Shown here: in pieces, positions 1 to 64,000 of the stretch
Position numbering within the stretch: position 1 is the first letter of the stretch
How the letters are laid out: each line of letters starts with the position of its first letter
Virus record (IMG/VR): IMGVR_UViG_3300042892_003817
DNA: 64,000 nucleotides
Strand: one strand, 5' to 3'
DNA from: a virus
Taxonomy: Duplodnaviria; Heunggongvirae; Uroviricota; Caudoviricetes
Made by a program: the position numbers and the translations under genes
Notes under the pieces: model-generated
Told to the model about the DNA's origin: nothing
Seen by the model: only the letters and a program-made list of their open reading frames with translations
The model's database searches: none

Positions 1-85
1 ATTGCTATATCTAGCAAGGCTGCTATAAGCACACCTACCACTAAATACGGTACCGAAAAAATTGTGTTTAAAATAGATACTAACA
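1..85 (-). CDS. partial CDS, N-terminal end only; the rest of the gene lies beyond the window start. Hydrophobic N-terminus MLVSILNTIFSVPYLVVG
   Basis: ATG at 83-85 on the minus strand lies about 15 nt downstream of promoter module 96-149, and the frame stays open to position 1. Confidence 0.3.
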
Positions 86-95
86 TAACCTTTAT

Positions 96-149
96 TTTTA
101 ATTGATTTCTATACCTAAATATAAGAAGAAAGATTGGTTATAGCAACTA
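96..149 (-). promoter_or_regulatory. early promoter module; in gene orientation AGTTGCT, about 20 nt spacer, TATATTTAGGTAT, about 15 nt, ATG
   Basis: tatacctaaatataag...tagcaact motif matches the Bacteroidetes -33 TTG / -7 TAnnTTTG layout and is repeated about 30 times in the window. Confidence 0.6.
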
Positions 150-560
150 TTTCTTAAAGAAAAGTTCATAAAACTTAAAAATAATTGCACATTTCTCGTA
201 CATCTCTAATTCTTTGTAGAATTCAAGCATTTCTTCTAAAGCATATTTAATGGCCTGGGGACCAAATTCATCCTTTAGCTCTTCTACTGTATCTGCCTTT
301 ATATCCTTAACCCTCTCAAGGTAATTTACAAGGCCGTTAAAGTACTTTAGCTTTATATTTTCTCTTACGGAGCCATACCTTTCCTGATATCTATTGGCAT
401 ACATTTTGTCTATAATGAAGTAATTCTCCACACCTCTGACAACCATGCCAAAAAGTATGAAGGTATTATCCATCATATCCTCTATCTTGTGTTCTTTGTA
501 AATCTCTTCATCTCCTATGGAAAATATATTGAAAAGATCATCGCTATTTAGCTTTTTCAT
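147..560 (-). CDS. hypothetical protein (137 aa)
   Basis: ORF collinear with neighbouring genes in an AT-rich phage context. Confidence 0.5.
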   Translation of the reverse strand: MKKLNSDDLFNIFSIGDEEIYKEHKIEDMMDNTFILFGMVVRGVENYFIIDKMYANRYQERYGSVRENIKLKYFNGLVNYLERVKDIKADTVEELKDEFGPQAIKYALEEMLEFYKELEMYEKCAIIFKFYELFFKK

Positions 561-996
561 CTTATATAAATATATACTTAACCTATAACGAAAAATTTTC
601 CGGAAAAAAAACTGGGGGTAGTTGGAAAATTACCTAAAAGGTTCTATATTAAATATAAGAAACAAATCTGATAAGATACAACATAAGAGGTAGGTTAGGG
701 GTATAGGTGGTAACCGTGCTAGGGTTTAGCAGCTATATAGATCAAACTTGAGAGAGAGGACACCTTGGGCAGTAATTCTTCTTCGGAAGGACTAGGATTG
801 GATTGGTTGGGTCCATAACAACATCTCTCTTAAAGCTATGTAGTATATATAAATATATACCCCCATACCTCAATTTTCATCAGAAATATACAACTCTATG
901 TGGCTCCGGATACCCGAGTAGCTACCCGTTGAGGGAACTTAACTATCAAACTTCTCTCAACTTGACCTCACCGTGACATCACCTTGACCACCGGTC

Positions 997-1023
997 AAAA
1001 AAAAAGTTAGTCCGAAGACTAAC
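997..1023 (-). terminator. rho-independent terminator: GTTAGTC-UUCG-GACUAAC hairpin followed by U9 on the minus-strand transcript
   Basis: Perfect 7-bp stem with a UUCG tetraloop and a T9 run; it overlaps the stop codon of ORF 1019..1267. Confidence 0.65.
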
Positions 1024-1267
1024 CCTTAAAAACTTCTAGGTCCTCAAACCTAATCTTCCTATCTACTCTCTTACCTAGCATGTAAGAATAGGTTTCAAAT
1101 CTTACTCTACCTATCCTCTCTACATTCATATGATAGTCCTCCATTACTACTGTACTCCTATCAGATGTTCTAAAGACCTTTGTAATAGATCTTTGATCCC
1201 TATCCAGCTTAAAGTAATTGCCTTTAATCTCGAACTCCACTCCTGCAATAAAATCTTCTCTTGTCAT
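1019..1267 (-). CDS. hypothetical protein (82 aa)
   Basis: ORF preceded by promoter module 1279-1328. Confidence 0.5.
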   Translation of the reverse strand: MTREDFIAGVEFEIKGNYFKLDRDQRSITKVFRTSDRSTVVMEDYHMNVERIGRVRFETYSYMLGKRVDRKIRFEDLEVFKG

Positions 1268-1278
1268 AATGTATCTTG

Positions 1279-1328
1279 TTTTAATTATTGATACCTAAAT
1301 ATAAGAACTCTTATTGAGGATAGCAACT
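1279..1328 (-). promoter_or_regulatory. early promoter module
   Basis: ttaattattgatacctaaatataagaac...agcaact. Confidence 0.55.
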
Positions 1329-1510
1329 CTTTAACTAACTTTCTTCCTCTAAATCTTCTAGCCACATTCCGAAGTCTTGCTCAAATTGCCCATAAGGATG
1401 ATTGATTACCTCAGTAAGATACTTATTAAAATACTCTGCAGCTTCTAATTCATTCCATCCACACTCCCTACAAGTGTTTAATATGCTTTGTGGTATTGTG
1501 ACTTCTATCG

Positions 1511-1744
1511 TCATACTATGATTACTTTTAATGATTTAATATCTACTGAGACTAATTTATTTTCTACTGTTCTTAAGACTGCTTCATCGTTCTGATCAAA
1601 CATCTCTACTAGAACTCCTACCGTTCTTCTTCCAAAGAACTTATCAACTCCTTCATAGACCATCCCTACCATAGGGGCAGTAGACTTAGGAAGCTTACTA
1701 GGAGCTCTTAACTTCCACTTACCCTTTATACATTGCTCACTCAT
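1511..1744 (-). CDS. hypothetical protein (77 aa)
   Basis: ORF whose ATG directly abuts the stop of the upstream ORF (TAGATG), suggesting translational coupling. Confidence 0.45.
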   Translation of the reverse strand: MSEQCIKGKWKLRAPSKLPKSTAPMVGMVYEGVDKFFGRRTVGVLVEMFDQNDEAVLRTVENKLVSVDIKSLKVIIV

Positions 1745-1954
1745 CTAAACTGCCTCACTATCTAATACAGCTTGAACATTCTCTAATGCTATCTTATAAC
1801 CAAAGTTCATAGCCATCTGCATTAATAATATATCCATTGACCCTTGATTAGCTTTTGCAAATGATTCTAGATCTTCTCTCGATTTTGGAGTTGCAACTAT
1901 TCCTCTCTCTAATCCTTTAAACGATGTTTCTAAAAATTGTTTTAAATCTTCCAT
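1745..1954 (-). CDS. hypothetical protein (69 aa)
   Basis: ORF preceded by promoter module 1966-2017. Confidence 0.45.
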   Translation of the reverse strand: MEDLKQFLETSFKGLERGIVATPKSREDLESFAKANQGSMDILLMQMAMNFGYKIALENVQAVLDSEAV

Positions 1955-1965
1955 GATGTTATAGT

Positions 1966-2017
1966 TTTAATTATTAATGATACCTAAAGATAAGAAGAAG
2001 CCTCCGAAGAGGCAACT
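1966..2017 (-). promoter_or_regulatory. early promoter module with a GCCUC-UUCG-GAGGC hairpin embedded in the spacer (2000-2013)
   Basis: atacctaaagataagaag + gcctccgaagaggc + aact. The hairpin probably also terminates upstream gene 2019..2375. Confidence 0.55.
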
Positions 2018-2018
2018 T

Positions 2019-2375
2019 TTATTCATCATCTCTTTCTTCATCAACTCTCTCTAATTCAACTAAATCATCTGCTTCACCAAAGTCCATAAAGTTATTCTCT
2101 AAAGCTTCTCTTAAGTTTTCCAATTGAAGAGGAACATTAGTTACTTCAATTCTATTATTATAACTTATTTCAAACTCTACTGAATCAAAGTCAACAATAT
2201 CCGATTCATTATTATCAGCCCAGCTAATAACTTTATCAATTGCTCTTTCAATATCATCTACTGAAATTACTCTTCCTCCTCCTTCAACTGAATTGATAAG
2301 CTTAATAACATCTTCTCTACTGAAGATTGAAGATGCTGAATTTTCCACTAACTGTAATACGAATTCTTTTTTCAT
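2019..2375 (-). CDS. hypothetical, highly acidic protein (118 aa, D/E-rich C-terminus)
   Basis: ORF with strongly biased acidic composition. Confidence 0.5.
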   Translation of the reverse strand: MKKEFVLQLVENSASSIFSREDVIKLINSVEGGGRVISVDDIERAIDKVISWADNNESDIVDFDSVEFEISYNNRIEVTNVPLQLENLREALENNFMDFGEADDLVELERVDEERDDE

Positions 2376-2385
2376 AATGATTTGT

Positions 2386-2449
2386 TTTTAATTATTGATT
2401 AATTAATTTTGATACCTAAATATATGAACTAACTTTGTAACTAGCAACT
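2386..2449 (-). promoter_or_regulatory. early promoter module
   Basis: gatacctaaatatatgaactaactttgtaactagcaact. Confidence 0.55.
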
Positions 2450-2454
2450 TTATT

Positions 2455-2643
2455 TTAAAAAGATCTTTCCCAATCTCTCTCTTTGACATCATCAATAATG
2501 TCCGAAAGTGTTTGACATAATTCTTCTTCAAAGTCAACATCATCAAGAGATGTTCCTGCTTCTTTGTACTCTGCAATTAGTTCATCAATCTCTTCAATGA
2601 ATCTTGCTTTAATCAACTTTAATTCTTTAAATGCTTTTGCCAT
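2455..2643 (-). CDS. hypothetical protein (62 aa)
   Basis: ORF with promoter module 2655-2703. Confidence 0.45.
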   Translation of the reverse strand: MAKAFKELKLIKARFIEEIDELIAEYKEAGTSLDDVDFEEELCQTLSDIIDDVKERDWERSF

Positions 2644-2707
2644 GATTTTATTTGTTTTAATTATTGATACCTAAATATATGAACTAACTTTGTAACTAGC
2701 AACTATT

Positions 2708-2932
2708 TTATGCAAAAGGATCAACATATTTTTTAACCTCATGCTTCATTACTCTATATAGATTTCCATCCACTCCTTGAACAATCATAGAGACTTTGTT
2801 TATATTTCCAACTGTTCCATAAACTATTCTACGACTTGGAGAATAATTATCATCGTTATTGCTCATAGAGAATTGAACTCTCTCTCCTTGTACAAATGTA
2901 ACTTCTTTTTGATCTTTGATTAATGTAGCCAT
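2708..2932 (-). CDS. hypothetical protein (74 aa)
   Basis: ORF with promoter module 2944-2993. Confidence 0.45.
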   Translation of the reverse strand: MATLIKDQKEVTFVQGERVQFSMSNNDDNYSPSRRIVYGTVGNINKVSMIVQGVDGNLYRVMKHEVKKYVDPFA

Positions 2933-2993
2933 GATTTTATATGTTTTAATTATTGATATCTAAATATATGAAATAACTTTGTAACTAGCAACT

Positions 2994-3404
2994 TTAATCA
3001 TGACTTTTTTCCAACTCTATTAGCTCTTCCCAAAGGTCTTCTACATACCCTCTATCAGCTGAAAACATTAATTGTCTAGTCATTTGATCTTCTAGTCCAA
3101 CCTTCTCTATTATATGTTGCATTGTTTCTCCATCTATCTCCATATGTCTTAACATAGAGATTACTTCTTCTACCATTCCTGGATGTAATTGCATTAACAT
3201 TGTTTCTTCTTGTATGAAGTAAGATTTGAAATAACCTTTCTCACACCAACTAATAACTACCTCTCTTTTATCTTCAGTAGTTAATGTTATGGAATTTGTA
3301 TCATAGACCTCTATAACATCTGCGAAGTCCAATTCAAATTCTCTTTGTGTGCTATTAGAAGCCTGTACGATGTAGTAGTTTACATCTCTAAATAATTTAG
3401 TCAT
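2994..3404 (-). CDS. hypothetical protein (136 aa)
   Basis: ORF. Confidence 0.5.
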   Translation of the reverse strand: MTKLFRDVNYYIVQASNSTQREFELDFADVIEVYDTNSITLTTEDKREVVISWCEKGYFKSYFIQEETMLMQLHPGMVEEVISMLRHMEIDGETMQHIIEKVGLEDQMTRQLMFSADRGYVEDLWEELIELEKSHD

Positions 3405-3430
3405 AGTCTTATTTTTTAAATTAATATTAA

Positions 3431-3613
3431 TTACTCTTGAACATTACATAAATCCTGAGAAAGAATATAGTCATATAAACAATCCATCTTTCTTACAAAA
3501 CTTAAATCAGTCAAATAAGATCGAGATAAAAAACTCTCTAATACATGATCATCTATTCCTCCTAGATCAACATAACCATAATTCAAATCAAAGTACTCTC
3601 TAACTTCTTTCAT
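3431..3613 (-). CDS. hypothetical protein (60 aa)
   Basis: ORF with promoter module 3624-3672. Confidence 0.4.
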   Translation of the reverse strand: MKEVREYFDLNYGYVDLGGIDDHVLESFLSRSYLTDLSFVRKMDCLYDYILSQDLCNVQE

Positions 3614-3740
3614 AATATATCTTTTTAATTATTGATACCTAAATATACGAAATAGATTAGTAACTAGCAACTATTTCACAAACTATTTTAACCCAAAAAG
3701 GCCCCTAATAGGAGCCCTTTCTTCGATCAATAATTAAAAA

Positions 3741-4529
3741 CTATTCAGCTAAAGTGTGCTGAACAATATCTTTACGTAGTCCATGAACTTGATCAATTAT
3801 AGAACTAACGTTTACTTTTTCTTCTTGAGAGGCATTTCCTCCATGAGCCCATTTAAAGACTGCAGTACCTGTCTTTCCTGATTTAGAAATATCAGTTAAT
3901 CTGATGCTTACTACATTCGGAGAGTAGTTCCATTTCAATTGAATATTTCTTCCTTTCTCAAAATCAACTCCCTGCCCTTTCAAATCCATTTCAATCTTTT
4001 CTTTCTCTAAGAAAGTAATCAAATTATCAACTCCACTAATCTCTCTTCCTAAATCTTGCATTTCTTTAAACACTGCATTATATTGCTCCTTGAAAGGAAA
4101 TACAGCTTCATTTGCAGCTTCAACTATTTCATCATGCTTTTCATGAATAATTCCTGCAATCGTTCCTAACATTTGTAATCTCTTCAACTCCCAAGCATCA
4201 ACTCCTTTTGTTGAAGTTGTATAGTAAGATAAATCAATCCCTGTATAAGATCTTTTATCTTTACCTTCTTCAAAATTCCAATTCTCTCTTAAATAAAGGC
4301 TGAATAATTCCTTCTTGTAAGTAAATTCTGGATGAGCCATTTTAAAATAAACAGACCCTCTAGTTACTTCGACTTCTACATCATATGGAAATACTCCATA
4401 AAATCCTACTAAGGCATCTGATAAAGCTTTTTGCTCTCTTACATAGATGTCTCCTCTTTTACTTTCTAATGCTTCTTTCTTAACTGTAAGGATTGCTTTT
4501 TGATCCTCTAATAAATTTAATCTTGTCAT
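3741..4529 (-). CDS. hypothetical protein (262 aa)
   Basis: ORF with promoter module 4541-4590. Confidence 0.55.
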   Translation of the reverse strand: MTRLNLLEDQKAILTVKKEALESKRGDIYVREQKALSDALVGFYGVFPYDVEVEVTRGSVYFKMAHPEFTYKKELFSLYLRENWNFEEGKDKRSYTGIDLSYYTTSTKGVDAWELKRLQMLGTIAGIIHEKHDEIVEAANEAVFPFKEQYNAVFKEMQDLGREISGVDNLITFLEKEKIEMDLKGQGVDFEKGRNIQLKWNYSPNVVSIRLTDISKSGKTGTAVFKWAHGGNASQEEKVNVSSIIDQVHGLRKDIVQHTLAE

Positions 4530-4628
4530 AATGTTATATGTTTTAATTATTGATACCTAAATATACGAACATTAATTTAAACTGGCAACTATTTTAACAA
4601 CTTTTTTTAATTTATTTTTAAGCCCTTT

Positions 4629-4925
4629 TTACAGGGCTTTTAACAATTCTCTTTCAGCATCATTTGAAACTGATTTACTCATTGCTCCGATATTCCACGT
4701 TACAATTTCATCTGATGATAATGGACGATAATATTTCCAATCGTAAATCGCAAATACTTCCCCTTCATCAGTTTCCATATCCCATTCAAAATTCACTTTG
4801 TCATCTCCTGTATTATCGACAATCGTCGGATCTCCGAAAGCTTTTGTTAATTGATCAACTGAAGCTCGAATTGTAATTCCGTGAAATGACGTCCCGTCAG
4901 TGCTTTGATAAGTTTTTTTTGCCAT
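4629..4925 (-). CDS. hypothetical protein (98 aa)
   Basis: ORF with promoter module 4935-4987. Confidence 0.5.
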   Translation of the reverse strand: MAKKTYQSTDGTSFHGITIRASVDQLTKAFGDPTIVDNTGDDKVNFEWDMETDEGEVFAIYDWKYYRPLSSDEIVTWNIGAMSKSVSNDAERELLKAL

Positions 4926-4992
4926 GATTTTATATGTTTTAATTATTGATATCTAAATATATGAACTTTAATTCAATTGAGCAACTTTTTTA

Positions 4993-5265
4993 TTAATTAT
5001 TTTTCATTACTGCTTTTAAAAATTCATCAAGCAAATCTTCATCTGCTCCGAAATATCCCAATTCTTGAAGATTATCATCTTCTAAATCTTTAATAACATC
5101 TCCGAATGATTCGTAAGCGTCAATTTGAAATACTAATTCTCCGAGATTCGAATAATGAGCTCTATATGACAGAGCATCAAAATCTAAATCTTCTTTTCTA
5201 ATATCGTACAAATCATTCGCTTGAGAAATTAAAATCGCTTTTGCTTTTTCTAATAATGTTTTCAT
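4993..5265 (-). CDS. hypothetical acidic protein (90 aa)
   Basis: ORF preceded by promoter module 5275-5326 containing a GCCCC-UUCG-GGGGC hairpin (5309-5322). Confidence 0.5.
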   Translation of the reverse strand: MKTLLEKAKAILISQANDLYDIRKEDLDFDALSYRAHYSNLGELVFQIDAYESFGDVIKDLEDDNLQELGYFGADEDLLDEFLKAVMKNN

Positions 5266-5332
5266 GTTTTTATCTGTTTTAATTATTGATATCTAAAGAT
5301 AAGAAATAGCCCCCGAAGGGGCAACTATTTTA

Positions 5333-5641
5333 CTAGTTATTTTTTAAAAAGTTTTCTTTAACTGAAGTTGGAACATAATAACGATATAGATTTCTACTAT
5401 CGTTTTTCTTTTTCCATAGAAATCTTTTATACAGACCTTTTTGAAGTCCACGTCTTAATAAGTCCGCGTATTTTTTATTTGTTTCAATTTGTCTATAACC
5501 ATATCGAAAATAGTCAAAAACATTTTCTTGAATTTCAGTTTCAGTTTGAAAAGGATTTTCGATTAAATACTGAACAATTTGTTTAACTGAATTTCTTGGT
5601 TGGTCAAAACCTTTTCCCATTAACATAGTTGAATAACCCAT
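5333..5641 (-). CDS. hypothetical basic protein (102 aa)
   Basis: ORF with promoter module 5652-5702. Confidence 0.5.
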   Translation of the reverse strand: MGYSTMLMGKGFDQPRNSVKQIVQYLIENPFQTETEIQENVFDYFRYGYRQIETNKKYADLLRRGLQKGLYKRFLWKKKNDSRNLYRYYVPTSVKENFLKNN

Positions 5642-5852
5642 AGTTTATATTGTTTTAATTATTGATACCTAAATATAAGAACTAAAATTTAAACGAGCAA
5701 CTTTTTATACAACTTTTTTTAATTAATTTAAAGATAAATTTGCTTGGGCCATTCTAACAATTAATTCCTGAGGATTAAAGGACATAAAAGAAACTCCTTT
5801 TAATTCTACTTCATAGTAGATAATTCCTGGTAGTACTATTTTTTTCATATCT

Positions 5853-6227
5853 CTATTCGTTTAATAAGAAAGCTTTATCTGCCCAAGTCTTAGCATTTAC
5901 AGCTTTATATTGATTGTGATCCATTAGATTTGTATTATAGAACAATTGATTGATTGTTCCTACCTCTACCTTCTCAGCTAACTTCTCATCTAATAAGATT
6001 ACCTTTGTACCTTTCTTAGCAAATACTGTTGTCCAATAGTTAGTCCCTTTACCTTTGAACTGGATAGTCTGAAGAGCTCCTTTCTTCCATCTATTAAGAG
6101 AAGGTATATCAGAACCTATCTCTGTAGCTATCATAAAGCCTGCTGGTACTTTTGTAATGGCCTGGAAGATACCCTCTCTATCTCCTATCCAATTTACTAC
6201 CGTTAAATCTTTGATGTTGTTTATCAT
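5853..6227 (-). CDS. hypothetical protein (124 aa)
   Basis: ORF with promoter module 6237-6288. Confidence 0.5.
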   Translation of the reverse strand: MINNIKDLTVVNWIGDREGIFQAITKVPAGFMIATEIGSDIPSLNRWKKGALQTIQFKGKGTNYWTTVFAKKGTKVILLDEKLAEKVEVGTINQLFYNTNLMDHNQYKAVNAKTWADKAFLLNE

Positions 6228-6336
6228 TTTTTCTATGTTTTAATTATTGATACCTAAATATACGGACTTTATACATACGGTCCAACTCTTATACGTTATT
6301 TATACTCATTATAAATTAAAAAAAAGTTACTAAAAT

Positions 6337-6375
6337 AGTTGCTAGTAACAAAGATCGTTCGTATCTTTAGGTATG
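6337..6375 (+). promoter_or_regulatory. promoter module in PLUS orientation (AGTTGCTAGTAACAAAGATCGTTCGTATCTTTAGGTATG), the only plus-strand copy in the window
   Basis: Exact reverse-complement arrangement of the module used by minus-strand genes. No plus-strand ORF follows it. Confidence 0.5.
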
Positions 6376-6385
6376 TTAGAAGGGA

Positions 6386-6520
6386 ATACGGGGCCTGGCT
6401 TTGAAAGAGAGTCGGAAGAGTAGACGGGCCGGTACGCCATGTTCGTTACTTAAAGCAAAGCTTTAACTTAAACTGTTACTTTAACTTAAAGTGATGCTTT
6501 AACTGAATATTTTACTTAAA
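6386..6520 (+). ncRNA. candidate non-coding or antisense transcript driven by the plus-orientation promoter
   Basis: Segment downstream of the plus promoter is locally GC-rich (gggaatacggggcctggc...gacgggccggtacgcc), has no ORF, and is followed by ttaaagc/ctttaact repeats. Confidence 0.25.
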
Positions 6521-6527
6521 GGAAAGC

Positions 6528-6680
6528 TTTAGATAAAAGGAAAGGGCCCTTGTGAGGCCCCTGCTTGGAAGAGGAGTGCTTCTCCTTCCTGGTGTAGGTC
6601 TTCTTAGACTTCTGAATGGTATGCCGTGAGGCTGCCCATCGCTCTTGCATTGTAATCTGAATCTGTTTCATAGGTATAGG
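6528..6680 (-). CDS. small basic protein (about 50 aa, MKQIQITMQERWAASRHTIQKSKKTYTRKEKH...)
   Basis: ATG at 6678-6680 immediately downstream of ORF 6682..6892. Below the 60-aa cutoff of the ORF track. Confidence 0.3.
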
Positions 6681-6681
6681 T

Positions 6682-6892
6682 TTAATAAAAATACATATTG
6701 TGAACCGTCTGAATAGGAAGCTTAAATTTCTTACCCACTGAGATATTACTCCATTGGTTCCTATTATACATAGTAGGAGTTACTTCAAGTAAGCACCAAA
6801 GAGAAGTTACCGTAAGCAATTTAGCCCTCAGTGTAGGAGAATTATTACATGAACAATCCTTTCCTATTACCTTATTTAATTCCTTTACCATA
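6682..6892 (-). CDS. hypothetical protein (70 aa). The track ORF 6682..7101 is trimmed here to the first ATG downstream of promoter module 6905-6947
   Basis: The upstream part of the track ORF translates the iteron array and promoter module and is implausible as coding sequence. Confidence 0.4.
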
Positions 6893-6904
6893 TGATTATT
6901 TGTT

Positions 6905-6947
6905 TTTATATACCTAAAGATAAGAACCATAGGCCATATAAGCAACT
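6905..6947 (-). promoter_or_regulatory. early promoter module
   Basis: tatacctaaagataagaaccataggccatataagcaact. Confidence 0.5.
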
Positions 6948-7006
6948 CTTTTATAGGCTTTTTACCCCCGAAGGGGATAAGTACCTGGTTTCTACCGGGG
7001 AAAGAA

Positions 7007-7140
7007 ACGGGTTCCAAACAGGTAAAGAGAACGGGTCTCAATTGGGTCACTAGACGGGTAACAAAACGGGTAGCTAGAACGGGTTTGTAACGGGTAACCA
7101 ATCGGGTTACTAGAGAGTGAAACGGGGCTATAGAACGGGT
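7007..7140. repeat. iteron array 1: about 11 copies of (G/A)AACGGGT-like heptamers at roughly 11-12 bp centre-to-centre spacing
   Basis: acgggt at 7007, 7031, 7055, 7066, 7079, 7090, 7135 plus degenerate copies (acaggt, ttgggt, tcgggt, acgggg). Confidence 0.6.
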
Positions 7141-7410
7141 ATCTACTATAGGTTTTCCTTATTATAGAAAAAAACTATTAAGGAGACACACCCGCCACAT
7201 TTTTCCTATCCTTATTTTACCTAGCCTTATCCTCTTTCTTACACATCGTATATACTGTACAGTACCTTTTCTTACCTAGTACTCTATGTCTTTATACTCT
7301 TTGTATGGTTTTTCTACCCTTTATGTTTAATCAAAGTCCTTCACCTTTTACTATGTATCTCAGTAGTTCTCTCTATGTCTCTCCTTATATCTCCCGTACG
7401 TGATACGTAT
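7141..7410. other. 270-bp non-coding polypyrimidine (C/T-rich on the plus strand) AT-rich tract between the two iteron arrays; candidate DNA-unwinding or origin region
   Basis: Strong strand-compositional asymmetry and no ORF, flanked by iterons. Confidence 0.4.
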
Positions 7411-7416
7411 GTATAA

Positions 7417-7468
7417 ACGGGTATCGAACGGGTAGAGAAACGGGTATGGAATGGGTCTATGAATGGGT
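7417..7468. repeat. iteron array 2: five (A)ACGGGT/ATGGGT copies at 11-bp spacing
   Basis: acgggt at 7417, 7428, 7440 and atgggt at 7452, 7463. Confidence 0.55.
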
Positions 7469-7648
7469 CTCTCGCCATCTTTCCAATAGCATTTCTCCTA
7501 TCTTCATCCTGTCTTCTAGGCCCTTTAATTCCTTTATTACCTTAGGTGTCTGTTCTCTTTCCTTTAATTGTTCTCTCCTCTTTACTACCTTTCGTATTAT
7601 ATGATTTGAATTAGGATCCTTTAACTTATTTATTCCCCATACTTCCAT
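7457..7648 (-). CDS. hypothetical protein (63 aa)
   Basis: ORF. Confidence 0.35.
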   Translation of the reverse strand: MEVWGINKLKDPNSNHIIRKVVKRREQLKEREQTPKVIKELKGLEDRMKIGEMLLERWRETHS

Positions 7649-7649
7649 A

Positions 7650-7901
7650 CTATAGAATAATTGCCTTTACTATATGATAATCACTATTAGTACTGCCGTA
7701 CATATCATCTACTCTTTCATGTGTACCGTAATACCATTCTGTATTTACATCTAAGGCTACATGTATGATTGCTGGAGTATTATTATCTATACCATTTCCT
7801 ATTACCATATCATTTACTCCTCCTTCATATCCTTTTGTCATTACCTTTATGTCTTGGTCTTCTATCTTACTTAGACTTTCAATTAGTTCTTTTACGGTCA
7901 T
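7650..7901 (-). CDS. hypothetical protein (83 aa)
   Basis: ORF. Confidence 0.4.
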   Translation of the reverse strand: MTVKELIESLSKIEDQDIKVMTKGYEGGVNDMVIGNGIDNNTPAIIHVALDVNTEWYYGTHERVDDMYGSTNSDYHIVKAIIL

Positions 7902-8113
7902 ATCTTTTTAATTTGTATTTGCCAAACTTCTTTTACCTTTATATGTCCATGTTCATCTACCTTACCTATATGTTTTAATAAGGCCATATGACTATTCTTT
8001 TTTACTAGAGTGAATGTCTTTGGATCATAATAGTCTCTAAGGGTAATAATATAACCTATCCTTCTACATATTCTCCAATAAAGATTTCCTATTAGCTTTT
8101 TCATATTATTCAT
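7898..8113 (-). CDS. hypothetical protein (71 aa)
   Basis: ORF with a 4-bp overlap to its neighbour. Confidence 0.4.
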   Translation of the reverse strand: MNNMKKLIGNLYWRICRRIGYIITLRDYYDPKTFTLVKKNSHMALLKHIGKVDEHGHIKVKEVWQIQIKKI

Positions 8114-8324
8114 CCGCTGCTAAAAATATTGATACTATAAGAGCCATTACCATATACAACCTAACATAGGCCCATTCAATATTTGGTTCAAGAATACTCC
8201 ATGTCATAAAACATCCTATTGCATATAATACTATACAAAGTGCTAATGGCAAGGCTATAAAGAACCCTAAATAAATTTCTAAAAACTTTTTCATATCTCT
8301 TCCAATGTCATTATTGATATACAA
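8106..8324 (-). CDS. hypothetical membrane protein (72 aa, 2 TM)
   Basis: ORF with hydrophobic segments. Confidence 0.4.
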   Translation of the reverse strand: MYINNDIGRDMKKFLEIYLGFFIALPLALCIVLYAIGCFMTWSILEPNIEWAYVRLYMVMALIVSIFLAADE

Positions 8325-8485
8325 TGAGGGAAGTTATCATAGTCTCTGAGTATAACAAGGCCCTGAGATTCTACCACCTGTACGGCTATTCCTTCTATAA
8401 TCCTTCCTACACCTTTTCTAGAGTTGAAAGCTATTTTAACTCCCTTATACTTTTTCTTATACAATTCAACTTCCTGTATCTTCAT
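8291..8485 (-). CDS. hypothetical protein (64 aa)
   Basis: ORF. Confidence 0.35.
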   Translation of the reverse strand: MKIQEVELYKKKYKGVKIAFNSRKGVGRIIEGIAVQVVESQGLVILRDYDNFPHCISIMTLEEI

Positions 8486-8622
8486 CCTCTATAATTGTTA
8501 GTAAGTAATTAACTCCTTGTTCTGATTTCTTAACCTCTCCTGAGGCTATTAATTCCTCTACCTCTCTGGCTCTTCCATGAGACATAAGAGCAATGGTCTG
8601 TTCCATGTATATTACTTTCATA

Positions 8623-8877
8623 CTATTGTATCATTTCAAATACATGCCACACAAAATATCCTTCCATGTATGTACAAATGTATTTCATATTGTCTTCCAC
8701 TTCCCATCCTGTACCAACAGTGGATATAAATCTATCCTCTAATACATTCTCTGGATCTACTAAAGCCCATAGCATTGGTCTCCCATCTTGAATCTGTACT
8801 GTAAGTATCTCTGCCCCTTTTGGAAGCTTCATACTAGCATCTTGTGATCTTAATTCGTACTTGTAAATTGTTTTCAT
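8623..8877 (-). CDS. hypothetical protein (84 aa)
   Basis: ORF. Confidence 0.4.
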   Translation of the reverse strand: MKTIYKYELRSQDASMKLPKGAEILTVQIQDGRPMLWALVDPENVLEDRFISTVGTGWEVEDNMKYICTYMEGYFVWHVFEMIQ

Positions 8878-8927
8878 ATAGTTTTTATTTAGATTTTACC
8901 TCCAACAACCTGGAGGGTTGGGAGAAA

Positions 8928-8974
8928 TTGCGCGTGACACCTTCGGTGAGTAGTCTTGCGCCCCCTCCCCTTCG
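8928..8974. repeat. GC-rich 47-bp element, copy A: TTGCGCGTGACACCTTCGGTGAG...CGCCCCCTCCCCT
   Basis: Near-identical second copy at 30887-30927. Contains a CACC-UUCG-GUG hairpin and a G/C-rich run in an otherwise AT-rich genome. Confidence 0.5.
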
Positions 8975-8977
8975 TTC

Positions 8978-9076
8978 TTAAATCGAATCAATCTGCTCTT
9001 GCGTTAAACTATCTCTCCATTCGTTGATGTAAGTCTCTTCCTCATCAAGCAGTACTTGTAATTCTTCTTCTGTCAT
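8978..9076 (-). CDS. small ORF (32 aa, MTEEELQVLLDEEETYINEWRDSLTQEQIDSI)
   Basis: ATG at 9074-9076; lies directly upstream of GC-rich element A. Below the track cutoff. Confidence 0.25.
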   Translation of the reverse strand: MTEEELQVLLDEEETYINEWRDSLTQEQIDSI

Positions 9077-9092
9077 AGCTCTTATCCTCTAG

Positions 9093-9341
9093 TTATACAA
9101 ATACTTCATCAGTACCATCTACCAGTATACTAATACCCTGGCATACTACAACGTACTTATCCATTCCATTGTATCGGATCATTTCACATTTAACCTTAGT
9201 CTGCTTACCGCTTACTGATAGTCCATTCATCTTAAACTTATCACCTGCTTTTAAATCTTGTACTTTCATAACCTTTATTTTTAATTGATTTCTATACCTA
9301 AATATACGAAAAAAGAGCTGCGCTAGCAACTCTTTTATCAA
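9093..9341 (-). CDS. hypothetical protein (82 aa)
   Basis: ORF. Confidence 0.45.
   Translation of the reverse strand: MIKELLAQLFFRIFRYRNQLKIKVMKVQDLKAGDKFKMNGLSVSGKQTKVKCEMIRYNGMDKYVVVCQGISILVDGTDEVFV
9276..9331 (-). promoter_or_regulatory. early promoter module (variant with agagctgcgctagcaact)
   Basis: tctatacctaaatatacgaaaaaagagctgcgctagcaact. Confidence 0.5.
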
Positions 9342-9360
9342 TTATTTTTAATATATTTTA

Positions 9361-10197
9361 CTATTTTATAGTCATCATGAAGTTTCCTCCACCGCTTGTA
9401 ATATACTGAGGTACTTTAGATCCACCTTTTCTCCATGCTTCAATCCATTGTTGTTGCAATAGCATTGGAGTTAATGTTCTCTGCTTTAAAGTATTTGCTT
9501 CTGATTCAGCTCTTGCTCTTGTAAGTGTTGATTGAGCATCTCCTTCTGCTTCTGCTACTTTAATCTTTGCTTCAGCCTCTGCTTGTTTAACTCTATTCTC
9601 AGCCATTAAAGCCTTCTGTACTGCATTATTCTTAGCATTAATAGCATTCTTGAATGATGTAGGATATTCTAGATTAGTTGTAAATTGATCCAATACAAAT
9701 CCTTCTGGCTCTAATTGTTTTCTTAATGTAGCTTTTACTTTATTATCAAATGCTTCTCTACTTGAGATTAATTGATCAGCTGTATAGCCATTGGTAACGA
9801 TTCTAAATGCTTCTGTTACTGCTGTCTTAAGGAATCCATTCTCAATACCATCTAAGTCTTTTCTATATTTTGCAAAGATCTGTGTGGCTTTATCTGGATT
9901 AATTCTATAGTTGACAATTGGACTAACATGAAACTCTGATCCATCTTTACTATTCACTACAAATGATCCTTCGTCAGTATACTCTTTATGACGAATATTG
10001 ATTGGAAATTCAAAGATGTTTGTTGTGATTGGATTATAAAAGACTGTACCTGTACACTCTGTTACTCCACTTACCCCTCTTCCTGTACCAAACTTGTTTA
10101 CTTTGATACCAATGTTACCTGAGTCAATGTTCTCACATGACATGGTTACTGCAAAAACTACTAGGATTAATCCTACTGCTACTAAAATTCTGTTCAT
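9361..10197 (-). CDS. SPFH/band-7 (prohibitin/HflK-like) domain protein with signal peptide and lipoprotein-like cysteine (278 aa)
   Basis: N-terminal MNRILVAVGLILVVFAVTMSC, plus AEAEAKIKVAEAEGDAQS repeats typical of the SPFH coiled-coil region. Confidence 0.5.
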   Translation of the reverse strand: MNRILVAVGLILVVFAVTMSCENIDSGNIGIKVNKFGTGRGVSGVTECTGTVFYNPITTNIFEFPINIRHKEYTDEGSFVVNSKDGSEFHVSPIVNYRINPDKATQIFAKYRKDLDGIENGFLKTAVTEAFRIVTNGYTADQLISSREAFDNKVKATLRKQLEPEGFVLDQFTTNLEYPTSFKNAINAKNNAVQKALMAENRVKQAEAEAKIKVAEAEGDAQSTLTRARAESEANTLKQRTLTPMLLQQQWIEAWRKGGSKVPQYITSGGGNFMMTIK

Positions 10198-10228
10198 AAC
10201 TTCTTTGTTTAAATTTGATTTATAATTA

Positions 10229-10279
10229 ATTGTTTATTATTATACCTAAATATATGAAATATATTCTTAGGAGGCAACT
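10229..10279 (-). promoter_or_regulatory. early promoter module
   Basis: tatacctaaatatatgaaatatattcttaggaggcaact. Confidence 0.5.
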
Positions 10280-10667
10280 ATTCTAGCCCTAATTTTTTTC
10301 TTTTATCTGTTCTATAACTAGAATTTTCAATGTTATCTTTAAATAACTTCTTAACTCTACTATAAGATTTACTCCATATTGGAATTACTCCTACATCAGT
10401 GATATAATATGGAAATATAATAGAGTACTGTGTTTGATAAATGGAAGGATTACTATGATGTCTAATTGTATACCCTTTTACATTAAGAACATATTTGTCA
10501 TTCCATCTTAAAGTTATTCCATTTATAAGATTTTCATTTTCAATTCTATCTAAATAATCTGAGATGTCTTTGTCTGAGATTGGAGATCCTAAATCAAATG
10601 CTGTAACAGTTTCTATAATTCCTAAAACTAATAAGCCTACAATTAATATTACTAATAATACTACCAT
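10278..10667 (-). CDS. hypothetical membrane-anchored protein (129 aa)
   Basis: N-terminal TM segment. Confidence 0.45.
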   Translation of the reverse strand: MVVLLVILIVGLLVLGIIETVTAFDLGSPISDKDISDYLDRIENENLINGITLRWNDKYVLNVKGYTIRHHSNPSIYQTQYSIIFPYYITDVGVIPIWSKSYSRVKKLFKDNIENSSYRTDKRKKLGLE

Positions 10668-10669
10668 AA

Positions 10670-10903
10670 CTATTCTTCTTTTTCCTGTTTAACCTCTTCT
10701 TTTACTTCTTCCTCAGGCTTGATTATTTTCATTATATACAATCCTAAGAATCCAAATGCTACAAATACTATTCCAAGTATCAATACTCCTAAGTTGAATA
10801 GATAACTATCTGGCCTATTCAGCAGATACATTCCTAGATCTACTAACTGAACTAATCCTAATCCTAGGAAAAATCCTACTAAAACTTTAATAACTGTCTT
10901 CAT
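10670..10903 (-). CDS. hypothetical membrane protein (77 aa, 2 TM, KEE-rich tail)
   Basis: ORF. Confidence 0.45.
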   Translation of the reverse strand: MKTVIKVLVGFFLGLGLVQLVDLGMYLLNRPDSYLFNLGVLILGIVFVAFGFLGLYIMKIIKPEEEVKEEVKQEKEE

Positions 10904-11106
10904 TACTTTGAACTTGAGTTATTATTTCTAAATAAAATTCCACATAGGATATTAATTCCTAATGCTTGCCAAAAGCCAATTGGATTAAATCCATCTGCTG
11001 CTCCTACTAAAGCGTTATTCCAAAGCCATTGTGTTGGCCATGCTAATAAAATCGCTACTACAACTAGCATTCCAAATGCTGCTAATACTATTCCTAATTT
11101 TTCCAT
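10903..11106 (-). CDS. hypothetical membrane protein (67 aa)
   Basis: ORF. Confidence 0.4.
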   Translation of the reverse strand: MEKLGIVLAAFGMLVVVAILLAWPTQWLWNNALVGAADGFNPIGFWQALGINILCGILFRNNNSSSK

Positions 11107-11108
11107 AA

Positions 11109-11351
11109 CTATAATTCGTTTTCTGGTGTTCCGGTTAATGAATCTACTTCTACGTATCTTGAATTGACTTGCTCTTTAAGAACCTCTCTAAGGTATTTTA
11201 CATTATCAACTCCTCCTACTCCTCTAATCGCTCTCTGAGGATCTTTATAGAGCTTATCATGAGTCTTTCCGTTCTTTTTAATTACTTGAATGTAATTTCC
11301 TTTTAAGTCTGCCATCAATTCCTTTGGTGTTTTTACTTTGCCTTCTGCCAT
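11109..11351 (-). CDS. hypothetical protein (80 aa)
   Basis: ORF. Confidence 0.45.
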   Translation of the reverse strand: MAEGKVKTPKELMADLKGNYIQVIKKNGKTHDKLYKDPQRAIRGVGGVDNVKYLREVLKEQVNSRYVEVDSLTGTPENEL

Positions 11352-11352
11352 T

Positions 11353-11592
11353 TTAGTTTATATAAATTAAATTTCCTTGTTCGTTTTCTATTTTAGTTAC
11401 TTCCATTTTCTTATCCATATAGTCTAGAATAAAACCTCCATGCATTTGGAAGTACATATTAAAGGCCTGATGAAAAGCTTCAAAGGGAGGAGTCATTCTA
11501 TCCTTATCCTTATGCTCTAGGTAGTATTGATAGAACCAGCCAAGGTCATATTGGCCAGTTCTTCTCATCTGTAGATATTTCTCTCTATCCAT
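11353..11592 (-). CDS. hypothetical protein (79 aa)
   Basis: ORF. Confidence 0.45.
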   Translation of the reverse strand: MDREKYLQMRRTGQYDLGWFYQYYLEHKDKDRMTPPFEAFHQAFNMYFQMHGGFILDYMDKKMEVTKIENEQGNLIYIN

Positions 11593-12416
11593 TAGTTGAT
11601 CAATGCTGTAGCTAATTTGAATAGCTTTTGATTAACCTCTAGATCTTTCTCGAATGATTTAATCTTTCTAACCTTTCTTACTTTAGCACCATTCAATGCT
11701 GCTGAATATCCTCCTTGAGTAATCTTCTCTTGGATTACATTAAATACTTTCCAAAGGTCATTTCCTTTATCAGCATCTCTTGTAGGAGTTAAAACGTCCT
11801 GGATAGTCTCTTCATCCCATTCAGCATCGATTCTATTTGTTCTCAATTGCATTGCATCGATAGCCAATTGTCTTTGCTCTACCGGAGACAATTCTCTCAA
11901 CTGCATTTGATTTAAAATCATTACCTTATTAGGAAGATCAGCTACTGCTTGTGCTACTACTCCTCTTAATTCTTCGAAGGTATATCCTGTGTGACGTATT
12001 CTGAATGCTGAGAATTCCTCATCAGCTACTACCAATCCATTTGAACATACCAATCTGTAGATTCCAATTCTAAACTGAAAAGAATTAAATCCATCATGAG
12101 AGTTCGTTAAAATGATTCTTGGAAAAGCATCATCACCATTCTTACCTTTAATCATAAGGTCTGGATTCTGAAATGATACCATGTGCTTTGAGAAGATTGT
12201 AGTCTTATCAGACTTTCTAGCCTTTCTTTGAGAGGCTGTTACTGGAAGCCATCCTAACTTTTCTAAGTCATCGATGATAGTCTCAGTATTAACATGTAAG
12301 TATTTACTACTTACTTTATCGCTTGTTGGCTCTGTAGCAAATGCTACTGGTGCTAAAGCTTTTACTTGATCTTTTGTAAGGTAAGAATCTAAACCTGTAG
12401 TGAATTTTGATAACAT
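11592..12416 (-). CDS. DUF932 (phage/plasmid-like protein, TIGR03299-type) family protein (274 aa)
   Basis: ILTNSHDGFNSF and RLVCSNG motifs characteristic of DUF932. Confidence 0.55.
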   Translation of the reverse strand: MLSKFTTGLDSYLTKDQVKALAPVAFATEPTSDKVSSKYLHVNTETIIDDLEKLGWLPVTASQRKARKSDKTTIFSKHMVSFQNPDLMIKGKNGDDAFPRIILTNSHDGFNSFQFRIGIYRLVCSNGLVVADEEFSAFRIRHTGYTFEELRGVVAQAVADLPNKVMILNQMQLRELSPVEQRQLAIDAMQLRTNRIDAEWDEETIQDVLTPTRDADKGNDLWKVFNVIQEKITQGGYSAALNGAKVRKVRKIKSFEKDLEVNQKLFKLATALIN

Positions 12417-12424
12417 AACTTTTT

Positions 12425-12479
12425 GTTTTTAATTGATTTCTATACCTAAATATACGAACTAACTTCGTAACTAGCAACT
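12425..12479 (-). promoter_or_regulatory. early promoter module
   Basis: tctatacctaaatatacgaactaacttcgtaactagcaact. Confidence 0.55.
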
Positions 12480-12500
12480 AATTCACAAACTTTTTTTAAT

Positions 12501-12755
12501 TTATTTTACAAGGCCTAAATTCTTAGCTCTGTAATATCCTACTTCTTTTCCTGTTGCAGGATTTAAGAACATTTGTTTTGTTTTCGGAAGATTATTCTTA
12601 ATTTTTTCCTTTTTATTGAACTCATCTAAGTATTCTTTAGGATATTCGAACTCAGCTTTTATCATTCCATTTACAATACTTGCACCGTTATATGTATAAG
12701 TTGACTTAATTCCAGTCTTCTCACATACAAATACTTTCACATAAGGCTTTATCAT
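12501..12755 (-). CDS. hypothetical protein (84 aa)
   Basis: ORF. Confidence 0.45.
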   Translation of the reverse strand: MIKPYVKVFVCEKTGIKSTYTYNGASIVNGMIKAEFEYPKEYLDEFNKKEKIKNNLPKTKQMFLNPATGKEVGYYRAKNLGLVK

Positions 12756-13045
12756 GCTTTCAGTTCTTTGATTAGTAAATAAGTATCAATTGCTTCATCT
12801 CCCATCTCCCACTCGCTGTAATGCTTCAAGCAATTCTCTAGAGCTGTAATCCATTCTCTTTTTGAAAGTGATATTTCAAAAGAAGTCTCCATTCCATCCA
12901 TAAATATTTCAAATAAGATAGCTGTCCTCTTCTTACTCTTCATAGCTTCTTCAATACCTTCTCTGATATTGTTTGTCATATCGACTGATCTTTCTCTGAA
13001 GATAGATTCTAATTCTTCTAGAGATTCTATTTCTAATTTTCTCAT
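12752..13045 (-). CDS. hypothetical protein (97 aa)
   Basis: ORF with 4-bp overlap. Confidence 0.45.
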   Translation of the reverse strand: MRKLEIESLEELESIFRERSVDMTNNIREGIEEAMKSKKRTAILFEIFMDGMETSFEISLSKREWITALENCLKHYSEWEMGDEAIDTYLLIKELKA

Positions 13046-13371
13046 ATACGATTACTATTTGCTTCTGATTTTTGATTGACTGGCATTTTTGGATTAGTTA
13101 CAATAGTCTCTGTATCCATTCTAATTACCTCTAGATTAGTCTGAAGGATATAAACTGGGCCGTTATAGTCATACGTTCTAAATTCTATATCATTAAAGCT
13201 ATCTCCAATACCTGGCTGCTTTAAAGGCTCAGTTATTCTTCTCTTACCATCGAATGATCTGAATTCATTACAAGTAGTTCTATACCAATTTCCTTTGATA
13301 CATACTTCTAATACACCTGAGGTATTAAAATCGTGAATCTTTTTGACTGTAGCGCCTGTCTTTTCTGCCAT
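13042..13371 (-). CDS. hypothetical protein (109 aa)
   Basis: ORF with promoter module 13378-13427. Confidence 0.45.
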   Translation of the reverse strand: MAEKTGATVKKIHDFNTSGVLEVCIKGNWYRTTCNEFRSFDGKRRITEPLKQPGIGDSFNDIEFRTYDYNGPVYILQTNLEVIRMDTETIVTNPKMPVNQKSEANSNRI

Positions 13372-13537
13372 AACCTTTTTTTAATTTCTATACCTAAATA
13401 TACGAACAAAGATTCGTACTAGCAACTATTTTCCAAACAATTTCCAAAAAGAATTACTGATTGTTTTCTCTCTCAGCTTTTCATTCTGCTCTGATTGCTT
13501 TACAAGCTTGTTGGCTACAATTCTTTCTCTGGTAGGT

Positions 13538-14191
13538 TTAGTCTTCTTTTTCATTCCTCTTAAAGTTTTCTGAGATGTATTGTGAACCATCTGTTGGTAC
13601 TTCATTCCAAAGTCCTAATGATTCTAGATGCTCTTTCATTGCATCATCTACCTCCCAATCAAAATCTCTTACTTGTCTGTCTACAGAATCTTCTGCTGCT
13701 GCTACTTGCTTGTCGGTAATAGGTGATACCGAGTACAGGAAAGAACAATTGTAACACATAAGCTCTATATTAGTAAGCTCATAGTTGACTTTATTCTTAT
13801 CCTTGAATTGAAGTATCAAAGGTATTTTATGATCTGTTACTCTCTCTTCATGAAAGCCACATCGATTGCATTCCTCTTTCAAGTACCCTTCAAAGATTAG
13901 TCTCTGTTTGATCTTAGCCGGCTCAAAAGAAGCTACTGATATCTTTCCTTCTATTAATTCCTTAAGGGGTGCTTGTTTGCCTTTGTTAGGAAGATATTTA
14001 GGAATACCTATTCCGGCTGGATTCTTATGAACCTCCCATAGAGTTATTCCTTCTTCGTTTACATAAGTTCTGGCATACTTCTTATAATGGACAAAGCTGC
14101 AACGAAGAAATCGAGCTGCTCCTCTATTACTCTTAGTATTGTCCATTGCTCTGAGGCAATCATCTTTAGATATAAATTTAGCTGCTGGCAT
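13538..14191 (-). CDS. HNH endonuclease (217 aa)
   Basis: CNRCG...DHKIPL...N...LMCYNC matches the HNH beta-beta-alpha metal-finger arrangement (CxxC, DH-x-IP, N, CxxC). Confidence 0.6.
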   Translation of the reverse strand: MPAAKFISKDDCLRAMDNTKSNRGAARFLRCSFVHYKKYARTYVNEEGITLWEVHKNPAGIGIPKYLPNKGKQAPLKELIEGKISVASFEPAKIKQRLIFEGYLKEECNRCGFHEERVTDHKIPLILQFKDKNKVNYELTNIELMCYNCSFLYSVSPITDKQVAAAEDSVDRQVRDFDWEVDDAMKEHLESLGLWNEVPTDGSQYISENFKRNEKED

Positions 14192-14593
14192 TTAGTCTTC
14201 ATCTTCGTCTTCTAGATCATCTATATCTTCTAGATCTTCTAAGTCTTCTTCTACCTCTTCGATTTCTAAATCATCATCTAAGGCCTTTTCAATAACAGCA
14301 TCTAATGCTTTAGCATCATCTGTTACTTCATCTTCGTCATAGTTTAAGATCTCTAATGGAACATTTCTTACTCCTCTTGAAGTATTTTCCATCTCTTGAA
14401 GTCTTCTAGCAGTGTCTTGATCTAAGATATCAAGCTCTGTTACTGTATAGTCTCCTTCTCCTACTACTCTAATACGTCCTACCTTAGGCTTTACATCTGA
14501 GCAGTTAACACAGAAGTCGTATCCGTAACTGTCTAATCGGAGCTTTGGCATATCATTGCCACATCTTGTACAAGGAATCATTTCTAAATTCAT
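14192..14593 (-). CDS. C4 zinc-finger protein (possibly TraR/DksA-like) with an extremely acidic C-terminal tail (133 aa)
   Basis: CTRCG-x18-CVNC, and C-terminus LEDLEDIDDLEDEDED. Confidence 0.4.
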   Translation of the reverse strand: MNLEMIPCTRCGNDMPKLRLDSYGYDFCVNCSDVKPKVGRIRVVGEGDYTVTELDILDQDTARRLQEMENTSRGVRNVPLEILNYDEDEVTDDAKALDAVIEKALDDDLEIEEVEEDLEDLEDIDDLEDEDED

Positions 14594-14607
14594 AACCGTT
14601 TTTGTTT

Positions 14608-14652
14608 ATTAATTATACCTAAATATAAGAATAAAGATTCGTTCTAGCAACT
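14608..14652 (-). promoter_or_regulatory. early promoter module
   Basis: tatacctaaatataagaataaagattcgttctagcaact. Confidence 0.5.
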
Positions 14653-15061
14653 ATTTCTTTACTTCTTTTAAGCTAGTTATTACATTCCAAACCTGCTCAG
14701 GTGTTTCAAAGTCAACTGTAATCATTTTCTTTCCATCTGAGAGATCTATCTTTCCATCCCAATTATCTATTGTAGGGACTTGGTAAAGGTAGTACTGTAT
14801 TAATGCAAATTGTTCTTTGCTGAAGTGTATCTTGAATAGATTTTCTATTATTTGTAGGAACTTCTCTTCGTAGATAGACATATCTACTCCGATCTCTTCT
14901 TCCATGAAGTCTCTCCTATCCTCTATCTCTCTTAAAAGGATAATATTTTCTATGAAGAGTTTCTTTTCGATTACCTCTCTAGCCATACCCTTTTCCTTTA
15001 TACTAATACTAGCCTTTAAGAAGCTGTTTAGTGTTTTCCTTAAGTCCTTCTTGTGTACCAT
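14651..15061 (-). CDS. hypothetical protein (136 aa)
   Basis: ORF. Confidence 0.45.
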   Translation of the reverse strand: MVHKKDLRKTLNSFLKASISIKEKGMAREVIEKKLFIENIILLREIEDRRDFMEEEIGVDMSIYEEKFLQIIENLFKIHFSKEQFALIQYYLYQVPTIDNWDGKIDLSDGKKMITVDFETPEQVWNVITSLKEVKK

Positions 15062-15231
15062 ACGTGTAGTTCTTTACTTCAAAAATTGTTAGAAAATCGT
15101 TTACTGGTAACTGTTTTGATAATGAGAAGAATTTTATTGCTTCTTCTCTACTTGCTGCATGTAATACTCCTACTGGTTCTTGTGTAGGGTTATTTTTTGA
15201 ATAAAAACAAAACTGTGGCATATCTCTCTAA

Positions 15232-15585
15232 TTAGTTGTTACTTGGTTCTTGTGCTGCTTGATTTAAAGCATTGATAATAATCTTATCTAGGTATTCGAT
15301 GTATATAAAGAAGCCTACAATCGTCTTATCCTTTAATTCTCTGTCTCTCTCAACTGTTAAGCCTAGAGCCGATAGTCCTTGATTCAATTTAGCTCCTAAC
15401 TCCATAGCGATGTCGTCTTGTTGTTGCTTAGACATACCTGCAAATGTAGTTGGAAGGAATTGTACTTTGATTCCTTTCTTATTTGGATCTTCGTTTACAT
15501 CTATCTTAAGGACAAATTTGTTTCCTTTGAAGTTTACCTTTGTAACTTCAGATAGCATCTCTTTTATTTCGTTGATTAAGCTCAT
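15232..15585 (-). CDS. hypothetical protein (117 aa)
   Basis: ORF. Confidence 0.45.
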   Translation of the reverse strand: MSLINEIKEMLSEVTKVNFKGNKFVLKIDVNEDPNKKGIKVQFLPTTFAGMSKQQQDDIAMELGAKLNQGLSALGLTVERDRELKDKTIVGFFIYIEYLDKIIINALNQAAQEPSNN

Positions 15586-15604
15586 ATGTTTTTGTTATAA
15601 ATAG

Positions 15605-16795
15605 TTAATTTTTACATACTATTAGATCGTTCTGATATTCTATAAGAGAGTTAATAGTTATTTTAAATACATCTAATTCAAACTCTCCTACTTCTCCACT
15701 CTCTTTTATAATCTCTGCCAGTTGTTGTATAACGCTGAAGGACTGTTGTGTGATCTGCTTTCCATCAAACTCTACTACGATATCATTTTCTCCTTGAGGA
15801 TCGTTCCACTTCGTATTAAGTACTCGTTTCTTTAAATCGTATGATGTATTTTTATGTTCAGTTTCATAGTAGGCTGCAAACAATATTCCCAGTTCATCGT
15901 TAATATAGATTCTATCGCACCAAGGTTCAAATGCTTCTAACATCTCAGAGTTACAATTGTTAACTACAAATGCTACATTATACTTTGGAGGTACGATTGG
16001 CTTCATTAATGAATCATGCTTTATAAACGATCCCCACTTACGAATAAACTCTCTACCATTCTTAGTAGTTGTGTATAACCACTCCTCACTATTCTTTCCA
16101 GCTCCTCCTCCGGCATGTTTATTAAATCTACTTCCTCTAGAAGTAAAATGATATACTAATCCATCCCATGATTGAATTACTTTGTAACCATTTAATACAA
16201 ATCTGTTAAATAGATCTGAGTCTTCTTTTGATTGAGGTGCAAATACTTCGTCATGTCCTCCTACTGCCTGGAAGTCTTCTTTATACATACACCAGGGAGC
16301 AAATATACCCTCAGTTGTTTTATCTTTATTTTGATTTTCAAAATGACCTATAGCATTTATTACTCCGTTGAAGTCTATCTCTTCTACTTCTATTCCCCAA
16401 TCTTGAGTAATCTTCTCCGGTCCTGGTGGATGAAGAGAAGGTTCTATTCTAGTTGCACTTACAACTGTTCCTCTTTTTAAATGCTTTAATATATTCTTAT
16501 CTAGATTAGGACCTGCAATCATATCGGCATGGAAGGCAAATATGATCTCTGTTCTTGCCATCTCAATTCCTTTGTCAAACATTCCTACAATTCCTATCCT
16601 TTCTGGACCTGGATTGACATGTGTGATAAGATCTTCATCGTTAAGAGATGTAATCCATTCTGCTGTTCCATCTGTAGAAGCATCATCAAGTACTAAGACT
16701 TCATGCTTGGTTCTAAGATTTCGAATTGATTTATAAGCTAATTGTAAAAACTCTAGATTGTTTCTGGAAGGTATTACGAATGTTATTTTTTGCAT
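15605..16795 (-). CDS. family 2 glycosyltransferase (GT-A fold) with a C-terminal extension (396 aa)
   Basis: N-terminal VIPSRNN...VLVLDDASTDGT motif (GT2 DXD-type); start overlaps the next gene. Confidence 0.7.
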   Translation of the reverse strand: MQKITFVIPSRNNLEFLQLAYKSIRNLRTKHEVLVLDDASTDGTAEWITSLNDEDLITHVNPGPERIGIVGMFDKGIEMARTEIIFAFHADMIAGPNLDKNILKHLKRGTVVSATRIEPSLHPPGPEKITQDWGIEVEEIDFNGVINAIGHFENQNKDKTTEGIFAPWCMYKEDFQAVGGHDEVFAPQSKEDSDLFNRFVLNGYKVIQSWDGLVYHFTSRGSRFNKHAGGGAGKNSEEWLYTTTKNGREFIRKWGSFIKHDSLMKPIVPPKYNVAFVVNNCNSEMLEAFEPWCDRIYINDELGILFAAYYETEHKNTSYDLKKRVLNTKWNDPQGENDIVVEFDGKQITQQSFSVIQQLAEIIKESGEVGEFELDVFKITINSLIEYQNDLIVCKN

Positions 16796-17634
16796 GATAA
16801 GTATTCTTTTATGTAATCTATGATATCTTTCTCAGGATTCCAACCTAGGATGTCTCTTGCTGCTGTATCTGTACATAGAGTTATCTCTGCTTCACCTGGC
16901 TTGTTCTCTTTATATTCTACCTCTATTCCAAAAGCATCTGCTATTTCATTAACTGAATAGTTATGTCCTTTTCCTAATTCAAATATAATCCCCCAAGCTT
17001 GTTTAGTATTCACTAATACTAATCCTTCTATAATATCATCAACGTGTGTGAAGTCTCTACGCTTTGTTCCATCTCCGTAAATGATTAGTGACTTACCTTC
17101 TTCAACTCTCTTCTCCCATGCTCCTATTAGAGTAGTATATCCTCCTTCTTTTAAATGATATGGTCCGTATACATTATAAAATCGTACTATGGTAGCTTTT
17201 AAATTGTAATGTTGTTCAAATAACTGGATTACTTCTTCTCCTACATCCTTACTAAATGTATATGGATTTTTAAACTTACCTGAATGATGTGAACTACTTC
17301 CTGCATATACAAGTGGTATGTTCTTATCGGAACAATACTTAGCTATCTTCATAGTAGCATAAGCATTAGTTATAAAGTACTCTTCCGGATTGATAAAGGA
17401 TGGCTGTATTCTAGCAATTGCTGCTAAATGATATACAATATCAAATTTACCCCATGCAGAATAATCAGATATGTTTCTTATGTCTTGTTCAACATATAAG
17501 CATCCTTCTTGATGATTGCTTTTCAATCCTGTGTTGTAGTTATCAACCGATACAACTTCATGTCCTTCCTCTAGAAGTCTTTTGATTAGATTTGTTCCTA
17601 CAAATCCTGCTCCTCCTGTTACTAGTACTTTCAT
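16783..17634 (-). CDS. NAD(P)-dependent NDP-sugar epimerase/dehydratase/reductase (extended SDR family, 283 aa)
   Basis: MKVLVTGGAGFVGTNL Rossmann GxxGxxG motif and a PYTFSK (YxxxK) catalytic motif. Confidence 0.7.
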   Translation of the reverse strand: MKVLVTGGAGFVGTNLIKRLLEEGHEVVSVDNYNTGLKSNHQEGCLYVEQDIRNISDYSAWGKFDIVYHLAAIARIQPSFINPEEYFITNAYATMKIAKYCSDKNIPLVYAGSSSHHSGKFKNPYTFSKDVGEEVIQLFEQHYNLKATIVRFYNVYGPYHLKEGGYTTLIGAWEKRVEEGKSLIIYGDGTKRRDFTHVDDIIEGLVLVNTKQAWGIIFELGKGHNYSVNEIADAFGIEVEYKENKPGEAEITLCTDTAARDILGWNPEKDIIDYIKEYLSCKK

Positions 17635-17644
17635 TCTATTTTGT

Positions 17645-18217
17645 TTATAGTATTTTAGCTGGTGTTCCTATATAAGTATAAGGACCTTCTGTTGATTTTA
17701 CAACTCCGGCATTAAGTCCGATTGTAGCAAAGCTATGTACTGATAGTTTTTCTCTAATTGTTGAGTTAGTTCCCATATACACGCAGCTGTAAATTGTTAC
17801 ATTACCTGATACAATAGCTCCTGGCATTGCACTGAAGTAATCTCCGATGATGCAGTCATGCCCTATTTGATTACCTCTATTCAGTAATGCATGTTTACCT
17901 ATTTTAATATTAGTAGTAAGTATTGAATAAGCACCAATAAAACTACCCTCTCCTATCTCCACATTATTCATTATAAGAGCTGTAGGATGTATGAAGGTAA
18001 AGTATTTAGTCTCTTTTGGAAGCTTCTGAACTATGTCGTACCTGTCCTTAGAGTCTCCTACTGCTACCATTACTTCATACTCTGTAGGATCAAAAGAAGA
18101 GATAGGTAATGTACCCTCTACTACATATTGATTATCTACAAAGCATATAAGATCTTCTCCCATTTGAGCTAAGACCTCTCTAGCATGTCCCCCAAATCCT
18201 ATTAAAGCTTTTTTCAT
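17645..18217 (-). CDS. sugar N-acetyltransferase, left-handed beta-helix (hexapeptide) PglD/NeuD-like (190 aa)
   Basis: N-terminal Rossmann-like MKKALIGFGGHAREV plus C-terminal hexapeptide repeats (IGxxxxIG). Confidence 0.65.
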   Translation of the reverse strand: MKKALIGFGGHAREVLAQMGEDLICFVDNQYVVEGTLPISSFDPTEYEVMVAVGDSKDRYDIVQKLPKETKYFTFIHPTALIMNNVEIGEGSFIGAYSILTTNIKIGKHALLNRGNQIGHDCIIGDYFSAMPGAIVSGNVTIYSCVYMGTNSTIREKLSVHSFATIGLNAGVVKSTEGPYTYIGTPAKIL

Positions 18218-18858
18218 CGTGTGTATATCTCGAACTTAGATAAGTCTGGGTAAGGTAATTCTAAATCAGCATTATGTTTCTTAGTACCGTCTAGTGTGTA
18301 GAATTGATTCATTAATAACATTCCTCTTGCTGCTAACTCTGGCATCATATAGAAATTCCATCCTAACATATCCAAATCATCTTCGTGGTACGAACATTCT
18401 CTTCTTCCACTATACCTAGCTCTCTTAAACCACAAGTAAGCCTCTTCGCTATCTGTCAGTATTGCTCCTCCTTTAGATAATTTAAAATGCTTATAAGGTC
18501 CTGTAAAAGATATACACATATGAGTTCCTTGCTTATACATGTCTGCTGTAAACGATAAAGCAGAGTCCCATACATTACTTCCTTTTAGATTATAAGCTCC
18601 TTTAATAGTTCTTCCCTCTACTATTTCAAACTCTACTCTTAATCCAGCATGAATAATCTCACATGGTACTGAAGGGTATGTTCTGTTTGGTATTTTTATT
18701 GTAGGAGATGTTATGCTCTTTTTTACATAGTTCTCGTAATATAGTGCTAAGAAAAGTCCGTTACTCATATTATCTAAAGTAATTACATACTTTGCTCCTG
18801 TATAATCTCCTAAGGCTTTTTCAAAGTCTTCTGTTATTTTATAGATTCCGTTTGACAT
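18214..18858 (-). CDS. minimal DegT/DnrJ-like PLP-dependent enzyme (214 aa, about 60% of normal length)
   Basis: FEKALGDYTGAKYVITLDNMSNGLFLAL and SFTGPYKHFKLSKGGA parallel the DegT N-terminal and lysine motifs. Confidence 0.4.
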   Translation of the reverse strand: MSNGIYKITEDFEKALGDYTGAKYVITLDNMSNGLFLALYYENYVKKSITSPTIKIPNRTYPSVPCEIIHAGLRVEFEIVEGRTIKGAYNLKGSNVWDSALSFTADMYKQGTHMCISFTGPYKHFKLSKGGAILTDSEEAYLWFKRARYSGRRECSYHEDDLDMLGWNFYMMPELAARGMLLMNQFYTLDGTKKHNADLELPYPDLSKFEIYTR

Positions 18859-19826
18859 TCTCTTAATGTATTAAATTCGTTTTTAAAAGTTTCTACAACT
18901 ATAGTACTTAAATGTGTTTTCTGTACATTCTCTAAAGCTTTTCTTCCGACTTCTTTACAGAATTCATCATCAGTAGAAAGTGTTTTAATACATTTCTTAA
19001 ATCCTTCGTAGTCGTCCCATTCGAAAGAAGTGTCTGGAAATATATTTCTCTGAGCATCTAGTTGAATATTACCTACCATAGGTACTCCGAGTGATCCAAA
19101 GTCTACTGCTGTTTGTCCTGCTGAAAAGTCCCTATGAATATCTACTCCAAATCTTGAAGTATAAGCAGTGGATAAAAACTCATCATGCTGCATATAGTTT
19201 AATTTTTTAAAACCTGGCATAGAGTACGAGTCTGGTAGTGGTAACATTCTTCCAATGTGAGGAGTTCTATCATAATGCATAGTATACACTTCTAATTCTT
19301 TAGGAACACTATCGTATACTAACTTGTGAGAGATCATACCTCTCTGATATCCCTTACAGGGATTAACTATAAACACATAGTTCCCTAAATGTTCTCTAGC
19401 TGATTCTGCGAAATGCCTAGTGCAGGGCGGTACCTTTATACTATTTTCTATAAACACTTTCATCATACGTTTTTCGTATTCATTAGAGCATAGGTATGCT
19501 TTTGCTTTAGACAGTATCTTTATATACATTTCTTGTTCTGGAGCTGACCAATCTAACCAGTCCCATACGGATCCTTCCTGTACAATATACACTTCATTAC
19601 CTTCTGTAAGACTATCGGCAATCTTTAACTTAGCCAACTCATCGTGAACAGGAGTGTTTATTACGATAATATTTCCAGTACCTTTTATTACATTAGGAAT
19701 ATCTCTCCAGTTTAAGATATACCAAGGAGCTAGCTCTATGTATGCTTGTGGAAAGCGATGACGTTCGTAACTGTAATGCCCTGGGCTTACATGCCAATCA
19801 CTTATGTAGTATACTTTTTTATCCAT
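18834..19826 (-). CDS. hypothetical protein, possibly a GT-B-like glycosyltransferase (330 aa)
   Basis: Operon position; weak DFGSLGVPMVGN resemblance to GT-B C-terminal motifs. Confidence 0.35.
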   Translation of the reverse strand: MDKKVYYISDWHVSPGHYSYERHRFPQAYIELAPWYILNWRDIPNVIKGTGNIIVINTPVHDELAKLKIADSLTEGNEVYIVQEGSVWDWLDWSAPEQEMYIKILSKAKAYLCSNEYEKRMMKVFIENSIKVPPCTRHFAESAREHLGNYVFIVNPCKGYQRGMISHKLVYDSVPKELEVYTMHYDRTPHIGRMLPLPDSYSMPGFKKLNYMQHDEFLSTAYTSRFGVDIHRDFSAGQTAVDFGSLGVPMVGNIQLDAQRNIFPDTSFEWDDYEGFKKCIKTLSTDDEFCKEVGRKALENVQKTHLSTIVVETFKNEFNTLRECQTESIK

Positions 19827-19842
19827 AACTTGTTTTATTATA

Positions 19843-20544
19843 TTAGTTTTTAACTAGACCTCTTTCACATTCGTATAACCAATCGGAATCCATGTAAGTA
19901 TTTGAAAGATAGCTCATACGTTCTACTCCATATGTCTGTGTAATTTTCCACCCCAGCATTGATTGTTGCATATTACCCATAGGACCTATTGGCATATTCT
20001 CTCCTGGCTCTTCCCATACTACTTCAAAGTCATTTATATCTCTTAGATATTTTCTTACTGTACATAGGAAGCTTTCTCTAAAGGTATAGGCCATTCCTTC
20101 TTTCTGGAAGTAGTGAAGACTCTCCGGACGTGATACTTCTAGTACTGTACGTGGAAAGAACTCCTCATCGTAGATTCTAGTTGGAGACATATAGTCTGGG
20201 TAATTCATTCCATTACCTACGAAGGCAGCTCCTTGCTCTAACCTTCCTATGCATTCATTAATGAATCCCCAATCCTTAACTATGATATCGTCATGCATTA
20301 AGAACAAAATAGTATCGTCAGCAATATCTAGGTAATCTAATGCTTGTTGATAAGCTCCATCCTCTAGTCCTAAGTTAGGAAACACTTTATATTCGAAGTT
20401 AGCTTTAACTGACTCTGAAGGCTCTCTATGACATGACCAAAAGATGTTTATTGAATCTTTATTTGCCTCTTGCAATTCAATTAATTCCTGTACTAATTCC
20501 GGGTATAGGTCAAAGTGCCACCCTACTATTATAAACTGTATCAT
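19843..20544 (-). CDS. hypothetical protein in the sugar operon (233 aa)
   Basis: ORF overlapping its neighbours. Confidence 0.4.
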   Translation of the reverse strand: MIQFIIVGWHFDLYPELVQELIELQEANKDSINIFWSCHREPSESVKANFEYKVFPNLGLEDGAYQQALDYLDIADDTILFLMHDDIIVKDWGFINECIGRLEQGAAFVGNGMNYPDYMSPTRIYDEEFFPRTVLEVSRPESLHYFQKEGMAYTFRESFLCTVRKYLRDINDFEVVWEEPGENMPIGPMGNMQQSMLGWKITQTYGVERMSYLSNTYMDSDWLYECERGLVKN

Positions 20545-21143
20545 AAACTATATTTTTTGGTGTTAAAGATTATACTACAAGAGTATTTTTGATTAGGTGT
20601 GAGTAGTTGGTACCCTACTTGTTCTTTAATGTCTGTAATTTTTACTTTGTTTAGATTATTCATCCATTCAACATCGTCTCTTACTTGTGAACCTCCTTCA
20701 AAGATTACTACTGAGCCTTTTTCAATATTACTCTTGCATCCGTTATACATTTCCAGTACCTTATCTCCATCATTGTCTATGTCAAAGTACAGTAAATCAA
20801 ACTCTTTACTAGGGTCGTCACAAAATTTAAAAAAGTCCCCATAGTCCACTTTTACATAGTCTTGTAATCCGTAGTGAGCTATATTATCCACTGCTACTTT
20901 ATAGTTCGGTGATGAGCCTATTTCCCCTTTACTTTGTTTTTCAAAAGTATCATATGTGAATACAATTCCTTGATGCTGTTCCTGTTCGTACAACTCTTTC
21001 AATGCAAGTCCCATTACTATAGCCGTGCCTGCATGCTCTGTTCCGTACTCTATGACTACCTTAGGCTTTATATCAAGTACCATACTGTACAACGTCTCCA
21101 GCCAAGGATATTTGTGTTGCGGTAATATATTTGCATATTTCAT
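20541..21143 (-). CDS. class I SAM-dependent methyltransferase (O-methyltransferase-like, 200 aa)
   Basis: VIEYGTEHAGTAI (motif I-like) and LLYFDIDN (motif post-II). Confidence 0.5.
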   Translation of the reverse strand: MKYANILPQHKYPWLETLYSMVLDIKPKVVIEYGTEHAGTAIVMGLALKELYEQEQHQGIVFTYDTFEKQSKGEIGSSPNYKVAVDNIAHYGLQDYVKVDYGDFFKFCDDPSKEFDLLYFDIDNDGDKVLEMYNGCKSNIEKGSVVIFEGGSQVRDDVEWMNNLNKVKITDIKEQVGYQLLTPNQKYSCSIIFNTKKYSL

Positions 21144-21149
21144 ATCTGT

Positions 21150-21374
21150 CTACTCTTGTTTAAAAACTTCTATACATAAAACATTCTTATCATTTATCAT
21201 AATCCAAGTACCGTCCTTTTGTTTAAACTTTGTGAACTGTCCTTGCCTGATTGACGTAGATACTACATCTGTAAATGTTCTCTTCTCTCCTCCTACAAAG
21301 TGTATAATCTGAGTTGTTAATTCTCCTACTGCTTCTGTAACTGATGATTTTAAATCTACTTTAGTATCTACCAT
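21150..21374 (-). CDS. hypothetical protein (74 aa)
   Basis: ORF. Confidence 0.35.
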   Translation of the reverse strand: MVDTKVDLKSSVTEAVGELTTQIIHFVGGEKRTFTDVVSTSIRQGQFTKFKQKDGTWIMINDKNVLCIEVFKQE

Positions 21375-22567
21375 CCTTGTTTAATTAAATCTACTATGTA
21401 CTGTCTCTCTTCCTCTGTTACCCACCACCCTACTGGTATGCATATCATATCTTTTGATACTAAATCTACATTAGGAAGAGGAGCTAAGAATTCTCTTGTA
21501 CAAGTATGCTTATCATTTCTTTCATGAACTCTAGAAGTAGCCACTCCGTTCTCAGACATATACTTCATAAAAGCATCTCTGTTCTCTACTCTCATAGTAT
21601 ATAGCCAGTAAGCTGATTCTTTTCTAGGATCATTCTCCAATAGAGTAACTCCTTTTACTCCTTGCAATTCTTTATTATAGAAAGCTCCATTTGCTTTATG
21701 CTTTGATATAATCTCTTCTGCATGATTTAGATTTGAGAGTCCTACTGTTGCACAGATATCATTCATATGGAATTTAAAACCCCACTCAGGAATATCTGAT
21801 TCACATCTAAAGTCTGATCTAGGACCTTCTCTATCAATACCGTACCATCTAGTTAGTTTTGCTCTTTTGTTTAATTCTATGAAAGGTGATGTCCAGAATC
21901 CTCCATCTACAGATGTTATATGTTTAATTGCTTGTAATGAGAATGTAGTAATAGTTTCGAATGTGCCGATGTTCTTTCCATCTAATTTACTTCCCATAGC
22001 ATGAGCAGCATCATCCATAATCATAAAAGGAAAGCCGTACTTCTCTCTATATCTTTTTTGAATAGCTTGAAGTTCTACTAAGTCTACTGGATATCCTCCC
22101 CAGTGTACTACGGCTACAATTTTAGTCTTCTCTGTTAATTTACTCTCTAAATCCTTTAAGCAAATATTCATTGTAGTAGGTTCCACATCTACCCATTTGA
22201 TCTTTAATCCATTTGCTAAAATAGGCCAATTGGTTGCTGTACAAGTCAACGCTGTTGTTAATACTTCATCCCCTTCTTCAAGTCCTGGCCAGTTCTCTGT
22301 TACCATAGCCGCTCCATCAAATCCTATTGATATTTTAGAAGGCTTTTTTAATAAATGGTATGCTAAATGTTCTGCTGATGTTGCTGAATTGTAAGTAATT
22401 ACCTCTGAGTTATCTACTTTAAGGAAGTTTTGTAATTTCTTTTCAAGCTCATTAACTTTAGGTCCCTGTCCGATAAAACCGCTATTAAGTACTTCACCCA
22501 CTTCTGCTGCTGCTGTTGGTGACATAAATACTTTAAACAGATCAATTTGTTTGTTTATTTTTTTCAT
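21368..22567 (-). CDS. DegT/DnrJ/EryC1/StrS-family PLP-dependent sugar aminotransferase (399 aa)
   Basis: NSATSAEHLAYHLL and FSLQAIKHITSVDGG (PLP-lysine) motifs at full DegT length. Confidence 0.8.
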   Translation of the reverse strand: MKKINKQIDLFKVFMSPTAAAEVGEVLNSGFIGQGPKVNELEKKLQNFLKVDNSEVITYNSATSAEHLAYHLLKKPSKISIGFDGAAMVTENWPGLEEGDEVLTTALTCTATNWPILANGLKIKWVDVEPTTMNICLKDLESKLTEKTKIVAVVHWGGYPVDLVELQAIQKRYREKYGFPFMIMDDAAHAMGSKLDGKNIGTFETITTFSLQAIKHITSVDGGFWTSPFIELNKRAKLTRWYGIDREGPRSDFRCESDIPEWGFKFHMNDICATVGLSNLNHAEEIISKHKANGAFYNKELQGVKGVTLLENDPRKESAYWLYTMRVENRDAFMKYMSENGVATSRVHERNDKHTCTREFLAPLPNVDLVSKDMICIPVGWWVTEEERQYIVDLIKQGW

Positions 22568-23178
22568 AATGTATCGTAGTAGTTGTTTTGTTTCTCTTGT
22601 CTGTCAATTGTCTTTGGATGGTACAAAGCCCATTCCTCTTCTACTGGAAGCATGCCATGGATCTTAAATCCTTCTAGTACTTCATGTACCTTATTAACCC
22701 ATTTAATGTAAGGAACATTCTTATAGATTCTCATTTGCCAATCAGCCCAGTTCACCCATCCTTTTTCATTTACATTCCATCCCCACTTCTGAATATGTTC
22801 TTGAGTTAGTCCTTCTACAGTATTTACTCTAGGTATTCTGAGCATATCAACATCGTTAGTCTCTAACAGTGTAGGTAGGTTTTGAATTAAATTGAGATGA
22901 GGAATCTCATCAGCATCTATTTGGAAGATATAATTTCCTGTACAATGTGAAGTCAGTAAGTTCTTCCAATCGGCAAAGTGTCCTTCGAATTTTTCACAGA
23001 AGACTTCACAGTCGTGTACTTGAGATTCTATATAATCAAATACTTCATCTGTTCCGTTCTTCTCATCAAACAAGATTACTATCTCGTCTTCTTTTCGTTT
23101 ATGTGAAAGGAGGAAGTTGACTAGTCTTTTCACTTCCTCCAATTCATTACAAACTGTTATTGCATAACTTATTTTCAT
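22564..23178 (-). CDS. family 2 glycosyltransferase, small GT-A (204 aa)
   Basis: MKISYAITVCNE and QIDADE (DXD) motifs. Confidence 0.55.
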   Translation of the reverse strand: MKISYAITVCNELEEVKRLVNFLLSHKRKEDEIVILFDEKNGTDEVFDYIESQVHDCEVFCEKFEGHFADWKNLLTSHCTGNYIFQIDADEIPHLNLIQNLPTLLETNDVDMLRIPRVNTVEGLTQEHIQKWGWNVNEKGWVNWADWQMRIYKNVPYIKWVNKVHEVLEGFKIHGMLPVEEEWALYHPKTIDRQEKQNNYYDTL

Positions 23179-23196
23179 ACTGTAAATATACGAAAT

Positions 23197-23655
23197 CTAT
23201 TTTGATTCTGCAACTTCTACATCAAAGAAGTTTATAGCATCTAATGCTTCCATGAAGTCTTCTTTCTCAAAATGTTTAATATTTTTCATATCCATTTTAG
23301 TTGTTTGACCTTTTGGGAACTTAGATTTCTCTTCTTCTAAAATCTCTATAGAGTTTACTGCAGCCCATTTCCAATTCTCTTTTGCTGTACCATCTAAGAA
23401 TACCATTCCCTTACCAGGAAGAGTAACTGTTGAAGGGAACCATACTCTCTTATCTTCGTCAATAAACATAAGATCTTTATAAAGTTCTGGTGATGCTTCT
23501 AGTGTTTTTGCTACTAGATCTCCTCCTTCAACCATTAGAGTTGAAGTTGAATATCCACAACCAAAGCAAAAGCTTGTTGTTACTTCTTCTGTTACTGCTT
23601 GTTCATAGCAAGCATTTCCTCCACAGTGTGGACAGATTGACATTTTTTCTTCCAT
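23197..23655 (-). CDS. zinc-ribbon protein (152 aa)
   Basis: CPHCGG...CFGCG four-Cys arrangement. Confidence 0.4.
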   Translation of the reverse strand: MEEKMSICPHCGGNACYEQAVTEEVTTSFCFGCGYSTSTLMVEGGDLVAKTLEASPELYKDLMFIDEDKRVWFPSTVTLPGKGMVFLDGTAKENWKWAAVNSIEILEEEKSKFPKGQTTKMDMKNIKHFEKEDFMEALDAINFFDVEVAESK

Positions 23656-24968
23656 TATTCTATTTTTTTAAGCCTTGGTATTTCAACTTTATTAGCCTGT
23701 GGTAATTCTATTTTCTTAAGCGTAGGTAGCTTTAACTGTACTTGCTTAGGGAACTCAGGAATGTACTGTGTTAGAAGGTTATCTAGCGTCTCTCTCATCT
23801 TCTCATAAGAGAACTCAGTTCTGCTCTTATGACCCTGTCTCTTTGCTAATTCCTTATATGGTTTATAATCTTCAAAGACATCTTTTAATGCCTTGCCTAC
23901 TAGCATATCATCCGGTGTAAACCATTGACTTTCTCTTAGTATCATCTTATCAATTGCAGCTGAAGGATGTACGTTTGTGAGTTGACCTCCTATTTGTTTT
24001 GTAAATTTATTATCTAAGAAGTCTGTATGACCTGACCATCCTGATACTATAATTGGTTTGTTTACTAAACTAAACTCTAATAAAGGTCTTCCAAATCCTT
24101 CTCCTTTTGTTAGAGAGATCATTGCTTTTACTTTACCGTGATTGTATAGCTCATTCATCTCAGCATCAGATAGCTCTCCATGTAGAAGATGTATGTTTGG
24201 TAACTTTCCTTTTACAGTTTTTTTTATTTCATCAATTTTATCCAATACAGCTTCTCTATCCATAATAGATGTTCCTGATCCTGCTTGTACTTTTAAAAGA
24301 AGTGCTGGTGCTGATTTCTTATTCTTAAATGTTTCAAGGAATGCTTTGATAGTGTATCCAATATTCTTTCTATCCTCTCCAAGTACTCCCGGTAGCCAAT
24401 GTCCTACTACTAAAAAGCAAAACATTTCATCGATACTATCTAAGTCTAGTTTTACTGGCCATGCCAATGGCATATACTTCTCTATATTAGCTCCTTCAAA
24501 TACTACTTCAACTTTAGTTTTTAATTCAACTACTCCTGTTACTTGACCTGTTTTTTCATCTTGTATATTGAATTTACTTTCTTCAAATACTTTCTTAGCA
24601 TGTTGTGCTGATACAATAACTAAGTCCATATTGTTACATCCCTGTACCCAGGAAGGATCACAAAGTGTAGTCTCAATACCAGCTGTTACTCCAATATTAT
24701 ATTTACCGACCTTTTGGAATTCATTCGGTACTGTAATTTGAATCCAGATGTCTGGTTGTTGTGTTAGTTGTGTAATAACTCTAGAGTGTAGAGATTCATT
24801 TCCGTGATCTTTTAAGTATCCAAATCTAGTATTACCCCATCTCTGTGATAATATTCTAACATCATACTTATCTGTATCGATAATCGATTGTACAAAGTCT
24901 CTGGCTCTTGCTCCGTATCCTGAATATGTATCGATAGGGCAGCTTACTACTAATGTAGGTTTACTCAT
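23655..24968 (-). CDS. GT-B fold glycosyltransferase (GT4-like, 437 aa)
   Basis: C-terminal EGFGRPLLEFSLVNKPIIVSGWSGHTDFL matches the GT4 E-x7-E nucleotide-sugar binding motif. Confidence 0.65.
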   Translation of the reverse strand: MSKPTLVVSCPIDTYSGYGARARDFVQSIIDTDKYDVRILSQRWGNTRFGYLKDHGNESLHSRVITQLTQQPDIWIQITVPNEFQKVGKYNIGVTAGIETTLCDPSWVQGCNNMDLVIVSAQHAKKVFEESKFNIQDEKTGQVTGVVELKTKVEVVFEGANIEKYMPLAWPVKLDLDSIDEMFCFLVVGHWLPGVLGEDRKNIGYTIKAFLETFKNKKSAPALLLKVQAGSGTSIMDREAVLDKIDEIKKTVKGKLPNIHLLHGELSDAEMNELYNHGKVKAMISLTKGEGFGRPLLEFSLVNKPIIVSGWSGHTDFLDNKFTKQIGGQLTNVHPSAAIDKMILRESQWFTPDDMLVGKALKDVFEDYKPYKELAKRQGHKSRTEFSYEKMRETLDNLLTQYIPEFPKQVQLKLPTLKKIELPQANKVEIPRLKKIE

Positions 24969-24970
24969 AA

Positions 24971-26413
24971 CTAGTATATTAATTTATGTGTGATATATTT
25001 TTTTGGTCGGTCCTCTATTTTGTAAAGATCAAATCTAGTTCTAGGAACAAACTTCTCAAATGTTTCATCCATTGAATCAAGTACATTCTCACACATCTGA
25101 CGTGCTGACATTCCTGATTCATCTGATGTTACCCATTCTCTTGCTAGTGCTCCTCTTCTGTTTCTTTCCTCTTTACCCATGTTGTAAACTTCTTCTAAAG
25201 CTTTAGCTACATCTTCTGGTCGACATCTATCATCAAAGATATAAGGAGTTGGAACTGAGCCTACCATTGAAATGTTTGAAGGGAATACAGGGACTGCCCA
25301 CTCACCACACTCCTTATATGTTCCTCTATGATTAGAAGGGAAGTCTGAAGTGAAGTCAATCCACTTACCGTTCTCATCTGTAAATCTCATTTGATCTTGC
25401 ATACCACCTGTTACGTTGGCAATAATCATCTTACCAGCCATCATAGTTTCAGTTAAAGACAACCCCCATCCTTCATTTGAAGTGATAAGCATTCCAACGT
25501 CTGCTATATTATACAGTAAGTTCATATGTGGAGTATCTAATCTCTCTTGTGAGAAGAATACATTTACATAACTGTCATCACAAATTGCTTCTCTTACTGC
25601 ATAAAGATCTGTACCATTTTCATCTACAGCTTGTGTATGCATTACAAGGGCACATTTCTTAGCTTTCTCTTCTCCGATCAAATCACAGAACATTCTATAA
25701 GAAAGAATTACATCTCCTGGAGATTTTCTTCTAATGTTTCTAGAGTTGAAGAATGCTACGAACTCGATATCTTTTCCTTGGAATAAGTCTTTCTTAAATT
25801 TACCTAGTGTTTCTAATTCATCTACTGAAGTCATAGGAAAGAAATGCTTATCGTTTATTCCATGAGGAACATACTTAAGTAGCTTACCCTTAGCTGCTTC
25901 TCCTAAAACTATTTCATTAATATTTTTAGTTTGTTTTGAGATTGCCATCAATAAGTCACATGACTCGTAGTAAGGTTTATTATACAGAGGTGCTGGATAG
26001 TCATCCCAAATGTTTAAATACATTAAAGGAATTTCATTTCTAATCTCTCTTTCTATTTCAAACAACCAAGTCCAGTATCTTGGATCAGTAAATATAAAAA
26101 TAGCGTCTGGTTTTTCTTGAGCAATTAAATTTCTTATTTGCATAGCATCTCCATAACCATTGTTAGGAATTACCTTTACATCAGCATCTTCTATACCGTT
26201 TAACTTTCCTACCTCAGCTGAGATATTAAATGCTTTACCTGCTTCTGGATGATTGATAGCTGCTCCTAAATTGACCCAATTAAAGTGGTGAGATGTTCCT
26301 ACAACAATCTCTCTGGCCATAGTTGCGATACCGGAATGCATCCTAATATCATCGCATAACAAGAGAATCTTTTTACGATCCTCCTTCTTAACATAACGAA
26401 ATTTTTCTTTCAT
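24971..26413 (-). CDS. GT-B fold glycosyltransferase (GT4-like, 480 aa)
   Basis: SNEGWGLSLTETMMAGKMIIANVTGGMQDQM motif. Confidence 0.65.
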   Translation of the reverse strand: MKEKFRYVKKEDRKKILLLCDDIRMHSGIATMAREIVVGTSHHFNWVNLGAAINHPEAGKAFNISAEVGKLNGIEDADVKVIPNNGYGDAMQIRNLIAQEKPDAIFIFTDPRYWTWLFEIEREIRNEIPLMYLNIWDDYPAPLYNKPYYESCDLLMAISKQTKNINEIVLGEAAKGKLLKYVPHGINDKHFFPMTSVDELETLGKFKKDLFQGKDIEFVAFFNSRNIRRKSPGDVILSYRMFCDLIGEEKAKKCALVMHTQAVDENGTDLYAVREAICDDSYVNVFFSQERLDTPHMNLLYNIADVGMLITSNEGWGLSLTETMMAGKMIIANVTGGMQDQMRFTDENGKWIDFTSDFPSNHRGTYKECGEWAVPVFPSNISMVGSVPTPYIFDDRCRPEDVAKALEEVYNMGKEERNRRGALAREWVTSDESGMSARQMCENVLDSMDETFEKFVPRTRFDLYKIEDRPKKYITHKLIY

Positions 26414-26417
26414 GTAA

Positions 26418-26600
26418 CTATTTTAATTTAATATTTGTTTGTGTGTGTAACTTTTGCTTGAAGTTATCTTCTGTAAGATATAAAAAAATTGCTCTGTCTA
26501 CAAGCTTTTGTAGAGAAAATTTATGCCTTACGCACTGTTCTTTAAATTCCTGTAGAAGATCTTCTTCTACCTTAACCGATGTTAATTTTTTAGTGTTCAT
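26418..26600 (-). CDS. hypothetical protein (60 aa)
   Basis: ORF. Confidence 0.35.
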   Translation of the reverse strand: MNTKKLTSVKVEEDLLQEFKEQCVRHKFSLQKLVDRAIFLYLTEDNFKQKLHTQTNIKLK

Positions 26601-26635
26601 TGTTTATATAATTATATGTATATATAAATATACCC

Positions 26636-27577
26636 TTATCCTAAAACACCTGCATGACAGTGCTCTGTTCCTTTAAATTCACAGAACATACAATTTGATC
26701 TTGAAGGAGTCTTGTCGTACTCTTTATCGATGTACTGTCCATGACTATCAAAAGCATCGTTAATAAATTTTGTAAGTGCTGTAGTGGCTTGACCTCTTTT
26801 AATCTTTCCTGATGGAGGTACAAACTCTTGAACTCTTCTACCCATTGCTGCAAATTCTGGATCTTTAGGAACCTTTCTCTTTACAATAAAATATTTTACA
26901 TCTACCTTATCAACATCTATATCAAATTGTCTTGCTAGGAATTCTTTATAAAGAAGTAACTGTGCTAGCTTTTTATCATCTTTCTTTGCGTAGTCATTCC
27001 ATCCTGAAGTTGATGTTTTGATATCTAAAATGATATACTTATCGTCTTGGTCATCGTAGAGAACAATATCGATATACCCTTTGAAGAAAACATTGTCAGA
27101 TATTTTATGTATAAGAGGAATTTCTACTCCAACCAGCTTATAGTACTTGGTACCGAAGTAAACAGAGCGTTTCTTACGAACGTACTCTAGAATTTCAATA
27201 CCATCATTATGAAACTCAGAAAGCTCTTGAGAGGTAGAGAAATGTTTTCCGTACTTTTCTTTCTCGTGAGCATAAATTGTGTGCATTTTCTCCAGTAGAA
27301 GAGCATTCAAATTCATTTCATTTGACTTCTTTACTGTTCCTTCATAGAGTTCTGTTAACCATTCCTGCATTACTTCATGTACTGCTGTGCCAAAGACTGT
27401 ATGAATGGAAGGCTTATACTCTTGCAATCCTTTAACATATTTCAATGCCCATTGGTGTGGACAAGTATTGTATGCTAAGGTCTGACTATACGATATGGAT
27501 TTGCTGATATTGTAATCTATAACTGGATTACAGAAGTCTCTTATCAGGCTTACCTGTTTAAGAGTTTTTTTTACCAT
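26636..27577 (-). CDS. PD-(D/E)xK nuclease of the Cas4/RecB-like exonuclease family with a C-terminal Cys cluster (313 aa)
   Basis: GYIDIVLYDD...ILDIKTS (D...D/E-x-K), an N-terminal Cys and C-terminal CMFC-x7-C (Cas4-like 4Fe-4S ligands). Confidence 0.55.
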   Translation of the reverse strand: MVKKTLKQVSLIRDFCNPVIDYNISKSISYSQTLAYNTCPHQWALKYVKGLQEYKPSIHTVFGTAVHEVMQEWLTELYEGTVKKSNEMNLNALLLEKMHTIYAHEKEKYGKHFSTSQELSEFHNDGIEILEYVRKKRSVYFGTKYYKLVGVEIPLIHKISDNVFFKGYIDIVLYDDQDDKYIILDIKTSTSGWNDYAKKDDKKLAQLLLYKEFLARQFDIDVDKVDVKYFIVKRKVPKDPEFAAMGRRVQEFVPPSGKIKRGQATTALTKFINDAFDSHGQYIDKEYDKTPSRSNCMFCEFKGTEHCHAGVLG

Positions 27578-27827
27578 CCTTTAGTTTTTTGATTTCTCTT
27601 TCTAAGTACCATAAAGCTTTTTCAAGCTCTTGAACTGTAGCATCTTTCTTTCCAGCTCTGGCAATATACTTAACGGTATTTCCTAAACAGAAACCTAAAT
27701 TCCAGGCTTCAATAACTTTTATGGCTTCGTAGGGATTATCTTTTCCTCCGTAATGGTTTGGATGGTTTACTAGTTCTTTCTTTTGACTTGGCTCGTCAAT
27801 AGTAAAGATCGCTTCTCTGTCGTTCAT
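27558..27827 (-). CDS. DUF3310-family phage protein (89 aa)
   Basis: NHPNHYGG...IEAI...GNTVKYIARAGKK pattern. Confidence 0.45.
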   Translation of the reverse strand: MNDREAIFTIDEPSQKKELVNHPNHYGGKDNPYEAIKVIEAWNLGFCLGNTVKYIARAGKKDATVQELEKALWYLEREIKKLKDGKKNS

Positions 27828-27890
27828 AATAACATTTTTATATAACTATAATATAAGAAAAAAGGCCTGTAAAAACAAGCCTTATTTAAT

Positions 27891-28289
27891 TTATTTTGCG
27901 AAGTATAGTGTTGTGGATATGCTTACAAAAGCTAACACTTTATACCAGAATGTTTTATTCCTTTGACCTTTTAATTCTTTCTTTAAGTCATCAGTCATTC
28001 CTTTGTACTCTCCAATTTGAACATCTTTCTGTCCAATGATGAACTGATTGTTCTTATCTTTAACAGTTAAGAAGTTGATGATAGTATCTTTTTGTACTTC
28101 TCTTTCCTGTAATTTAATTACTTTATCTTGAGTAAGTTTTAATTCTACCTTACATCCATCATAGCGAACTAAATCTTTTGCTGCTAGTCTTACTACCTTA
28201 GTTGGCAGTGTTACCTTGGTGGTATCTGTTTGTGAAAAAGAATTCAAGCTCAGCATTAGAAAACTTATCAACAGTATTAATTTTTTCAT
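27891..28289 (-). CDS. secreted protein with signal peptide (132 aa), candidate outer spanin-like lysis component
   Basis: MKKLILLISFLMLSLNSFSQ signal peptide; overlaps the upstream gene by about 90 bp. Confidence 0.35.
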   Translation of the reverse strand: MKKLILLISFLMLSLNSFSQTDTTKVTLPTKVVRLAAKDLVRYDGCKVELKLTQDKVIKLQEREVQKDTIINFLTVKDKNNQFIIGQKDVQIGEYKGMTDDLKKELKGQRNKTFWYKVLAFVSISTTLYFAK

Positions 28290-28551
28290 CTGTTTGTTTT
28301 TTTACAATTGTTATGGTATTATCTATGTGGTGTATTTCTTTTGTAATAGAAATTACATTTTCTTTTACTGAATCGATCTTAACATCGATTTGTTTATTGA
28401 TTACTTGTGCTGAATCAATTTTAGTTTGGACTGAATCTATTCTGGCTTCATATCCTTTAACGTCTGTTCTAATACTGTTTGTAGTAAATATATTATAACC
28501 TATTAATACAATTACTATAACCAATAATAAGTTTTGCTTATTTTGTAACAT
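28198..28551 (-). CDS. N-terminal TM plus coiled-coil protein (117 aa), candidate inner spanin-like
   Basis: One TM helix followed by heptad-like repeats; position within the lysis cassette. Confidence 0.35.
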   Translation of the reverse strand: MLQNKQNLLLVIVIVLIGYNIFTTNSIRTDVKGYEARIDSVQTKIDSAQVINKQIDVKIDSVKENVISITKEIHHIDNTITIVKKQTDEKINTVDKFSNAELEFFFTNRYHQGNTAN

Positions 28552-28963
28552 CTCTGTCTCCTTTGTGTTTATCTAATCTGTCTAGTATTTGTGTTACTAG
28601 TTCGTTTTTAACTATACCTACCATTGAGGCATTTTTCAATATAGAGACTAACTGGAACACTAAGAAAGGAGCCATAATGGTTTCACTCAACCAAGATGTT
28701 CCAGTAAATCCTTTTTCTATTGATAAGATGGCTGCCAGCATTACTGTCCAGAAACCAAATGTCTTTAATACACTTAATGCTTTACAAGTCTGAAATCCTT
28801 CTCTCTTAACTCCGGCCCATATGCCAAAGAAGCCATCAGCAAAGACAACCAATCCTACTGCTAGGAATTGCTCGATGTTATCGGCTGTTAGGTGCATAAA
28901 ATATGTACCAATAAATGCTAATGCTGTTGTCAATGATAATGTAATTAATAGTGAAGTTTTCAT
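28538..28963 (-). CDS. four-TM membrane protein (141 aa), candidate holin
   Basis: Hydrophobic profile; sits immediately downstream of the endolysin. Confidence 0.4.
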   Translation of the reverse strand: MKTSLLITLSLTTALAFIGTYFMHLTADNIEQFLAVGLVVFADGFFGIWAGVKREGFQTCKALSVLKTFGFWTVMLAAILSIEKGFTGTSWLSETIMAPFLVFQLVSILKNASMVGIVKNELVTQILDRLDKHKGDRDVTK

Positions 28964-28974
28964 CTTATATTTAC

Positions 28975-29586
28975 CTATTTAACGTATTCGTAATACTTTT
29001 TAGTTTTCTCTGAACGATCTGCTAATCCGTGAGTACCCCCGTTAATTCTTTTTGTAAGAGCTAATATGGCTGCATCATTAATTCCTTTGTCGCATATCTC
29101 CCACAATTTATTTTTGTCAAAGAAGAACATTGCTGATTCAAATGAATAAGTTGTTGCTACTAAGTCTGGATTAGTCATAATTTCTGGCTTGTTTAAATAC
29201 TTAGCAAATGCTGCGTAGTTTTCTTTACCAGTTAATTGAAGAGCACCTCTTCCTCTAAATTTGAAACCATCTCCTGATTTTTCATCACCGTTACCCATTC
29301 TAGATGCGTAAACTCTATTGGCAATCTTCTCTGGATTTCTAGCGTAAGACTCTTCTAAGTTACCTGGAAAGTATTTTCCAAAGATACCTTGAAGTCCTTG
29401 TGCTGAGTAGTTTAAGTTTTCAGAGAATGCTTTAAATCCTCCTGATTCGTGTGACGTTTGAGCAAAGAAGTGAGCCGCTCTAACTGGTGTTAGTTTGTAA
29501 AACTCCATTGCTTTTTTCATTGTTCCAGGACCGAAAGCTCCATCTGCAGCTACTCCGATCTTTTCTTGTAAACTTTTTAAGCTCAT
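28975..29586 (-). CDS. endolysin, GH19/COG3179 chitinase-like muramidase (203 aa)
   Basis: FFAQTSHESGGF...ENLNYS and FRGRGALQLTGKENY signatures of GH19-type phage endolysins. Confidence 0.65.
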   Translation of the reverse strand: MSLKSLQEKIGVAADGAFGPGTMKKAMEFYKLTPVRAAHFFAQTSHESGGFKAFSENLNYSAQGLQGIFGKYFPGNLEESYARNPEKIANRVYASRMGNGDEKSGDGFKFRGRGALQLTGKENYAAFAKYLNKPEIMTNPDLVATTYSFESAMFFFDKNKLWEICDKGINDAAILALTKRINGGTHGLADRSEKTKKYYEYVK

Positions 29587-29596
29587 AATCTAATTT

Positions 29597-29905
29597 TTAT
29601 TCTTCGTTATTTGATTTGTTTCCGTTTTTCATTGCTGCAAACTTCTCTAATACATCTGGAAGGAATGAACCTAATGTGATGTACATAAATGCATCAAAGA
29701 TGTACTCGTTTAATTCTAACGCTTTACCTAGGTAACCTGTTACAAGGTCTACTGCAATTGCAATTACCATTACCATGAACGACATGAATCCAATTACAAC
29801 TTTCTCGTTGTAATCATTTGATTTTTTAAAGATACTGAAAAATCCCATAAAATAATTATTTAGTTTAGTTAAGATGTAACTAATTGGTAATAACAAATTT
29901 TTCAT
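29597..29905 (-). CDS. small membrane protein (about 102 aa from the internal ATG)
   Basis: The track ORF starts at a TTG that overlaps terminator hairpin 29943-29959; the ATG at 29903-29905 (MKNLLLPISY) is more plausible. Confidence 0.4.
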   Translation of the reverse strand: MKNLLLPISYILTKLNNYFMGFFSIFKKSNDYNEKVVIGFMSFMVMVIAIAVDLVTGYLGKALELNEYIFDAFMYITLGSFLPDVLEKFAAMKNGNKSNNEE

Positions 29906-29936
29906 AGTAACTGGTTTAATTTCTAATAAATAGCAC

Positions 29937-29959
29937 AAAAAAAAGAGGCACAAGGCCTC
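29937..29959 (-). terminator. rho-independent terminator (AGAGGC-CUUGU-GCCUCU hairpin plus U8 on the minus transcript)
   Basis: aaaaaaaagaggcacaaggcctctt downstream of ORF 29984..30220. Confidence 0.55.
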
Positions 29960-29983
29960 TTTGATGTTTAAGTAAAGTCTCTC

Positions 29984-30220
29984 TTACTCTCCTATATTCA
30001 TGTGCTTTAATTCCTTTGGAAGGAACTCAGTATTGACATGGCCGCAGGCCTTGCACGCAAATACCGGAATAGGCATGTAGGTTGTTTGACCTGTTCCTGT
30101 AAGGATTCCACTTGCCTTTCTAATGTGAAGAGCTTCTTCAAAAAATGTATGGTTACATTTTTCGCACTCTACCGGAAGTGTTTGATCAATCGATAGATTC
30201 ATTCTTGGTTGTTGTTCCAT
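29984..30220 (-). CDS. zinc-ribbon protein (78 aa)
   Basis: CEKC...CKAC. Confidence 0.45.
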   Translation of the reverse strand: MEQQPRMNLSIDQTLPVECEKCNHTFFEEALHIRKASGILTGTGQTTYMPIPVFACKACGHVNTEFLPKELKHMNIGE

Positions 30221-30477
30221 TGTTCTTGTTTTTCTTTACCACATAACTCGTCTACCTTTACCTCATCACCTGCAATTTGAAATACAGTGGCCGGGGTAAG
30301 GTTCGGACTTTTTTTGCATATGTCTGTTGCTTTCTCTAGAAGTGTTTTCATATTACCGGCACAATCGGAAGCACGAAGTATCTCTATGATGGTCATAGTA
30401 CTTCTCTGATGTGCTGTAACGGTAAACGTTCTACCTTCTTCTAGTAACTCTTGATATTTTTTTATTGAGTCTGACAT
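30199..30477 (-). CDS. hypothetical protein (92 aa)
   Basis: ORF. Confidence 0.45.
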   Translation of the reverse strand: MSDSIKKYQELLEEGRTFTVTAHQRSTMTIIEILRASDCAGNMKTLLEKATDICKKSPNLTPATVFQIAGDEVKVDELCGKEKQEQWNNNQE

Positions 30478-30489
30478 ACACTTTACGTA

Positions 30490-30855
30490 TTATTTTTTCT
30501 TAGGGTAGTACTTTCTTTTTTTCTTTGGCTTTGCTGCTTCTACTACTGCTGTTACTTCTGGAGATATTTTGTTAATCTCTTCTACCAAAGTATCGTGTGC
30601 TTCTACTACTTTTTTCATAGACTCTACCTGCTCTGTTACTTTGTCTTTCTTAGGTGCTTTCTTTGCTACAATAGGACGTAAGTCTTTATTGTACAATTCT
30701 TTAGATAACTCTACTAACTCTTGAGCTTCTTTGTTGTTGTCAAAGTCCATTTTAAATTCTTTTAAGGGCTTTGTTCCTCTTTGCATATAGTATGCAAGGA
30801 ATGCTGTTCCTGCTACTATAACTAACACTAAAATAATTGATGTTAAAATTGTCAT
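30490..30855 (-). CDS. membrane-anchored protein with a lysine-rich C-terminus (121 aa)
   Basis: N-terminal TM, then KPKKKRKYYPKKK. Confidence 0.45.
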   Translation of the reverse strand: MTILTSIILVLVIVAGTAFLAYYMQRGTKPLKEFKMDFDNNKEAQELVELSKELYNKDLRPIVAKKAPKKDKVTEQVESMKKVVEAHDTLVEEINKISPEVTAVVEAAKPKKKRKYYPKKK

Positions 30856-30886
30856 ATGTTTGTTTATTTGTTAAATTTGCGCGTGA

Positions 30887-30927
30887 CACCTTCGGTGAGG
30901 AGGTTTTGACGCCCCCTCCCCTCTCGG
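30887..30927. repeat. GC-rich element, copy B
   Basis: TTGCGCGTGACACCTTCGGTGAGGAGG...GCCCCCTCCCCTCTCGG, near-identical to 8928-8974. Confidence 0.5.
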
Positions 30928-30934
30928 TCCTTGC

Positions 30935-31102
30935 TTACTTGCTCTCTGCTGTTGAAGCTTTTCTATAATCTGTGATTAATTTCTTAACCTCTCCGATAGA
31001 CTTTCTTGCTTGTGCTTGCGATTTTTTAGTAGTTCCGTTATGGCTTGCTACAAAACTTTGATACAATTCATCGATTTGTTCGAATAATTCTTGCTTGTTC
31101 AT
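30935..31102 (-). CDS. small ORF (55 aa, MNKQELFEQIDELYQSF...)
   Basis: ATG at 31100-31102; lies directly upstream of GC-rich element B, the same arrangement as at 8978..9076. Confidence 0.3.
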   Translation of the reverse strand: MNKQELFEQIDELYQSFVASHNGTTKKSQAQARKSIGEVKKLITDYRKASTAESK

Positions 31103-31124
31103 CTTTTTTTCTTTTTAATTAATA

Positions 31125-32759
31125 TTACATGAACTGAGAAGGATCGATTCCTGCTCCTTGTTCATCTTTTGGTTTTATACTTGTGATAACACACTCTGTG
31201 ATTAACATTGTTCCTGCAACTGATGCTGCATTCTCTAAAGCTAGTCTTGTTACTTTAGTTGGATCAATAATACCTTCCTCTAACATATCAACATACTCCC
31301 CTGTTCTTGGATTAAATCCAATCCATTTGTGATTGTCAAAGATGTAGTTTACTCTCTCTTCAATTACTTCTGAAGTCTCTCCTGCATTTGCTAAGATCTG
31401 TTTGAATGGCTTCTGAAGTGCTTTGATTATAATGTCAAATCCTTTTTCTTGATCTGGATGTTGAGCTACTAATGGATGCTCTGTTAAGTGGAAAGAAGCA
31501 TTTAGTAAAGCAATTCCTCCTCCAGGTAAAATACCTTCTTGTAAAGCTGCTTTAGTTGCATGAAGAGCATCATCTACTCTATCTTTTTTCTCTCTCATTT
31601 CAACCTCTGTATGACCTCCAACATGAATCATAGCTACTCCTCCGATAAGTTTTGCTAATCTGTCTTGTAAGATTTCAATCTCGTAAGGTGAAACTGTATT
31701 CTCGATTTGTTCTTTTAATTGCTCAATTCTCTCTGCAATAGCTTCTTCAGTTCCTTTACCATCTACAATGGTAGTATCATCTTTACCTACTGTTACTTTT
31801 CTTGAATTACCAAACCACTGTAAATCGAATTTGTCTAGCTTCATTCCTTTCTCCTCCGATACAACTGTACCTCCTGTTAGAGCTGCAATGTCTTCAAGCA
31901 TAGCTTTCTTCTTATCTCCAAATTCAGGAGCTTTAACTGCTACTACTCTAAGAATTCCTCTCATTTTGTTTACAACAAGTGTCGATAAAGCCTCTCCGTC
32001 AATATCATCTGCAATGATAAGTAAGTCTTTATTTTGTTGTGATACTGATTCCAATAAAGGAAGCATCTCTTTTACGTGCTGGATTCTTTTATCTGTGATA
32101 AGGATTAAAGGATTGTTCAATACTGAAGTCATAGTATTGTTATCTGTAACGAAGTAAGGTGACTTGTATCCTCTGTTGAATTGCATACCCTCTACAGTTT
32201 CGAGATAAGTCTCTCCTGTTTTAGATTCTTCAATAGTTACTAATCCATCTCTACCAACTTTATCCATTGCTGTTGCAATAAGATTTCCTACTTCTGGGTC
32301 ATTATTACCTGAGATTGTTGCTACTTGTTTGATTTGTTCTTCTTCTGTAACTTCTTTAGAGTACTTCTCTCTTAAGTATTCGACTACTGCTTTAGTGGCA
32401 ATATCGATTCCTCTTTTTACTTCTACTGCATTTGCATTTTGTAGCTCAGATAATCCTTGGCTATAAATTTCTCTTGCAAGTAATGTTGCTGTTGTAGTAC
32501 CATCTCCAGCCAATCTAGCTGATTCGATTGCTACTTGTTTTACAGCTTGTGCTCCAGTATTCTCAATTGGATCTTCCAATTCTACTTCTTTGGCTACTGT
32601 TACACCATCCTTTGTTGAGGTTGGATTACCTCCTTGTTGTTGAATAAATACATTCCTACCTGACGGTCCCAATGTACATACTACTGCGTCTGCTAGTTGG
32701 TTTACTCCTGATAGTAATTTCTCTCTAGCTTCTTTTGAAAAACTAATTTGTTTTGACAT
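31125..32759 (-). CDS. groEL: chaperonin GroEL (Cpn60, 544 aa)
   Basis: Full-length match to GroEL including the ATP-binding [10 protein letters not shown] region; lacks the GGM tail. Confidence 0.9.
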
Positions 32760-32761
32760 AA

Positions 32762-33067
32762 CTACTCTTGTGATTTTCTGATTGTTGCTAAAATTTCTCT
32801 GTCTGGAAGTATAAAGTATTCTTGACCTTCAAAGTCAATACGGATTGTTCCTATCTTAGGAATCAATACCACATCTCCTACACTGGCTTCTACTCTAATA
32901 AATTGTCCAAATTCAGACTGGCGTCCTGGACCTACGGAAACTACTTCACCCATTTCTGGCTTTTCTTTCCCCATATCCGGAATGATAATACTTCCGAATC
33001 TTTCTTCTCCTGATTCAACAGGCTTTACAATAACTCTGTCGCTGTTAGCTGATAACTCTTGTGACAT
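32762..33067 (-). CDS. groES: co-chaperonin GroES (Cpn10, 101 aa)
   Basis: Cpn10 fold sequence (IIIPD...GEVVSVGPG) directly upstream of groEL with a 2-nt gap. Confidence 0.85.
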   Translation of the reverse strand: MSQELSANSDRVIVKPVESGEERFGSIIIPDMGKEKPEMGEVVSVGPGRQSEFGQFIRVEASVGDVVLIPKIGTIRIDFEGQEYFILPDREILATIRKSQE

Positions 33068-33097
33068 AAACTTGATTTGGTTAATAACTTATTTTAA

Positions 33098-33130
33098 TAA
33101 TATATGAATAAATATCTAAGGAAACAACTT
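33098..33130 (-). promoter_or_regulatory. variant promoter module upstream of groES-groEL
   Basis: aatatatgaataaatatctaaggaaacaactt. Confidence 0.35.
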
Positions 33131-35464
33131 CTAATGACCTTCTGCAAAGTTATTTGCTATCTGTGGTGGTGCCTTTAGAGTTACTCCCGGTAGTTGTGTT
33201 GTTAATTCCATCAACTCTTGAACGTAAGGCATAAACATTTCTGCTTGATCTTCTCTTACATTTATGATCAACTGGTCATGAATCTGAGCTTGTACTCTAC
33301 CGTCTATTCCTAACTCTTTTGCTTTTCTATTAATCTGAATTGCTGCTCTATTCACAACCGCTGCCGCTAAAGACTGTAACTGGTAGTTCAAGCAGTTGTT
33401 TAATCCATTTCGATAATCTCTATACATCTGCATTACAGGATCTTTTCCGTACTGCTGTTCAAGACTCTTTCTAAATCTCCAATCCAATACTTGATCTCCA
33501 AACTTTTCAAAGATCAATTTCACTTTTGGTAAGTGTCTGATTCGTCCTACTTTATTTTGGATATACCCTAGCCTTTTTACTTGCTCTCTAGAGTTAACTC
33601 TCCACTCTTTTAATTGAGGAAAACCATCTAGGTAACCTGCTACAAGAGTATCAGCTTCTTTCTGAGATATATTTAAAGTCTTTGCCAGAGCATATGCTTC
33701 CATTCCGTATGCAATTCCTAGAGAGTAAGCCTTAGCTTGATTTCTTTTTACTGGATCTAATTTCTTTAAGAAGATAGGAGATTTAGTATCAGGTGAAACA
33801 CCGTCTGGATATTTTACTTTATCTTGATCAAGCTTCTCAGTTCTAATAGCAACAGTAGAATAGAAATCCCATCCGTTGTTAAAAATCTCTTGAAGATTAA
33901 TATCACCTGCTACAGAAGCAAAGCAGTGAGGTTCTAGAGAAGTATAGTCATTATCGATTAACTTTCTTCCTTCTCCTGCAATTAAGAACTCTCTTACTAC
34001 ATTTGTATACTTTACAAGTAGCGGGGTATCTTCTCCTTCTTCTTTAGGCTTTGGTAATTGCTGAGCATCTGATCCATACCTTCCTGATACCGTACCATGC
34101 TGCTTGTAGTAAAAGTAGTATCTTCCGTCCTCTTGACCGTCTAGGAATCTATCGATGTAAGTTGATTTAATTTTTAGTAACTTATTATATGTTCTAAGGT
34201 TATTTGCCCATTCATAAGTCTTAGATAACTCCTCTAACATATCCATGTCAAATTGATCTTGACCTTTTTTAGTCTGAGTAAGAGGTTTGATTCCCATATA
34301 CTTGAATGCAATCTCACCTAAGTGTTTCTTAGATTGAATATTCAAATAGTCTCCTTCATTCTCTTCCTTCCACATCGACATAGAAATTCTAACAACTTCC
34401 ATTTCGTCTAGTAGGTTTAAGTCTCCTGTTAGTAGAAATTGTTTTATATTACTCTCTTCTAATTCGTCAATAGCTTTTTTAGTTAAAGAATACTTTCCAG
34501 TCTTTTCGCTTCTCTCTAAAGGAAGAGAGTGAAGCATAATTAAATTCTGTGCCCAGTTACCTTTGTGTGAAGGAGGGTAAGTATAAAGTGCTGTATCAAC
34601 TACCCATTCCTTTGCCTCTGGAATGCTTAGTATACTGTCAATTACTATCTTTTTATTCGATTGTAGGTCATTTGTAATATCATCTCTAGTCTTTTCTAGT
34701 AACGGAAGATTTAATGCTACTCCTATCTCTTCCATTGGAACAGTTACTTCTTTGTAAAGAGGCATTACTTCTTCTTCAAAGAAGAATTTCTCTAGTCCTT
34801 CTTCCTTTAATACTTTTAAGAAGTGATTACAAACTCTAAGGGTTAAATCCGTATCGGCTGCAGCATATTTGGAAAGAATTGCCATATCTGCTTTAAAGAT
34901 CTCGTAAAGATCTTTTGTAGTTGATCCTCCATTTGCTTTAATAGATTCTTTTAGCTCTACTTGCTCTTTGTTAGCTGCTTCTTCTACATTTAGTCCGATC
35001 TCTTTCTGAATAGAGATAGCTAATGCCTTTAGTCCAAACACTCCCATACCAGCTCCTTCTTCCTGTACTGTATGAACAAGGAGAGCTGTATCTACCCAAA
35101 GATCTTCTAATAAAGATACTCCGTAATAGTTCTTAGTAATTCGGCAGTCAAAAGAAGCATTGTGCATTACTAGTCTCTTACCCTTAAGCAGCGGGAGTAA
35201 CTTTTTAGTAATGTCATGTGCTCCTTTTCCGCCAATAATACATTCCTCTAATTGATTTGTTTCTGTATTCCATTTCTGAGTTGGAAGATAGAATCCTATT
35301 CCTTCTTCTCCTGATACGGACCATCCTACGATTCCATCTCTTCGGACATTTAATCCAGTTGTCTCAGTATCATAAGCAAGAACCTCTGACTGATTAATAT
35401 GCTCGATAAGAAGGTTGATAGTCTCGATACTATCGACGTGGTAATACTTTTTTTCTATTTGCAT
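33131..35464 (-). CDS. polA: family A DNA polymerase (PolA-like) with a 3'-5' exonuclease domain and no 5'-3' exonuclease domain (777 aa)
   Basis: Exo motifs YDTETTGL, HNASFD, YAAADTD; polymerase motifs DYTSLEPH (A), RNQAKAYSLGIAYG (B), QIHDQL (C). Confidence 0.9.
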   Translation of the reverse strand: MQIEKKYYHVDSIETINLLIEHINQSEVLAYDTETTGLNVRRDGIVGWSVSGEEGIGFYLPTQKWNTETNQLEECIIGGKGAHDITKKLLPLLKGKRLVMHNASFDCRITKNYYGVSLLEDLWVDTALLVHTVQEEGAGMGVFGLKALAISIQKEIGLNVEEAANKEQVELKESIKANGGSTTKDLYEIFKADMAILSKYAAADTDLTLRVCNHFLKVLKEEGLEKFFFEEEVMPLYKEVTVPMEEIGVALNLPLLEKTRDDITNDLQSNKKIVIDSILSIPEAKEWVVDTALYTYPPSHKGNWAQNLIMLHSLPLERSEKTGKYSLTKKAIDELEESNIKQFLLTGDLNLLDEMEVVRISMSMWKEENEGDYLNIQSKKHLGEIAFKYMGIKPLTQTKKGQDQFDMDMLEELSKTYEWANNLRTYNKLLKIKSTYIDRFLDGQEDGRYYFYYKQHGTVSGRYGSDAQQLPKPKEEGEDTPLLVKYTNVVREFLIAGEGRKLIDNDYTSLEPHCFASVAGDINLQEIFNNGWDFYSTVAIRTEKLDQDKVKYPDGVSPDTKSPIFLKKLDPVKRNQAKAYSLGIAYGMEAYALAKTLNISQKEADTLVAGYLDGFPQLKEWRVNSREQVKRLGYIQNKVGRIRHLPKVKLIFEKFGDQVLDWRFRKSLEQQYGKDPVMQMYRDYRNGLNNCLNYQLQSLAAAVVNRAAIQINRKAKELGIDGRVQAQIHDQLIINVREDQAEMFMPYVQELMELTTQLPGVTLKAPPQIANNFAEGH

Positions 35465-35467
35465 AAC

Positions 35468-35923
35468 TTAGTCAAGTTCTATAATTAAATTATTCTTATT
35501 TACAGGAATCCATACTCCAACACTTCCGTCCTTAACTGTACTAAAGTTTATAGACTTACTCTCAATTCTACTATTGATATAATTTCTCATCTCTTTTAAG
35601 TTGCAGTAGTACAGCTTCTTACTATATACGCTGAATAGAACTAATATATCTGCAGTAGAGGTATTAAACCATCCTAGTTCCTGCTTCTTATTATACAGTT
35701 CAAAAAACGTTAAATTATTCTCTCTTATATTAGTTTTTACTTCTGCTCTATCCCAAGTCTGTGTTTTTCTATTTAGAAATTCGAAATCAAATCCTTTCTT
35801 CTGGTAGAATTTATGCTCAGTATAATCTGTGCGATCTTTTACTTCAGTTATCTTACTGAAGTATTTTAATGCGACCTGTTCTCCAACTTGCCCTTTCTTA
35901 AGTAGTAATTCGAAATCTGTCAT
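35468..35923 (-). CDS. hypothetical protein (151 aa)
   Basis: ORF with promoter-like module 35930-35980. Confidence 0.45.
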   Translation of the reverse strand: MTDFELLLKKGQVGEQVALKYFSKITEVKDRTDYTEHKFYQKKGFDFEFLNRKTQTWDRAEVKTNIRENNLTFFELYNKKQELGWFNTSTADILVLFSVYSKKLYYCNLKEMRNYINSRIESKSINFSTVKDGSVGVWIPVNKNNLIIELD

Positions 35924-35987
35924 AACCTTTTTGTTTTTATATTATGTAAAGATAAGAAAAGAGCTGCGGTTAAGCAACTCTTTTATA

Positions 35988-36257
35988 CTAAAATTCCCCG
36001 TAAAGGTCAAATTTTTCTGGCTCTGGAGGTGTCCAGGTAACTGTCTGAGTTCTTATGGCGTATAGTTCTCCTTTTAGAGGTTCTAACCTGTAAGCTCCTT
36101 TAAACTCTGTCGCTCTCATATAAGCTGATAGAGTTGGTACCAGTCCTTCAATTGTATGTAAGGGTGCTGATGGCCATTGTCCTTTCCAGTTATCTCCTGG
36201 TGGTGTTCTTAAGGCAATAAGCTCTAATACTTCTTCTTGTCTTGAGTTAGCTTCCAT
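35988..36257 (-). CDS. hypothetical protein (89 aa)
   Basis: ORF. Confidence 0.4.
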   Translation of the reverse strand: MEANSRQEEVLELIALRTPPGDNWKGQWPSAPLHTIEGLVPTLSAYMRATEFKGAYRLEPLKGELYAIRTQTVTWTPPEPEKFDLYGEF

Positions 36258-37183
36258 TACTGACGTAATGTTTTAGCCATTCTACAAGTAATATCTGTAA
36301 AGAATCCTGGGATTAATTTCTTATGGGAAGCTCTAATTGGATTAATATCCAATCCTCCTCTACGAGTATAAAGACAAGCTACCATTAATTCTTCTGGATT
36401 GTAAGCTTCTTTTAAGTGCATGTAGATCATTTCACAAATCTCTTCGTGGAAGTGACTTACTTGTCTGTGACTTACAATATATTTTGCTAATGATTCTAAA
36501 TCAGGAACAACTCCTGCTGTTGGTTTAATATGAATAAATACATCACCCCAGTCTGGTTGGTTTGTTACTCTACAATTTGATCTTAAAAGATTAGACTGTA
36601 TTTTTATTTCTCCAATTTCAAAGTCTTCAGATACTTCTTCTGACTGTAACTGTGTAGCGTCTGAATGGTAAGAAGTAAATTCAATTTTGTTTAAGTCAAC
36701 CAAAGCATCCAATGGTGCATATCCTTTAAAGGCATAGCTTGGAGAATGCTCTGATGTAAACATCTCTACCTGTACTTTTGTCTGTAGTAAGTCAGATAGG
36801 TCTTTCTTTACTCTTTCTTTTAGTAACTTAATACATTCATGATCTGTATCTCCCAATTGAGTCATATTGAATGAATTCAAATACAATTTAATTGATTTAG
36901 ACTCTACGTGAAGTTTTGAATCGGCTGGATACCAAATCTTTAACATTCCTACTACTGGTAATCCTTTTGTAGTGATTGCAGATACTTCGTATGCATTCCA
37001 AACATCTCCTCCAACAAATGGAAGGTTATTATCGTCAATTCCATACGCTTCTCTATTCAAGTAACGTGGAATTTCTACCAATAGACTTGGATCGTAAGTA
37101 TCGCTATATCCTGCTCCACCTACTTGTCCTAGATGCTTTCCTGCAATCTTTACAACTTCTGCTTGATTTAATTCTTGTGTCAT
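36257..37183 (-). CDS. queF: NADPH-dependent 7-cyano-7-deazaguanine reductase QueF, two-domain type II (308 aa)
   Basis: Collinear with E. coli QueF (YqcD): DTYDPSLL, ESKSIKLYLNSFN, CRVTNQPDWGDV, SHRQVSHFHEEICE, TRRGGLDINP. Confidence 0.8.
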   Translation of the reverse strand: MTQELNQAEVVKIAGKHLGQVGGAGYSDTYDPSLLVEIPRYLNREAYGIDDNNLPFVGGDVWNAYEVSAITTKGLPVVGMLKIWYPADSKLHVESKSIKLYLNSFNMTQLGDTDHECIKLLKERVKKDLSDLLQTKVQVEMFTSEHSPSYAFKGYAPLDALVDLNKIEFTSYHSDATQLQSEEVSEDFEIGEIKIQSNLLRSNCRVTNQPDWGDVFIHIKPTAGVVPDLESLAKYIVSHRQVSHFHEEICEMIYMHLKEAYNPEELMVACLYTRRGGLDINPIRASHKKLIPGFFTDITCRMAKTLRQ

Positions 37184-37184
37184 T

Positions 37185-37736
37185 TTATTTTATATAGTTT
37201 AATATTTGTTCAACTCTTTGATTAGGACTTCCTGTTACTGTTAAGTAATCTCCTCCAGCAAACTTAATTGACTTTAAGTTAATTTCAAACTGCTTATCAA
37301 TTGCTTCTCTCCATCCTTCATTTACACTCCTTACTCCATCATCTACAGAAGCAAATTCAATAGGGAAATAAATAAAATGTGTATATTGATCTTTAACTCT
37401 TAACCAAGTATCTAAGATGTATGTATAAGCACTATCGGATAAATTATCCATATAAGTAGAATAAACTAATAGATCTAAATAACATCTATCAAGTATTACA
37501 TCTTTAGTAGCTAATAATGCCTCTAAATGGAAAGAAGAAATAGCAAGCTGTGTTTCAGAAGTTCCTGCTTCATTAATAGGAAATCCATAACTACCAACCG
37601 TTCTTGTTGATTCATTTATAAAATCATACTCAGGTAATTTACTTTTAAGTAATTCGTATACTGTAGTCTTCCCTACTGATGATGCTCCTACTAATGCTAT
37701 TCTTTTCATAACTAATTTTTTAAAAAGTCTACCCAA
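37185..37736 (-). CDS. P-loop NTPase/kinase (AAA_28 / nucleoside-kinase-like, 183 aa)
   Basis: Walker A IALVGASSVGKTT; small single-domain kinase-like protein. Confidence 0.5.
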   Translation of the reverse strand: MGRLFKKLVMKRIALVGASSVGKTTVYELLKSKLPEYDFINESTRTVGSYGFPINEAGTSETQLAISSFHLEALLATKDVILDRCYLDLLVYSTYMDNLSDSAYTYILDTWLRVKDQYTHFIYFPIEFASVDDGVRSVNEGWREAIDKQFEINLKSIKFAGGDYLTVTGSPNQRVEQILNYIK

Positions 37737-38239
37737 AGACTTACTGATATACTATGTAAGATATGAAATAATTCTCCTATTTCCAACCCTTTTATAGAAA
37801 CTTGTCTCTGTAAAAGTATAGCTCCTTCATCCACTCCTTCTGTTACTCTATGAATAACACATCCAGAATGTTCTAATCCTAAGTCAAAAGCTTTTTGCTG
37901 AGGATCTTTTCCTTTTAGTTCTGGATACTGAGTTATAAGTCCTGGATGTCCATTATAGATTTCAAATCGATTACAAATACCTGGTGGCATAATCCTTAAC
38001 CATCCATGAAGAGTTACTAAAGCATTATCATACTGAGCCAATAGAGGAAATAGTTCTTCTTCTGAAGGCTTATTGTCTACGAAGATTAAGTGCTTATTTT
38101 CTAAAGCAGGATGAATCTTTCTAAGATGTTCTGGTCTTTCGTTTGTAATAATAAGGTCAGGCCATCTTCCTAGTAGCTTTGATACTTCTACGATCTCTGA
38201 TCCTGTTTGACTAAAGAATGCTATCCAAGGTCTATTCAT
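37712..38239 (-). CDS. formyltransferase (PurN/Fmt N-terminal-domain fold, 175 aa); candidate preQ1-DNA formyltransferase (DpdN-like)
   Basis: IAFFSQTGSE...ITNERPE...LHGWLRIMPPGICNRFEIYNGHPGLITQYPELKGKDP...GCVIHRVTEGVDEGAIL matches the formyl-transferase catalytic core. Confidence 0.55.
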   Translation of the reverse strand: MNRPWIAFFSQTGSEIVEVSKLLGRWPDLIITNERPEHLRKIHPALENKHLIFVDNKPSEEELFPLLAQYDNALVTLHGWLRIMPPGICNRFEIYNGHPGLITQYPELKGKDPQQKAFDLGLEHSGCVIHRVTEGVDEGAILLQRQVSIKGLEIGELFHILHSISVSLWVDFLKN

Positions 38240-38397
38240 GTGATATACTTATTATTCTATCCTCATTCATAAAGATAAAATTTCCTTTCACTCTTAAACT
38301 GTACGAAGGTTTTCCTCCTGAATTACTGTCTACTATTCCAAATACTTCGGCATCTATAATCTCATTATCGAGATTTATAATAACCATTTCCCCTATC

Positions 38398-39192
38398 TTA
38401 TACTTTGCGTCCATTTGCAAACCATCTGAATTTATGAATGTTCTGAAGAATCATATTCGTATCTTCCGGTACGTAGTTGATTAATTCAAATAACTTTTGA
38501 GACTCTTTTGACCATAATCCATCTGCTCTATACTCAACTCCTTTTATACCATGTACAACTGGATTAGAAGTATCTAAAGAATAGATCCATTTATAGTCTG
38601 AGTAGAAAGAAAACTCTTGAGGTAATCCACATCCCAATAGGTGATGCTTCTTCTCTTCGTTTATAACACCGTCTCTCAATAGATCTCCTAGTAGCTTAAC
38701 CCTTCCTAGCATCCAACTAACATACTTGTTAGGATGTGAAATAGTATTTGTATAGTACGAGTAGTCGAATGAAATTGCAATCATATCTACATTTGCAATC
38801 TTATCCATATACTCATAACAAGTCTTAATTTGACTGTAAGTCTTTCCTTGAACAACTCCTATTTTCTTTCCTGGAAGATTTTTATACTTGTTATTCCATT
38901 CTGTCATTTGCTGTACAGTCTTCTTTGCATCCTCTAAAGCATCCGGAACTATATACCAATCTGGCTTTAATTCTAATACCCAGCCTGCAAACTTCTCTGC
39001 ATCAAAAGCTTCTTCTAATTCAAAGATAGAATTATCTAAAATAATTTCTCTACCTGCTTCTTTAGCATCTTGAAACTGTTTTAAGTATTCTGGATCTTCT
39101 TCAAATAAATGCACTAATGCATAATCATAGTCAGTATACTTCTGTACTTCTTTAAAGATACTCTTCGGTGATTCGTGTGCTATCTTAATCAT
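38398..39192 (-). CDS. candidate DpdA (tRNA-guanine transglycosylase-like DNA 7-deazaguanine transglycosylase, 264 aa)
   Basis: Context inside the que cluster; HHLLGCGLPQEF resembles the TGT RYLMGVGKPED loop; predicted alpha/beta fold. Weak. Confidence 0.35.
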   Translation of the reverse strand: MIKIAHESPKSIFKEVQKYTDYDYALVHLFEEDPEYLKQFQDAKEAGREIILDNSIFELEEAFDAEKFAGWVLELKPDWYIVPDALEDAKKTVQQMTEWNNKYKNLPGKKIGVVQGKTYSQIKTCYEYMDKIANVDMIAISFDYSYYTNTISHPNKYVSWMLGRVKLLGDLLRDGVINEEKKHHLLGCGLPQEFSFYSDYKWIYSLDTSNPVVHGIKGVEYRADGLWSKESQKLFELINYVPEDTNMILQNIHKFRWFANGRKV

Positions 39193-39388
39193 TATCTTCT
39201 GGTGTTATATCTTGTAAATCTTCTACTAATCCTCCTAACTGTGCTTGTAATGTTTCCATAACTTCTGCCAGTTGACTATCGATAGACTTCTCAACTGCTT
39301 TATATGCCTCTGATAAAGGAATCATATCTATACCTAAAGTATCAATAAACACTTTATGCTTTTCTAAATGGTCTAGTGCTGCTTGCAT
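39185..39388 (-). CDS. hypothetical acidic protein (67 aa)
   Basis: ORF. Confidence 0.35.
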   Translation of the reverse strand: MQAALDHLEKHKVFIDTLGIDMIPLSEAYKAVEKSIDSQLAEVMETLQAQLGGLVEDLQDITPEDND

Positions 39389-39900
39389 TATTTAATTCTA
39401 TTAAATTTACTTAACTGCTCTTGAGTAAAAAACTGAGAAAGATCTGGTCGGAAGTAATTTACATTCTTCATTACTTTTCTATCTCTTGTTCTATAAACAA
39501 CGTAATACTCTCCAACTTTTTCGTAATGACACTCCTCACCTTGCTCACTCGATCTCTGAATGACAGTTGCTTTAGCGTCTTCTTCTGTTTGGCAAGCTTT
39601 TGATAGATTTGAAGCTTGAACTTCTTGATATGCTGGCCATATCTTATCCTTAAGGCCATGTAACATAGTACCGTTCCCAGTGGCAACATAAGTAATATCG
39701 CACAAAGCATCCAGAACCTCAACGATGTCTCCTGCTTCGCAAGCTTCTCTATATTCTTCCAATTCCTCAAGGATGAAATTGTATACAAATTCCCATTCTT
39801 TTCTTTCGGGGATAGTTGGTTCATAGTTATTAGGTTTACCCATTACGGCATTAAATTCCTCTACCTCATCAATAAAAGGTACTTTTGGATCTGTAATCAT
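39388..39900 (-). CDS. mazG: MazG-like nucleoside triphosphate pyrophosphohydrolase (170 aa)
   Basis: EELEEYREACEAGDIVEVLDALCDI (E-x2-E...E-x2-D MazG motif). Confidence 0.6.
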   Translation of the reverse strand: MITDPKVPFIDEVEEFNAVMGKPNNYEPTIPERKEWEFVYNFILEELEEYREACEAGDIVEVLDALCDITYVATGNGTMLHGLKDKIWPAYQEVQASNLSKACQTEEDAKATVIQRSSEQGEECHYEKVGEYYVVYRTRDRKVMKNVNYFRPDLSQFFTQEQLSKFNRIK

Positions 39901-39909
39901 AACTTTTTA

Positions 39910-39951
39910 CTTTTTTATTAATATAAGAAATTGGCTCCGAAGAGCCAACTT
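39910..39951 (-). promoter_or_regulatory. promoter module with an embedded GGCUC-UUCG-GAGCC hairpin (39933-39946)
   Basis: atataagaaattggctccgaagagccaact. Confidence 0.45.
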
Positions 39952-39952
39952 A

Positions 39953-40150
39953 TTATTCAATTACTTTAATAATTTTAGATTGATTAACTCCTACTACTGC
40001 GAAGTTAGACTCTCCTTCGAACTCTGTATAGATCTTTGCTTCAGCTTCTGTTGCTGAAATTGCATCTACTAAATAAAGTTCTTTTACTCTTTGAATACGA
40101 CCTCGGTCATTTTCGTGCTCCAATTGCACAGTTACTTGCCAATAATTCAT
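39953..40150 (-). CDS. hypothetical protein (65 aa)
   Basis: ORF. Confidence 0.4.
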   Translation of the reverse strand: MNYWQVTVQLEHENDRGRIQRVKELYLVDAISATEAEAKIYTEFEGESNFAVVGVNQSKIIKVIE

Positions 40151-40165
40151 AATGTTTGGTTTTAG

Positions 40166-40873
40166 TTATTTTTTTCCAAGTTTAATATTTGTATAGAATT
40201 CTGCTCTTGCTGATGCTTCATCTAAGAAACACCCTGTTAACTTTGCTGTTTGCATTGAAGCTCCCTGATGTTTAATCCCTCTACACGATACACAGTTATG
40301 TGTTGCTGAAATTGCTACTGCTACTCCTAGATTACCTTCACAGATTTTATCTACTGCATTATGAATTGCAACTGTTAACTGCTCTTGAATAGCTCCACGT
40401 CTAGCAAACTGCTCTACAATTCGATTTAATTTTGAAAGCCCAACTACCTTTCCATCTGCTGAAGGAACATAAGCTATACTTACCTCTCCTGAAATTGTTT
40501 GGTGGTGATGTGAGCACATTGAGGTAACTGGTATATTACTCTCTTGTACTATTCCATCATAACCATCAGAAGGGAATGCTGTAATTCTTGTTAGTGGTTC
40601 AAATCGACCTGCCCATAAATCGTTTACGTATGCTTTTGCAACTCTTTTAGGAGTATCAGATGAATTTGGATCATTCTGCCAATCACATCCTAAAGCTGAA
40701 AGGAATTGTCCGAAAGCTTCTGCTGCATCTTCAATGATGTGTTGCTTTTCTACTTCAGTTAATCTTGCTTCTGGACCTTCTGTTAGTTGTTTTTTTGCCA
40801 ATTGAGAGGAAATACCATTAGCGAATCCGGCTTGTACTAATTCTGTACCGTCGATAAATTTTTTATTTGACAT
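40166..40873 (-). CDS. folE: GTP cyclohydrolase I FolE (235 aa)
   Basis: MCSHHHQTISGEVSIAYVP parallels the FolE catalytic MCEHHLVPF..AYIP segment. Confidence 0.8.
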   Translation of the reverse strand: MSNKKFIDGTELVQAGFANGISSQLAKKQLTEGPEARLTEVEKQHIIEDAAEAFGQFLSALGCDWQNDPNSSDTPKRVAKAYVNDLWAGRFEPLTRITAFPSDGYDGIVQESNIPVTSMCSHHHQTISGEVSIAYVPSADGKVVGLSKLNRIVEQFARRGAIQEQLTVAIHNAVDKICEGNLGVAVAISATHNCVSCRGIKHQGASMQTAKLTGCFLDEASARAEFYTNIKLGKK

Positions 40874-40944
40874 ATAAGATTGTTTTTATGGAGGTTCTAC
40901 GACTCCGTTTTATTTAATATAACATTTTTTACTTTATCCTGCAA

Positions 40945-41340
40945 CTATTTTTTCAAATAATCTTGAATAGTTTCTGAGTCATTTCTTTCCCAAGGGTATA
41001 CAATCCACTCTGTTCCTACTTCTTTTGAGTAGAAGTCTGGAGTAAAGATTGCTGTTGGTTTGTAATGAAGCGTTGCAGTATACATTCCAATAGTATTTTT
41101 TAACGTCTCTCCTGTATCACAAATATCATCTACTACCAAAGTATCTTTATTTATTCTACTAACGTAAGGTATGTGGAGCTTGTGGGAGATCATTACTGCT
41201 GGTATTAATCCTCCTCTTTGAATACCTGTTATCGATTTAATCTCTGCTCCTGATGCTGCTATTGTATTTGCTAAATCTTCTACTAAGATGTTGATATCAT
41301 CCCAGCTTAAATAAACTTTATTTCCTATTTTTAGTGCCAT
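40945..41340 (-). CDS. gpt: xanthine-guanine phosphoribosyltransferase-like type I PRTase (131 aa)
   Basis: QRGGLIPAVMIS, VVDDICDTGETL (PRPP motif) and WIVYPWE align with E. coli Gpt SRGGLVPGALLA, VIDDLVDTGGT, WIEQPWD. Confidence 0.75.
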   Translation of the reverse strand: MALKIGNKVYLSWDDINILVEDLANTIAASGAEIKSITGIQRGGLIPAVMISHKLHIPYVSRINKDTLVVDDICDTGETLKNTIGMYTATLHYKPTAIFTPDFYSKEVGTEWIVYPWERNDSETIQDYLKK

Positions 41341-41342
41341 AA

Positions 41343-41927
41343 CTATTTAATTTTTACTTGATAATCTACAAACGTTGCTTTCTTTGGTGCTTCATTTAGA
41401 AAGTAAAAAGCAATTGTCTTACTCTTAGTTTTGATAATCTTATAGAAAGCCGTAGGAATAGCTGCACCTGCCGGAACTCGTCTGGGATTTTTATCAAATA
41501 CTATTTTTATTTCAACGTTGACTGGTCCTTCTGAAAAGGCTAAAAGTCTTTCATAGTCTTCTAATAGTCTCCAATGAACTCTATTTAGTCTTTCATTTTG
41601 AAGAGTACAGTTTAGGTATGAGAATGTTTTAAATAACATTTCTCTAGTACAGTTAAAGTCAGCTGCTGGTGCACAATGTCCTTTGTCGTAGATATTGAAT
41701 GCATAGTCTTTTTCATCTGAGGTATGAATTGTTTTATCTTTATAGAAATCCATTCCTTTTCTAGATGCTCCTACTCCAGTGCACAGTACTTGGTACTTTA
41801 CCCACAATGGTTGCTCTAATGTCTCTGAATACATTACCTCGTATATGTCTGTCTTTACATAAACGCTATCTCTTAACTGTCCAAACCCTAATAACGGAAG
41901 TAAGAGTAATAATAAAAACTTCTTCAT
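41343..41927 (-). CDS. secreted Endonuclease_NS-family (DNA/RNA non-specific) nuclease (194 aa)
   Basis: Signal peptide MKKFLLLLLLPLLGFGQL; YDKGHCAPAAD matches the DRGH-x-AP active-site motif. Confidence 0.5.
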   Translation of the reverse strand: MKKFLLLLLLPLLGFGQLRDSVYVKTDIYEVMYSETLEQPLWVKYQVLCTGVGASRKGMDFYKDKTIHTSDEKDYAFNIYDKGHCAPAADFNCTREMLFKTFSYLNCTLQNERLNRVHWRLLEDYERLLAFSEGPVNVEIKIVFDKNPRRVPAGAAIPTAFYKIIKTKSKTIAFYFLNEAPKKATFVDYQVKIK

Positions 41928-41928
41928 A

Positions 41929-42222
41929 CTATACCTTTGCGATTGTAATTCCTTCCACGTCTACAATTTGTAGTTGTGAGATAACTTCGTCTCCTGATAC
42001 TTCTGGATCTGTTGACTCCAATACGTAATTTACTAATTCTTCGATAGATACTTTATCTTTAAATCCTGTCTTACCTGAGTCACTTGGTATTAATACTAGC
42101 TCTAAATTAAGGTCTTGATTGAATTGTAACTTATAATCCCAGATGTAAAGGCCATCTGCTTTTGGATATGATTTTGATAGTTCTCTATCCCCTGCTAAAT
42201 CGATTAGATCTTTTAATGTCAT
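41929..42222 (-). CDS. hypothetical protein (97 aa)
   Basis: ORF. Confidence 0.4.
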   Translation of the reverse strand: MTLKDLIDLAGDRELSKSYPKADGLYIWDYKLQFNQDLNLELVLIPSDSGKTGFKDKVSIEELVNYVLESTDPEVSGDEVISQLQIVDVEGITIAKV

Positions 42223-42234
42223 AACTTTGTTTTT

Positions 42235-42456
42235 TTATTTAATTGTATATTTAGTTTTTCCGTCTGGTGATTGTGCTGATATTTCTCCGTTTGCTAGAAC
42301 TGTTAGTTCTAAATCAAACTCTTCCTTTAAAAGTCTTTTTACTGTTGCTGCTTCAAGCCCTCTACTTTTCCATAGTGTATGAAATACTGTTAGTACTTCA
42401 AACTCTGTTGCTCTTTTTACTGCCATCTTACACTTCTCTTTGGTCTTCAAATGCAA
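42235..42456 (-). CDS. hypothetical protein (73 aa)
   Basis: ORF. Confidence 0.4.
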   Translation of the reverse strand: MHLKTKEKCKMAVKRATEFEVLTVFHTLWKSRGLEAATVKRLLKEEFDLELTVLANGEISAQSPDGKTKYTIK

Positions 42457-43201
42457 TGATGTGAGGTCTCCAGGTCAATCTATAACCGTTATCTCTAACC
42501 CAATCAAACATTTTTGGATATGATTTGAATAAAGCTTCTCTTGAATCTCCTGCTGGCATGAACCATACTTTATCTTCTGGTATGTCTAGCATTTTAATAC
42601 AATTCATAATCTCTTTTAATGCTTCTTGATCCTCTCCATCCCATACCGGTTTTAAATGGTAGTCTGAATGATAAGAGATTGATTTGGATATTGCATCGTA
42701 GTTTAATCTTAGCTTGTTATGCTGTTTAATCATTTTCTCATCTGTAATGTCTCCTTGAGGTGTTGCAATGCCAACCTTAGGGACAGAATTACTGAACTTA
42801 GGGGAGATTGATAATAGATTAATTGGGTAATCTGTCTCAAGAAAATGACTTCCTTCGGTCTCAATCGTAATGAAAATATTTCTTTCATGTGCAAAATGTG
42901 TTAATTCGTTTACTAATGCTGGATGCATTGTTGGTGATCCTCCTGTTAGCATCATCTCTGTGATGTGGGGATTGGCATCATACATGTTAATAATATCTTG
43001 AAAACTGATATGTCCTTTTTCAGGATGTATACTTGTGTACCAAGAATCGCACCATCCACCATCACCAAACCAACATCTGTGAGTACAGCCTGTTGTTCTG
43101 ATTACTACGGTTGGATAACCTGCTCTACTTCCTTCTGATTGTACTGCTGTATAAAGCTCTACAATGGGAAGTGTTTTGTTATAATCTTCTATTCTTTTCA
43201 T
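42428..43201 (-). CDS. queE: 7-carboxy-7-deazaguanine synthase QueE (radical SAM, 257 aa)
   Basis: LYTAVQSEGSRAGYPTVVIRTTGC-x3-C cluster-binding segment and MLTGGSP motif. Confidence 0.8.
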   Translation of the reverse strand: MKRIEDYNKTLPIVELYTAVQSEGSRAGYPTVVIRTTGCTHRCWFGDGGWCDSWYTSIHPEKGHISFQDIINMYDANPHITEMMLTGGSPTMHPALVNELTHFAHERNIFITIETEGSHFLETDYPINLLSISPKFSNSVPKVGIATPQGDITDEKMIKQHNKLRLNYDAISKSISYHSDYHLKPVWDGEDQEALKEIMNCIKMLDIPEDKVWFMPAGDSREALFKSYPKMFDWVRDNGYRLTWRPHIIAFEDQREV

Positions 43202-43202
43202 C

Positions 43203-43397
43203 TTAATATAAATTGTATTGACAATATTTTATGTAAAATTCAGTTCTTCCTATTTCTTGCAGCTCTTCTACATACTCCCATACTTCAGAAGCATATTTTT
43301 CCTTTCCATACAAATCATCTCCGTACTTTAGAGTTTCAAAGTCCCATCCTTTATCGAATGCTTTTGTTGCTAGGTAAATTATTTCACTCAGTTTCAT
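43203..43397 (-). CDS. hypothetical protein (64 aa)
   Basis: ORF. Confidence 0.4.
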   Translation of the reverse strand: MKLSEIIYLATKAFDKGWDFETLKYGDDLYGKEKYASEVWEYVEELQEIGRTEFYIKYCQYNLY

Positions 43398-43514
43398 CTT
43401 CCTGTTATTTGTTTTATATACCTTTCTACCGCTACTACTTTCTGTCTTAGATCTAATTTAGAGTCTATTACATTTTGTAAGTACTGATGAAACTCGTCCA
43501 TTGTTAAGTTAGGC

Positions 43515-43976
43515 TTACTCACCATAAGATGCTGAGTTCCTTTCATGTTCGTAAACTTCTACCTTAGTAGCTCTTACTCTACTGTTTGTTTCTTCAAGTA
43601 AAAATGTATTGATTTTTAAATGTAAGTATTCTGCAAATCGTTCACATCCTGTAGCAGGAAGTATTCTTAACTGTATAACGCCGTCGTTATGCATTTGTTT
43701 AAATGTATCCATATAAGGATCATCCTCTGCTACAATAGTTGTATGATCTAATAGGTAATCGAAAAATGCTTTTGGAGAATATCCTTCGATGTTTCCTTTA
43801 GCTCTTTTCATTCCTCCGAAGTCCCATACCCAGTTTCTTTCGTCTAGTTCTCCTTCGAACCATACTCGGAATGATACGGCATAGCCGTGAAGAAATCTGC
43901 AATGTGTACCCTCTGCTTTCCATTGTCGAAAGCATGCTGAGTAGCCGTCAAATAGTTTTGTTGCTTGAAATTTCAT
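43515..43976 (-). CDS. queD: 6-carboxy-5,6,7,8-tetrahydropterin synthase QueD (PTPS fold, 153 aa)
   Basis: FSACFRQW...HCRFLHGYAVSFRVWFEGELDERNWVWDFGGMK parallels the PTPS/QueD core. Confidence 0.75.
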   Translation of the reverse strand: MKFQATKLFDGYSACFRQWKAEGTHCRFLHGYAVSFRVWFEGELDERNWVWDFGGMKRAKGNIEGYSPKAFFDYLLDHTTIVAEDDPYMDTFKQMHNDGVIQLRILPATGCERFAEYLHLKINTFLLEETNSRVRATKVEVYEHERNSASYGE

Positions 43977-44138
43977 TTGTTAAAATATTAAATTGTAAAT
44001 TGTTGTCCATATAGCAATTGTGATTAGAGCAAGCCCTATCCATACAAATGCTTTTGTGTAGTCTTTCTTAAATCTCTTCTTAGGCTTTATACCTAAAGCT
44101 TCTTTTACGTGATCGTTCACCTCTCTCATAACTCTAAT

Positions 44139-44462
44139 TTAAACTAATTCTTCGTAAATTCCAACTATTTCACTTAAAATTAATACTCCAGCTCCTAATA
44201 AAAGATTAAAAGGTAATAGAAAGTATCCAAGTATTCTTATACCGGATTTGATAAATGAAATTTGTTGATGTAGTTTTGGATCTGGAATTGCTAATAGATT
44301 TCTTCTAGTTGCTTCTTCAAGCAGTTCTTGCTGAGTAGTAAAGTTTGCATAGGTTTTGAAATCTCCTGGTGAGAGTTCTTTCTTTTTTTGTTCTAGAACT
44401 CTATCCATTATAACCGATTGTTCTGCTTTCTCTATGGAAGGCTTCTTAAAATATGTTGCCAT
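44139..44462 (-). CDS. membrane protein (107 aa)
   Basis: C-terminal TM helices. Confidence 0.4.
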   Translation of the reverse strand: MATYFKKPSIEKAEQSVIMDRVLEQKKKELSPGDFKTYANFTTQQELLEEATRRNLLAIPDPKLHQQISFIKSGIRILGYFLLPFNLLLGAGVLILSEIVGIYEELV

Positions 44463-44529
44463 AAGGTGTGTTTTTAAAGTGGTGCTACGACACTGTTGTT
44501 ATATGTTAATAAATATAAGAAATATCTTT

Positions 44530-46200
44530 TTATGATCCTACTCTAGTTAAAAAGAGCTTGTTCATACGGAACCATCCCATGTACTCTCTTCCTTGATCAA
44601 AATAATCTTCCCAATCCTTCTCTGCTTTTAAATCTCGGACTAATCCTTTTTCTGCAAACTTCTCCCACCAGTAGTCTTTTGTTTGACAGTTTATATGACC
44701 TATTCCTTGCTGTCCTGGATGTGCTGCTGTGAAGATTAAAGTACCTCCTGGTTTAAGGTTTTCGTATAACTTTTCAACAATACTGTCGTTGTGTTCTGTC
44801 TCTATGTGCTCGGCTACTTCCAGGCAGATAATTAGTTCTGATTTATGGTTTAGGTCAAAGATACTCTTTTTAAAGAGAAAGTCCTGATCTTCTACTACAT
44901 CGTTAATATCGTACCCAATAGCATCAATTTTTTCTTTTCTTAAGGACCTTACATAAGTCCCACTCCCGCAACCTACATCGACTACTTTTTTAGGATTGTA
45001 ATACTTTTTAATCCACTTAGCTAGATTATCTGCAAATGGCTTTTCTTCTTCCTCCATATTTGTATAATTGAAAGCATCAGTCTTCCCTCTAGGAATATCT
45101 GTTTGATACCATCCTTCTCCTTCATAAACATTTAAAATATCTTTAAAATATTTTTCGTACATAGGAGCTACATTCTCTAATGAAAACTTTTCTCCATACT
45201 CTCTACAAGTCTTGTAATCTATTTCTCCGTTGTTAATTTTTATAGTTGCCTGCAAGTAATCATCAAACGTTCTACATCTGTAACCAGTTACTCCGTTTAT
45301 ATTATTCTCTGCAAAGGCTCCCCAGTCTGAGGTAATTGTTGGTGTTCCTGATAGTAAATTTTCTATTTGAACTCCTCCAAATGGTTCAACATATTGTGAA
45401 GGTAGGAAGCATCCTTTTGCACTCTTCATCAGTTCTTTTCTCTTTTCGGTTCCAGCATACCCTACAAACTCTACATGAGGAGGAAACTTTCCATCCTTAT
45501 AAGGTCCATCGGCGTCAATCTGTCCTGCTATCTTTAATTTATACCCTAAGTGTTCAGTAACCTGGATTGCTATATTAACTCCTTTTCCGTCAAAGACTCT
45601 TCCTAAATAAAGAAAGTAATCTTCTTTTTTATCGCTAAATTCAAAATCAGAGAGGTCGAAGTAGTTTGGAATTACTACTTCGTAGTTTTTCATATCGCAA
45701 TAATTCACTCCCATCAGTCCGTAGTATGCATGGTAGATTGCATAAGATTCAAATACTTTCCAATTTGCCCAATGCCCTCCTGCATAGCCTATTCCTGGTT
45801 CAACAGTTATTAAATCTGGATGTCCGTCACATACCGGCCTTACTCCTGACCCCCAGAATGGTAAAATGAAATCATTCTTCTGTTTTCTCTTTCCTATTTC
45901 CTTTATAGCATTTTTATAGAAGGTTTGATAGGCTTCATCCTCTACATTATATTTAAAGAATTTAGATTTATAGTCATGAGTACCGTATACTTTTTTCCAT
46001 ACCTTATTGGTGATAACTGTTACGTTTTCCGCATATGGAGCGTCGCTCTCCTCATGTCCGTAATGGTAGATAGTATGCCCTCTTTCCCCCATCATCTTAC
46101 AGAATTTCCAAGCCTTTTGTGTATAAGCACATGCTACAAATTCTCTATTAGTGATTGTATGAGGAAGTCCTAATACGTGGAATGTAAATTTATTATTCAT
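44530..46200 (-). CDS. bifunctional GT-B glycosyltransferase / class I SAM-dependent methyltransferase fusion (556 aa)
   Basis: N-terminal region with EPFGGVQIENLLSGTPTITSDWGAFAENNINGVTG (GT4 motif); C-terminal VVDVGCGSGTYV methyltransferase motif I. Confidence 0.6.
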   Translation of the reverse strand: MNNKFTFHVLGLPHTITNREFVACAYTQKAWKFCKMMGERGHTIYHYGHEESDAPYAENVTVITNKVWKKVYGTHDYKSKFFKYNVEDEAYQTFYKNAIKEIGKRKQKNDFILPFWGSGVRPVCDGHPDLITVEPGIGYAGGHWANWKVFESYAIYHAYYGLMGVNYCDMKNYEVVIPNYFDLSDFEFSDKKEDYFLYLGRVFDGKGVNIAIQVTEHLGYKLKIAGQIDADGPYKDGKFPPHVEFVGYAGTEKRKELMKSAKGCFLPSQYVEPFGGVQIENLLSGTPTITSDWGAFAENNINGVTGYRCRTFDDYLQATIKINNGEIDYKTCREYGEKFSLENVAPMYEKYFKDILNVYEGEGWYQTDIPRGKTDAFNYTNMEEEEKPFADNLAKWIKKYYNPKKVVDVGCGSGTYVRSLRKEKIDAIGYDINDVVEDQDFLFKKSIFDLNHKSELIICLEVAEHIETEHNDSIVEKLYENLKPGGTLIFTAAHPGQQGIGHINCQTKDYWWEKFAEKGLVRDLKAEKDWEDYFDQGREYMGWFRMNKLFLTRVGS

Positions 46201-46224
46201 AGTTTTTAATATAGTAAATTTATT

Positions 46225-46674
46225 TTAAGGTACCAAATGTTTTGGGTAATATTTTTCATAAAGCTCTGATTCTTTCTTTCCGCAGTCATTACATTGAACT
46301 CCTCTTCCAATACTGTTTAACATCTGATCATATAAAGAAAGCTTATCTAGTTCTTCTAGTTCTTCCTCAGTAAGATCTTCTCTTTCTAAATTGTTAAACC
46401 ATTTATTGGTAAACCATTCCAGTGAAAATTCTGAGTCTGTTTTTATTTTACTATTAAATTCTTCCTGAGTTAGGCAAGTATCAGTATAAGGACCAGCAAA
46501 TGGAGGATTTTCTAACATCCATTCCTTTTCGTAGCTTTTATAAGCATCAATCAGATTCCACTTATTAATCTTTTCTTCCATTTCAGGAATAGGGATACAC
46601 ATTGTTATAAATCCGTGATAGCAATTTTCTTTTTCTTCACCGCAGTGATGACATGTTTCTAATTTACTTTCCAT
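46225..46674 (-). CDS. Cys-rich zinc-ribbon protein (149 aa)
   Basis: CHHCGEEKENC near the N-terminus and CNDCG near the C-terminus. Confidence 0.45.
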   Translation of the reverse strand: MESKLETCHHCGEEKENCYHGFITMCIPIPEMEEKINKWNLIDAYKSYEKEWMLENPPFAGPYTDTCLTQEEFNSKIKTDSEFSLEWFTNKWFNNLEREDLTEEELEELDKLSLYDQMLNSIGRGVQCNDCGKKESELYEKYYPKHLVP

Positions 46675-46942
46675 TACCTATATCTTTTTTTACTTGATCA
46701 TCCCACTTTTTATTCATTTCATCTAACTTATCTGCTATAAGCCTTAAAGCATATGAACTCCAGTATCCAGAGTCACTTTCTGTATAGAATCCGTAGTATC
46801 CATCCTCCTGTATAAGGAAGGTACCTATTCTTTTTTCACTAAAATACACCTCATATACTCCATGTATTCTGTCTGTAGATTTAAGTTGTATCATTTCCAA
46901 AATAATTGAACCATCATTATTGCAAAAGCTAATCCAAGACAT
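46664..46942 (-). CDS. hypothetical protein (92 aa)
   Basis: ORF. Confidence 0.4.
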   Translation of the reverse strand: MSWISFCNNDGSIILEMIQLKSTDRIHGVYEVYFSEKRIGTFLIQEDGYYGFYTESDSGYWSSYALRLIADKLDEMNKKWDDQVKKDIGNGK

Positions 46943-47229
46943 ATAAGTGTCTTAAGGGTGAATGGTTCTTGAAACCATAAATGTGCCATGTAACTAAATA
47001 CTATTGCTCCGATTGAGAATCCCATTAGTCTTGAAGGCCATAACTCTCCTCCAAAATGTGATACCATATACTTTACAGACATAATATAAAGAAATGAGAT
47101 TGGTACTCCCATCAATGAAACTGCCCATGGATGTTGCTTGAACCATTCCCATCTGAATTGTCCCTGTAGTTGAACAAATGTAAGTATTTGTGCTAGTACT
47201 CCAAAGCTAAAACCTATTATAAAATTCAT
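46891..47229 (-). CDS. membrane protein (112 aa)
   Basis: Multiple TM segments. Confidence 0.4.
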   Translation of the reverse strand: MNFIIGFSFGVLAQILTFVQLQGQFRWEWFKQHPWAVSLMGVPISFLYIMSVKYMVSHFGGELWPSRLMGFSIGAIVFSYMAHLWFQEPFTLKTLICLGLAFAIMMVQLFWK

Positions 47230-47540
47230 ATGTACTGTAATAAAATGTAACTTAATTTATACCCGGTAAATGCTCCAAGTGCTGAAGGGAATGGAAATAC
47301 TATTAGCTTTCCTAAATCTGTTACGTACTTTGGACGGTTAACTATTTTACCTACAAAGAAGTAGTAGGCTAGATATCCTAGCAATACTGCAAGGTCTGTC
47401 TTTGTTGCAATGAATACTACTAGAGTTGCTCCTATGAATCCAAAAGTAAAATTATCTCTAACTCCTTCCCAAATTTCTCTATTGGTTGCTTCTTTATACT
47501 CCTTGATAATCTTATTTACTTTTATCTTCTGTGCTCTCAT
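47226..47540 (-). CDS. membrane protein (104 aa)
   Basis: TM segments. Confidence 0.4.
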   Translation of the reverse strand: MRAQKIKVNKIIKEYKEATNREIWEGVRDNFTFGFIGATLVVFIATKTDLAVLLGYLAYYFFVGKIVNRPKYVTDLGKLIVFPFPSALGAFTGYKLSYILLQYI

Positions 47541-47735
47541 TTATCTTTTTGTTTTATAGTATTTATGACTTGAGTAAACTAATAATTTTCCTGTTAATTC
47601 CCAATCATCATATACTCTATCGAAGTTTGTTATAAGAGCATCTACACTCTTAAAATGAAAATAAGTAGTACAAGAATCAATTACTTTTTCTATCCAATTG
47701 TATACATCGTACTTATTATCTGTTAGTGCTGCCAT
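47541..47735 (-). CDS. hypothetical protein (64 aa)
   Basis: ORF. Confidence 0.35.
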   Translation of the reverse strand: MAALTDNKYDVYNWIEKVIDSCTTYFHFKSVDALITNFDRVYDDWELTGKLLVYSSHKYYKTKR

Positions 47736-47953
47736 TATAGTCTGCTGAATTTTAATACTTTAGTCGCTTTTACTGCTTCTAGGAACTGTCTGTGTGCTGA
47801 TTTTTGTGAAGGCTTTCTTCCAGTTGGAGTTGTTATCTTCTTTACTGCTCTAGGCTTTCCTTGTTCTCCCCAATGAATAAAATAATGTTCTCTATCTTTT
47901 ACAAATGCAATTTCATTTCCATTCACCGTCACTGTCAATAATGTTTTTTTCAT
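47735..47953 (-). CDS. hypothetical basic protein (72 aa)
   Basis: ORF. Confidence 0.4.
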   Translation of the reverse strand: MKKTLLTVTVNGNEIAFVKDREHYFIHWGEQGKPRAVKKITTPTGRKPSQKSAHRQFLEAVKATKVLKFSRL

Positions 47954-48279
47954 TTTATATAATTTCTATCTATTAAATCATTCCAGGTTAAAATTCCTAC
48001 TAAATGTATAATTGAATAGGAGTCTGTGTAGGTTGAAACAGCTCCATACTCTGGATGATCAAAGTCAATCTGATAGCATTCATCTAGAACTGTTATAATG
48101 CATTCTAGATTATGGTATACATTGTTATCAAGTACATCTTTTGAAAATCCATTCTTAAGAAGAAATGATCCTATGTAAGGATTTTTATCTTCAACTAACC
48201 TCTTACCCCAAGTATCTGAGTTGCCTATTGGAGATTTATCATTATCAAATCTCTCAGAATATTTTTCAAGTCTTTGCAT
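47950..48279 (-). CDS. hypothetical protein (109 aa)
   Basis: ORF. Confidence 0.4.
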   Translation of the reverse strand: MQRLEKYSERFDNDKSPIGNSDTWGKRLVEDKNPYIGSFLLKNGFSKDVLDNNVYHNLECIITVLDECYQIDFDHPEYGAVSTYTDSYSIIHLVGILTWNDLIDRNYIK

Positions 48280-48281
48280 TA

Positions 48282-48629
48282 CTATAAGCTTGTTAATACT
48301 GTATCCAGCATATTTGTTTCATTTACAAATAGTTTGTCTTCTAAGGCTTGTCTATTCTCTTCCATGTGAGCATGAATTATTTTTATGATCATATCATAAG
48401 CTTTTGAATGCAAAGACTTTGCAAAAGAAAACTTAGAGTTAGTAATCTGAATTCCATTCTCTTTTAGCAAAACATAGTAATGTTTCTGCTCATTGATAAG
48501 AAAATACTTATCTGTTAGAGGTGTCATCCTTAAAGATGTTTTAGGATGTGCTAATAATTTAGTAACAATATCTATGAATTGTTGCTCTTGCTGTGTTGGT
48601 GTGTACTTGAAAAATCTTTTGAATATCAT
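48282..48629 (-). CDS. hypothetical protein (115 aa)
   Basis: ORF. Confidence 0.4.
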   Translation of the reverse strand: MIFKRFFKYTPTQQEQQFIDIVTKLLAHPKTSLRMTPLTDKYFLINEQKHYYVLLKENGIQITNSKFSFAKSLHSKAYDMIIKIIHAHMEENRQALEDKLFVNETNMLDTVLTSL

Positions 48630-48634
48630 AACCT

Positions 48635-48871
48635 TTATTTTTTAATTACTACTTGTTTTATTCTATCAAATAATGTTTCTAGTTCCTCTATTGAACCTAC
48701 TGACCATTTGTCTGTTTTTAGTATAAAGAAACAATCCTCGTCTCTATCAATTCCTATACTTGAACGTGCTTCTATCTCTAAAGATTCATACTCATCCCTG
48801 TCTGATAAACAATTAGCATCTTGTGAGAATATAAATGATGCTTGTTCTAATAATGTACCTTGATCTTCCAT
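48635..48871 (-). CDS. hypothetical protein (78 aa)
   Basis: ORF with promoter module 48877-48925. Confidence 0.4.
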   Translation of the reverse strand: MEDQGTLLEQASFIFSQDANCLSDRDEYESLEIEARSSIGIDRDEDCFFILKTDKWSVGSIEELETLFDRIKQVVIKK

Positions 48872-48876
48872 AACCT

Positions 48877-48925
48877 TTTTAATTATACTTAAAGATAAGA
48901 AAAAGGCTCCGAAGAGCCAACTTTT
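48877..48925 (-). promoter_or_regulatory. promoter module with an embedded GGCUC-UUCG-GAGCC hairpin (48905-48918)
   Basis: tatacttaaagataagaaaaaggctccgaagagccaact; the hairpin is identical to the one at 39933-39946. Confidence 0.45.
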
Positions 48926-48926
48926 C

Positions 48927-49643
48927 TTAAATAAATTTTACTGTATTTGTTTCCTTGTCCCAATCAAACGTCATTGGCTTTTGAGTGTACTCGTAAGCCT
49001 CATCCAATACTGATGCATTAAAGAAGTGAGTACCATTTTTAAACTCATAACCATATCCTGAATGAATATGTCCACATACATGGATCTTTGGTTTAATAAT
49101 TTCAATTCTTTGAGCTAACAATTCGCATCCTAATCCGTCCCAAGGTCTTCCTGCTACTGTATCTAGAGTTCCAAATGAAGGACCATGTGTAACCAAGATG
49201 TCTGTGTTGTCAGGAATACCTTCCCACTTACCTGCTATTTCAATTCCATTTTTTGGTAAATTGAATGCCCAAGAATAGAATTCCGGTTGCCAAGGTGATC
49301 CGTAAATGCGAATATTGTCTTGAGGAGAATCTCCATTTGGACCATCTCCGTATAGTACTAAGTCATCATCTTGAAGATAGATTATATCTCCAAACTTGTC
49401 TACCCATTCCTTTACATCCTCAGGATGATTTTCAAACATTCGATCGTGGTTACCTGCTATGAATACTTTGTCTTGGTATTGCTTTAGAGATTGGAACCAA
49501 TGACAGAAATCCCAGATGTCGTTCTTGTTGTACCCTGAATTCATTATGTCTCCAGCATGAATAAGAAGATCACCTCCAGGTAAATCTTCCATAGGAATCA
49601 ATCCATGTCTTGTATGTGTGTCTGATAGTACTGTTATTCTCAT
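48927..49643 (-). CDS. calcineurin-like metallophosphoesterase (238 aa)
   Basis: LSDTH, HAGD, GNHD, GH-x-H metallophosphoesterase motif series. Confidence 0.7.
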   Translation of the reverse strand: MRITVLSDTHTRHGLIPMEDLPGGDLLIHAGDIMNSGYNKNDIWDFCHWFQSLKQYQDKVFIAGNHDRMFENHPEDVKEWVDKFGDIIYLQDDDLVLYGDGPNGDSPQDNIRIYGSPWQPEFYSWAFNLPKNGIEIAGKWEGIPDNTDILVTHGPSFGTLDTVAGRPWDGLGCELLAQRIEIIKPKIHVCGHIHSGYGYEFKNGTHFFNASVLDEAYEYTQKPMTFDWDKETNTVKFI

Positions 49644-49873
49644 TATAGTTTTTTGTTTTTAAAGTTTTGCCAAGATTCATCTTCTTCTAAAAATTTCTCA
49701 ATAAAAATAACTAACCCTGCTCCTAAGGCTGCAATGTTCATTATAGGAATGAATAAAAAAGGAAGTGGTTCTAAAAAGTCTTTTACTGACCCTCCTTCTT
49801 TTTTTATTAGGAAATATGCCACTAACATACTAAGTACTAGTGGTAAAACGTAAAGTAATAATATCCAAATCAT
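49643..49873 (-). CDS. small membrane protein (76 aa)
   Basis: 2 TM. Confidence 0.35.
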   Translation of the reverse strand: MIWILLLYVLPLVLSMLVAYFLIKKEGGSVKDFLEPLPFLFIPIMNIAALGAGLVIFIEKFLEEDESWQNFKNKKL

Positions 49874-49876
49874 AAT

Positions 49877-50233
49877 CTATATTTTAAATAATTCGTAGTT
49901 ACTATTTTCTGTATTAAATTTAATATAATCTTCTCTTTGCTCTACAATCTCTGTTACTAGAGTTGTTTGCCAAGTAAATGAAGGTCCGAATGGAGACATT
50001 AATAAACTTCTTCCAACAGCAATGTCTTCAAAGTCTGCTTTATACCTTCCTTCCTCGTTAAACTCTAACCATTTTACTCCTACTGATGTTTTAGTTAGAC
50101 CGTCTCTTTCTCTTACTAATTTGTAGTTTGGTTTTAATTCTTTACCAAATATGGACTTAAATGCTTCATCTAGATCAAATGTACCTTCCTCAGTTTGAGT
50201 TAGTAATACTTTTGGTTGTGCTCCTCCTATCAT
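49877..50233 (-). CDS. hypothetical protein (118 aa)
   Basis: ORF. Confidence 0.4.
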   Translation of the reverse strand: MIGGAQPKVLLTQTEEGTFDLDEAFKSIFGKELKPNYKLVRERDGLTKTSVGVKWLEFNEEGRYKADFEDIAVGRSLLMSPFGPSFTWQTTLVTEIVEQREDYIKFNTENSNYELFKI

Positions 50234-50236
50234 AAC

Positions 50237-50647
50237 TTATACTGTATGTTCAATTTGTACTCTTACACAATTCTGAGGTAATCTGTGGATATGTCTGTAG
50301 TTGTTTATGTACCCCATCATGTTAGCACTCCCCACAGCATTTGCAGAATGTATTACAACATCAACAACAGGAGCTCCGTCCAACCATTTATCCACCAGCC
50401 ATTTAGTGCAATCCATTCCAGTTTTCTCTTCAATGTTATCATAATTTAATTCATAATTGTGATACACGTTTGAGTGCCATTCAGCCATTGCCGAAGGTCC
50501 TAAATCGTGATCTAATGAAATTATATCAATGTTTTCCAGTCCTAAGTCTTGTACCTTTTGTACAAACTCTTCGTAATTTCTTACCACGATCCAAGTTGGA
50601 TCAACTGGTGTTCTTACGTCGTCTAAGTATATTCTATGTCTTAGCAT
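50237..50647 (-). CDS. hypothetical protein with LDHDLG / VHSAN-x2-G motifs (136 aa)
   Basis: ORF; the motifs suggest a small alpha/beta nucleotide-processing domain. Confidence 0.4.
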   Translation of the reverse strand: MLRHRIYLDDVRTPVDPTWIVVRNYEEFVQKVQDLGLENIDIISLDHDLGPSAMAEWHSNVYHNYELNYDNIEEKTGMDCTKWLVDKWLDGAPVVDVVIHSANAVGSANMMGYINNYRHIHRLPQNCVRVQIEHTV

Positions 50648-50773
50648 CTTCTTTTTCTTCGTTAAATAAATCTTCTCCTTTGTAGTCTGGATGATTTGTA
50701 TTCATGTAATCAATTCCTTCTACCCACAGTCCTACTGCTATTATAAAAGCTGCTGCTACTACTGATACTATTA

Positions 50774-51391
50774 CTAATCCCACCATCCTTCAATATTTTC
50801 TTCCATTATTTTAAATAGCAATTTTCTTGCCCTATCTTGATTTATATGTGCAATGCTCATTGCAATGATTCTTTTCATTTCAGATTCATCTCTACCATCT
50901 AGAGTAAATGGCCCTTCACCTTTTAATACTCTTTTATAAACTAAAGGATACTTTTTAAAGAACTCATCATAATTTTCCCATACCTCTTCTGAATTATATA
51001 AAGATGATCCTGGTCTGTCTTCACAATCAGTAAACCAAACTCTGTCTTTATGGTAATCCATATACTCCATTGAGTAAGGCTCTTCCTGACATGCTTTAAT
51101 TAATTTAACACATAGTCTCATTCTACGAGCGTCTTGTTGTGCTCTTGTATGAAAATCTCTTCTACCGATATAATTGGCTTGAGCTTTCAATTTATGCTTC
51201 ATTATTTCATAGATGTAATGTCCATCCCAATTTCTGTCTTTCCAGATGATTGGAAACCAATAGACAATGTTCTTTACTCCTTGTATGAAGTATTTGTGAT
51301 AATACTTTCCGTCATGCTCCCACCACAGCCATATTCTTCTAAAGAAGTTTGGTCTTGGTTGGTTTTTTAAATCTTCAAAAAAATCTTCCAT
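50774..51391 (-). CDS. hypothetical protein (205 aa)
   Basis: ORF. Confidence 0.45.
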   Translation of the reverse strand: MEDFFEDLKNQPRPNFFRRIWLWWEHDGKYYHKYFIQGVKNIVYWFPIIWKDRNWDGHYIYEIMKHKLKAQANYIGRRDFHTRAQQDARRMRLCVKLIKACQEEPYSMEYMDYHKDRVWFTDCEDRPGSSLYNSEEVWENYDEFFKKYPLVYKRVLKGEGPFTLDGRDESEMKRIIAMSIAHINQDRARKLLFKIMEENIEGWWD

Positions 51392-51392
51392 A

Positions 51393-51953
51393 CTAGAATT
51401 TATTTTTTAATTCTTCTTTTTTAATTATCTCTTTTAATCTCTGAACGTAAGTTAAATCCTCAGCATAATTCTGTCTTAAGTATTCAAAATACTCTCCTTC
51501 AGTTTTAATACTTCTTAAGTAAGATGAATAGTATAAAGCATAATCGATAACTGATTCTTGCCATGTTTCATAATAGGCATGACCTCTATTTGTTCCTTTT
51601 GCTAAATTAGCTCTTAACTTAGCTTCTTTCATACCGAACATGTTATTGTTCTCTAGAAAGATAGTTGATTTAAAATGCCCTGATTCTAATTTAGCTTGTG
51701 CTAAAATAATATAAGGATACTTAAAATTTAACTCTGTAATCTTTTCAATTAGTTTAGTCTCACTAAACTCGTTATATTCTCTAACTACAATCAATTTCTC
51801 TTCCTGAGAAAGATTCTGTACTTCATTAGCTGGATTAGATGTAAATCCAAATACTAATAGTAATCCTACTGCTGCTCCGAATCCTAGTAATGACTTGTTG
51901 GTCAATTTAACTTTTTCTGGTAACAGTGTCTGTTCATTAAATTTGTAATACAT
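51393..51953 (-). CDS. membrane-anchored peptidoglycan hydrolase, mannosyl-glycoprotein endo-beta-N-acetylglucosaminidase (FlgJ-like) domain (186 aa)
   Basis: N-terminal TM; ILAQAKLESGHFKS...NNMFGMK matches the glucosaminidase-domain signature. Confidence 0.55.
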   Translation of the reverse strand: MYYKFNEQTLLPEKVKLTNKSLLGFGAAVGLLLVFGFTSNPANEVQNLSQEEKLIVVREYNEFSETKLIEKITELNFKYPYIILAQAKLESGHFKSTIFLENNNMFGMKEAKLRANLAKGTNRGHAYYETWQESVIDYALYYSSYLRSIKTEGEYFEYLRQNYAEDLTYVQRLKEIIKKEELKNKF

Positions 51954-51961
51954 AACCTTTT

Positions 51962-52013
51962 TGTTTAATTATTATACCTAAATATATGAAAAAAGAGTTG
52001 AACTAGCAACTCT
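51962..52013 (-). promoter_or_regulatory. early-type promoter module
   Basis: tatacctaaatatatgaaaaaagagttgaactagcaact. Confidence 0.5.
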
Positions 52014-52026
52014 TTTAACAATTATT

Positions 52027-53154
52027 TTAGTGAGAATCTCCTACATCATTCTTCTCTCCGTAGATCAAATAGTCTGGATTGATTACCTTTGCTACCTTTT
52101 GACGTTCACCGGTGAAGTATTTAATTACAATTCCTTCATGTGGTACTTTAGTTCCTTCAATGAAGTTGTTGAATGTAAATTTATCTTGGATTTCTTGTGT
52201 CCAATCCCCATAATGTAAAACCTCTACATAAGGTAATTTTAAATGGTTTTCAATTAAAACCCAAGCATCATATGTACTTACGTATTCTCCTTTAAGTTTC
52301 ACATCAAACCCTGCAAACTCAATATCAGTCAAACCATAGTCATAGTTTTTCTGAATACCTGCTCCGTAAATCTCTCCGTATAGGATAATACCTTCACCTA
52401 TTTCAATATTTCTGTTTTTAATATAACTCCAAAGTTTTTCTTTGATGTTATACTTTTCAGCGATTGTTCTCCAAACATCAGTTGAATAGAATCCTTGAGA
52501 GTCACTTCCTTTTTCACAGTTATGAGATCCATAAATGTATTCATAGTCAATCCATTCATCAGCTAGTCTAAAGAATTTTTTTACTTTATCCCAGAATGAT
52601 AATTTACCTTTCTTTACAATACCGTATCTAGCATTTGTACCGTGAACCTTTCTAGTAATTTCTACTAAATCTTCTTCAGTAAACATTCCTGCTACGTTTT
52701 TAAGGTTTGGGAATTTGTAGTAGATATGGAAGTTTTGATTGTCTCTCCATTTAATTTTTCTACCTGAAGCAAGTTGAATTTGCTTAACTGGTGGTTCGTA
52801 TTTTACAATACCAAATTTTTCCATCATGTCATCTCCATCTTGGTATCTGTCTCCATATCCTGGAATGTATTTGGTTGGAATGATTAGACATTCAGAATAA
52901 ACTCCTCTTAATTTTACAGTTCTTACTCTACCTCCTTTTCTTAGATAAGAAGTAACTCCCATTTTTTCAGAAAATGCTTCTGGAATTACTGCATCCGTAG
53001 TTGCAATAACTGTTAAGTCACCTTCTTTAAATTCACCTTTTTTGGTAATAGCATTCCATCCTCCAACAACTACTTGTTCGATGTTGTCAGCTCCTTCGAT
53101 TGCTTTTACTTCTTTGATTGTTGCTACAAAGCAAACACTATTTTGATTTTCCAT
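52027..53154 (-). CDS. ATP-dependent RNA ligase, Rnl2-like nucleotidyltransferase with an N-terminal extension (375 aa)
   Basis: Motif I KVHGTN (Rnl2 KIHGTN), motif IV-like EGIVIKY, motif V KVAKVINPD. Confidence 0.6.
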   Translation of the reverse strand: MENQNSVCFVATIKEVKAIEGADNIEQVVVGGWNAITKKGEFKEGDLTVIATTDAVIPEAFSEKMGVTSYLRKGGRVRTVKLRGVYSECLIIPTKYIPGYGDRYQDGDDMMEKFGIVKYEPPVKQIQLASGRKIKWRDNQNFHIYYKFPNLKNVAGMFTEEDLVEITRKVHGTNARYGIVKKGKLSFWDKVKKFFRLADEWIDYEYIYGSHNCEKGSDSQGFYSTDVWRTIAEKYNIKEKLWSYIKNRNIEIGEGIILYGEIYGAGIQKNYDYGLTDIEFAGFDVKLKGEYVSTYDAWVLIENHLKLPYVEVLHYGDWTQEIQDKFTFNNFIEGTKVPHEGIVIKYFTGERQKVAKVINPDYLIYGEKNDVGDSH

Positions 53155-53253
53155 TTTTTATTTCTTTTTAAGTTCATTTAAAATATCATGCAATTTAAAA
53201 CCTATGTACCATAAAGACACTACTATTAACCATACTTTCCAAAATTCCATTTC

Positions 53254-53661
53254 TTATAATTTTATTTCGAATCTATTTTTCATTTGTACTAATTTTTCTT
53301 CTGGGACTCCATGCTCGTTTACTCCTCCATGTCTATTTTCTACAATCAAAGAATAAACTCTGTATCTGTATTTTTCTGCTAGATCAAAGTATGGTTGCAT
53401 TTCCCATTCCTGAGTGAATGTATTCGACACTACAATCCTGTTTGCTGGGTGTATATGTGCTCCAAATCCTTTCATAATAGCTTCTACACGATCTTGGCAC
53501 CACTTATGAGCGTCTTTTAATTTAGAAGCATCAAATCTATACTCTCCTTTCTCATCTAAGAAAAAAAGATCTGCTTCAAAAAAAGATCCTCCTGTTAAAG
53601 ATTCTGCTAATGTTGATTTACCTGATCCAGGTAATCCTCTTAATAAAAATAACTCTTTCAT
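53254..53661 (-). CDS. P-loop polynucleotide 5'-kinase-like protein (AAA_33 / T4 Pnk kinase-domain-like, 135 aa)
   Basis: LLRGLPGSGKSTLAESL Walker A and FEADLFF acid motif resembling the T4 Pnk N-terminus. Confidence 0.55.
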   Translation of the reverse strand: MKELFLLRGLPGSGKSTLAESLTGGSFFEADLFFLDEKGEYRFDASKLKDAHKWCQDRVEAIMKGFGAHIHPANRIVVSNTFTQEWEMQPYFDLAEKYRYRVYSLIVENRHGGVNEHGVPEEKLVQMKNRFEIKL

Positions 53662-53873
53662 ATTTTCTTTTTTAACATCATATTACTATGGTCTCCATGT
53701 TTACGTAAAAACTCTTGAGTAAAACATTTAGGTTCTGGTATTAGATCTAACCTAGATGCAGCTCTTGCTGTATAATCTCTCTGAGTAGTTATGTTAAACT
53801 CTTCAGTATTATAAAATTTATACCATTGAGGTTCTTTAACCTTTTGTGGACTGTATGAGTATATTATATTCAT
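53658..53873 (-). CDS. hypothetical protein (71 aa)
   Basis: ORF within the RNA-repair operon. Confidence 0.35.
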   Translation of the reverse strand: MNIIYSYSPQKVKEPQWYKFYNTEEFNITTQRDYTARAASRLDLIPEPKCFTQEFLRKHGDHSNMMLKKKI

Positions 53874-53874
53874 A

Positions 53875-54525
53875 TTAAATTCTCTTTTCGTGATGATCCT
53901 TTGGTAAAGCTAATTTTTTAACTGGACGATCTTTCATCAATTCTACTATTTCATCTAATGATAAAGGCTCTAAACCATTTCCATCTACTCCAACATCCAT
54001 TGCCTTACCTTCTGCTATTCTTAGGTGTGAAGGTAAATGAACGTGGCCATGCAAGTGAATTACTCCTTGGTTCATATCATGCCATGACGCTATTGGATAG
54101 TGCATACAAACGAAAATAAACTTTTCAGTTGTTGCTTTATTGATTGGTCTTTGTACTTCTAATCTCAAATAGTTTTGTACTGAAGAGAATAGTTTTTGTA
54201 CTCCCTCTTTGTTTCTTTCGATGTGATGATCATGGTTTCCAAATGTCAAGTGAATGTTTTTACAGTTGATTTGACTTCTGAATTCTTCAATCTTATCAAA
54301 TCCTCCAAATGACCAGTCACCTAAATGGATTAAGATATCATCTTCACCGACCATGTTGTTAATGTTATCAACTAGTCTTTGGTTCATATCTTCCAATGAA
54401 TCAAACTTACGAGCATATCCATCATTCACTGACCAGTTTGTAGTAGCACTACAAATGTTTGAGTGTGAGTAATGTGTGTCTGATGTAAAGAACAATTGCT
54501 GTCCTTTTTCTAATACTAGTTTCAT
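53875..54525 (-). CDS. calcineurin-like metallophosphoesterase (216 aa); candidate 2',3'-phosphatase partner of the kinase and ligase
   Basis: FTSDTHYSH, HLGDW, GNHDHH, HGHVH motifs. Confidence 0.65.
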   Translation of the reverse strand: MKLVLEKGQQLFFTSDTHYSHSNICSATTNWSVNDGYARKFDSLEDMNQRLVDNINNMVGEDDILIHLGDWSFGGFDKIEEFRSQINCKNIHLTFGNHDHHIERNKEGVQKLFSSVQNYLRLEVQRPINKATTEKFIFVCMHYPIASWHDMNQGVIHLHGHVHLPSHLRIAEGKAMDVGVDGNGLEPLSLDEIVELMKDRPVKKLALPKDHHEKRI

Positions 54526-54526
54526 T

Positions 54527-54817
54527 TTAATCTATTGTATTAACTGGGAATAACATATTTCCTTTTATTGATATTTTTTTACTTGATGTAGAATCTATTA
54601 CCAAGTCTGCACTGTATAATGCTCTCTTTGTAATCTCTACATCCATTGTTACTGTCTTTTCATTTACCTTACTTATAGTACCTATTCGTACATAAGTAAA
54701 TCCATTTTCATTTCTGGAGTATCCGTATCGCTGTCCTATTTGAATCTCTATTCCTAATGCATCTTTCATAATCTTTTTTCTATACCTAAATATACGAATA
54801 AAAGCCTGCCTAAGCAA
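54527..54817 (-). CDS. hypothetical protein (96 aa)
   Basis: ORF with promoter module 54775-54822. Confidence 0.4.
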   Translation of the reverse strand: MLRQAFIRIFRYRKKIMKDALGIEIQIGQRYGYSRNENGFTYVRIGTISKVNEKTVTMDVEITKRALYSADLVIDSTSSKKISIKGNMLFPVNTID

Positions 54818-55158
54818 GCTTTTTGTTAATTATTTTTAAAAAAATGTTGCTGGGATGTAAAGCATATAGCCTAGGTCAAATGCAAAATCAAAGTCAAAAA
54901 CCTTCCACTACCACAAGGGCAAGGACAAAAACTAAGTCTTAGAGTCGCTAGCCACTTTTAGTCTCCCTCAAGAGTAACATGTCTAGCTGTTGAGTTCTAT
55001 CTCAGTTTGGTTTAAGTTGTAGGGAAGCGAGTTTTAAAGGGCCCATGGCCGTTTAGTCTGTAGATGATTACATATATCATATAGTTTATATTTAAAACTC
55101 TACTATCCCAGCATAAAGCTTTGGAGGATCGGCTTGTGCTTACCTCCTTAGCACCAAA

Positions 55159-56070
55159 TTATTTTAGTTGATTCAAGAATTCATCTACTACGTCCTGGAA
55201 TCTTTCTGCTACTTCAATTTTTAAATTGACAGCTTCTTGGATTCTTGCTTGACGTTTTTCTTCAAACTCGTGTTGTGCTTGACGTTCCTCTCCAGACCAC
55301 TTATCATAAGCTAACTTATAATTGTTTGCAGCTTCTGCATTCTCGTTATTCACTCTTGCTTGAATGATACCTCTCTCTTTCTGAATTCTAGCATTCTCAG
55401 AAGTAGTAGCATTTTTTACTTTAGATTTAAAGTAATTTACTCTTTGTTCAAATCCTCTATGAAGAGCTGCTAATTGTTCATGAACTGAAAGCAATTGTTC
55501 TGCTGTATGGTGAATAGATACTTTCATAGGAGTTTTCTTTCCTACTTCTATTTCCATAAACTCTAAAGTTTTAATGGTAGGAAGTTCTCCTCTCAACTTA
55601 TCCAATTTTCCTCCTTTATGGATGAATTGTCCGATATGTGAAGCATAAGCTTCTGCCTCTAGGTATTCGTTGTATTCGGCTGTAGATAAAGTATCCCAAC
55701 CAAAATCTTCATCCACTTCTGTTGGAATTACTTCTGAGATTAGTTTTGGTCTCTCTGGAGATTCAACCTCGTAGTTATACTTTTCAAATTTGATTTTAGT
55801 AATCAATTCATCCTTTGCTTTGATATTCTCCATCAAGAAAGCTTGAGTGGCAGATAATCTTGCCTTAGCAGTTAATAGCTCAACTACGTTTACTGGGATA
55901 GGATTCCCATTAGTCTCTACATAGGTTTCTGAACCTATTACTAGTTCTTTAGAAACGTTATTGATATCAGCCAATTTCGCTGTAATATCTTTTGAACGTT
56001 GATTGCACAAGTTTGAGATTGATTGTGCTTGAGACATTGATAACCCTTTTGTAGATAACGAATTTTTCAT
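55159..56070 (-). CDS. hypothetical protein with a coiled-coil C-terminus (303 aa)
   Basis: ORF. Confidence 0.45.
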   Translation of the reverse strand: MKNSLSTKGLSMSQAQSISNLCNQRSKDITAKLADINNVSKELVIGSETYVETNGNPIPVNVVELLTAKARLSATQAFLMENIKAKDELITKIKFEKYNYEVESPERPKLISEVIPTEVDEDFGWDTLSTAEYNEYLEAEAYASHIGQFIHKGGKLDKLRGELPTIKTLEFMEIEVGKKTPMKVSIHHTAEQLLSVHEQLAALHRGFEQRVNYFKSKVKNATTSENARIQKERGIIQARVNNENAEAANNYKLAYDKWSGEERQAQHEFEEKRQARIQEAVNLKIEVAERFQDVVDEFLNQLK

Positions 56071-56085
56071 AACTATGATTTTTAT

Positions 56086-56301
56086 TTAATTATTTCTATA
56101 TGTTTTTATTGGTTCTTTTAATGGAAATTCTGGGTTGTCAATAAAACCTAAGAATATACAATTCCTTCTTTTTCCTTTAACATCACAAAATCTCCAATCT
56201 GTTGTAAGATCTATATTAGATAGATCGCCCATAAATAGTCTAGTATGTATTGTCCATGCTAATTGCTCTTTTACTTCAATACTAAATACAGACCAGACCA
56301 T
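56086..56301 (-). CDS. hypothetical protein (71 aa)
   Basis: ORF. Confidence 0.35.
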   Translation of the reverse strand: MVWSVFSIEVKEQLAWTIHTRLFMGDLSNIDLTTDWRFCDVKGKRRNCIFLGFIDNPEFPLKEPIKTYRNN

Positions 56302-56368
56302 ATTACCTTTATTTTTATTTAATATAAGAAGAAAGGTTCAGGTTTCCAAACCTTTCTCCGAATATTTC

Positions 56369-56602
56369 TTATTGGTGATGTTTGATATACCTCCCATGTC
56401 TGTCTACTCTGACATTCATTCTTGTTAAATCAAAATACCAATTGTTAAACTTACCCAAGCGAGATTTTTGTCTTGCTTGTAGGTTTGCAGATTTTTCTGC
56501 TTCTTCTCTACCATTTTCTGTAGTTTCTACAAAAAACGTGGGAGCCTGAACACCAGTCATGCTGGTTGGGACTACTCTCCAAATTCTCAATTTCTGAGTC
56601 AT
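56369..56602 (-). CDS. hypothetical basic protein (77 aa)
   Basis: ORF directly downstream of the tRNA array; hairpin GTTAGC-AAUA-GCUAAC at 56605-56620 lies between them. Confidence 0.35.
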   Translation of the reverse strand: MTQKLRIWRVVPTSMTGVQAPTFFVETTENGREEAEKSANLQARQKSRLGKFNNWYFDLTRMNVRVDRHGRYIKHHQ

Positions 56603-56666
56603 AAGTTAGCAATAGCTAACCTACATTGGAGACGAAGGAATTGACCTCATAGTGGATAAAATTTAG

Positions 56667-56739
56667 TGTCCTATACAGGGCTCGAACCTGTGACCTTCTC
56701 GTTATGAGCGAGCTGCTCTCACCATCTGAGCTAAAAGGA
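56667..56739 (-). tRNA. tRNA-Met/Ile2 (anticodon CAT)
   Basis: Cloverleaf read by hand: D-arm GCTCAGATGGTAGAGC, anticodon loop CTCATAA, T-arm ACAGG-TTCGAGC-CCTGT. Confidence 0.7.
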
Positions 56740-56744
56740 CATTA

Positions 56745-56818
56745 GTAGCGAGTGAGGGATTCGAACCCCCGACCTCTAGGTTATGAGCCTAGCGAGATAC
56801 CATCTTCTACCAACTCGC
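56745..56818 (-). tRNA. tRNA-Met/Ile2 (anticodon CAT), second copy with unpaired C1:U72
   Basis: Anticodon arm CTAGG-CTCATAA-CCTAG, T-arm GGGGG-TTCGAAT-CCCTC. Confidence 0.65.
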
Positions 56819-56824
56819 GATATA

Positions 56825-56896
56825 GCGGTCTATGAGAGAATCGAACTCTCATCCCTACCGTGACAGGGTAGTATCCTAGCCGTTGAACGAATAGAC
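56825..56896 (-). tRNA. tRNA-Asp (GTC)
   Basis: Anticodon arm CTACC-CTGTCAC-GGTAG, T-arm GAGAG-TTCGATT-CTCTC. Confidence 0.75.
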
Positions 56897-56901
56897 CTTT
56901 T

Positions 56902-56974
56902 GTGGAGCTACCGGGATTCGAACCCGGAATAACAGAATGCAAATCTATCGTGATGCCAATTTCACTATAGCCCC
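56902..56974 (-). tRNA. tRNA-Ala (TGC)
   Basis: G3:U70 identity pair present; anticodon loop TTTGCAT; T-arm CCGGG-TTCGAAT-CCCGG. Confidence 0.75.
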
Positions 56975-56978
56975 TTTT

Positions 56979-57050
56979 GTACTGCCACGGAGAATCGAAC
57001 TCCGATTTTATGGATGAAAACCATAGGTCCTAGCCGTTAGACGATGGCAG
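56979..57050 (-). tRNA. tRNA-Glu (TTC)
   Basis: Anticodon arm TATGG-TTTTCAT-CCATA; T-arm CGGAG-TTCGATT-CTCCG. Confidence 0.75.
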
Positions 57051-57101
57051 CAAATTGTAGGCGTATGCTCATCACATACTCTTGGGCTCCTACACACCCC
57101 T

Positions 57102-57173
57102 GAGCGACTAGAGAGAATCGAACTCTCATCTTCAGATTGGAAGTCTGAAGTAATGACCATTATACGATAGTCG
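57102..57173 (-). tRNA. tRNA-Gly (TCC)
   Basis: Acceptor GCGACTA/TAGTCGC; anticodon arm TCAGA-CTTCCAA-TCTGA. Confidence 0.75.
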
Positions 57174-57180
57174 CAGTTGA

Positions 57181-57253
57181 GCTTCTGGACGGGATCGAAC
57201 CGACTCTATTCTGGGTTACAAATCCGGTGCACCACCATTTGTGCGTCAGAAGC
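57181..57253 (-). tRNA. tRNA-like, possibly tRNA-Thr (TGT), with a degenerate anticodon stem
   Basis: Good acceptor (GCTTCTG/CAGAAGC), D-arm and T-arm; anticodon loop TTTGTAA, but only 3 of 5 stem pairs. Confidence 0.4.
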
Positions 57254-57328
57254 AGATAATTAGAGCCGGTTTTCGTATCCGTTCTGCAGGTTAGCCCCTG
57301 CTGCTTTACTATAAGCTAACTCTAATTT
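57254..57328 (-). pseudogene. degenerate tRNA-like remnant (acceptor TTAGAGT/GCTCTAA, D-arm GCTT-ATAGTA-AAGC, aberrant 6-nt anticodon loop, decayed T-arm)
   Basis: Hand fold; lacks the TTCGA T-loop. Confidence 0.3.
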
Positions 57329-57402
57329 GTACCCAAGGAGAGACTCGAACTCTCAGTTTACGACTTCTAAGGCCGCCGTGTCTGCCAATTCCACCACTCG
57401 GG
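57329..57402 (-). tRNA. tRNA with anticodon TAG (Leu-like), short variable loop
   Basis: 5' half resembles bacterial tRNA-Leu (GCCCGAGTGGTGGAATTGG...); anticodon loop CTTAGAA; T-arm GAGAG-TTCGAGT-CTCTC. Confidence 0.5.
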
Positions 57403-57497
57403 CATTTGCCGCATGTGCGGCCACTTATCAATCGGTAGCTCCCTCTCGTTGTCCATTTGTGGGTGTAACACATTTGGTAGAGGGTCGAACCTTAAAT

Positions 57498-57568
57498 GAG
57501 GGCAGTGTTGGAATCGAACCAACCTAACAGAGTTTGCAATCCTGTGCCTAACCAATCGGCCAACTGCC
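57498..57568 (-). tRNA. tRNA-Cys (GCA)
   Basis: Anticodon loop TTGCAAA; T-arm GTTGG-TTCGATT-CCAAC; acceptor GGGCAGT/ACTGCCC. Confidence 0.65.
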
Positions 57569-57654
57569 CATTTTCACCTAGCCTGACCTTCCAGACAGTA
57601 CAAGTCGGGATTCTATTGTTTCGCGCGCCGTTTTGTAGTAGGTGATATATTTTA

Positions 57655-57703
57655 CTTTCTTATACCTTAATATATGAAACTATTTCTGGTTTTCCAAACC
57701 TTT
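57655..57703 (-). promoter_or_regulatory. promoter module (TTTCCAAACC variant) positioned to drive tRNA block 1
   Basis: ataccttaatatatgaaactatttctggttttccaaacc; the GGTTTGG -33 element is on the minus strand. Confidence 0.45.
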
Positions 57704-57838
57704 ATTGCAATACTTACAATTATTTTTTTCCTTTTCTGATTGATGGATTCTTTTATTTTCATTACAATACCATTTTTTATCATAAGGAATAAAATTCTCC
57801 CATTTATCATAATATCCTGGCTTCCACTCTTCCATTAT

Positions 57839-58345
57839 TTAAAAGAATAAAAATGTTTCCCATTCTTTAGGTATGTATGTCATACTTCTCATTAACATTA
57901 AATAATGAGGTCTTTTTGGTTCTGGAATTTCCTTACCATATTCCTCTAATGTTAAATCTGCTTTCTCATGATTACATGGTCTACAAGCTGTTACTAAATT
58001 ATCCCAAGCATCTTTTCCTCCTTTTGATTGAGGGATAACATGGTCAAGTGTTAATATTCTTTGATTTGAACTACCACAATAAACACATTCATAATTATCT
58101 CTTCGGTAAATATTCTCTCTTGTTAGAGGTACTTTTTGAATGTTTTGTTTTACATACTTAGCTACTCTAATAATAGAAGGTTTGTAAATGGTTAGTTCAG
58201 GATTAATTAAACTAAATGTTTCTGGATGCTCTGCTACTACTTCAGCATTACCCTTATAAAAAATCACGAACGCTCGTTCGGTACTTATAACTGATCTTGC
58301 TGTAAAGCTTGCATCCACTACTAGTGCTTTTTGATACTTACTCAT
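57839..58345 (-). CDS. HNH homing-type endonuclease inserted between the two tRNA blocks (168 aa)
   Basis: CVYCGSSNQ...LDHVIPQSKGGKDAWDNLVTACRPCNHEK HNH signature. Confidence 0.65.
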   Translation of the reverse strand: MSKYQKALVVDASFTARSVISTERAFVIFYKGNAEVVAEHPETFSLINPELTIYKPSIIRVAKYVKQNIQKVPLTRENIYRRDNYECVYCGSSNQRILTLDHVIPQSKGGKDAWDNLVTACRPCNHEKADLTLEEYGKEIPEPKRPHYLMLMRSMTYIPKEWETFLFF

Positions 58346-58350
58346 GATTT

Positions 58351-58542
58351 TTAATTTAAAGGTTTATACTGTGTTTTTCTGTTGTACTTCCAAGTACGGT
58401 ACTCTCTGTACTTGAAGGCCCATATTCCGGATTTACATTTACTCCAATAGTCTTCAAACCACATTCCACCATCTTTGGATTGTTTTCTTTTTTCTTTTTT
58501 ATACTCTTTCTGAGTATAGTTTTTGATTCTCATCTTGCTCAA
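58351..58542 (-). CDS. small basic protein (63 aa)
   Basis: ORF. Confidence 0.4.
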   Translation of the reverse strand: MSKMRIKNYTQKEYKKEKRKQSKDGGMWFEDYWSKCKSGIWAFKYREYRTWKYNRKTQYKPLN

Positions 58543-58600
58543 ATTTTAGGTTAATAAACCTAATGAGCATCGAATTTCTTTTTCATAATTAATAATTTTG

Positions 58601-58671
58601 CGCAGACCGTAGGAATCGAACCTACCCGTAGCAGTTTTGGAGACCGTACCGACACCTTGTCTGTGACCCGC
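58601..58671 (-). tRNA. tRNA-like with unresolved anticodon (canonical T-arm GTAGG-TTCGATT-CCTAC, acceptor with three G:U pairs, no clean anticodon stem)
   Basis: Hand fold. Confidence 0.3.
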
Positions 58672-58677
58672 TTGTTG

Positions 58678-58749
58678 TACCCCATCCAGGAATCGAACCT
58701 AGAATTAATCTTTAGAAGAGATTCGTTATATCCGTTTAACTAATAGGGC
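58678..58749 (-). tRNA. tRNA-Arg (TCT)
   Basis: Anticodon arm AATCT-CTTCTAA-AGATT (perfect); D-arm GTTA-AACGGATA-TAAC; T-arm CTAGG-TTCGATT-CCTGG. Confidence 0.75.
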
Positions 58750-58909
58750 GGTTAAAATATAATTAGTAAGTTTTATCAGGAATCTGGGATCTAATTTCTT
58801 AGTGCTTCACACACCCTTAGAGAGTTGAGTATAAATACTTATCCTTAGTGTGTACCCTTGCGCAACGTCTCTCCACGTCTTCTTACCTACGCTTTGTAAT
58901 TATATTTTG

Positions 58910-58981
58910 AGGTCTTAGTAGGAGTCGAACCTACGTTCTATCGTTCGTAGCGATAAGTTTTTCCAATTAAACTATAAGACC
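58910..58981 (-). tRNA. tRNA-Arg (ACG)
   Basis: Acceptor GGTCTTA/TAAGACC perfect; anticodon arm TATCG-CTACGAA-CGATA. Confidence 0.75.
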
Positions 58982-59070
58982 AGTTGTAGGATATCGCTTA
59001 ACCTACGATGTTTATATCATTACACATCTTCAATGTCGAACAATTAAAGAGGACATCAGCGATTTTTTTG

Positions 59071-59150
59071 TACCCCTGACTGGAGTCGAACCAGCAAGCC
59101 TGAGCGCCAAGTTTTAAGCCTGGTGTGTTTACCTATTTCACCACAGAGGC
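59071..59150 (-). tRNA. tRNA-Leu (TAA), class II with a long variable arm
   Basis: D-arm GTG-AAATAGGTAAA-CAC; anticodon arm CCAGG-CTTAAAA-CTTGG; 11-nt variable region. Confidence 0.7.
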
Positions 59151-59545
59151 ATGTTGGGTGTAAGGACGGTACCGCCCCGTCTTCTCAAGATTCACAGTCT
59201 TGCGCTTCACTAAAAAGCTTCGAACACCATATAAAATTATACTACTTTAATAACGCTTACTCAATTTTACTACTCTAACGCTTTACCTCATTAAGTCGTT
59301 TTTTGAGAAACGTTTCTTAACTTCCTACCTACCCATATAATTTAGTACCGACTACAAGTTACGCTCTTGTCTGAGAATACTTATGAGATATTCTCGATCC
59401 TAGATCAAGTCGGTAGTTGATAGGGAACCTCTTACCCTATCGCTGTACTATCTGATTTTAATGTGTCTTACCACGGGGCCCCGTTCGTACTTCCTTCTCC
59501 TGCATTCCTTAGATGCGTTGTGAGGACGGTGAGGAGGTTTTTTTG

Positions 59546-59628
59546 AGGAAAGCAGAGGTATCGAACCCCATGCCCGAAGGCACGATACGCTTAGCAAGCG
59601 GTCTCAACTCCTAGTTGATTTACTTTCC
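59546..59628 (-). tRNA. tRNA-Ser (GCT)-like, class II, weak anticodon stem; variable arm is a UGCC-UUCG-GGCA hairpin
   Basis: Acceptor GGAAAGT/GCTTTCC; anticodon loop TTGCTAA. Confidence 0.45.
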
Positions 59629-59633
59629 CTTTG

Positions 59634-59707
59634 TAGGTAATATAGGAATCGAACCTATAACCTCTCACGTATCAGGCGAGTGCTCTAACCAATTGAGCTA
59701 ATTACCT
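59634..59707 (-). tRNA. tRNA-Ile (GAT)
   Basis: D-arm GCTC-AATTGGTTA-GAGC; anticodon arm CTCGC-CTGATAC-GTGAG; T-arm ATAGG-TTCGATT-CCTAT. Confidence 0.75.
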
Positions 59708-59713
59708 ATTTTG

Positions 59714-59785
59714 CGGGCCTGGAAGGAATCGAACCTTCATAAGATGATTAACAGTCATCCGTAATAGCCGTTATACGACAAACCC
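59714..59785 (-). tRNA. tRNA-Asn (GTT)
   Basis: Anticodon arm GATGA-CTGTTAA-TCATC; T-arm GAAGG-TTCGATT-CCTTC. Confidence 0.75.
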
Positions 59786-59823
59786 AAGAAAGCGTTACTA
59801 CCGTTATACTACCGCGCCGCTAA

Positions 59824-59862
59824 CGGCCCGGATGGGACTCGAACCCATACCTCTCTACTTCG
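59824..59862 (-). pseudogene. tRNA 3'-half fragment (T-arm ATGGG-TTCGAGT-CCCAT plus acceptor 3' strand CCGGGCC-G) with no matching 5' half
   Basis: Only 39 nt lie between tRNA-Phe and the next spacer. Confidence 0.35.
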
Positions 59863-59935
59863 TGGACCCTGTAGGAATCGAACCTACTCCTCTAGTTCTT
59901 CAGACTAGCGTACGCACCAGCTATACCAAAGGTCC
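59863..59935 (-). tRNA. tRNA-Phe (GAA)
   Basis: Anticodon arm CTAGT-CTGAAGA-ACTAG (perfect); T-arm GTAGG-TTCGATT-CCTAC. Confidence 0.75.
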
Positions 59936-59997
59936 ATTGTCTCCCGTCACTCGTATACAAGCCATGGCATTACGGGAGCGATGTTATTCCATATTTG

Positions 59998-60078
59998 TGG
60001 GACACTGTGGAATCGAACCACACCTTCTTACAGAACGATTTTACAGACCGCTTATCACACCAGTGACTGAAGCATCCC
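59998..60078 (-). tRNA. tRNA-Tyr (GTA), class II
   Basis: Anticodon arm GCGGT-CTGTAAA-ATCGT; 12-nt variable arm; T-arm TGTGG-TTCGATT-CCACA. Confidence 0.6.
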
Positions 60079-60084
60079 AATTTG

Positions 60085-60156
60085 ATCATTCTACAGGAAT
60101 CGAACCTGCTTCTCCACCCTCCGCGGGCAGCGTAGTCACCAATCTACCAAGAACGA
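60085..60156 (-). tRNA. tRNA with anticodon CGG (Pro-like), non-canonical G33 and U1:A72
   Basis: D-arm GTAG-ATTGGTGA-CTAC; anticodon loop CGCGGAG; T-arm GCAGG-TTCGATT-CCTGT. Confidence 0.45.
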
Positions 60157-60255
60157 AACTATAACAAGCTTTCATCGGCAAATTAATAACTCATAATAGA
60201 CTCCATATAGACTTGAAAATACTTGCCGGTATTTTACTTGCTACCCAGAATTTTG

Positions 60256-60326
60256 TACCTCGTAGTAGAATCGAACTACTGCCATTTCCATGTAAAAGAA
60301 ATACGCTCCCATTACGCCAACGAGGC
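60256..60326 (-). tRNA. tRNA-Val (TAC)
   Basis: Anticodon arm TTTCT-TTTACAT-GGAAA; T-arm AGTAG-TTCGATT-CTACT. Confidence 0.6.
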
Positions 60327-60427
60327 TGGTGCTACACCTGATCACAACTAACAAGCATATTGGCTTATTACTTGATCTTACAACAGCTTTTAACTGAGAG
60401 ATTGTAAGGTTGTGTATGTAGCTTTTG

Positions 60428-60499
60428 TACCCCCACCAAGAATCGAACTTGGATTCCTATATTAAAAGTATAGTACTTTAGCCGTTAAGTTATAGGGGC
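60428..60499 (-). tRNA. tRNA-Lys (TTT)
   Basis: Anticodon arm CTATA-CTTTTAA-TATAG; D-arm ACTT-AACGGCTA-AAGT. Confidence 0.75.
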
Positions 60500-60505
60500 A
60501 ATTCG

Positions 60506-60581
60506 TCGGGTAAGCAGGATTCGAACCTGCGTGCTCTAGCGTCCAAGGCCAGCGAGATAAACCAGACTCCTCTACTACCCG
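60506..60581 (-). tRNA. tRNA-Pro (TGG)
   Basis: C1:G72; anticodon arm CTGGC-CTTGGAC-GCTAG; T-arm GCAGG-TTCGAAT-CCTGC. Confidence 0.7.
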
Positions 60582-60590
60582 AAATTATTG

Positions 60591-60662
60591 TTGGCTTACT
60601 AGGATTCGAACCTAGACTAAAACAGTCAAAGTGTTTTGTGCTAACCGTTACACTATAAGCCA
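60591..60662 (-). tRNA. tRNA-Gln (TTG)
   Basis: U1:A72; anticodon arm AAACA-CTTTGAC-TGTTT; T-arm CTAGG-TTCGAAT-CCTAG. Confidence 0.75.
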
Positions 60663-60668
60663 ATATTG

Positions 60669-60752
60669 AGGAAGACATGGGAATCGAACCCACAACGGTG
60701 TTACCCGCTACTTGTTTTCAAGACAAGCTCCTCGTCCATTCGGCCGCCTTCC
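60669..60752 (-). tRNA. tRNA-Ser (TGA), class II
   Basis: Anticodon arm CTTGT-CTTGAAA-ACAAG (perfect); long variable hairpin; T-arm GTGGG-TTCGATT-CCCAT. Confidence 0.7.
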
Positions 60753-60789
60753 TTATGCTTTATCCAATATGTCAATGAACTCTTATTCT

Positions 60790-60834
60790 TTATTTATATA
60801 CCTAAAGATACGATCTTTAATTCTTTCTAGCAAC
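60790..60834 (-). promoter_or_regulatory. promoter module positioned to drive tRNA block 2
   Basis: tatacctaaagatacgatctttaattctttctagcaact, immediately upstream (minus sense) of tRNA-Ser(TGA). Confidence 0.5.
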
Positions 60835-60841
60835 TTTTTTT

Positions 60842-60880
60842 AAATAAAAAACCCGAATCTTTTTTATTTGATCCGGGTTC
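60842..60880 (-). terminator. rho-independent terminator (8-bp stem CCCGGAUC/GAUUCGGG with a U-rich tail on the minus transcript)
   Basis: aacccgaatcttttttatttgatccgggtt. Confidence 0.45.
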
Positions 60881-61055
60881 TTATTAGAATTTATATGTAT
60901 AAGTTAATTATATCATACCCCGGTCTTGCCTTTTTTCGGTTCGTTATTATACGTAAAGCCTACAATCACATCTCCACATAACGAATCCGACCATATACTA
61001 ATGGCTCTCTGCGCTGTAAGATTAAGTTGATGTATGTTTTGTTGTGCTTTCATTT

Positions 61056-61105
61056 TATTTGTTTCTATATATAAATATATGAACTTTTCCTTTCCAAACC
61101 AACTA
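61056..61105 (-). promoter_or_regulatory. promoter module (TTTCCAAACC variant)
   Basis: tatatataaatatatgaacttttcctttccaaaccaact. Confidence 0.4.
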
Positions 61106-61114
61106 TTAAATAAA

Positions 61115-61597
61115 TTATTTTAAAATATTATCTAATTGTTGTCCTATTGTTTTATAGATTGTTAAATTCTGGTGAGGTTCATTTCTTCCTATTGCTGGAT
61201 TTATTATGATTCCTCCTTCTTTTTCGTACTGTTTATAATAATTATTTACTTTTTCTTCTGTTATTCTTTTGTTTCCTCCCCAACCCCATGATCCTTTTAT
61301 TACATAAATGGTAGCATTTGGAAAAGTTTTCTTTACTGCTTTGAATAATTCTTTAATATTTCCTGTTCGGAAATTGTTATTTGTTCCTATACATAAAATT
61401 ATATTTTTTACTTTAGGAGATGTTTTATAATTTGAAACCATTGAGGTCAATTTATCAACTCCTATCCCTCCCTTCCATAAAGAGCTTACTTTTTCTACCT
61501 TATTTGAATTTTTATCAATGTAAGGTGTTTGTGAGTCTCCTATTATGATATTCTGAGAATAGCATAGTAATGGGATGAAATATATTATGTATAATAG
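61115..61597 (-). CDS. putative secreted lipoprotein; the reading frame is open about 50 codons upstream of the track start and encodes a KKLLYIIYFIPLLC signal peptide with lipobox, but no in-frame ATG
   Basis: Frame stays open from 61450 back to about 61620. The track start is a TTG; the true start may be a non-ATG codon, or there may be a sequence error. Confidence 0.35.
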   Translation of the reverse strand, partial: LLYIIYFIPLLCYSQNIIIGDSQTPYIDKNSNKVEKVSSLWKGGIGVDKLTSMVSNYKTSPKVKNIILCIGTNNNFRTGNIKELFKAVKKTFPNATIYVIKGSWGWGGNKRITEEKVNNYYKQYEKEGGIIINPAIGRNEPHQNLTIYKTIGQQLDNILK

Positions 61598-61628
61598 TTT
61601 TTTAATAATTACCGTTCTTTGGGTTAAT

Positions 61629-61958
61629 TTATCCTTTTAATAACTTGTCTTTAACTGGCTCACATCCGTTTCTGTCAATTGATGTAAGTTTTTGTTCTAA
61701 TTTATCTACTCTTGAATCTGTATGTCTGATACAGTCATTGAAGACATTATTTGTTCGATCAACTTCTTGATCTATTCTACGATTCACCATCTCATCGTTT
61801 CTTTGAATCCACTCTTGATGTCCTGCAATCTTTTGTTCAATCTGCTTTACTTTCTTTACTGTCTTAAACGCTACCACAACTCCCCATACAAGAAGAGCTA
61901 TACTAACACCTAAAACAAATGCTAAAATTTGTTCCATAGTTTTGTTTTTTAAATTCAA
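61629..61958 (-). CDS. membrane-anchored coiled-coil protein (109 aa)
   Basis: N-terminal TM then heptad-rich region. Confidence 0.45.
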   Translation of the reverse strand: MNLKNKTMEQILAFVLGVSIALLVWGVVVAFKTVKKVKQIEQKIAGHQEWIQRNDEMVNRRIDQEVDRTNNVFNDCIRHTDSRVDKLEQKLTSIDRNGCEPVKDKLLKG

Positions 61959-61980
61959 AGAACGGTAATCTTAAAATTTG

Positions 61981-62065
61981 GAATCGGTGAGGGATTCGAA
62001 CCCTCATCCAGACTTATCGTCCATGTTAACCCTAGCAGGAACTTTCCCGTTGACACTAACCGATT
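61981..62065 (-). tRNA. class II-length tRNA-like element (85 nt) with a perfect acceptor (AATCGGT/ACCGATT) and T-arm (GAGGG-TTCGAAT-CCCTC), but unresolved D and anticodon arms
   Basis: Hand fold; it stands alone outside the main array. Confidence 0.4.
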
Positions 62066-62278
62066 CTTTTTTTACCAACCTTGGTCTTTCAGGGTTTCTG
62101 ATTGAGTGCAATAAGTGACGCCTTCCTACTATAAACCCTTGTTCGGAAATTAATACACTCTACTTCTCAATTAACAGCGAGCATTGGTAATTTTAAAACA
62201 TTCCAGCCACATTGGGAGAGCCGCAGTTCCCACGTTGTTTAAAGACTTTCTTGGCGGACCTATCTACTGGGGTGTGTT

Positions 62279-62479
62279 TTACTTTGTGGTTGCAGCGTCG
62301 ATTGAATCCTGAACTTTTTCAGTTTCAATGATTGCACCTTCTTCTGTTGTATCAACTGATGCTGAATCAACTACTACTGCTGTTGAGTCTACTGTTGTTA
62401 ATCTTGCAGGTGCTTCTACTTTTTTACAAGACACTAATACTGCTGATACTAATGCTAATACTAAAAATACTTTTTTCAT
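62279..62479 (-). CDS. small lipoprotein (66 aa)
   Basis: MKKVFLVLALVSAVLVSC signal peptide with LVSC lipobox. Confidence 0.5.
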   Translation of the reverse strand: MKKVFLVLALVSAVLVSCKKVEAPARLTTVDSTAVVVDSASVDTTEEGAIIETEKVQDSIDAATTK

Positions 62480-62495
62480 TTTTACTTTCTTTTGT

Positions 62496-62541
62496 TATTA
62501 ATAATACTTAAAGATACGAACTTTAATTCAATTGAGCAACT
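62496..62541 (-). promoter_or_regulatory. promoter module
   Basis: atacttaaagatacgaactttaattcaattgagcaact (close copy of module 4935-4987). Confidence 0.45.
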
Positions 62542-62547
62542 TTTTTA

Positions 62548-63018
62548 TTAAAAAGATACTGTTGAAAGTACTTTAATAATTGTAAATTCAGGATCAAAAT
62601 CTTTATCTAATTTTTTTGCAACAATTAAATCGATTGATGTTCCGTTTTTTTGCTCAACCCATAATTCTTTTACAAATGTTGTTGAATTGATTTCATTTGT
62701 ATCTACATCTCTTGTGATTGTGAATACTGCTACTTGTACTTGTCTTGGTGCCATGTTATTTTGAATTTGATTTGTTGAATAATTAATTGTTGAATTTCCT
62801 TGTAGGGTTAATCCTTGGTTAAAGTTTGTTCCCGATATTGTAAGTTTTTCTGAAGGATTAATACATCCCATTCCTACTGTTCCGTTTATATGTGTTGTAG
62901 AATTTCCGGATATTGTTGTTCCTGAGTATCCGTTTATAGTGGATGTTCCTGTTGTTATTCCTGTTGTAGTTATATTACAAGGATTGTTTGTCAGCCAGTT
63001 GCTGTTTGTTTCGTTCAT
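62548..63018 (-). CDS. hypothetical T/G/N-rich protein (156 aa), possibly a virion or fibre-associated protein
   Basis: Low-complexity TTGITTGTSTINGYSGTTISGNSTT repeats. Confidence 0.4.
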   Translation of the reverse strand: MNETNSNWLTNNPCNITTTGITTGTSTINGYSGTTISGNSTTHINGTVGMGCINPSEKLTISGTNFNQGLTLQGNSTINYSTNQIQNNMAPRQVQVAVFTITRDVDTNEINSTTFVKELWVEQKNGTSIDLIVAKKLDKDFDPEFTIIKVLSTVSF

Positions 63019-63022
63019 AATC

Positions 63023-63913
63023 TTAATTGTTATGGTTATCTAATACTTTTGTTACCTCTGCTACCACATGTTCCCATGTTACTGGTCCTGTTTCGTCTGC
63101 ATAAGGAGCTGGATCTTTTCTTCCTAATTTAATAAATGCTTCTACTCTTTCAACTGATGAAGCTGATTTATAATCTGAGTACCATTCTCCAAATTTAGTT
63201 CTAAGTGTTTCTTCTACTCTTGAGTTACTTTCAGGTCCAGGTATCCAAATTGGTTTATAAGATGTGTTAGTTCTTTTATAAACTTCATCAAAATTTAATC
63301 CTAATTCTTCACATAATACTTCTCCGTCTTGTAAGATAGTAAATTTATCTCCTTTCAAGTAAGGTGTAAAATACCCTACATTTTCAGCTCCCCAATTTCC
63401 TATTCTAAATGCATAATCATCAGCATCACGGAATTCTTGTCTACAATCAGGATAAATTGCATGATCTCCAGCGTGAATACCTAAAGCAATACTACAAAAT
63501 TCACCTGTTCTTTGAGCAACTGATAAAGCTATTGCTTGAGTAATAGAAGCAAATATTTTGTTTCTGTTAGGAACAACTGTTGCTTTCATATTATCTTCTG
63601 CATAGTGACCTTCTGGTACATCTTCACCTCCAGTTACTAAAGCTGAATCTAGTAAGTCAACTAATCCGTCTAGTTTGATTTGGCGATAGTTTACTTTTGG
63701 GTAAAATATGTAATTACTTCCATTAGCTTCAATAGAATCGTTTGAATTTATATAATTCACCAATGATTGAGCTCTATCTAGCTCTACTCTGTGTTTTTGA
63801 CCATAGTCAAATGAGATAGCTGTTACACTATCATACTCTTTTAGACATCTAAGTAATAATGTACTTGAGTCCATTCCTCCACTTAAGGATACTACAACAT
63901 GTTTTTTAGACAT
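63023..63913 (-). CDS. queC: 7-cyano-7-deazaguanine synthase QueC (PP-loop ATPase) with a C-terminal extension (296 aa)
   Basis: VVVSLSGGMDSSTLL PP-loop SGGxDS motif and QueC-like core. Confidence 0.75.
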   Translation of the reverse strand: MSKKHVVVSLSGGMDSSTLLLRCLKEYDSVTAISFDYGQKHRVELDRAQSLVNYINSNDSIEANGSNYIFYPKVNYRQIKLDGLVDLLDSALVTGGEDVPEGHYAEDNMKATVVPNRNKIFASITQAIALSVAQRTGEFCSIALGIHAGDHAIYPDCRQEFRDADDYAFRIGNWGAENVGYFTPYLKGDKFTILQDGEVLCEELGLNFDEVYKRTNTSYKPIWIPGPESNSRVEETLRTKFGEWYSDYKSASSVERVEAFIKLGRKDPAPYADETGPVTWEHVVAEVTKVLDNHNN

Positions 63914-64000
63914 AATTTATAATTTTAAATAAGCCAGGTATTTTAAGCGTATAGGCAAACGCTATAGTTGTTGAGTTTTAAAATACTCTTGTAAGAACTC

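Follow-up and report, generated by a model that had tools for sequence, protein, structure and literature searches.

The closest described relative of the locus is the phage immuto 2-6A, in which 100% of G is replaced by fdPreQ1 (PMC10516641). The published immuto model gives roles only to FolE, QueD, QueE, QueC, QueF, DpdA3 and DpdN, and its authors call the insertion, like all deazaguanine modifications, post-replicative (PMC10516641). All three DpdA3 phages tested were fully substituted (PMC10516641). GenBank annotates the immuto phosphoribosyltransferase (PRTase), kinase and pyrophosphohydrolase, which the published model leaves without interpretation. DpdA1 clusters carry out partial (15–30%), sequence-specific modification that is clearly post-replicative. 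The modification level is below 0.1% in bacterial Dpd (DpdA, DpdB and DpdC), compared with 100% with DpdA3.

The original prediction for our locus was a nucleotide-level (pre-replicative) route with a PRTase, a kinase and MazG, three functions placed outside the described systems. The PRTase and the kinase are indeed not discussed in the literature examined on phage deazaguanine systems. The modified-dGTP route, in contrast, is not new as an idea. It had been put forward in 2019 for Campylobacter phages, to be set aside in 2023, and free dADG nucleoside was reported in CP220-infected cells.

Gene content and order of the locus

Compared with immuto 2-6A, the window (the whole 64,000-nucleotide stretch of phage DNA analysed) has the same genes in the same order and a nucleotide sequence that is 86% identical (DpdA3, 96%). 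The features are:

63023–63913, minus strand: QueC, preQ0 synthase (Pfam QueC 6.3e-34), ∼19 kb from the main cluster
43515–43976, minus strand: QueD, 6-carboxytetrahydropterin synthase (Pfam PTPS 5.4e-15; QueD in the immuto annotation)
42428–43201, minus strand: QueE, 7-carboxy-7-deazaguanine synthase, radical SAM (Pfam Radical_SAM 33.1 bits; QueE in the immuto annotation)
41343–41927, minus strand: non-specific DNA/RNA endonuclease (Pfam Endonuclease_NS 5.9e-25)
40945–41340, minus strand: mini 6-oxopurine (Gpt-like) PRTase, 131 aa, directly upstream of FolE
40166–40873, minus strand: FolE, GTP cyclohydrolase I, first step from GTP (Pfam GTP_cyclohydroI 2.6e-44)
39953–40150, minus strand: small ORF of 65 aa, DUF4494-like according to the immuto annotation, present in only 18/80 related loci
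39388–39900, minus strand: MazG/PRA-PH-type all-alpha NTP pyrophosphohydrolase, candidate dGTP remover (Pfam PRA-PH, PHROG 671, motif)
39185–39388, minus strand: ORF of 67 aa between MazG and DpdA3, no match in Pfam and PHROG searches; immuto has a small annotated homologue
38398–39192, minus strand: DpdA3, minimal TGT-superfamily transglycosylase
38232–38420, minus strand: ORF of 62 aa between DpdA3 and DpdN, no match in the family search
37712–38239, minus strand: DpdN (name from PMC10516641), PurN-like formyltransferase making formyl-preQ1 (Pfam Formyl_trans_N 2.3e-15; best NCBIfam match PurN)
37185–37709, minus strand: P-loop protein (AAA_28) with a nucleoside/nucleotide-kinase fold, most likely 174 aa from the ATG at 37709
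36257–37183, minus strand: bimodular QueF, preQ0 to preQ1 reductase (Pfam QueF_N 8.3e-34 and QueF 7.7e-21)
33131–35464, minus strand: family A DNA polymerase, ∼1.7 kb downstream of the operon

QueD through QueF looks like a single operon on the minus strand. The MazG, DpdA3, DpdN, kinase and QueF genes are separated by gaps or overlaps of 1–8 nt. The PRTase, the kinase-like P-loop protein and MazG, which had been predicted in this cluster, are all present, with Pfam matches to PF00156 (30.4 bits, cut-off 26.3), AAA_28 (45.5 bits, cut-off 27) and PRA-PH (40.1 bits, cut-off 21.3), respectively. Their presence is not a matter of chance, because dozens of related metagenomic phage contigs have the identical gene order. 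Compared with immuto, the window also has the endonuclease and a glycosyltransferase-methyltransferase gene, which are missing at these immuto positions. The endonuclease has a signal-peptide-like N-terminus (MKKFLLLLLLPLLGFGQ) and its position shifts among related loci. It is an insertion into the cluster and probably lies outside the deazaguanine pathway.

The P-loop protein carries the sequence IALVGASSVGKTT. Translation most likely starts at the ATG at 37709 rather than at the TTG at 37736, and the former start matches most homologues among those listed. In structural comparison, the model of the protein matched small-molecule nucleoside/nucleotide kinases exclusively; ParB-like and motor ATPase folds were absent from the matches. 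The MazG-like protein also matches PHROG 671 “nucleotide pyrophosphohydrolase” (1.3e-28), and the acidic motif E45-E46-x-E48-E49 ... E61-x-x-D64 is readable in its translation. DpdA3 has 264 aa compared with 413 aa in bacterial DpdA (∼150 residues shorter) and lacks the Cys cluster for the TGT zinc subdomain. Its best structural match is the DNA insertase DpdA.

The PRTase carries VVDDICDTGETL and WIVYPWE. Its closest solved structures are 6-oxopurine PRTases, namely Sulfolobus GpT-2 (4z1o, 1.9e-11), GpT-1 and the P. horikoshii enzyme (1vdm); the match to E. coli XGPRT (1a95) is 1.4e-6. The PRPP loop, the RGG PPi loop, the 6-oxo-binding Lys and the stacking Trp are common to the window PRTase, E. 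coli Gpt (1a95) and the archaeal enzymes (4z1o, 4trb, 1vdm). The motifs RGG, DDxxDTG, Lys and W..V.PWE are kept, and 68 phage PRTase sequences share the XGPRT motifs (PRPP, PPi, Lys and Trp). However, compared with these enzymes the window PRTase lacks ∼25 residues, corresponding to the flexible catalytic loop (loop II hairpin) of XGPRT, and it falls below the NCBIfam xanthine-PRTase equivalog cut-off (57.6 vs 138 bits). Since the missing loop is usually needed for type I PRTase catalysis, the activity of the protein is uncertain.

Partners of DpdA3 and FolE in related phages

We compared the locus with ∼190 other phage loci, the main sets being 80 DpdA3 loci and 70 DpdA1 loci, which differ in phage type and genome size. 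Relatedness among the loci of a set means that fewer independent events stand behind the counts than the figures suggest. The kinase lies beside DpdA3 in 73/73 evaluable immuto-like IMG/VR metagenomic loci (DpdA3 identity 48–98%), whereas its family occurs in 0/70 DpdA1 control loci. A small ORF with an N-terminal Walker A motif was found within 5 kb in 71/80 DpdA3 loci and 1/70 DpdA1 loci. An NTP phosphohydrolase is present in 70/80 DpdA3 loci (MazG/PRA-PH in 51, DCD/dUTPase-like in 17, MazG plus dUTPase in 2), compared with 2/70 DpdA1 loci, where MazG/PRA-PH is at 0/70. These enzymes span four folds beside DpdA3. In phiST the enzyme is MazG, in CP220 it is an HD domain, and in Ahp1-type loci it directly follows DpdA3 in 23/25.

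The kinases differ as well. In CP220, gp057 (AAA_28) is directly downstream of DpdA3 and gp055 (HD and AAA_33) directly upstream. The kinases beside DpdA3 in phiST (CGPG_00066) and Chryseobacterium MA9V-3 belong to AAA_18. Aeromonas Ahp1 has a T4 gp1-type dNMP kinase with DpdA3 (PF21448, 64 bits), and most Ahp1-type loci have no kinase inside the short flanks. No homology beyond the P-loop was detectable among the three kinase families paired with DpdA3, which indicates that they were recruited independently. The AAA_28 family also occurs in Streptomyces phages without que genes nearby. The tailoring enzyme DpdL is fused to an AAA_18 kinase in two contigs (L164, 7030–7983; L165, 4279–5265), which ties base tailoring to a phosphorylatable substrate. 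DpdN-DpdA3 fusions were found in P0413 and P0437; the 150 best family representatives included none between DpdA3 and a kinase.

The PRTase, unlike the kinase, tracks FolE. The two genes are neighbours in 39 DpdA3 loci, and 35/65 FolE-bearing DpdA1 loci encode them as a fusion; PRTase-FolE fusion proteins of 297–307 aa also exist in GenBank. The PRTase adjoins QueD in 12 Ahp1-type loci, and within 10 kb no PRTase was found in 34/80 DpdA3 loci.

Immuto, phiST and CP220, which are all of the published 100%-replacement phages, each encode a PRTase and an NTP phosphohydrolase together with one or more small kinases, so the predicted trio does occur with que genes elsewhere. The results support a specific and repeated link of the kinase and the NTP pyrophosphohydrolase to DpdA3, the subfamily of complete-G-replacement phages, and to that extent also the predicted logic of these two enzymes.

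Proposed nucleotide-level replacement and its alternatives

We propose, tentatively and at slightly less than even confidence, that the operon would replace dG completely by formyl-dPreQ1, largely in the nucleotide pool before replication. The MazG-type pyrophosphohydrolase would hydrolyse dGTP, thereby preventing incorporation of G into phage DNA and perhaps yielding dGMP. In other DpdA3 phages, this position would be filled by an enzyme with a dUTPase/DCD fold or an HD domain. DpdA3, a TGT barrel without the zinc subdomain, would swap guanine for deazaguanine on the free guanine deoxynucleotide or deoxynucleoside. Against this step, the TGT-family enzymes known to act on nucleic acid all use a polynucleotide. 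DpdN would add a formyl to the aminomethyl group, and the kinase would phosphorylate the modified nucleotide en route to the triphosphate. The family A polymerase, found 3–6 kb from DpdA3 in most related loci, is the presumed user of the modified dNTP. The mini-PRTase would not be the entry step. It may convert released guanine and PRPP to GMP, removing a competing exchange substrate and refilling the GTP used by FolE. The expected product is fdPreQ1 in place of all G.

The T4 hydroxymethyl-dC pathway uses gp56 dCTPase, gp42 dCMP hydroxymethylase and gp1 dNMP kinase, and the Z-genome pathway uses MazZ, PurZ and DatZ. The route proposed for the window would follow their logic, in which a dNTP destroyer, a monophosphate-level base maker and a kinase give 100% replacement. 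The gp1-family kinase of the Ahp1 lineage of DpdA3 adds to the likeness with T4. However, the putative base changer here is a TGT-superfamily transglycosylase acting by base exchange, not a thymidylate-synthase or PurA homologue. Complete dT-to-dU replacement also relies on non-orthologous canonical-nucleotide destroyers (PMC12697855).

The published post-replicative model is a possible but rather doubtful alternative. DpdA3 would exchange every G in finished DNA, the PRTase and kinase would recycle guanine through GMP and GDP to GTP for FolE, sustaining the very high flux that complete replacement demands, and the pyrophosphohydrolase would serve housekeeping or host shut-off. This fits the fold of DpdA3, the conclusion of the immuto authors (PMC10516641) and the stoichiometry, with one guanine released per GTP consumed. 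MazG, dUTPase/DCD and small kinases are also common housekeeping proteins in large phages, including those without modified DNA, and the PRTase-FolE fusions are a salvage link in clearly post-replicative DpdA1 phages. However, the kinase tracks DpdA3 rather than FolE or the PRTase: the CP220 block of HD-kinase, DpdA3 and kinase is ∼9 kb away from QueD, and the PRTase of this phage is ∼110 kb away from the block. One recruited kinase is of the T4 gp1 deoxynucleotide type, and a GMP kinase hardly explains the DpdL-kinase fusions. The model also gives no reason for dGTP destruction, yet NTPases of four folds recur at DpdA3. Finally, modification of DNA by DpdA3 could not be demonstrated in E. coli (PMC10516641).

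It is unlikely that the PRTase itself opens the route, as the original prediction had it for preQ0/preQ1. In that case it would join preQ1 (or CDG/preQ0) to PRPP, the kinase would form the diphosphate, the phage RNR would reduce it, the polymerase would incorporate the triphosphate, and DpdA3 would mop up residual G. The precedent is TubE/ToyH (tubercidin, toyocamycin), where TubE joins PRPP to 7-carboxy-7-deazaguanine and is encoded with FolE, QueD and QueE homologues, as in the window (PMC6112128). A PRTase is present in all three 100%-replacement phages, with a DNMK-like kinase and the large RNR subunit as its neighbours in phiST; immuto encodes NrdA and NrdB, and the QueD-adjoining PRTases also fit. 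However, TubE has 194 aa and is CDG-specific, whereas the window PRTase has 131 aa, lacks the flexible loop and groups with FolE-fused domains from phages in which the free base is inserted into DNA. A PRTase-first route is disfavoured because it cannot explain the motif-specific 15–30% modification of DpdA1 phages, in about half of which the loop-less PRTase is fused to FolE. The PRTase adjoins FolE, not the kinase or DpdA3, and is often missing near DpdA3, whereas the kinase is never missing from the evaluable loci. With this route, deazaguanine NTPs would also enter the pool of RNA precursors, and DpdA3, although universally conserved, would have no essential role. Guanine salvage feeding FolE, offered earlier as the alternative, fits the adjacency and the fusions.

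Bacterial DpdA requires the ATPase DpdB, and strict pairing with DpdA3 could suggest a similar ATPase cofactor of DNA transglycosylation; this is very improbable, since the model matches small-molecule kinases and nothing ParB-like, DpdA3 pairs in other lineages with unrelated kinase families, one of them a bona fide dNMP-kinase family, and two contigs join a kinase to DpdL, a T-fold enzyme acting on small molecules.

The kinase and NTPase pattern thus favours the nucleotide-level part of the original prediction, without the PRTase as entry step. If this proposal is true, replacement would be made on free nucleotides, contrary to the published post-replicative view.

The deazaguanine cluster and its published pathway

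The Flavobacterium phages vB_FspM_immuto_2-6A, 3-5A and 13-6C aligned with bases 36000-44000 of the window; 85% of this query was covered, at a nucleotide identity of 86%. The annotated immuto record has the identical gene order. From MazG through QueF, the genes overlap or lie a few bases apart. The features considered here are as follows.

37185-37709, minus strand: P-loop kinase-fold protein
39388-39900, minus strand: MazG-like protein
40945-41340, minus strand: small Gpt-like phosphoribosyltransferase (PRTase)
41343-41927, minus strand: non-specific DNA/RNA endonuclease whose N-terminus (MKKFLLLLLLPLLGFGQ) resembles a signal peptide; its gene separates the PRTase from the genes upstream
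44530-46200, minus strand: 556-aa protein in which a group-1 glycosyltransferase is fused to a SAM methyltransferase, directly beyond QueD
63023-63913: QueC, outside the main cluster

Published mass spectrometry showed that dG is entirely absent from immuto 2-6A DNA, and modification was described as complete in the DpdA3 phages CP220, phiST and immuto (PMC10516641). The pathway given there consists of FolE, QueD, QueE, QueC, QueF, DpdA3 and DpdN. Tests of DpdA3 in E. coli were unsuccessful, and every deazaguanine DNA modification was concluded to be post-replicative. That paper has no word on a phosphoribosyltransferase or a kinase and names the MazG/dUTPase-like gene of phiST only in passing. 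The original prediction was right that the three genes are present, as window coordinates and Pfam matches confirm, and that they lie outside the described phage pathway.

Immuto 2-6A lacks the glycosyltransferase-methyltransferase gene where the window has one; the target of this fusion could be DNA or a surface glycan. In related loci the endonuclease gene is either missing or placed elsewhere, at 2.8 kb on the upstream side of DpdA3 or at 1.9 kb on the downstream side. We considered this enzyme as a source of dGMP from host DNA and dropped the idea because of its signal-peptide-like start and its varying position. Just past the DNA polymerase, at 31125-33067 on the minus strand, are phage-encoded GroEL (544 aa) and GroES (101 aa) chaperonin genes.

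A kinase and an NTP pyrophosphohydrolase beside DpdA3

The window P-loop protein matched Pfam AAA_28. It has a P-loop kinase fold with a Walker A motif, a DR(x) motif and LID arginines, as found in nucleoside and nucleotide (NMP/dNK-type) kinases. Its score against Pfam Thymidylate_kin was 16.4 bits, under the gathering cut-off of 27, so the GenBank label "thymidylate kinase" on the immuto homologue is unsupported; the NCBIfam search gave no kinase match. The ATG at 37709, two bases past the DpdN stop codon, was taken as the start because most homologues among the matches listed are 174 aa long.

Eighty IMG/VR loci with DpdA3 identities of 48-98% were fetched. The kinase was present in all 73 loci whose flank reaches its site, and the block DpdA3-DpdN-kinase-QueF was conserved. 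By tblastn, the same kinase family lies directly downstream of the DpdA3 homologue in Campylobacter phages CP220, CP21, CPt10 and their relatives. Directly upstream of DpdA3, CP220 also encodes gp055 (7862-8893 of locus L005), an HD phosphohydrolase fused to an AAA_33 kinase domain. In phiST, the AAA_18 P-loop kinase-like gene CGPG_00066, which was said to lack homologues in the other deazaguanine phages (PMC10516641), abuts DpdA3, and a MazG gene is two genes away. Chryseobacterium phage MA9V-3 has an AAA_18 kinase directly upstream of a distant DpdA3 (hhalign 99.9%). In Aeromonas phage Ahp1_CNU-2021, a T4 gp1-type deoxynucleotide monophosphate kinase (DNMK; PF21448, 64 bits) is directly downstream of another distant DpdA3 (hhalign 97%) and is followed by a DCD/dUTPase-like gene. 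Beyond the P-loop, the AAA_28, AAA_18 and DNMK proteins have no detectable kinship; therefore, different kinases have been recruited to the same position.

Two phiST-type contigs each carry, directly upstream of DpdA3, one ORF in which a DpdL-like T-fold domain is fused to an AAA_18 kinase domain (L164, 7030-7983; L165, 4279-5265). DpdL is a QueD paralogue with a proposed role in CDG decarboxylation. Both domains of the fusions were significant by phmmer, and the Pfam AAA_18 match was under threshold. These ORFs could be artefacts of assembly or ORF calling, yet they occur in two different contigs. No fusion of DpdA3 itself to a kinase was found among the best 150 of 2256 DpdA3 family representatives.

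The AAA_28 family is not confined to deazaguanine phages, since Streptomyces phages with genomes of about 130 kb also carry members, at about 29% identity, namely Samisti12 (L007, 8049-8618) and about 89 related records. The Samisti12 locus has no que genes near the kinase and a MazG gene 5 kb upstream. In a Bacillus phage, BSTP12_039, which lies upstream of a distant DpdA-like gene, shares only the P-loop with the kinase.

The MazG-like protein scored 40.1 bits against PRA-PH (cut-off 21.3) and matched PHROG 671. Its acidic metal-binding motif EExxE...ExxD spans residues 45-49 and 61-64, and its sole sequence match among solved structures was DR2231 (E 0.22). In the 80 immuto-like loci, a window-type MazG/PRA-PH was found in 51, a DCD/dUTPase-like gene inside the cluster in 17, and both MazG and dUTPase in 2. 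The other 10 gave no NTPase match; in most of these the relevant flank is incomplete, and it is complete in L070 and L085. A core of DpdL-like, DpdA3 and DCD/dUTPase-like genes was present in 23 of 25 Ahp1-type loci, the remaining two being incomplete. Counting the HD domain of CP220, four NTP phosphohydrolase folds recur near DpdA3; phages commonly carry dUTPase and MazG genes. The MazG-type enzyme is a candidate dGTP destroyer, and the nucleotide-level route discussed below would require it to be specific for dGTP.

The Ahp1-type phages (L160, the T4-like Ahp1_CNU-2021 itself, and L167-L191) form a clade whose core is often joined by QueD, QueE, FolE and a PRTase; the annotation of every gene is "hypothetical". 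Members of the clade are candidate carriers of 7-deazaguanine (dDG-type) genomes.

As a control, we used 70 IMG/VR loci around DpdA1 of the Queuovirinae type, with the same flanks. Modification by DpdA1 is partial, motif-specific and clearly post-replicative. The kinase families were found in none of these 70 loci, and NTP pyrophosphohydrolase matches in only two. A scan independent of family, which covered 5 kb and sought small same-strand ORFs whose N-terminal part carries a Walker A motif, was positive in 1 of 70 DpdA1 loci versus 71 of 80 DpdA3 loci. The DpdA1 and DpdA3 sets come from phages of different type and genome size, and each set contains related loci; what counts as independent evidence is therefore the small number of lineages and kinase families rather than the raw counts.

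The phosphoribosyltransferase and FolE

The window PRTase scored above the Pfam PF00156 cut-off, and the closest solved structures belong to 6-oxopurine PRTases, E. coli XGPRT among them. In an alignment with the verified XGPRT sequence and 68 phage homologues, VVDDICDTG and QRGG of the window protein aligned with XGPRT D88-G94 and R37-G39, and HYKP and WIVYPWE aligned with AKP (K115) and WIEQPWD (W134). The PPi loop RGG and the PRPP loop DDxxD(T/S)G were kept across the 68 homologues, and the 6-oxo-binding Lys and the stacking Trp of W..V.PWE were conserved. Some divergent PRTase homologues at DpdA3 loci (L081, L087) have lost the base-binding Lys. The score against NCBIfam PRK09177 (xanthine PRTase) was 57.6 bits, far below the cut-off of 138; the window protein is a homologue and not an equivalog.

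In type I PRTases, the flexible loop II closes over the active site. Compared with 4z1o, 4trb and XGPRT, the window PRTase lacks about 25-28 residues of this catalytic hairpin between residues 63 and 64, and its catalytic competence is in doubt for this reason. The phiST PRTase keeps the loop.

The window PRTase gene is directly upstream of FolE, and the two genes adjoin in 39 DpdA3 loci. They were fused in none of the DpdA3 set. In DpdA1-type phages in GenBank, the "GTP cyclohydrolase I" is 297-307 aa long, and its first ~115 residues are a loop-less PRTase with the identical deletion. Carriers include several Pseudomonas phages, Stenotrophomonas phage ytsc_ply2008005c, Vibrio phages 1.207.B and VpKK5, and Sphingomonas phage MMDA13. 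Of the 65 FolE-bearing DpdA1 loci in the metagenomic set, 35 have the fusion. The two-domain proteins are located as follows.

5754-6647 of L002: PRTase-FolE
6007-6930 of L003: PRTase-FolE
35 loci among L090-L159: PRTase-FolE

Our literature search found no published description of this fusion. Elsewhere the PRTase has other neighbors: a DNMK-like kinase and the RNR large subunit in phiST, a radical-SAM gene close by in CP220, and QueD in 12 Ahp1-type loci. The Campylobacter phage PRTase was found with the phiST PRTase as query and not by tblastn with the window PRTase.

The original prediction had the PRTase convert free preQ0 or preQ1 to a nucleotide, with guanine salvage for FolE as the alternative. 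There is a precedent for the first reading in TubE, a purine-type PRTase that is able to ribosylate a 7-deazaguanine (PMC6112128). However, the loop-less PRTase accompanies FolE also in DpdA1 phages, and a preQ0-consuming enzyme would work against the modification in these phages because they insert the free base into DNA. We consider entry through the PRTase improbable, and less likely than base exchange by DpdA3. One guanine is freed per exchange and one GTP is spent per preQ0; thus guanine + PRPP → GMP is the simplest function that the PRTase may share in both phage types. It would clear the guanine that competes with the transglycosylase and restock the FolE substrate pool. Adjacency and fusions bear out the PRTase-FolE link in the salvage alternative, and the guanine-to-GMP role is what we infer from it.

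DpdA3 and the route to complete replacement

A fold search identified a TGT-type TIM barrel in DpdA3, and its predicted TGT-superfamily membership comes solely from that search. A profile of four DpdA3 sequences gave no sequence-level match to solved TGT or DpdA structures. The motifs LDN(S), PD, HLLG and (S)xD(T/S), candidate sites of the catalytic aspartates and invariant in these four, line up with DSG, LD, HGFG and VDSS of DpdA1 at an hhalign probability of only 0.7%. The zinc-binding subdomain of TGT enzymes aids polynucleotide binding. DpdA3 lacks its CxCxxC...H motif: this 264-aa protein contains just two cysteines, C125 and C188, none past the last barrel strand, and 226 of 413 DpdA residues were aligned. 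With pI and net charge as proxies for DNA binding, DpdA3 and DpdA1 were both acidic (pI 5.2-6.1), so these proxies did not tell them apart.

The long forms among the best 150 of the 2256 representatives were DpdA3-DpdN fusions, a GNAT-like tail and homing-endonuclease insertions. The DpdN fusion was confirmed in P0413 and P0437 (PF00551 at the C-terminus). The GNAT-like tail of P0441 is C-terminal and was recognized only by eye, and P0363 has a 317-aa N-terminal domain. These fusions and extensions hint at more acyl derivatives of dPreQ1. In the divergent cluster L077, a 2OG-Fe(II) oxygenase and a DUF6445 protein (8978-9583 and 10803-11468) flank DpdA3 and may be extra tailoring enzymes.

A candidate dNTP-destroying enzyme and a kinase are encoded beside the presumed base-changing enzyme in at least five lineages, as judged by gene content and synteny with DpdA1 as the negative control. 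The complete-replacement pathways of T4 and of Z-genome phages likewise combine a dNTP destroyer and a kinase with a base-changing enzyme; at DpdA3 loci the likeness is seen in the genes. The comparative evidence makes the nucleotide-level route that had been read from the kinase and MazG considerably stronger, though unproven, and disfavors the PRTase as its entry.

Our preferred reading is a nucleotide-pool model with DpdA3 as the base exchanger, which we put slightly short of an even chance. DpdA3 would swap the base on a free guanine deoxynucleotide or deoxynucleoside instead of a polynucleotide, and the modified dNTP would serve as a polymerase substrate. This model fits the restriction of 100% replacement to DpdA3 phages, which a pre-replicative DpdA3 pathway would explain. 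It also fits the free dADG nucleoside found in CP220-infected cells, as reported by citing papers, and the failure of DpdA3 on its own in E. coli. Complete replacement of dT by dU follows the same logic, with the canonical nucleotide destroyed by non-orthologous enzymes (PMC12697855). Somewhat more tentatively, DpdA3 may be the first exchanger of the TGT superfamily to act on free dG nucleotides or deoxynucleosides, and may form an unrecognized pre-replicative pathway together with a kinase, which would be obligatory, and a pyrophosphohydrolase that destroys dGTP.

The main rival is a purely post-replicative route, with DpdA3 acting on DNA and the PRTase and kinase forming a high-flux loop that recycles guanine to GTP. 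It agrees with the published conclusion, and we regard it as rather unlikely. It would be unusual for base exchange after replication to replace every guanine. A DpdB-like role for the P-loop protein, which has the motifs of NMP/dNK-type kinases, is very improbable.

The gene cluster and its product were already known, and so was the pre-replicative idea for Campylobacter phages: Hutinet et al. (2019) mentioned polymerase use of modified dGTP as "proposed for Campylobacter phages". A published nucleotide-level route for DpdA3 was sought in the literature and none was found. Also absent from the literature searched were the systematic DpdA3-kinase-NTPase association, the DpdL-kinase and PRTase-FolE fusions, and the concrete pathway that results. 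The association, the fusions and the derived pathway disagree with the conclusion now in print and can be tested directly.

The gene associations recast the question of how these phages replace every guanine, a step to which DpdA3 has been assigned, as direct enzyme and metabolite tests. The PRTase-FolE fusion suggests that guanine recycling is a general trait of phage deazaguanine systems. If the nucleotide-pool route is true, the TGT superfamily would gain a new reaction type, and enzymes would be at hand to make 7-deaza-dGTP analogues of use in sequencing and synthetic biology. DpdA3 phages would then be the fourth independent case in which the canonical dNTP is destroyed, rebuilt at the monophosphate level and re-phosphorylated.

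Follow-up and report, generated by a model that had tools for sequence, protein, structure and literature searches.

A split set of predicted RNA end-healing and sealing genes with an Rnl5-clade ligase beside the tRNA array of a Bacteroidota phage

Phage T4 employs Pnkp together with Rnl1 (and Rnl2) for tRNA repair, thereby countering the anticodon nuclease PrrC. In C. thermocellum, the Pnkp-Hen1 system is built around a single trifunctional polypeptide (CthPnkp) with a lambda-phosphatase-like metallophosphoesterase (MPE) and an Rnl4 ligase, and with the methyltransferase Hen1 as its partner. For phages of the rV5/Mydo type, a predicted RNA-repair neighbourhood has been described that comprises a sirtuin, a T4-like tRNA ligase, a cyclic-phosphate processing Receiver (cREC) protein, a nucleotide kinase, MazG and sometimes a calcineurin-like phosphoesterase (Iyer, Burroughs, Anantharaman and Aravind 2022; PMC9503650 section 3.7.3), and the genes of similar phage loci have been assigned a predicted role in preparing 2',3'-cyclic ends for ligation (PMC7824862 section 3.4.9; PMC9503650 section 3.7.3). 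Phage RNA-mending gene sets of this sort are common and have been predicted by computation before; related neighbourhoods have been known in silico since Iyer et al. 2021 and 2022, and the locus described here, whose gene arrangement is widespread and not unusual, is a variant of them. It lies in a 64-kb stretch of phage DNA that was analysed as a whole (the window); the hosts of the phage are Flavobacterium-type bacteria (phylum Bacteroidota). We consider it fairly probable that its genes, which lie just downstream of a tRNA array and would be expressed from the same strand, specify an RNA heal-and-seal pathway of several proteins.

Gene layout at the tRNA array

The initial annotation had placed a ligase, a kinase and an MPE as separate successive genes between positions 52027 and 54525, with a 71-aa ORF separating the kinase from the MPE, and the four ORFs were found as described, in the order MPE, ORF71, kinase and ligase on the minus strand (Table 1). 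The genes are closely spaced: the MPE gene and ORF71 are 1 nt apart, the end of ORF71 shares 4 nt with the start of the kinase gene, and the kinase and ligase genes are separated by 99 nt, while upstream the end of ORF96 lies 1 nt from the start of the MPE gene. ORF71 had no match in Pfam, PHROG or NCBIfam; counterparts were found only in three related loci (L015, L033 and L034; 79-83%), and a small ORF in the equivalent position of L006 is not related to it. ORF96 matches phrog_2251 (unknown function; E 2.4e-7) and is kept upstream of the MPE gene in L025, L028, L029 and L137.

Table 1. Positions of the features of the locus within the window
Feature	Position	Strand	Remarks
tRNA gene array	56666-60752	minus	ARAGORN and Rfam; upstream of the MPE gene
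ORF96	54527-54817	minus	96 aa; directly upstream of the MPE gene, possibly co-transcribed; function not assigned
Metallophosphoesterase (MPE)	53875-54525	minus	216 aa
ORF71	53658-53873	minus	71 aa; between MPE and kinase genes; function not assigned
Stand-alone P-loop kinase	53254-53661	minus	135 aa; phrog_2071; proposed polynucleotide 5'-OH kinase
ATP-dependent RNA ligase, Rnl5 (NgrRnl/DraRnl) clade	52027-53154	minus	375 aa; N-terminal OB and nucleotidyltransferase domains
cREC (cyclic-phosphate processing Receiver) protein	50237-50647	minus	136 aa; PF20274

The distance from the MPE start to the closest tRNA is 2.1 kb. ARAGORN called 21 tRNAs and Rfam 20, one of the latter (57180-57253) not being called by ARAGORN; the union of both is 22, so that the earlier description of more than 22 tRNAs at a distance of 2 kb holds for the distance and slightly overstates the count. 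Relatives maintain the synteny of tRNA array, MPE, kinase and ligase, and in L013, L014, L015 and L046 the MPE gene begins approximately 80 nt past the last tRNA.

A cREC gene is located on the same strand, 1.4 kb downstream of the ligase gene, and its product matches PF20274 with E 6.8e-22 (78 bits, cut-off 27). This gene was present in all 15 related loci that carry kinase and ligase and extend far enough, and in neither of the two that lack them (Fisher p 0.007); in the rV5-like phage slur16 it adjoins the ligase gene. The cREC protein is therefore a probable fourth component of the repair set, which the initial annotation had overlooked; the family is experimentally uncharacterised (PMC9503650).

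Features of the candidate enzymes

The ligase, whose sequence includes ITRKVHGTNARYG and PHEGIVIKYFTG, matches PF21189 (PHA02142 OB domain) at residues 10-94 (E 2.9e-16) and PF09414 (RNA_ligase; E 3.5e-16), both beyond the curated thresholds, and also phrog_968. Its family profile retrieved NgrRnl of Naegleria gruberi (5cot) with E 7.5e-50, both domains being covered and NgrRnl residues 6-183 aligned, and T4 Rnl2 with 28 bits, over the nucleotidyltransferase core alone. The ligase had been termed Rnl2-like, and the spelling of motif I (KxHGxN) does resemble Rnl2; however, architecture and profile match are those of Rnl5, and the ligase is assigned to that clade and not to Rnl2. As in NgrRnl and DraRnl (Deinococcus radiodurans), an OB domain is followed by a nucleotidyltransferase domain and the protein ends soon after motif V: it stops 19 residues past K356 and, unlike Rnl1, Rnl2, Rnl3 and Rnl4, carries no C-terminal domain beyond that motif. 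In the alignment, K169 is the counterpart of the nucleophile of NgrRnl, K170, and G260-E261, E340-G341 and K356 are invariant in window-type and canonical Rnl5 sequences. Identity to the canonical members is about 25-31%, motif I reads KVHGTN where these have KLDGSS, and some 20-40 additional aa are inserted after it; as the score against the curated equivalog TIGR02306 (85 bits) does not reach the cut-off of 151, the ligase is placed in a divergent Rnl5 sub-branch. Judged by its sequence, it is a full-length Rnl5 ligase with its catalytic residues in place. Characterised Rnl5 members are sealers of nicks in duplexes and show little activity on single strands; 3'-OH/5'-PO4 duplex nicks are sealed only if the 3'-OH strand is RNA, and Mn2+ is preferred. 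The physiological role of Rnl5 ligases has been called uncharted (PMC5397189).

The kinase, which includes FLLRGLPGSGKSTLAESL, matches PF13671 (AAA_33; E 1.1e-10) and phrog_2071 (E 7.7e-39), both passing the curated thresholds, and, weakly, the PNK family phrog_505. Foldseek analysis of its AF2 model (pLDDT 84.7) placed T4 Pnkp or Pnk at ranks 1-13 (E 1e-5 to 1e-4, TM 0.61-0.66), headed by the T4 Pnkp kinase domain (E 1e-5, TM 0.65) and followed by the C. thermocellum Pnkp kinase, so that the T4-Pnk-like P-loop kinase of the initial annotation is borne out by the nearest solved folds. AvrRxo1, an NAD kinase, was also among the fold matches. Among PDB sequences, the kinase profile best matched the Rhizopus RNA 5'-OH kinase, PSTK, the CthPnkp kinase and T4 Pnk, and it aligns with the CthPnkp kinase from end to end. 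Neither the P-loop (G9-x2-G12-S-G-K15-S16) nor the catalytic general-base Asp (D31) nor the lid Arg (R110) varies among 54 homologues or among eight diverse ones. D31 aligns with the Asp of the CthPnkp 'SSD' and presumably corresponds to T4 D35. Three residues past the catalytic Asp, T4 Arg38 and CthPnkp Arg41 contact the acceptor nucleotide; this position is F34 in the kinase, invariantly Phe in close homologues and Phe, Tyr or Trp family-wide, and the missing Arg counts against a polynucleotide-kinase reading. The 135-aa protein contains no further domain and, in particular, no fused C-terminal DxDxT HAD 3'-phosphatase. Stand-alone kinases of the phrog_2071 type have thousands of members, mostly annotated as 'ATPase'.

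The MPE displays the motifs SDTHYSH, LGDWSFGG, GNHDHH and HGHVH; the calcineurin-type motifs previously reported are thus present, and the superfamily set (DxH, GD, GNH(D/E), H, GHxH) is complete. It scored 26.6 bits against PF00149 (cut-off 21.5) and E 1.3e-43 against phrog_547, and even homologues with no more than 27% identity retain every residue of the two-metal site (D16/H18, D70, N97/H98, H142 and H161/H163). It is a dinuclear enzyme of the aq_1665 subfamily, proposed to heal 2',3'-cyclic/3'-phosphate ends. Membership in the lambda/CthPnkp MPE clade was rejected, the protein being no nearer to CthPnkp or lambda phosphatase than to LpxH or MJ0936. The nearest structure, and the only solved one in its subfamily, is that of aq_1665 from Aquifex aeolicus (PDB 1xm7), a structural-genomics protein without known function, which consequently offers no functional guidance.

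The locus shares with T4 Pnkp and Rnl1 the combination of a 5' kinase, 3' phosphate removal and an ATP-dependent ligase, all predicted here. In contrast to T4, these activities would reside on separate genes, the candidate for 3' healing is the MPE (with cREC) and not a HAD phosphatase, the kinase is short and lacks the Arg38 equivalent, and the ligase is of Rnl5 rather than Rnl1 or Rnl2 type; no HAD_PNKP homologue was found in the 64-kb window. The split architecture and the stand-alone MPE had already been recognised as a departure from T4. A further likeness to T4 is seen in sister loci that have HAD_PNKP beside the kinase and an Rnl1-type ligase in the ligase slot. With C. thermocellum Pnkp-Hen1 the locus has in common the kinase, dinuclear MPE and ATP-dependent ligase chemistries, but on split genes and with Rnl5, and a scan of the main ORFs between 47950 and 58345 revealed no methyltransferase as a counterpart of Hen1. 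As in the rV5 type, cREC, kinase, calcineurin-like phosphoesterase and RNA ligase all occur in one neighbourhood; the kinase family (46% identity to slur16), the MPE family phrog_547 and cREC are common to both, whereas here sirtuin (Sir2) and MazG have no match in the 64-kb window, Rnl5 takes the place of the T4-like Rnl1, the gene order differs and the host phylum is Bacteroidota instead of Proteobacteria. In mycobacteriophage Balomoji, an annotated RNA ligase matches residues 2-234 of the present ligase (27% identity; OB and start of the nucleotidyltransferase domain) and lies two small ORFs from an annotated polynucleotide kinase, which links a ligase of this kind to end-healing in another phage lineage. 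The Balomoji kinase (313 aa) is of a size that suggests a fused kinase-phosphatase, as opposed to the split genes here; neither MPE nor cREC is annotated in that phage, and its host phylum is different. The Pnkp enzymes of Cjw1 and Omega, phages similar to Balomoji, have reportedly been characterised biochemically.

Conserved neighbourhoods and exchange of parts

Unbiased clustering of the neighbours of 80 kinase homologues in IMG/VR identified the MPE (51 loci), an Rnl1-like ligase (26) and Rnl5 (20) as three of the five commonest neighbour families, the MPE being first and an unannotated 91-aa ORF fourth. Where at least 4 kb was available on both sides (47 loci), 22 loci had MPE and ligase, six a ligase only, five an MPE only and 14 neither within 6 kb, against a random expectation of approximately 8% per gene placed in a genome of about 150 kb; since the loci are phylogenetically related, such counts overstate their independence. 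The neighbours in these 47 loci were always on the kinase strand, in variable order. Conversely, 39 informative MPE-centred loci contained the kinase in 33 cases and a ligase in 31, in the order MPE-kinase-ligase, the ligase being Rnl5 in 24 and Rnl1-type in seven (L016 and L040-L045); in close relatives, Rnl1 and Rnl5 fill one and the same slot. Kinase, MPE and Rnl1-like ligase also occur together in Pseudomonas phage Pyxpy02, Aeromonas phage phiA009, Vibrio phage Ceto (T5-like) and E. coli phage slur16 (rV5-like). A stand-alone HAD_PNKP gene (PF25109, E 5.7e-33, DLDGT motif) precedes the kinase by 4 to approximately 390 nt in six loci, which thereby carry, in effect, a split T4 Pnkp; none of the six has an MPE, as opposed to 51 of the 74 others (p 0.0016, uncorrected for relatedness). 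A CCA-adding enzyme was found in eight loci; its gene directly follows that of the MPE in L051, and in L080 it lies a short way downstream of the kinase gene. The set is thus modular, as Rnl1 and Rnl5 alternate or co-occur in the ligase slot, MPE and HAD_PNKP alternate, and CCA-adding enzymes sometimes join.

Flavobacterium phage immuto, the closest relative (84% nt identity), has the order glucosaminidase, MPE, tRNAs, and neither kinase, ligase, ORF71 nor cREC was found anywhere in its 160-kb genome; L029, which is similar to immuto, likewise keeps the MPE and lacks kinase, ligase and cREC, indicating a function of the MPE outside the repair set, either solely or in addition. Conversely, L007 and L008 have kinase and Rnl5 with no nearby MPE. 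The repair cassette might hence consist of kinase, ligase and cREC only, with the MPE gene belonging to the backbone, linked to the tRNA array and simply neighbouring a hot spot for the insertion of accessory cassettes; its separate job could be second-messenger degradation, nucleotide metabolism or the 3' processing of phage tRNA precursors. This would suit the higher within-lineage aa conservation of the MPE (80-98%, kinase 65-92%), the co-variation with kinase and ligase that is seen for cREC and not for the MPE, the more distant bacterial MPE homologues that lack kinase or ligase neighbours, the uninformative aq_1665 structure and the prediction that some phage calcineurin-like enzymes are counter-nucleotide (Iyer et al.). 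We nevertheless regard it as unlikely, as the MPE family adjoins the kinase family in unrelated Pseudomonas, Vibrio, Aeromonas and E. coli phages with differing gene orders, is the commonest single kinase neighbour, excludes and is excluded by the HAD_PNKP 3'-phosphatase and, in L051, is directly followed by a CCA-adding enzyme.

A role of the gene set in replication or repair, with DNA or RNA-DNA junctions as substrate, is highly unlikely; the enzymes would clean 3'-phosphate/5'-OH nicks and seal nicks with a ribonucleotide-ended 3'-OH strand, as proposed for DraRnl in radiation resistance. Rnl5 enzymes do link the RNA 3'-OH strand of a nicked duplex to a DNA strand with a 5'-phosphate, one published speculation on their role is that they mend RNA patches in DNA, T4-type Pnk is active on DNA and RNA, and DNA ligase genes lie near the cluster in Pyxpy02, phiA009 and slur16; however, Rnl1-type ligases, the characterised ones of which seal RNA stem-loop breaks, fill the ligase slot interchangeably, tRNA arrays, CCA-adding enzymes and cREC are among the neighbours, and the presence of cREC and HAD_PNKP suggests RNA ends with a 2',3'-cyclic or 3'-phosphate. 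A reading of the kinase as nucleotide or NAD-type, in a cluster that would process small molecules (NAD+/ADP-ribose derivatives, signalling nucleotides) and not RNA ends, is very improbable: the rV5 homologue was described as 'a nucleotide kinase' in a sirtuin/NAD-linked neighbourhood (Iyer et al. 2022), AvrRxo1 is a fold match, the cluster is bordered by NAD-salvage-like genes in Pyxpy02 and Ceto and by Sir2 in slur16, but the best fold and sequence-profile matches are polynucleotide or tRNA kinases, a T4-type HAD_PNKP gene abuts the kinase, RNA ligases are among its commonest neighbours, and Sir2, MazG and NT5C homologues were not found in the 64-kb window.

Proposed pathway and its meaning

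Under the heal-and-seal reading, the 3' end would be restored to 3'-OH by cREC opening the cyclic phosphate and the aq_1665-type MPE taking off the phosphate, or alternatively by the MPE performing both steps; the 135-aa mini-Pnk would transfer phosphate from NTP to the 5'-OH, and the Rnl5 ligase, adenylylated at Lys169, would seal the resulting 3'-OH/5'-PO4 break. The gene neighbourhood makes tRNA the most likely RNA substrate. The initial annotation had assumed healing and sealing of tRNAs cut by anticodon nucleases, which the host would presumably deploy; an RNA end-healing and sealing set is supported by the conserved neighbourhoods in unrelated phage groups, the kinase fold and the HAD_PNKP swap, but repair of the anticodon loop is less secure than it would be with an Rnl1 ligase, since the characterised Rnl5 enzymes are duplex-nick sealers that perform poorly on single-strand RNA. 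Given that the nicks sealed by Rnl5 enzymes lie in base-paired RNA, a more tentative possibility is that the Rnl5-based kit is a distinct route, which may mend breaks made in tRNA stems or rRNA by an undescribed Bacteroidota defence nuclease, not anticodon-loop cuts; phrog_2071 would then be the smallest known polynucleotide kinase, and aq_1665-type MPEs would be RNA 2',3'-phosphoesterases and cREC a cyclic phosphodiesterase, all of them exchangeable components of a single toolkit.

Phage counter-defence against RNA-cutting immunity, of which PrrC, RloC, PARIS, retron-linked nucleases and Cas13 are known examples, is an active field. As heal-and-seal RNA repair by phages is already well established, the present finding extends known biology and overturns none of it. 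The present locus, together with hundreds of related ones, provides a testable parts list (phrog_2071 kinases, aq_1665-type MPEs, cREC and Rnl5) with built-in genetic controls in the Rnl1/Rnl5 swap, the MPE/HAD_PNKP swap and the cassette-less immuto-type phages, and a very small polynucleotide kinase could serve as a reagent. If the proposals hold, three uncharacterised families (phrog_2071, aq_1665-type MPEs and cREC) would gain functions as one phage toolkit, and an Rnl5 kit acting on stem or rRNA breaks would give the Rnl5 family a physiological role and partner enzymes for the first time.

Gene organisation and the tRNA array

The ligase, kinase (mini-Pnk) and metallophosphoesterase (MPE) genes lie within a minus-strand run that continues without interruption from 48000 to 58000 in the ORF listing, and the motifs quoted in the initial annotation, which described the three genes as a split RNA-repair module beside the tRNA array, were all found in that listing, confirming the observation. 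A single nucleotide separates ORF96 from the MPE gene and the latter from ORF71, ORF71 and the kinase gene overlap by 4 nt, and the ligase gene follows after a 99-nt spacer. When the region 51300-57000 was scanned, sigma-70-like promoter sites were fewer than in shuffled sequences and terminators were at chance level; since the scan is uninformative for a Bacteroidota phage, operon structure was deduced from spacing and strand only.

Features of the tRNA array and the proposed repair region in order of transcription
Feature	Coordinates	Strand	Remarks
tRNA array	60752-56666	-	first in transcription order
Small ORFs and ORF303	56070-55159	-	after the tRNA array
ORF96	54817-54527	-	directly before the MPE
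MPE	54525-53875	-	216 aa
ORF71	53873-53658	-	between the MPE and the kinase
Kinase	53661-53254	-	135 aa
Ligase	53154-52027	-	375 aa
Glucosaminidase-domain protein	51953-51393	-	after the ligase
ORF205		-	between the glucosaminidase-domain gene and the 136-aa ORF
cREC_REC (cyclic-phosphate processing Receiver) protein	50647-50237	-	136 aa; 1.4 kb downstream of the ligase
Second MPE, unrelated to the first	49643-48927	-	238 aa; PF00149/PF12850, phrog_1649

ORF71 has no family match; similar sequences were found in three close loci only, and it does not resemble the small ORF that occupies its position in L006 (such designations denote IMG/VR or named-phage loci around MPE or kinase homologues). 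ORF303 (55159-56070, minus strand; 303 aa), equally without a family match, recurs between the tRNA array and the MPE gene at 63-88% in most relatives and is missing in Flavobacterium phage immuto (MW353175). The second MPE, which has weak PdeM/YfcE-like NCBIfam matches, is retained by immuto (as immuto_39) and by many relatives.

ARAGORN called 21 tRNA genes and Rfam 20, one of which (57180-57253, minus strand; 35.9 bits) was missed by ARAGORN, giving a combined 22, the nearest being 2.1 kb from the MPE gene. At the position of this additional gene, between tRNA-Gly(tcc) and tRNA-Leu(tag), relatives carry tRNA-Thr(tgt), and the copy in the window may be divergent or degenerate. Neither program called a tRNA in the 482 nt (59151-59632) that separate tRNA-Leu(taa) from tRNA-Ile(gat), a part of the array in which tRNA-His(gtg) and a short, unusual tRNA-Met(cat) are found in relatives. 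Additionally, a gene for a 168-aa HNH endonuclease (PF14279/PF01844; 57839-58345, minus strand) is located between tRNA-Cys and tRNA-Arg and may be a mobile homing-type element splitting the array.

Identity of the proposed repair proteins

The ligase comprises a PHA02142 OB N-terminal domain and an RNA_ligase nucleotidyltransferase domain (Pfam), and its best solved relative is NgrRnl of Naegleria. A profile built from the window ligase, three close relatives and two canonical phage Rnl5 proteins matched NgrRnl with an E-value of 7.5e-50 over both domains, as against only 28 bits for T4 Rnl2, while the score against TIGR02306 was 85 bits (cut-off 151). K169 aligns to the nucleophile K170 of NgrRnl, motifs III/IIIa (G260-E261), IV (E340-G341) and V (K356) are kept, and the protein ends 19 residues past motif V. 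Based on its domain make-up, the NgrRnl match, the catalytic motifs and this early C-terminus, the ligase is assigned from its sequence to the Rnl5 clade as a divergent member, replacing the earlier designation as Rnl2-like, which stemmed from motif I (KVHGTN) being spelt as in Rnl2. Characterised Rnl5 enzymes seal duplex nicks with an RNA 3'-OH strand and are feeble on single strands.

Single-sequence searches of the PDB with the kinase and the MPE returned marginal matches only, such that profiles and predicted structures were needed. The kinase matches Pfam AAA_33, phrog_2071 ('ATPase') and, weakly, phrog_505 (polynucleotide kinase), and has at least 8000 relatives, usually of 126-140 aa. 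Its AlphaFold model (pLDDT 84.7) identified the T4 Pnkp kinase domain as the top fold match (E 1e-5, TM ~0.65), followed by the Clostridium thermocellum Pnkp kinase and then AvrRxo1, PSTK and Mucorales RNA 5'-OH kinases. The sequence profile likewise matched a Rhizopus RNA kinase (6e-5), PSTK, the CthPnkp kinase (2e-4, end-to-end) and T4 Pnk (5e-3). The P-loop, R110 and D31, which aligns to the catalytic Asp, are invariant, and an aromatic residue occupies the Arg position of T4 and CthPnkp, three residues past the Asp.

The MPE belongs to Pfam Metallophos and phrog_547, and its canonical metal ligands are all unchanged even among homologues with as little as 27% identity. Close matches in a search of bacterial genomes (alignment A6) were phage-like contigs in MAGs, and no kinase or ligase was found beside the distant bacterial homologues from that search. 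The 136-aa ORF downstream was identified as cREC_REC (PF20274, E 6.8e-22, 78 bits against a cut-off of 27), a domain to which Iyer et al. assigned a predicted role in opening 2',3'-cyclic phosphates (PMC7824862, PMC9503650) and which they describe as uncharacterised by experiment. Literature searches found no biochemical studies of the kinase family, the MPE subfamily or cREC.

Conservation and exchange of the cassette

Among 41 IMG/VR loci around MPE homologues, the common order is tRNA array, MPE, kinase and ligase, with the kinase present in 33 and the ligase in 31 of the 39 informative loci. In L013, L014, L015 and L046, the MPE gene starts ~80 nt past the last tRNA. The ligase is Rnl5 in 24 loci; L016 and L040-L045 have an Rnl1-type enzyme (PF09511), including where the MPE shares 90% identity with that of the window, and both types occur in some loci (L076, L138).

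The nearest cultured relative is immuto, with 84% nucleotide identity over about one third of window 40000-64000. At the corresponding locus, 107 nt separate the glucosaminidase gene from the MPE gene, and tRNAs come immediately after the latter; the 1.9 kb carrying ligase, kinase and ORF71 are missing, and tblastn against the whole 160-kb genome found no kinase, Rnl5, Rnl1, cREC, HAD_PNKP or CCA-adding enzyme. Thus, the kinase and ligase genes behave like an accessory cassette, and the MPE is a backbone gene. cREC was present in 15 of 15 MPE-centred loci with kinase and ligase (among those with enough sequence) and missing from both without them, L029 and immuto (Fisher p 0.007, uncorrected for relatedness).

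A correlation between tRNA-array size and the cassette was considered and dropped, since L029 lacks the cassette despite its 19 tRNAs, and the cassette is present in L016 and L043 although no tRNA lies within 8 kb; immuto, also cassette-less, has 3-4 tRNAs. The comparison of 40000-64000 further identified a shared block annotated in immuto as QueC, QueE, GTP cyclohydrolase I and thymidylate synthase, and QueD and DpdA are also annotated near this 7-deazaguanine (queuosine-precursor) block in immuto, which suggests a phage with modified DNA.

An unbiased set of 80 loci centred on kinase homologues was assembled, and its ORFs were called and clustered; simple ORF calling and BLAST thresholds were used, so divergent partners may be missed, and locus counts are not phylogenetically independent. 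The commonest neighbours were the MPE (51 loci), an Rnl1-like ligase (26), an unannotated 91-aa ORF (21) and Rnl5 (20). Among the 47 loci whose flanks each extended to at least 4 kb, 22 contained MPE and ligase, six ligase only, five MPE only and 14 neither; partners were always on the kinase strand, in varying gene order. Just downstream of the kinase, a CCA-adding enzyme is encoded in L080, L090 and L098 and cREC in L060 and L122.

In six loci (L091, L069, L078, L090, L096 and L098), a stand-alone HAD_PNKP gene (PF25109, E 5.7e-33; motif DLDGT) lies upstream of the kinase, at a distance of 4 nt in L091 (gene 5542-5997) and up to ~390 nt in the other five. The HAD_PNKP C-terminus presumably resembles that of T4 Pnkp, and the pair is a split T4 Pnkp with reversed domain order. 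The MPE was found in none of these six loci, as against 51 of the 74 others (Fisher p 0.0016, uncorrected for relatedness).

An RNA-end-processing island of different composition is present in the distant relative L051 (8001-14648), where a CCA-adding enzyme (PolyA_pol head domain) comes directly after the MPE. Next is a 210-aa protein without Pfam match; an exonuclease of RNase T-like type and a canonical Rnl5 of 348 aa lie beyond it, and there is no kinase. Proteins of this ~206-210-aa family recur beside RNA ligases and CCA-adding enzymes (L051, 9466-10098; L138, 2461-3054, between the Rnl5 and Rnl1 genes; and 14 kinase-centred loci, e.g. L072, 1641-2261); the family, absent from the window, is a candidate for a further RNA-repair component.

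The same kinase (45-52% identity), phrog_547 MPE and an Rnl1-like ligase (phrog_562) are grouped in Pseudomonas phage Pyxpy02, Aeromonas phage phiA009, the T5-like Vibrio phage Ceto and the rV5-like E. coli phage slur16; slur16 additionally has cREC and Sir2 next to these genes, with tRNAs at a distance of 3.5 kb. Mycobacteriophage Balomoji carries an annotated polynucleotide kinase and, two small ORFs away, an annotated RNA ligase that matches the window ligase at residues 2-234. In Pyxpy02 (L002) and Ceto (L004), the cluster adjoins genes annotated as ribose-phosphate pyrophosphokinase and nicotinamide phosphoribosyltransferase, a pair that presumably resembles a phage NAD+ reconstitution pathway; were this the case, the cluster would lie within a counter-defence region in these two phages.

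Proposed pathway and alternative explanations

The best-supported reading of the gene set is a multi-protein heal-and-seal pathway. Alongside the domain identities, catalytic residues, kinase fold and gene linkage established here, we infer the enzymatic activities, step order and substrate as follows: cREC and/or the MPE would heal the 3' end, the mini-Pnk would phosphorylate the 5' end and the Rnl5 ligase would seal the break. The main rival holds that the MPE serves a purpose of its own and that the cassette consists of kinase, ligase and cREC only, as favoured by immuto and L029; against it stand the adjacency of MPE and kinase across lineages and the mutual exclusivity of MPE and HAD_PNKP. 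For the heal-and-seal pathway, tRNA is the most likely substrate in view of the neighbouring array, the CCA-adding enzymes and the exchange of Rnl5 for Rnl1 ligases, and the duplex-nick preference of Rnl5 leaves room for breaks in stems or rRNA; action of the set on DNA nicks, or of the kinase on a small molecule, is less likely. Chance juxtaposition was ruled out by recurrence across lineages and gene orders.

The set shares its pathway logic with T4 Pnkp plus Rnl1 and with bacterial Pnkp-Hen1, but corresponds in full to neither. The key comparative paper is that of Burroughs and Aravind (2016; NAR 44:8525), as summarised in two computational papers from one group, which have already described comparable neighbourhoods (PMC7824862, PMC9503650). 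In jumbo phages, ATP-dependent RNA ligases are paired with polynucleotide kinases and phosphoesterases, the latter 'in a small number ... calcineurin-like and HD-like' (PMC7824862). In contrast to the neighbourhoods of Iyer et al., the present set is without sirtuin or MazG within the window, uses Rnl5 and belongs to a Bacteroidota phage.

Among the new points, the most useful are the exchange of Rnl1 for Rnl5 and of the MPE for HAD_PNKP, the finding that cREC co-varies with kinase and ligase, and immuto as a natural cassette-less relative. Furthermore, Rnl5, the physiological role of which is called uncharted in PMC5397189, is hereby tied to end-healing enzymes.
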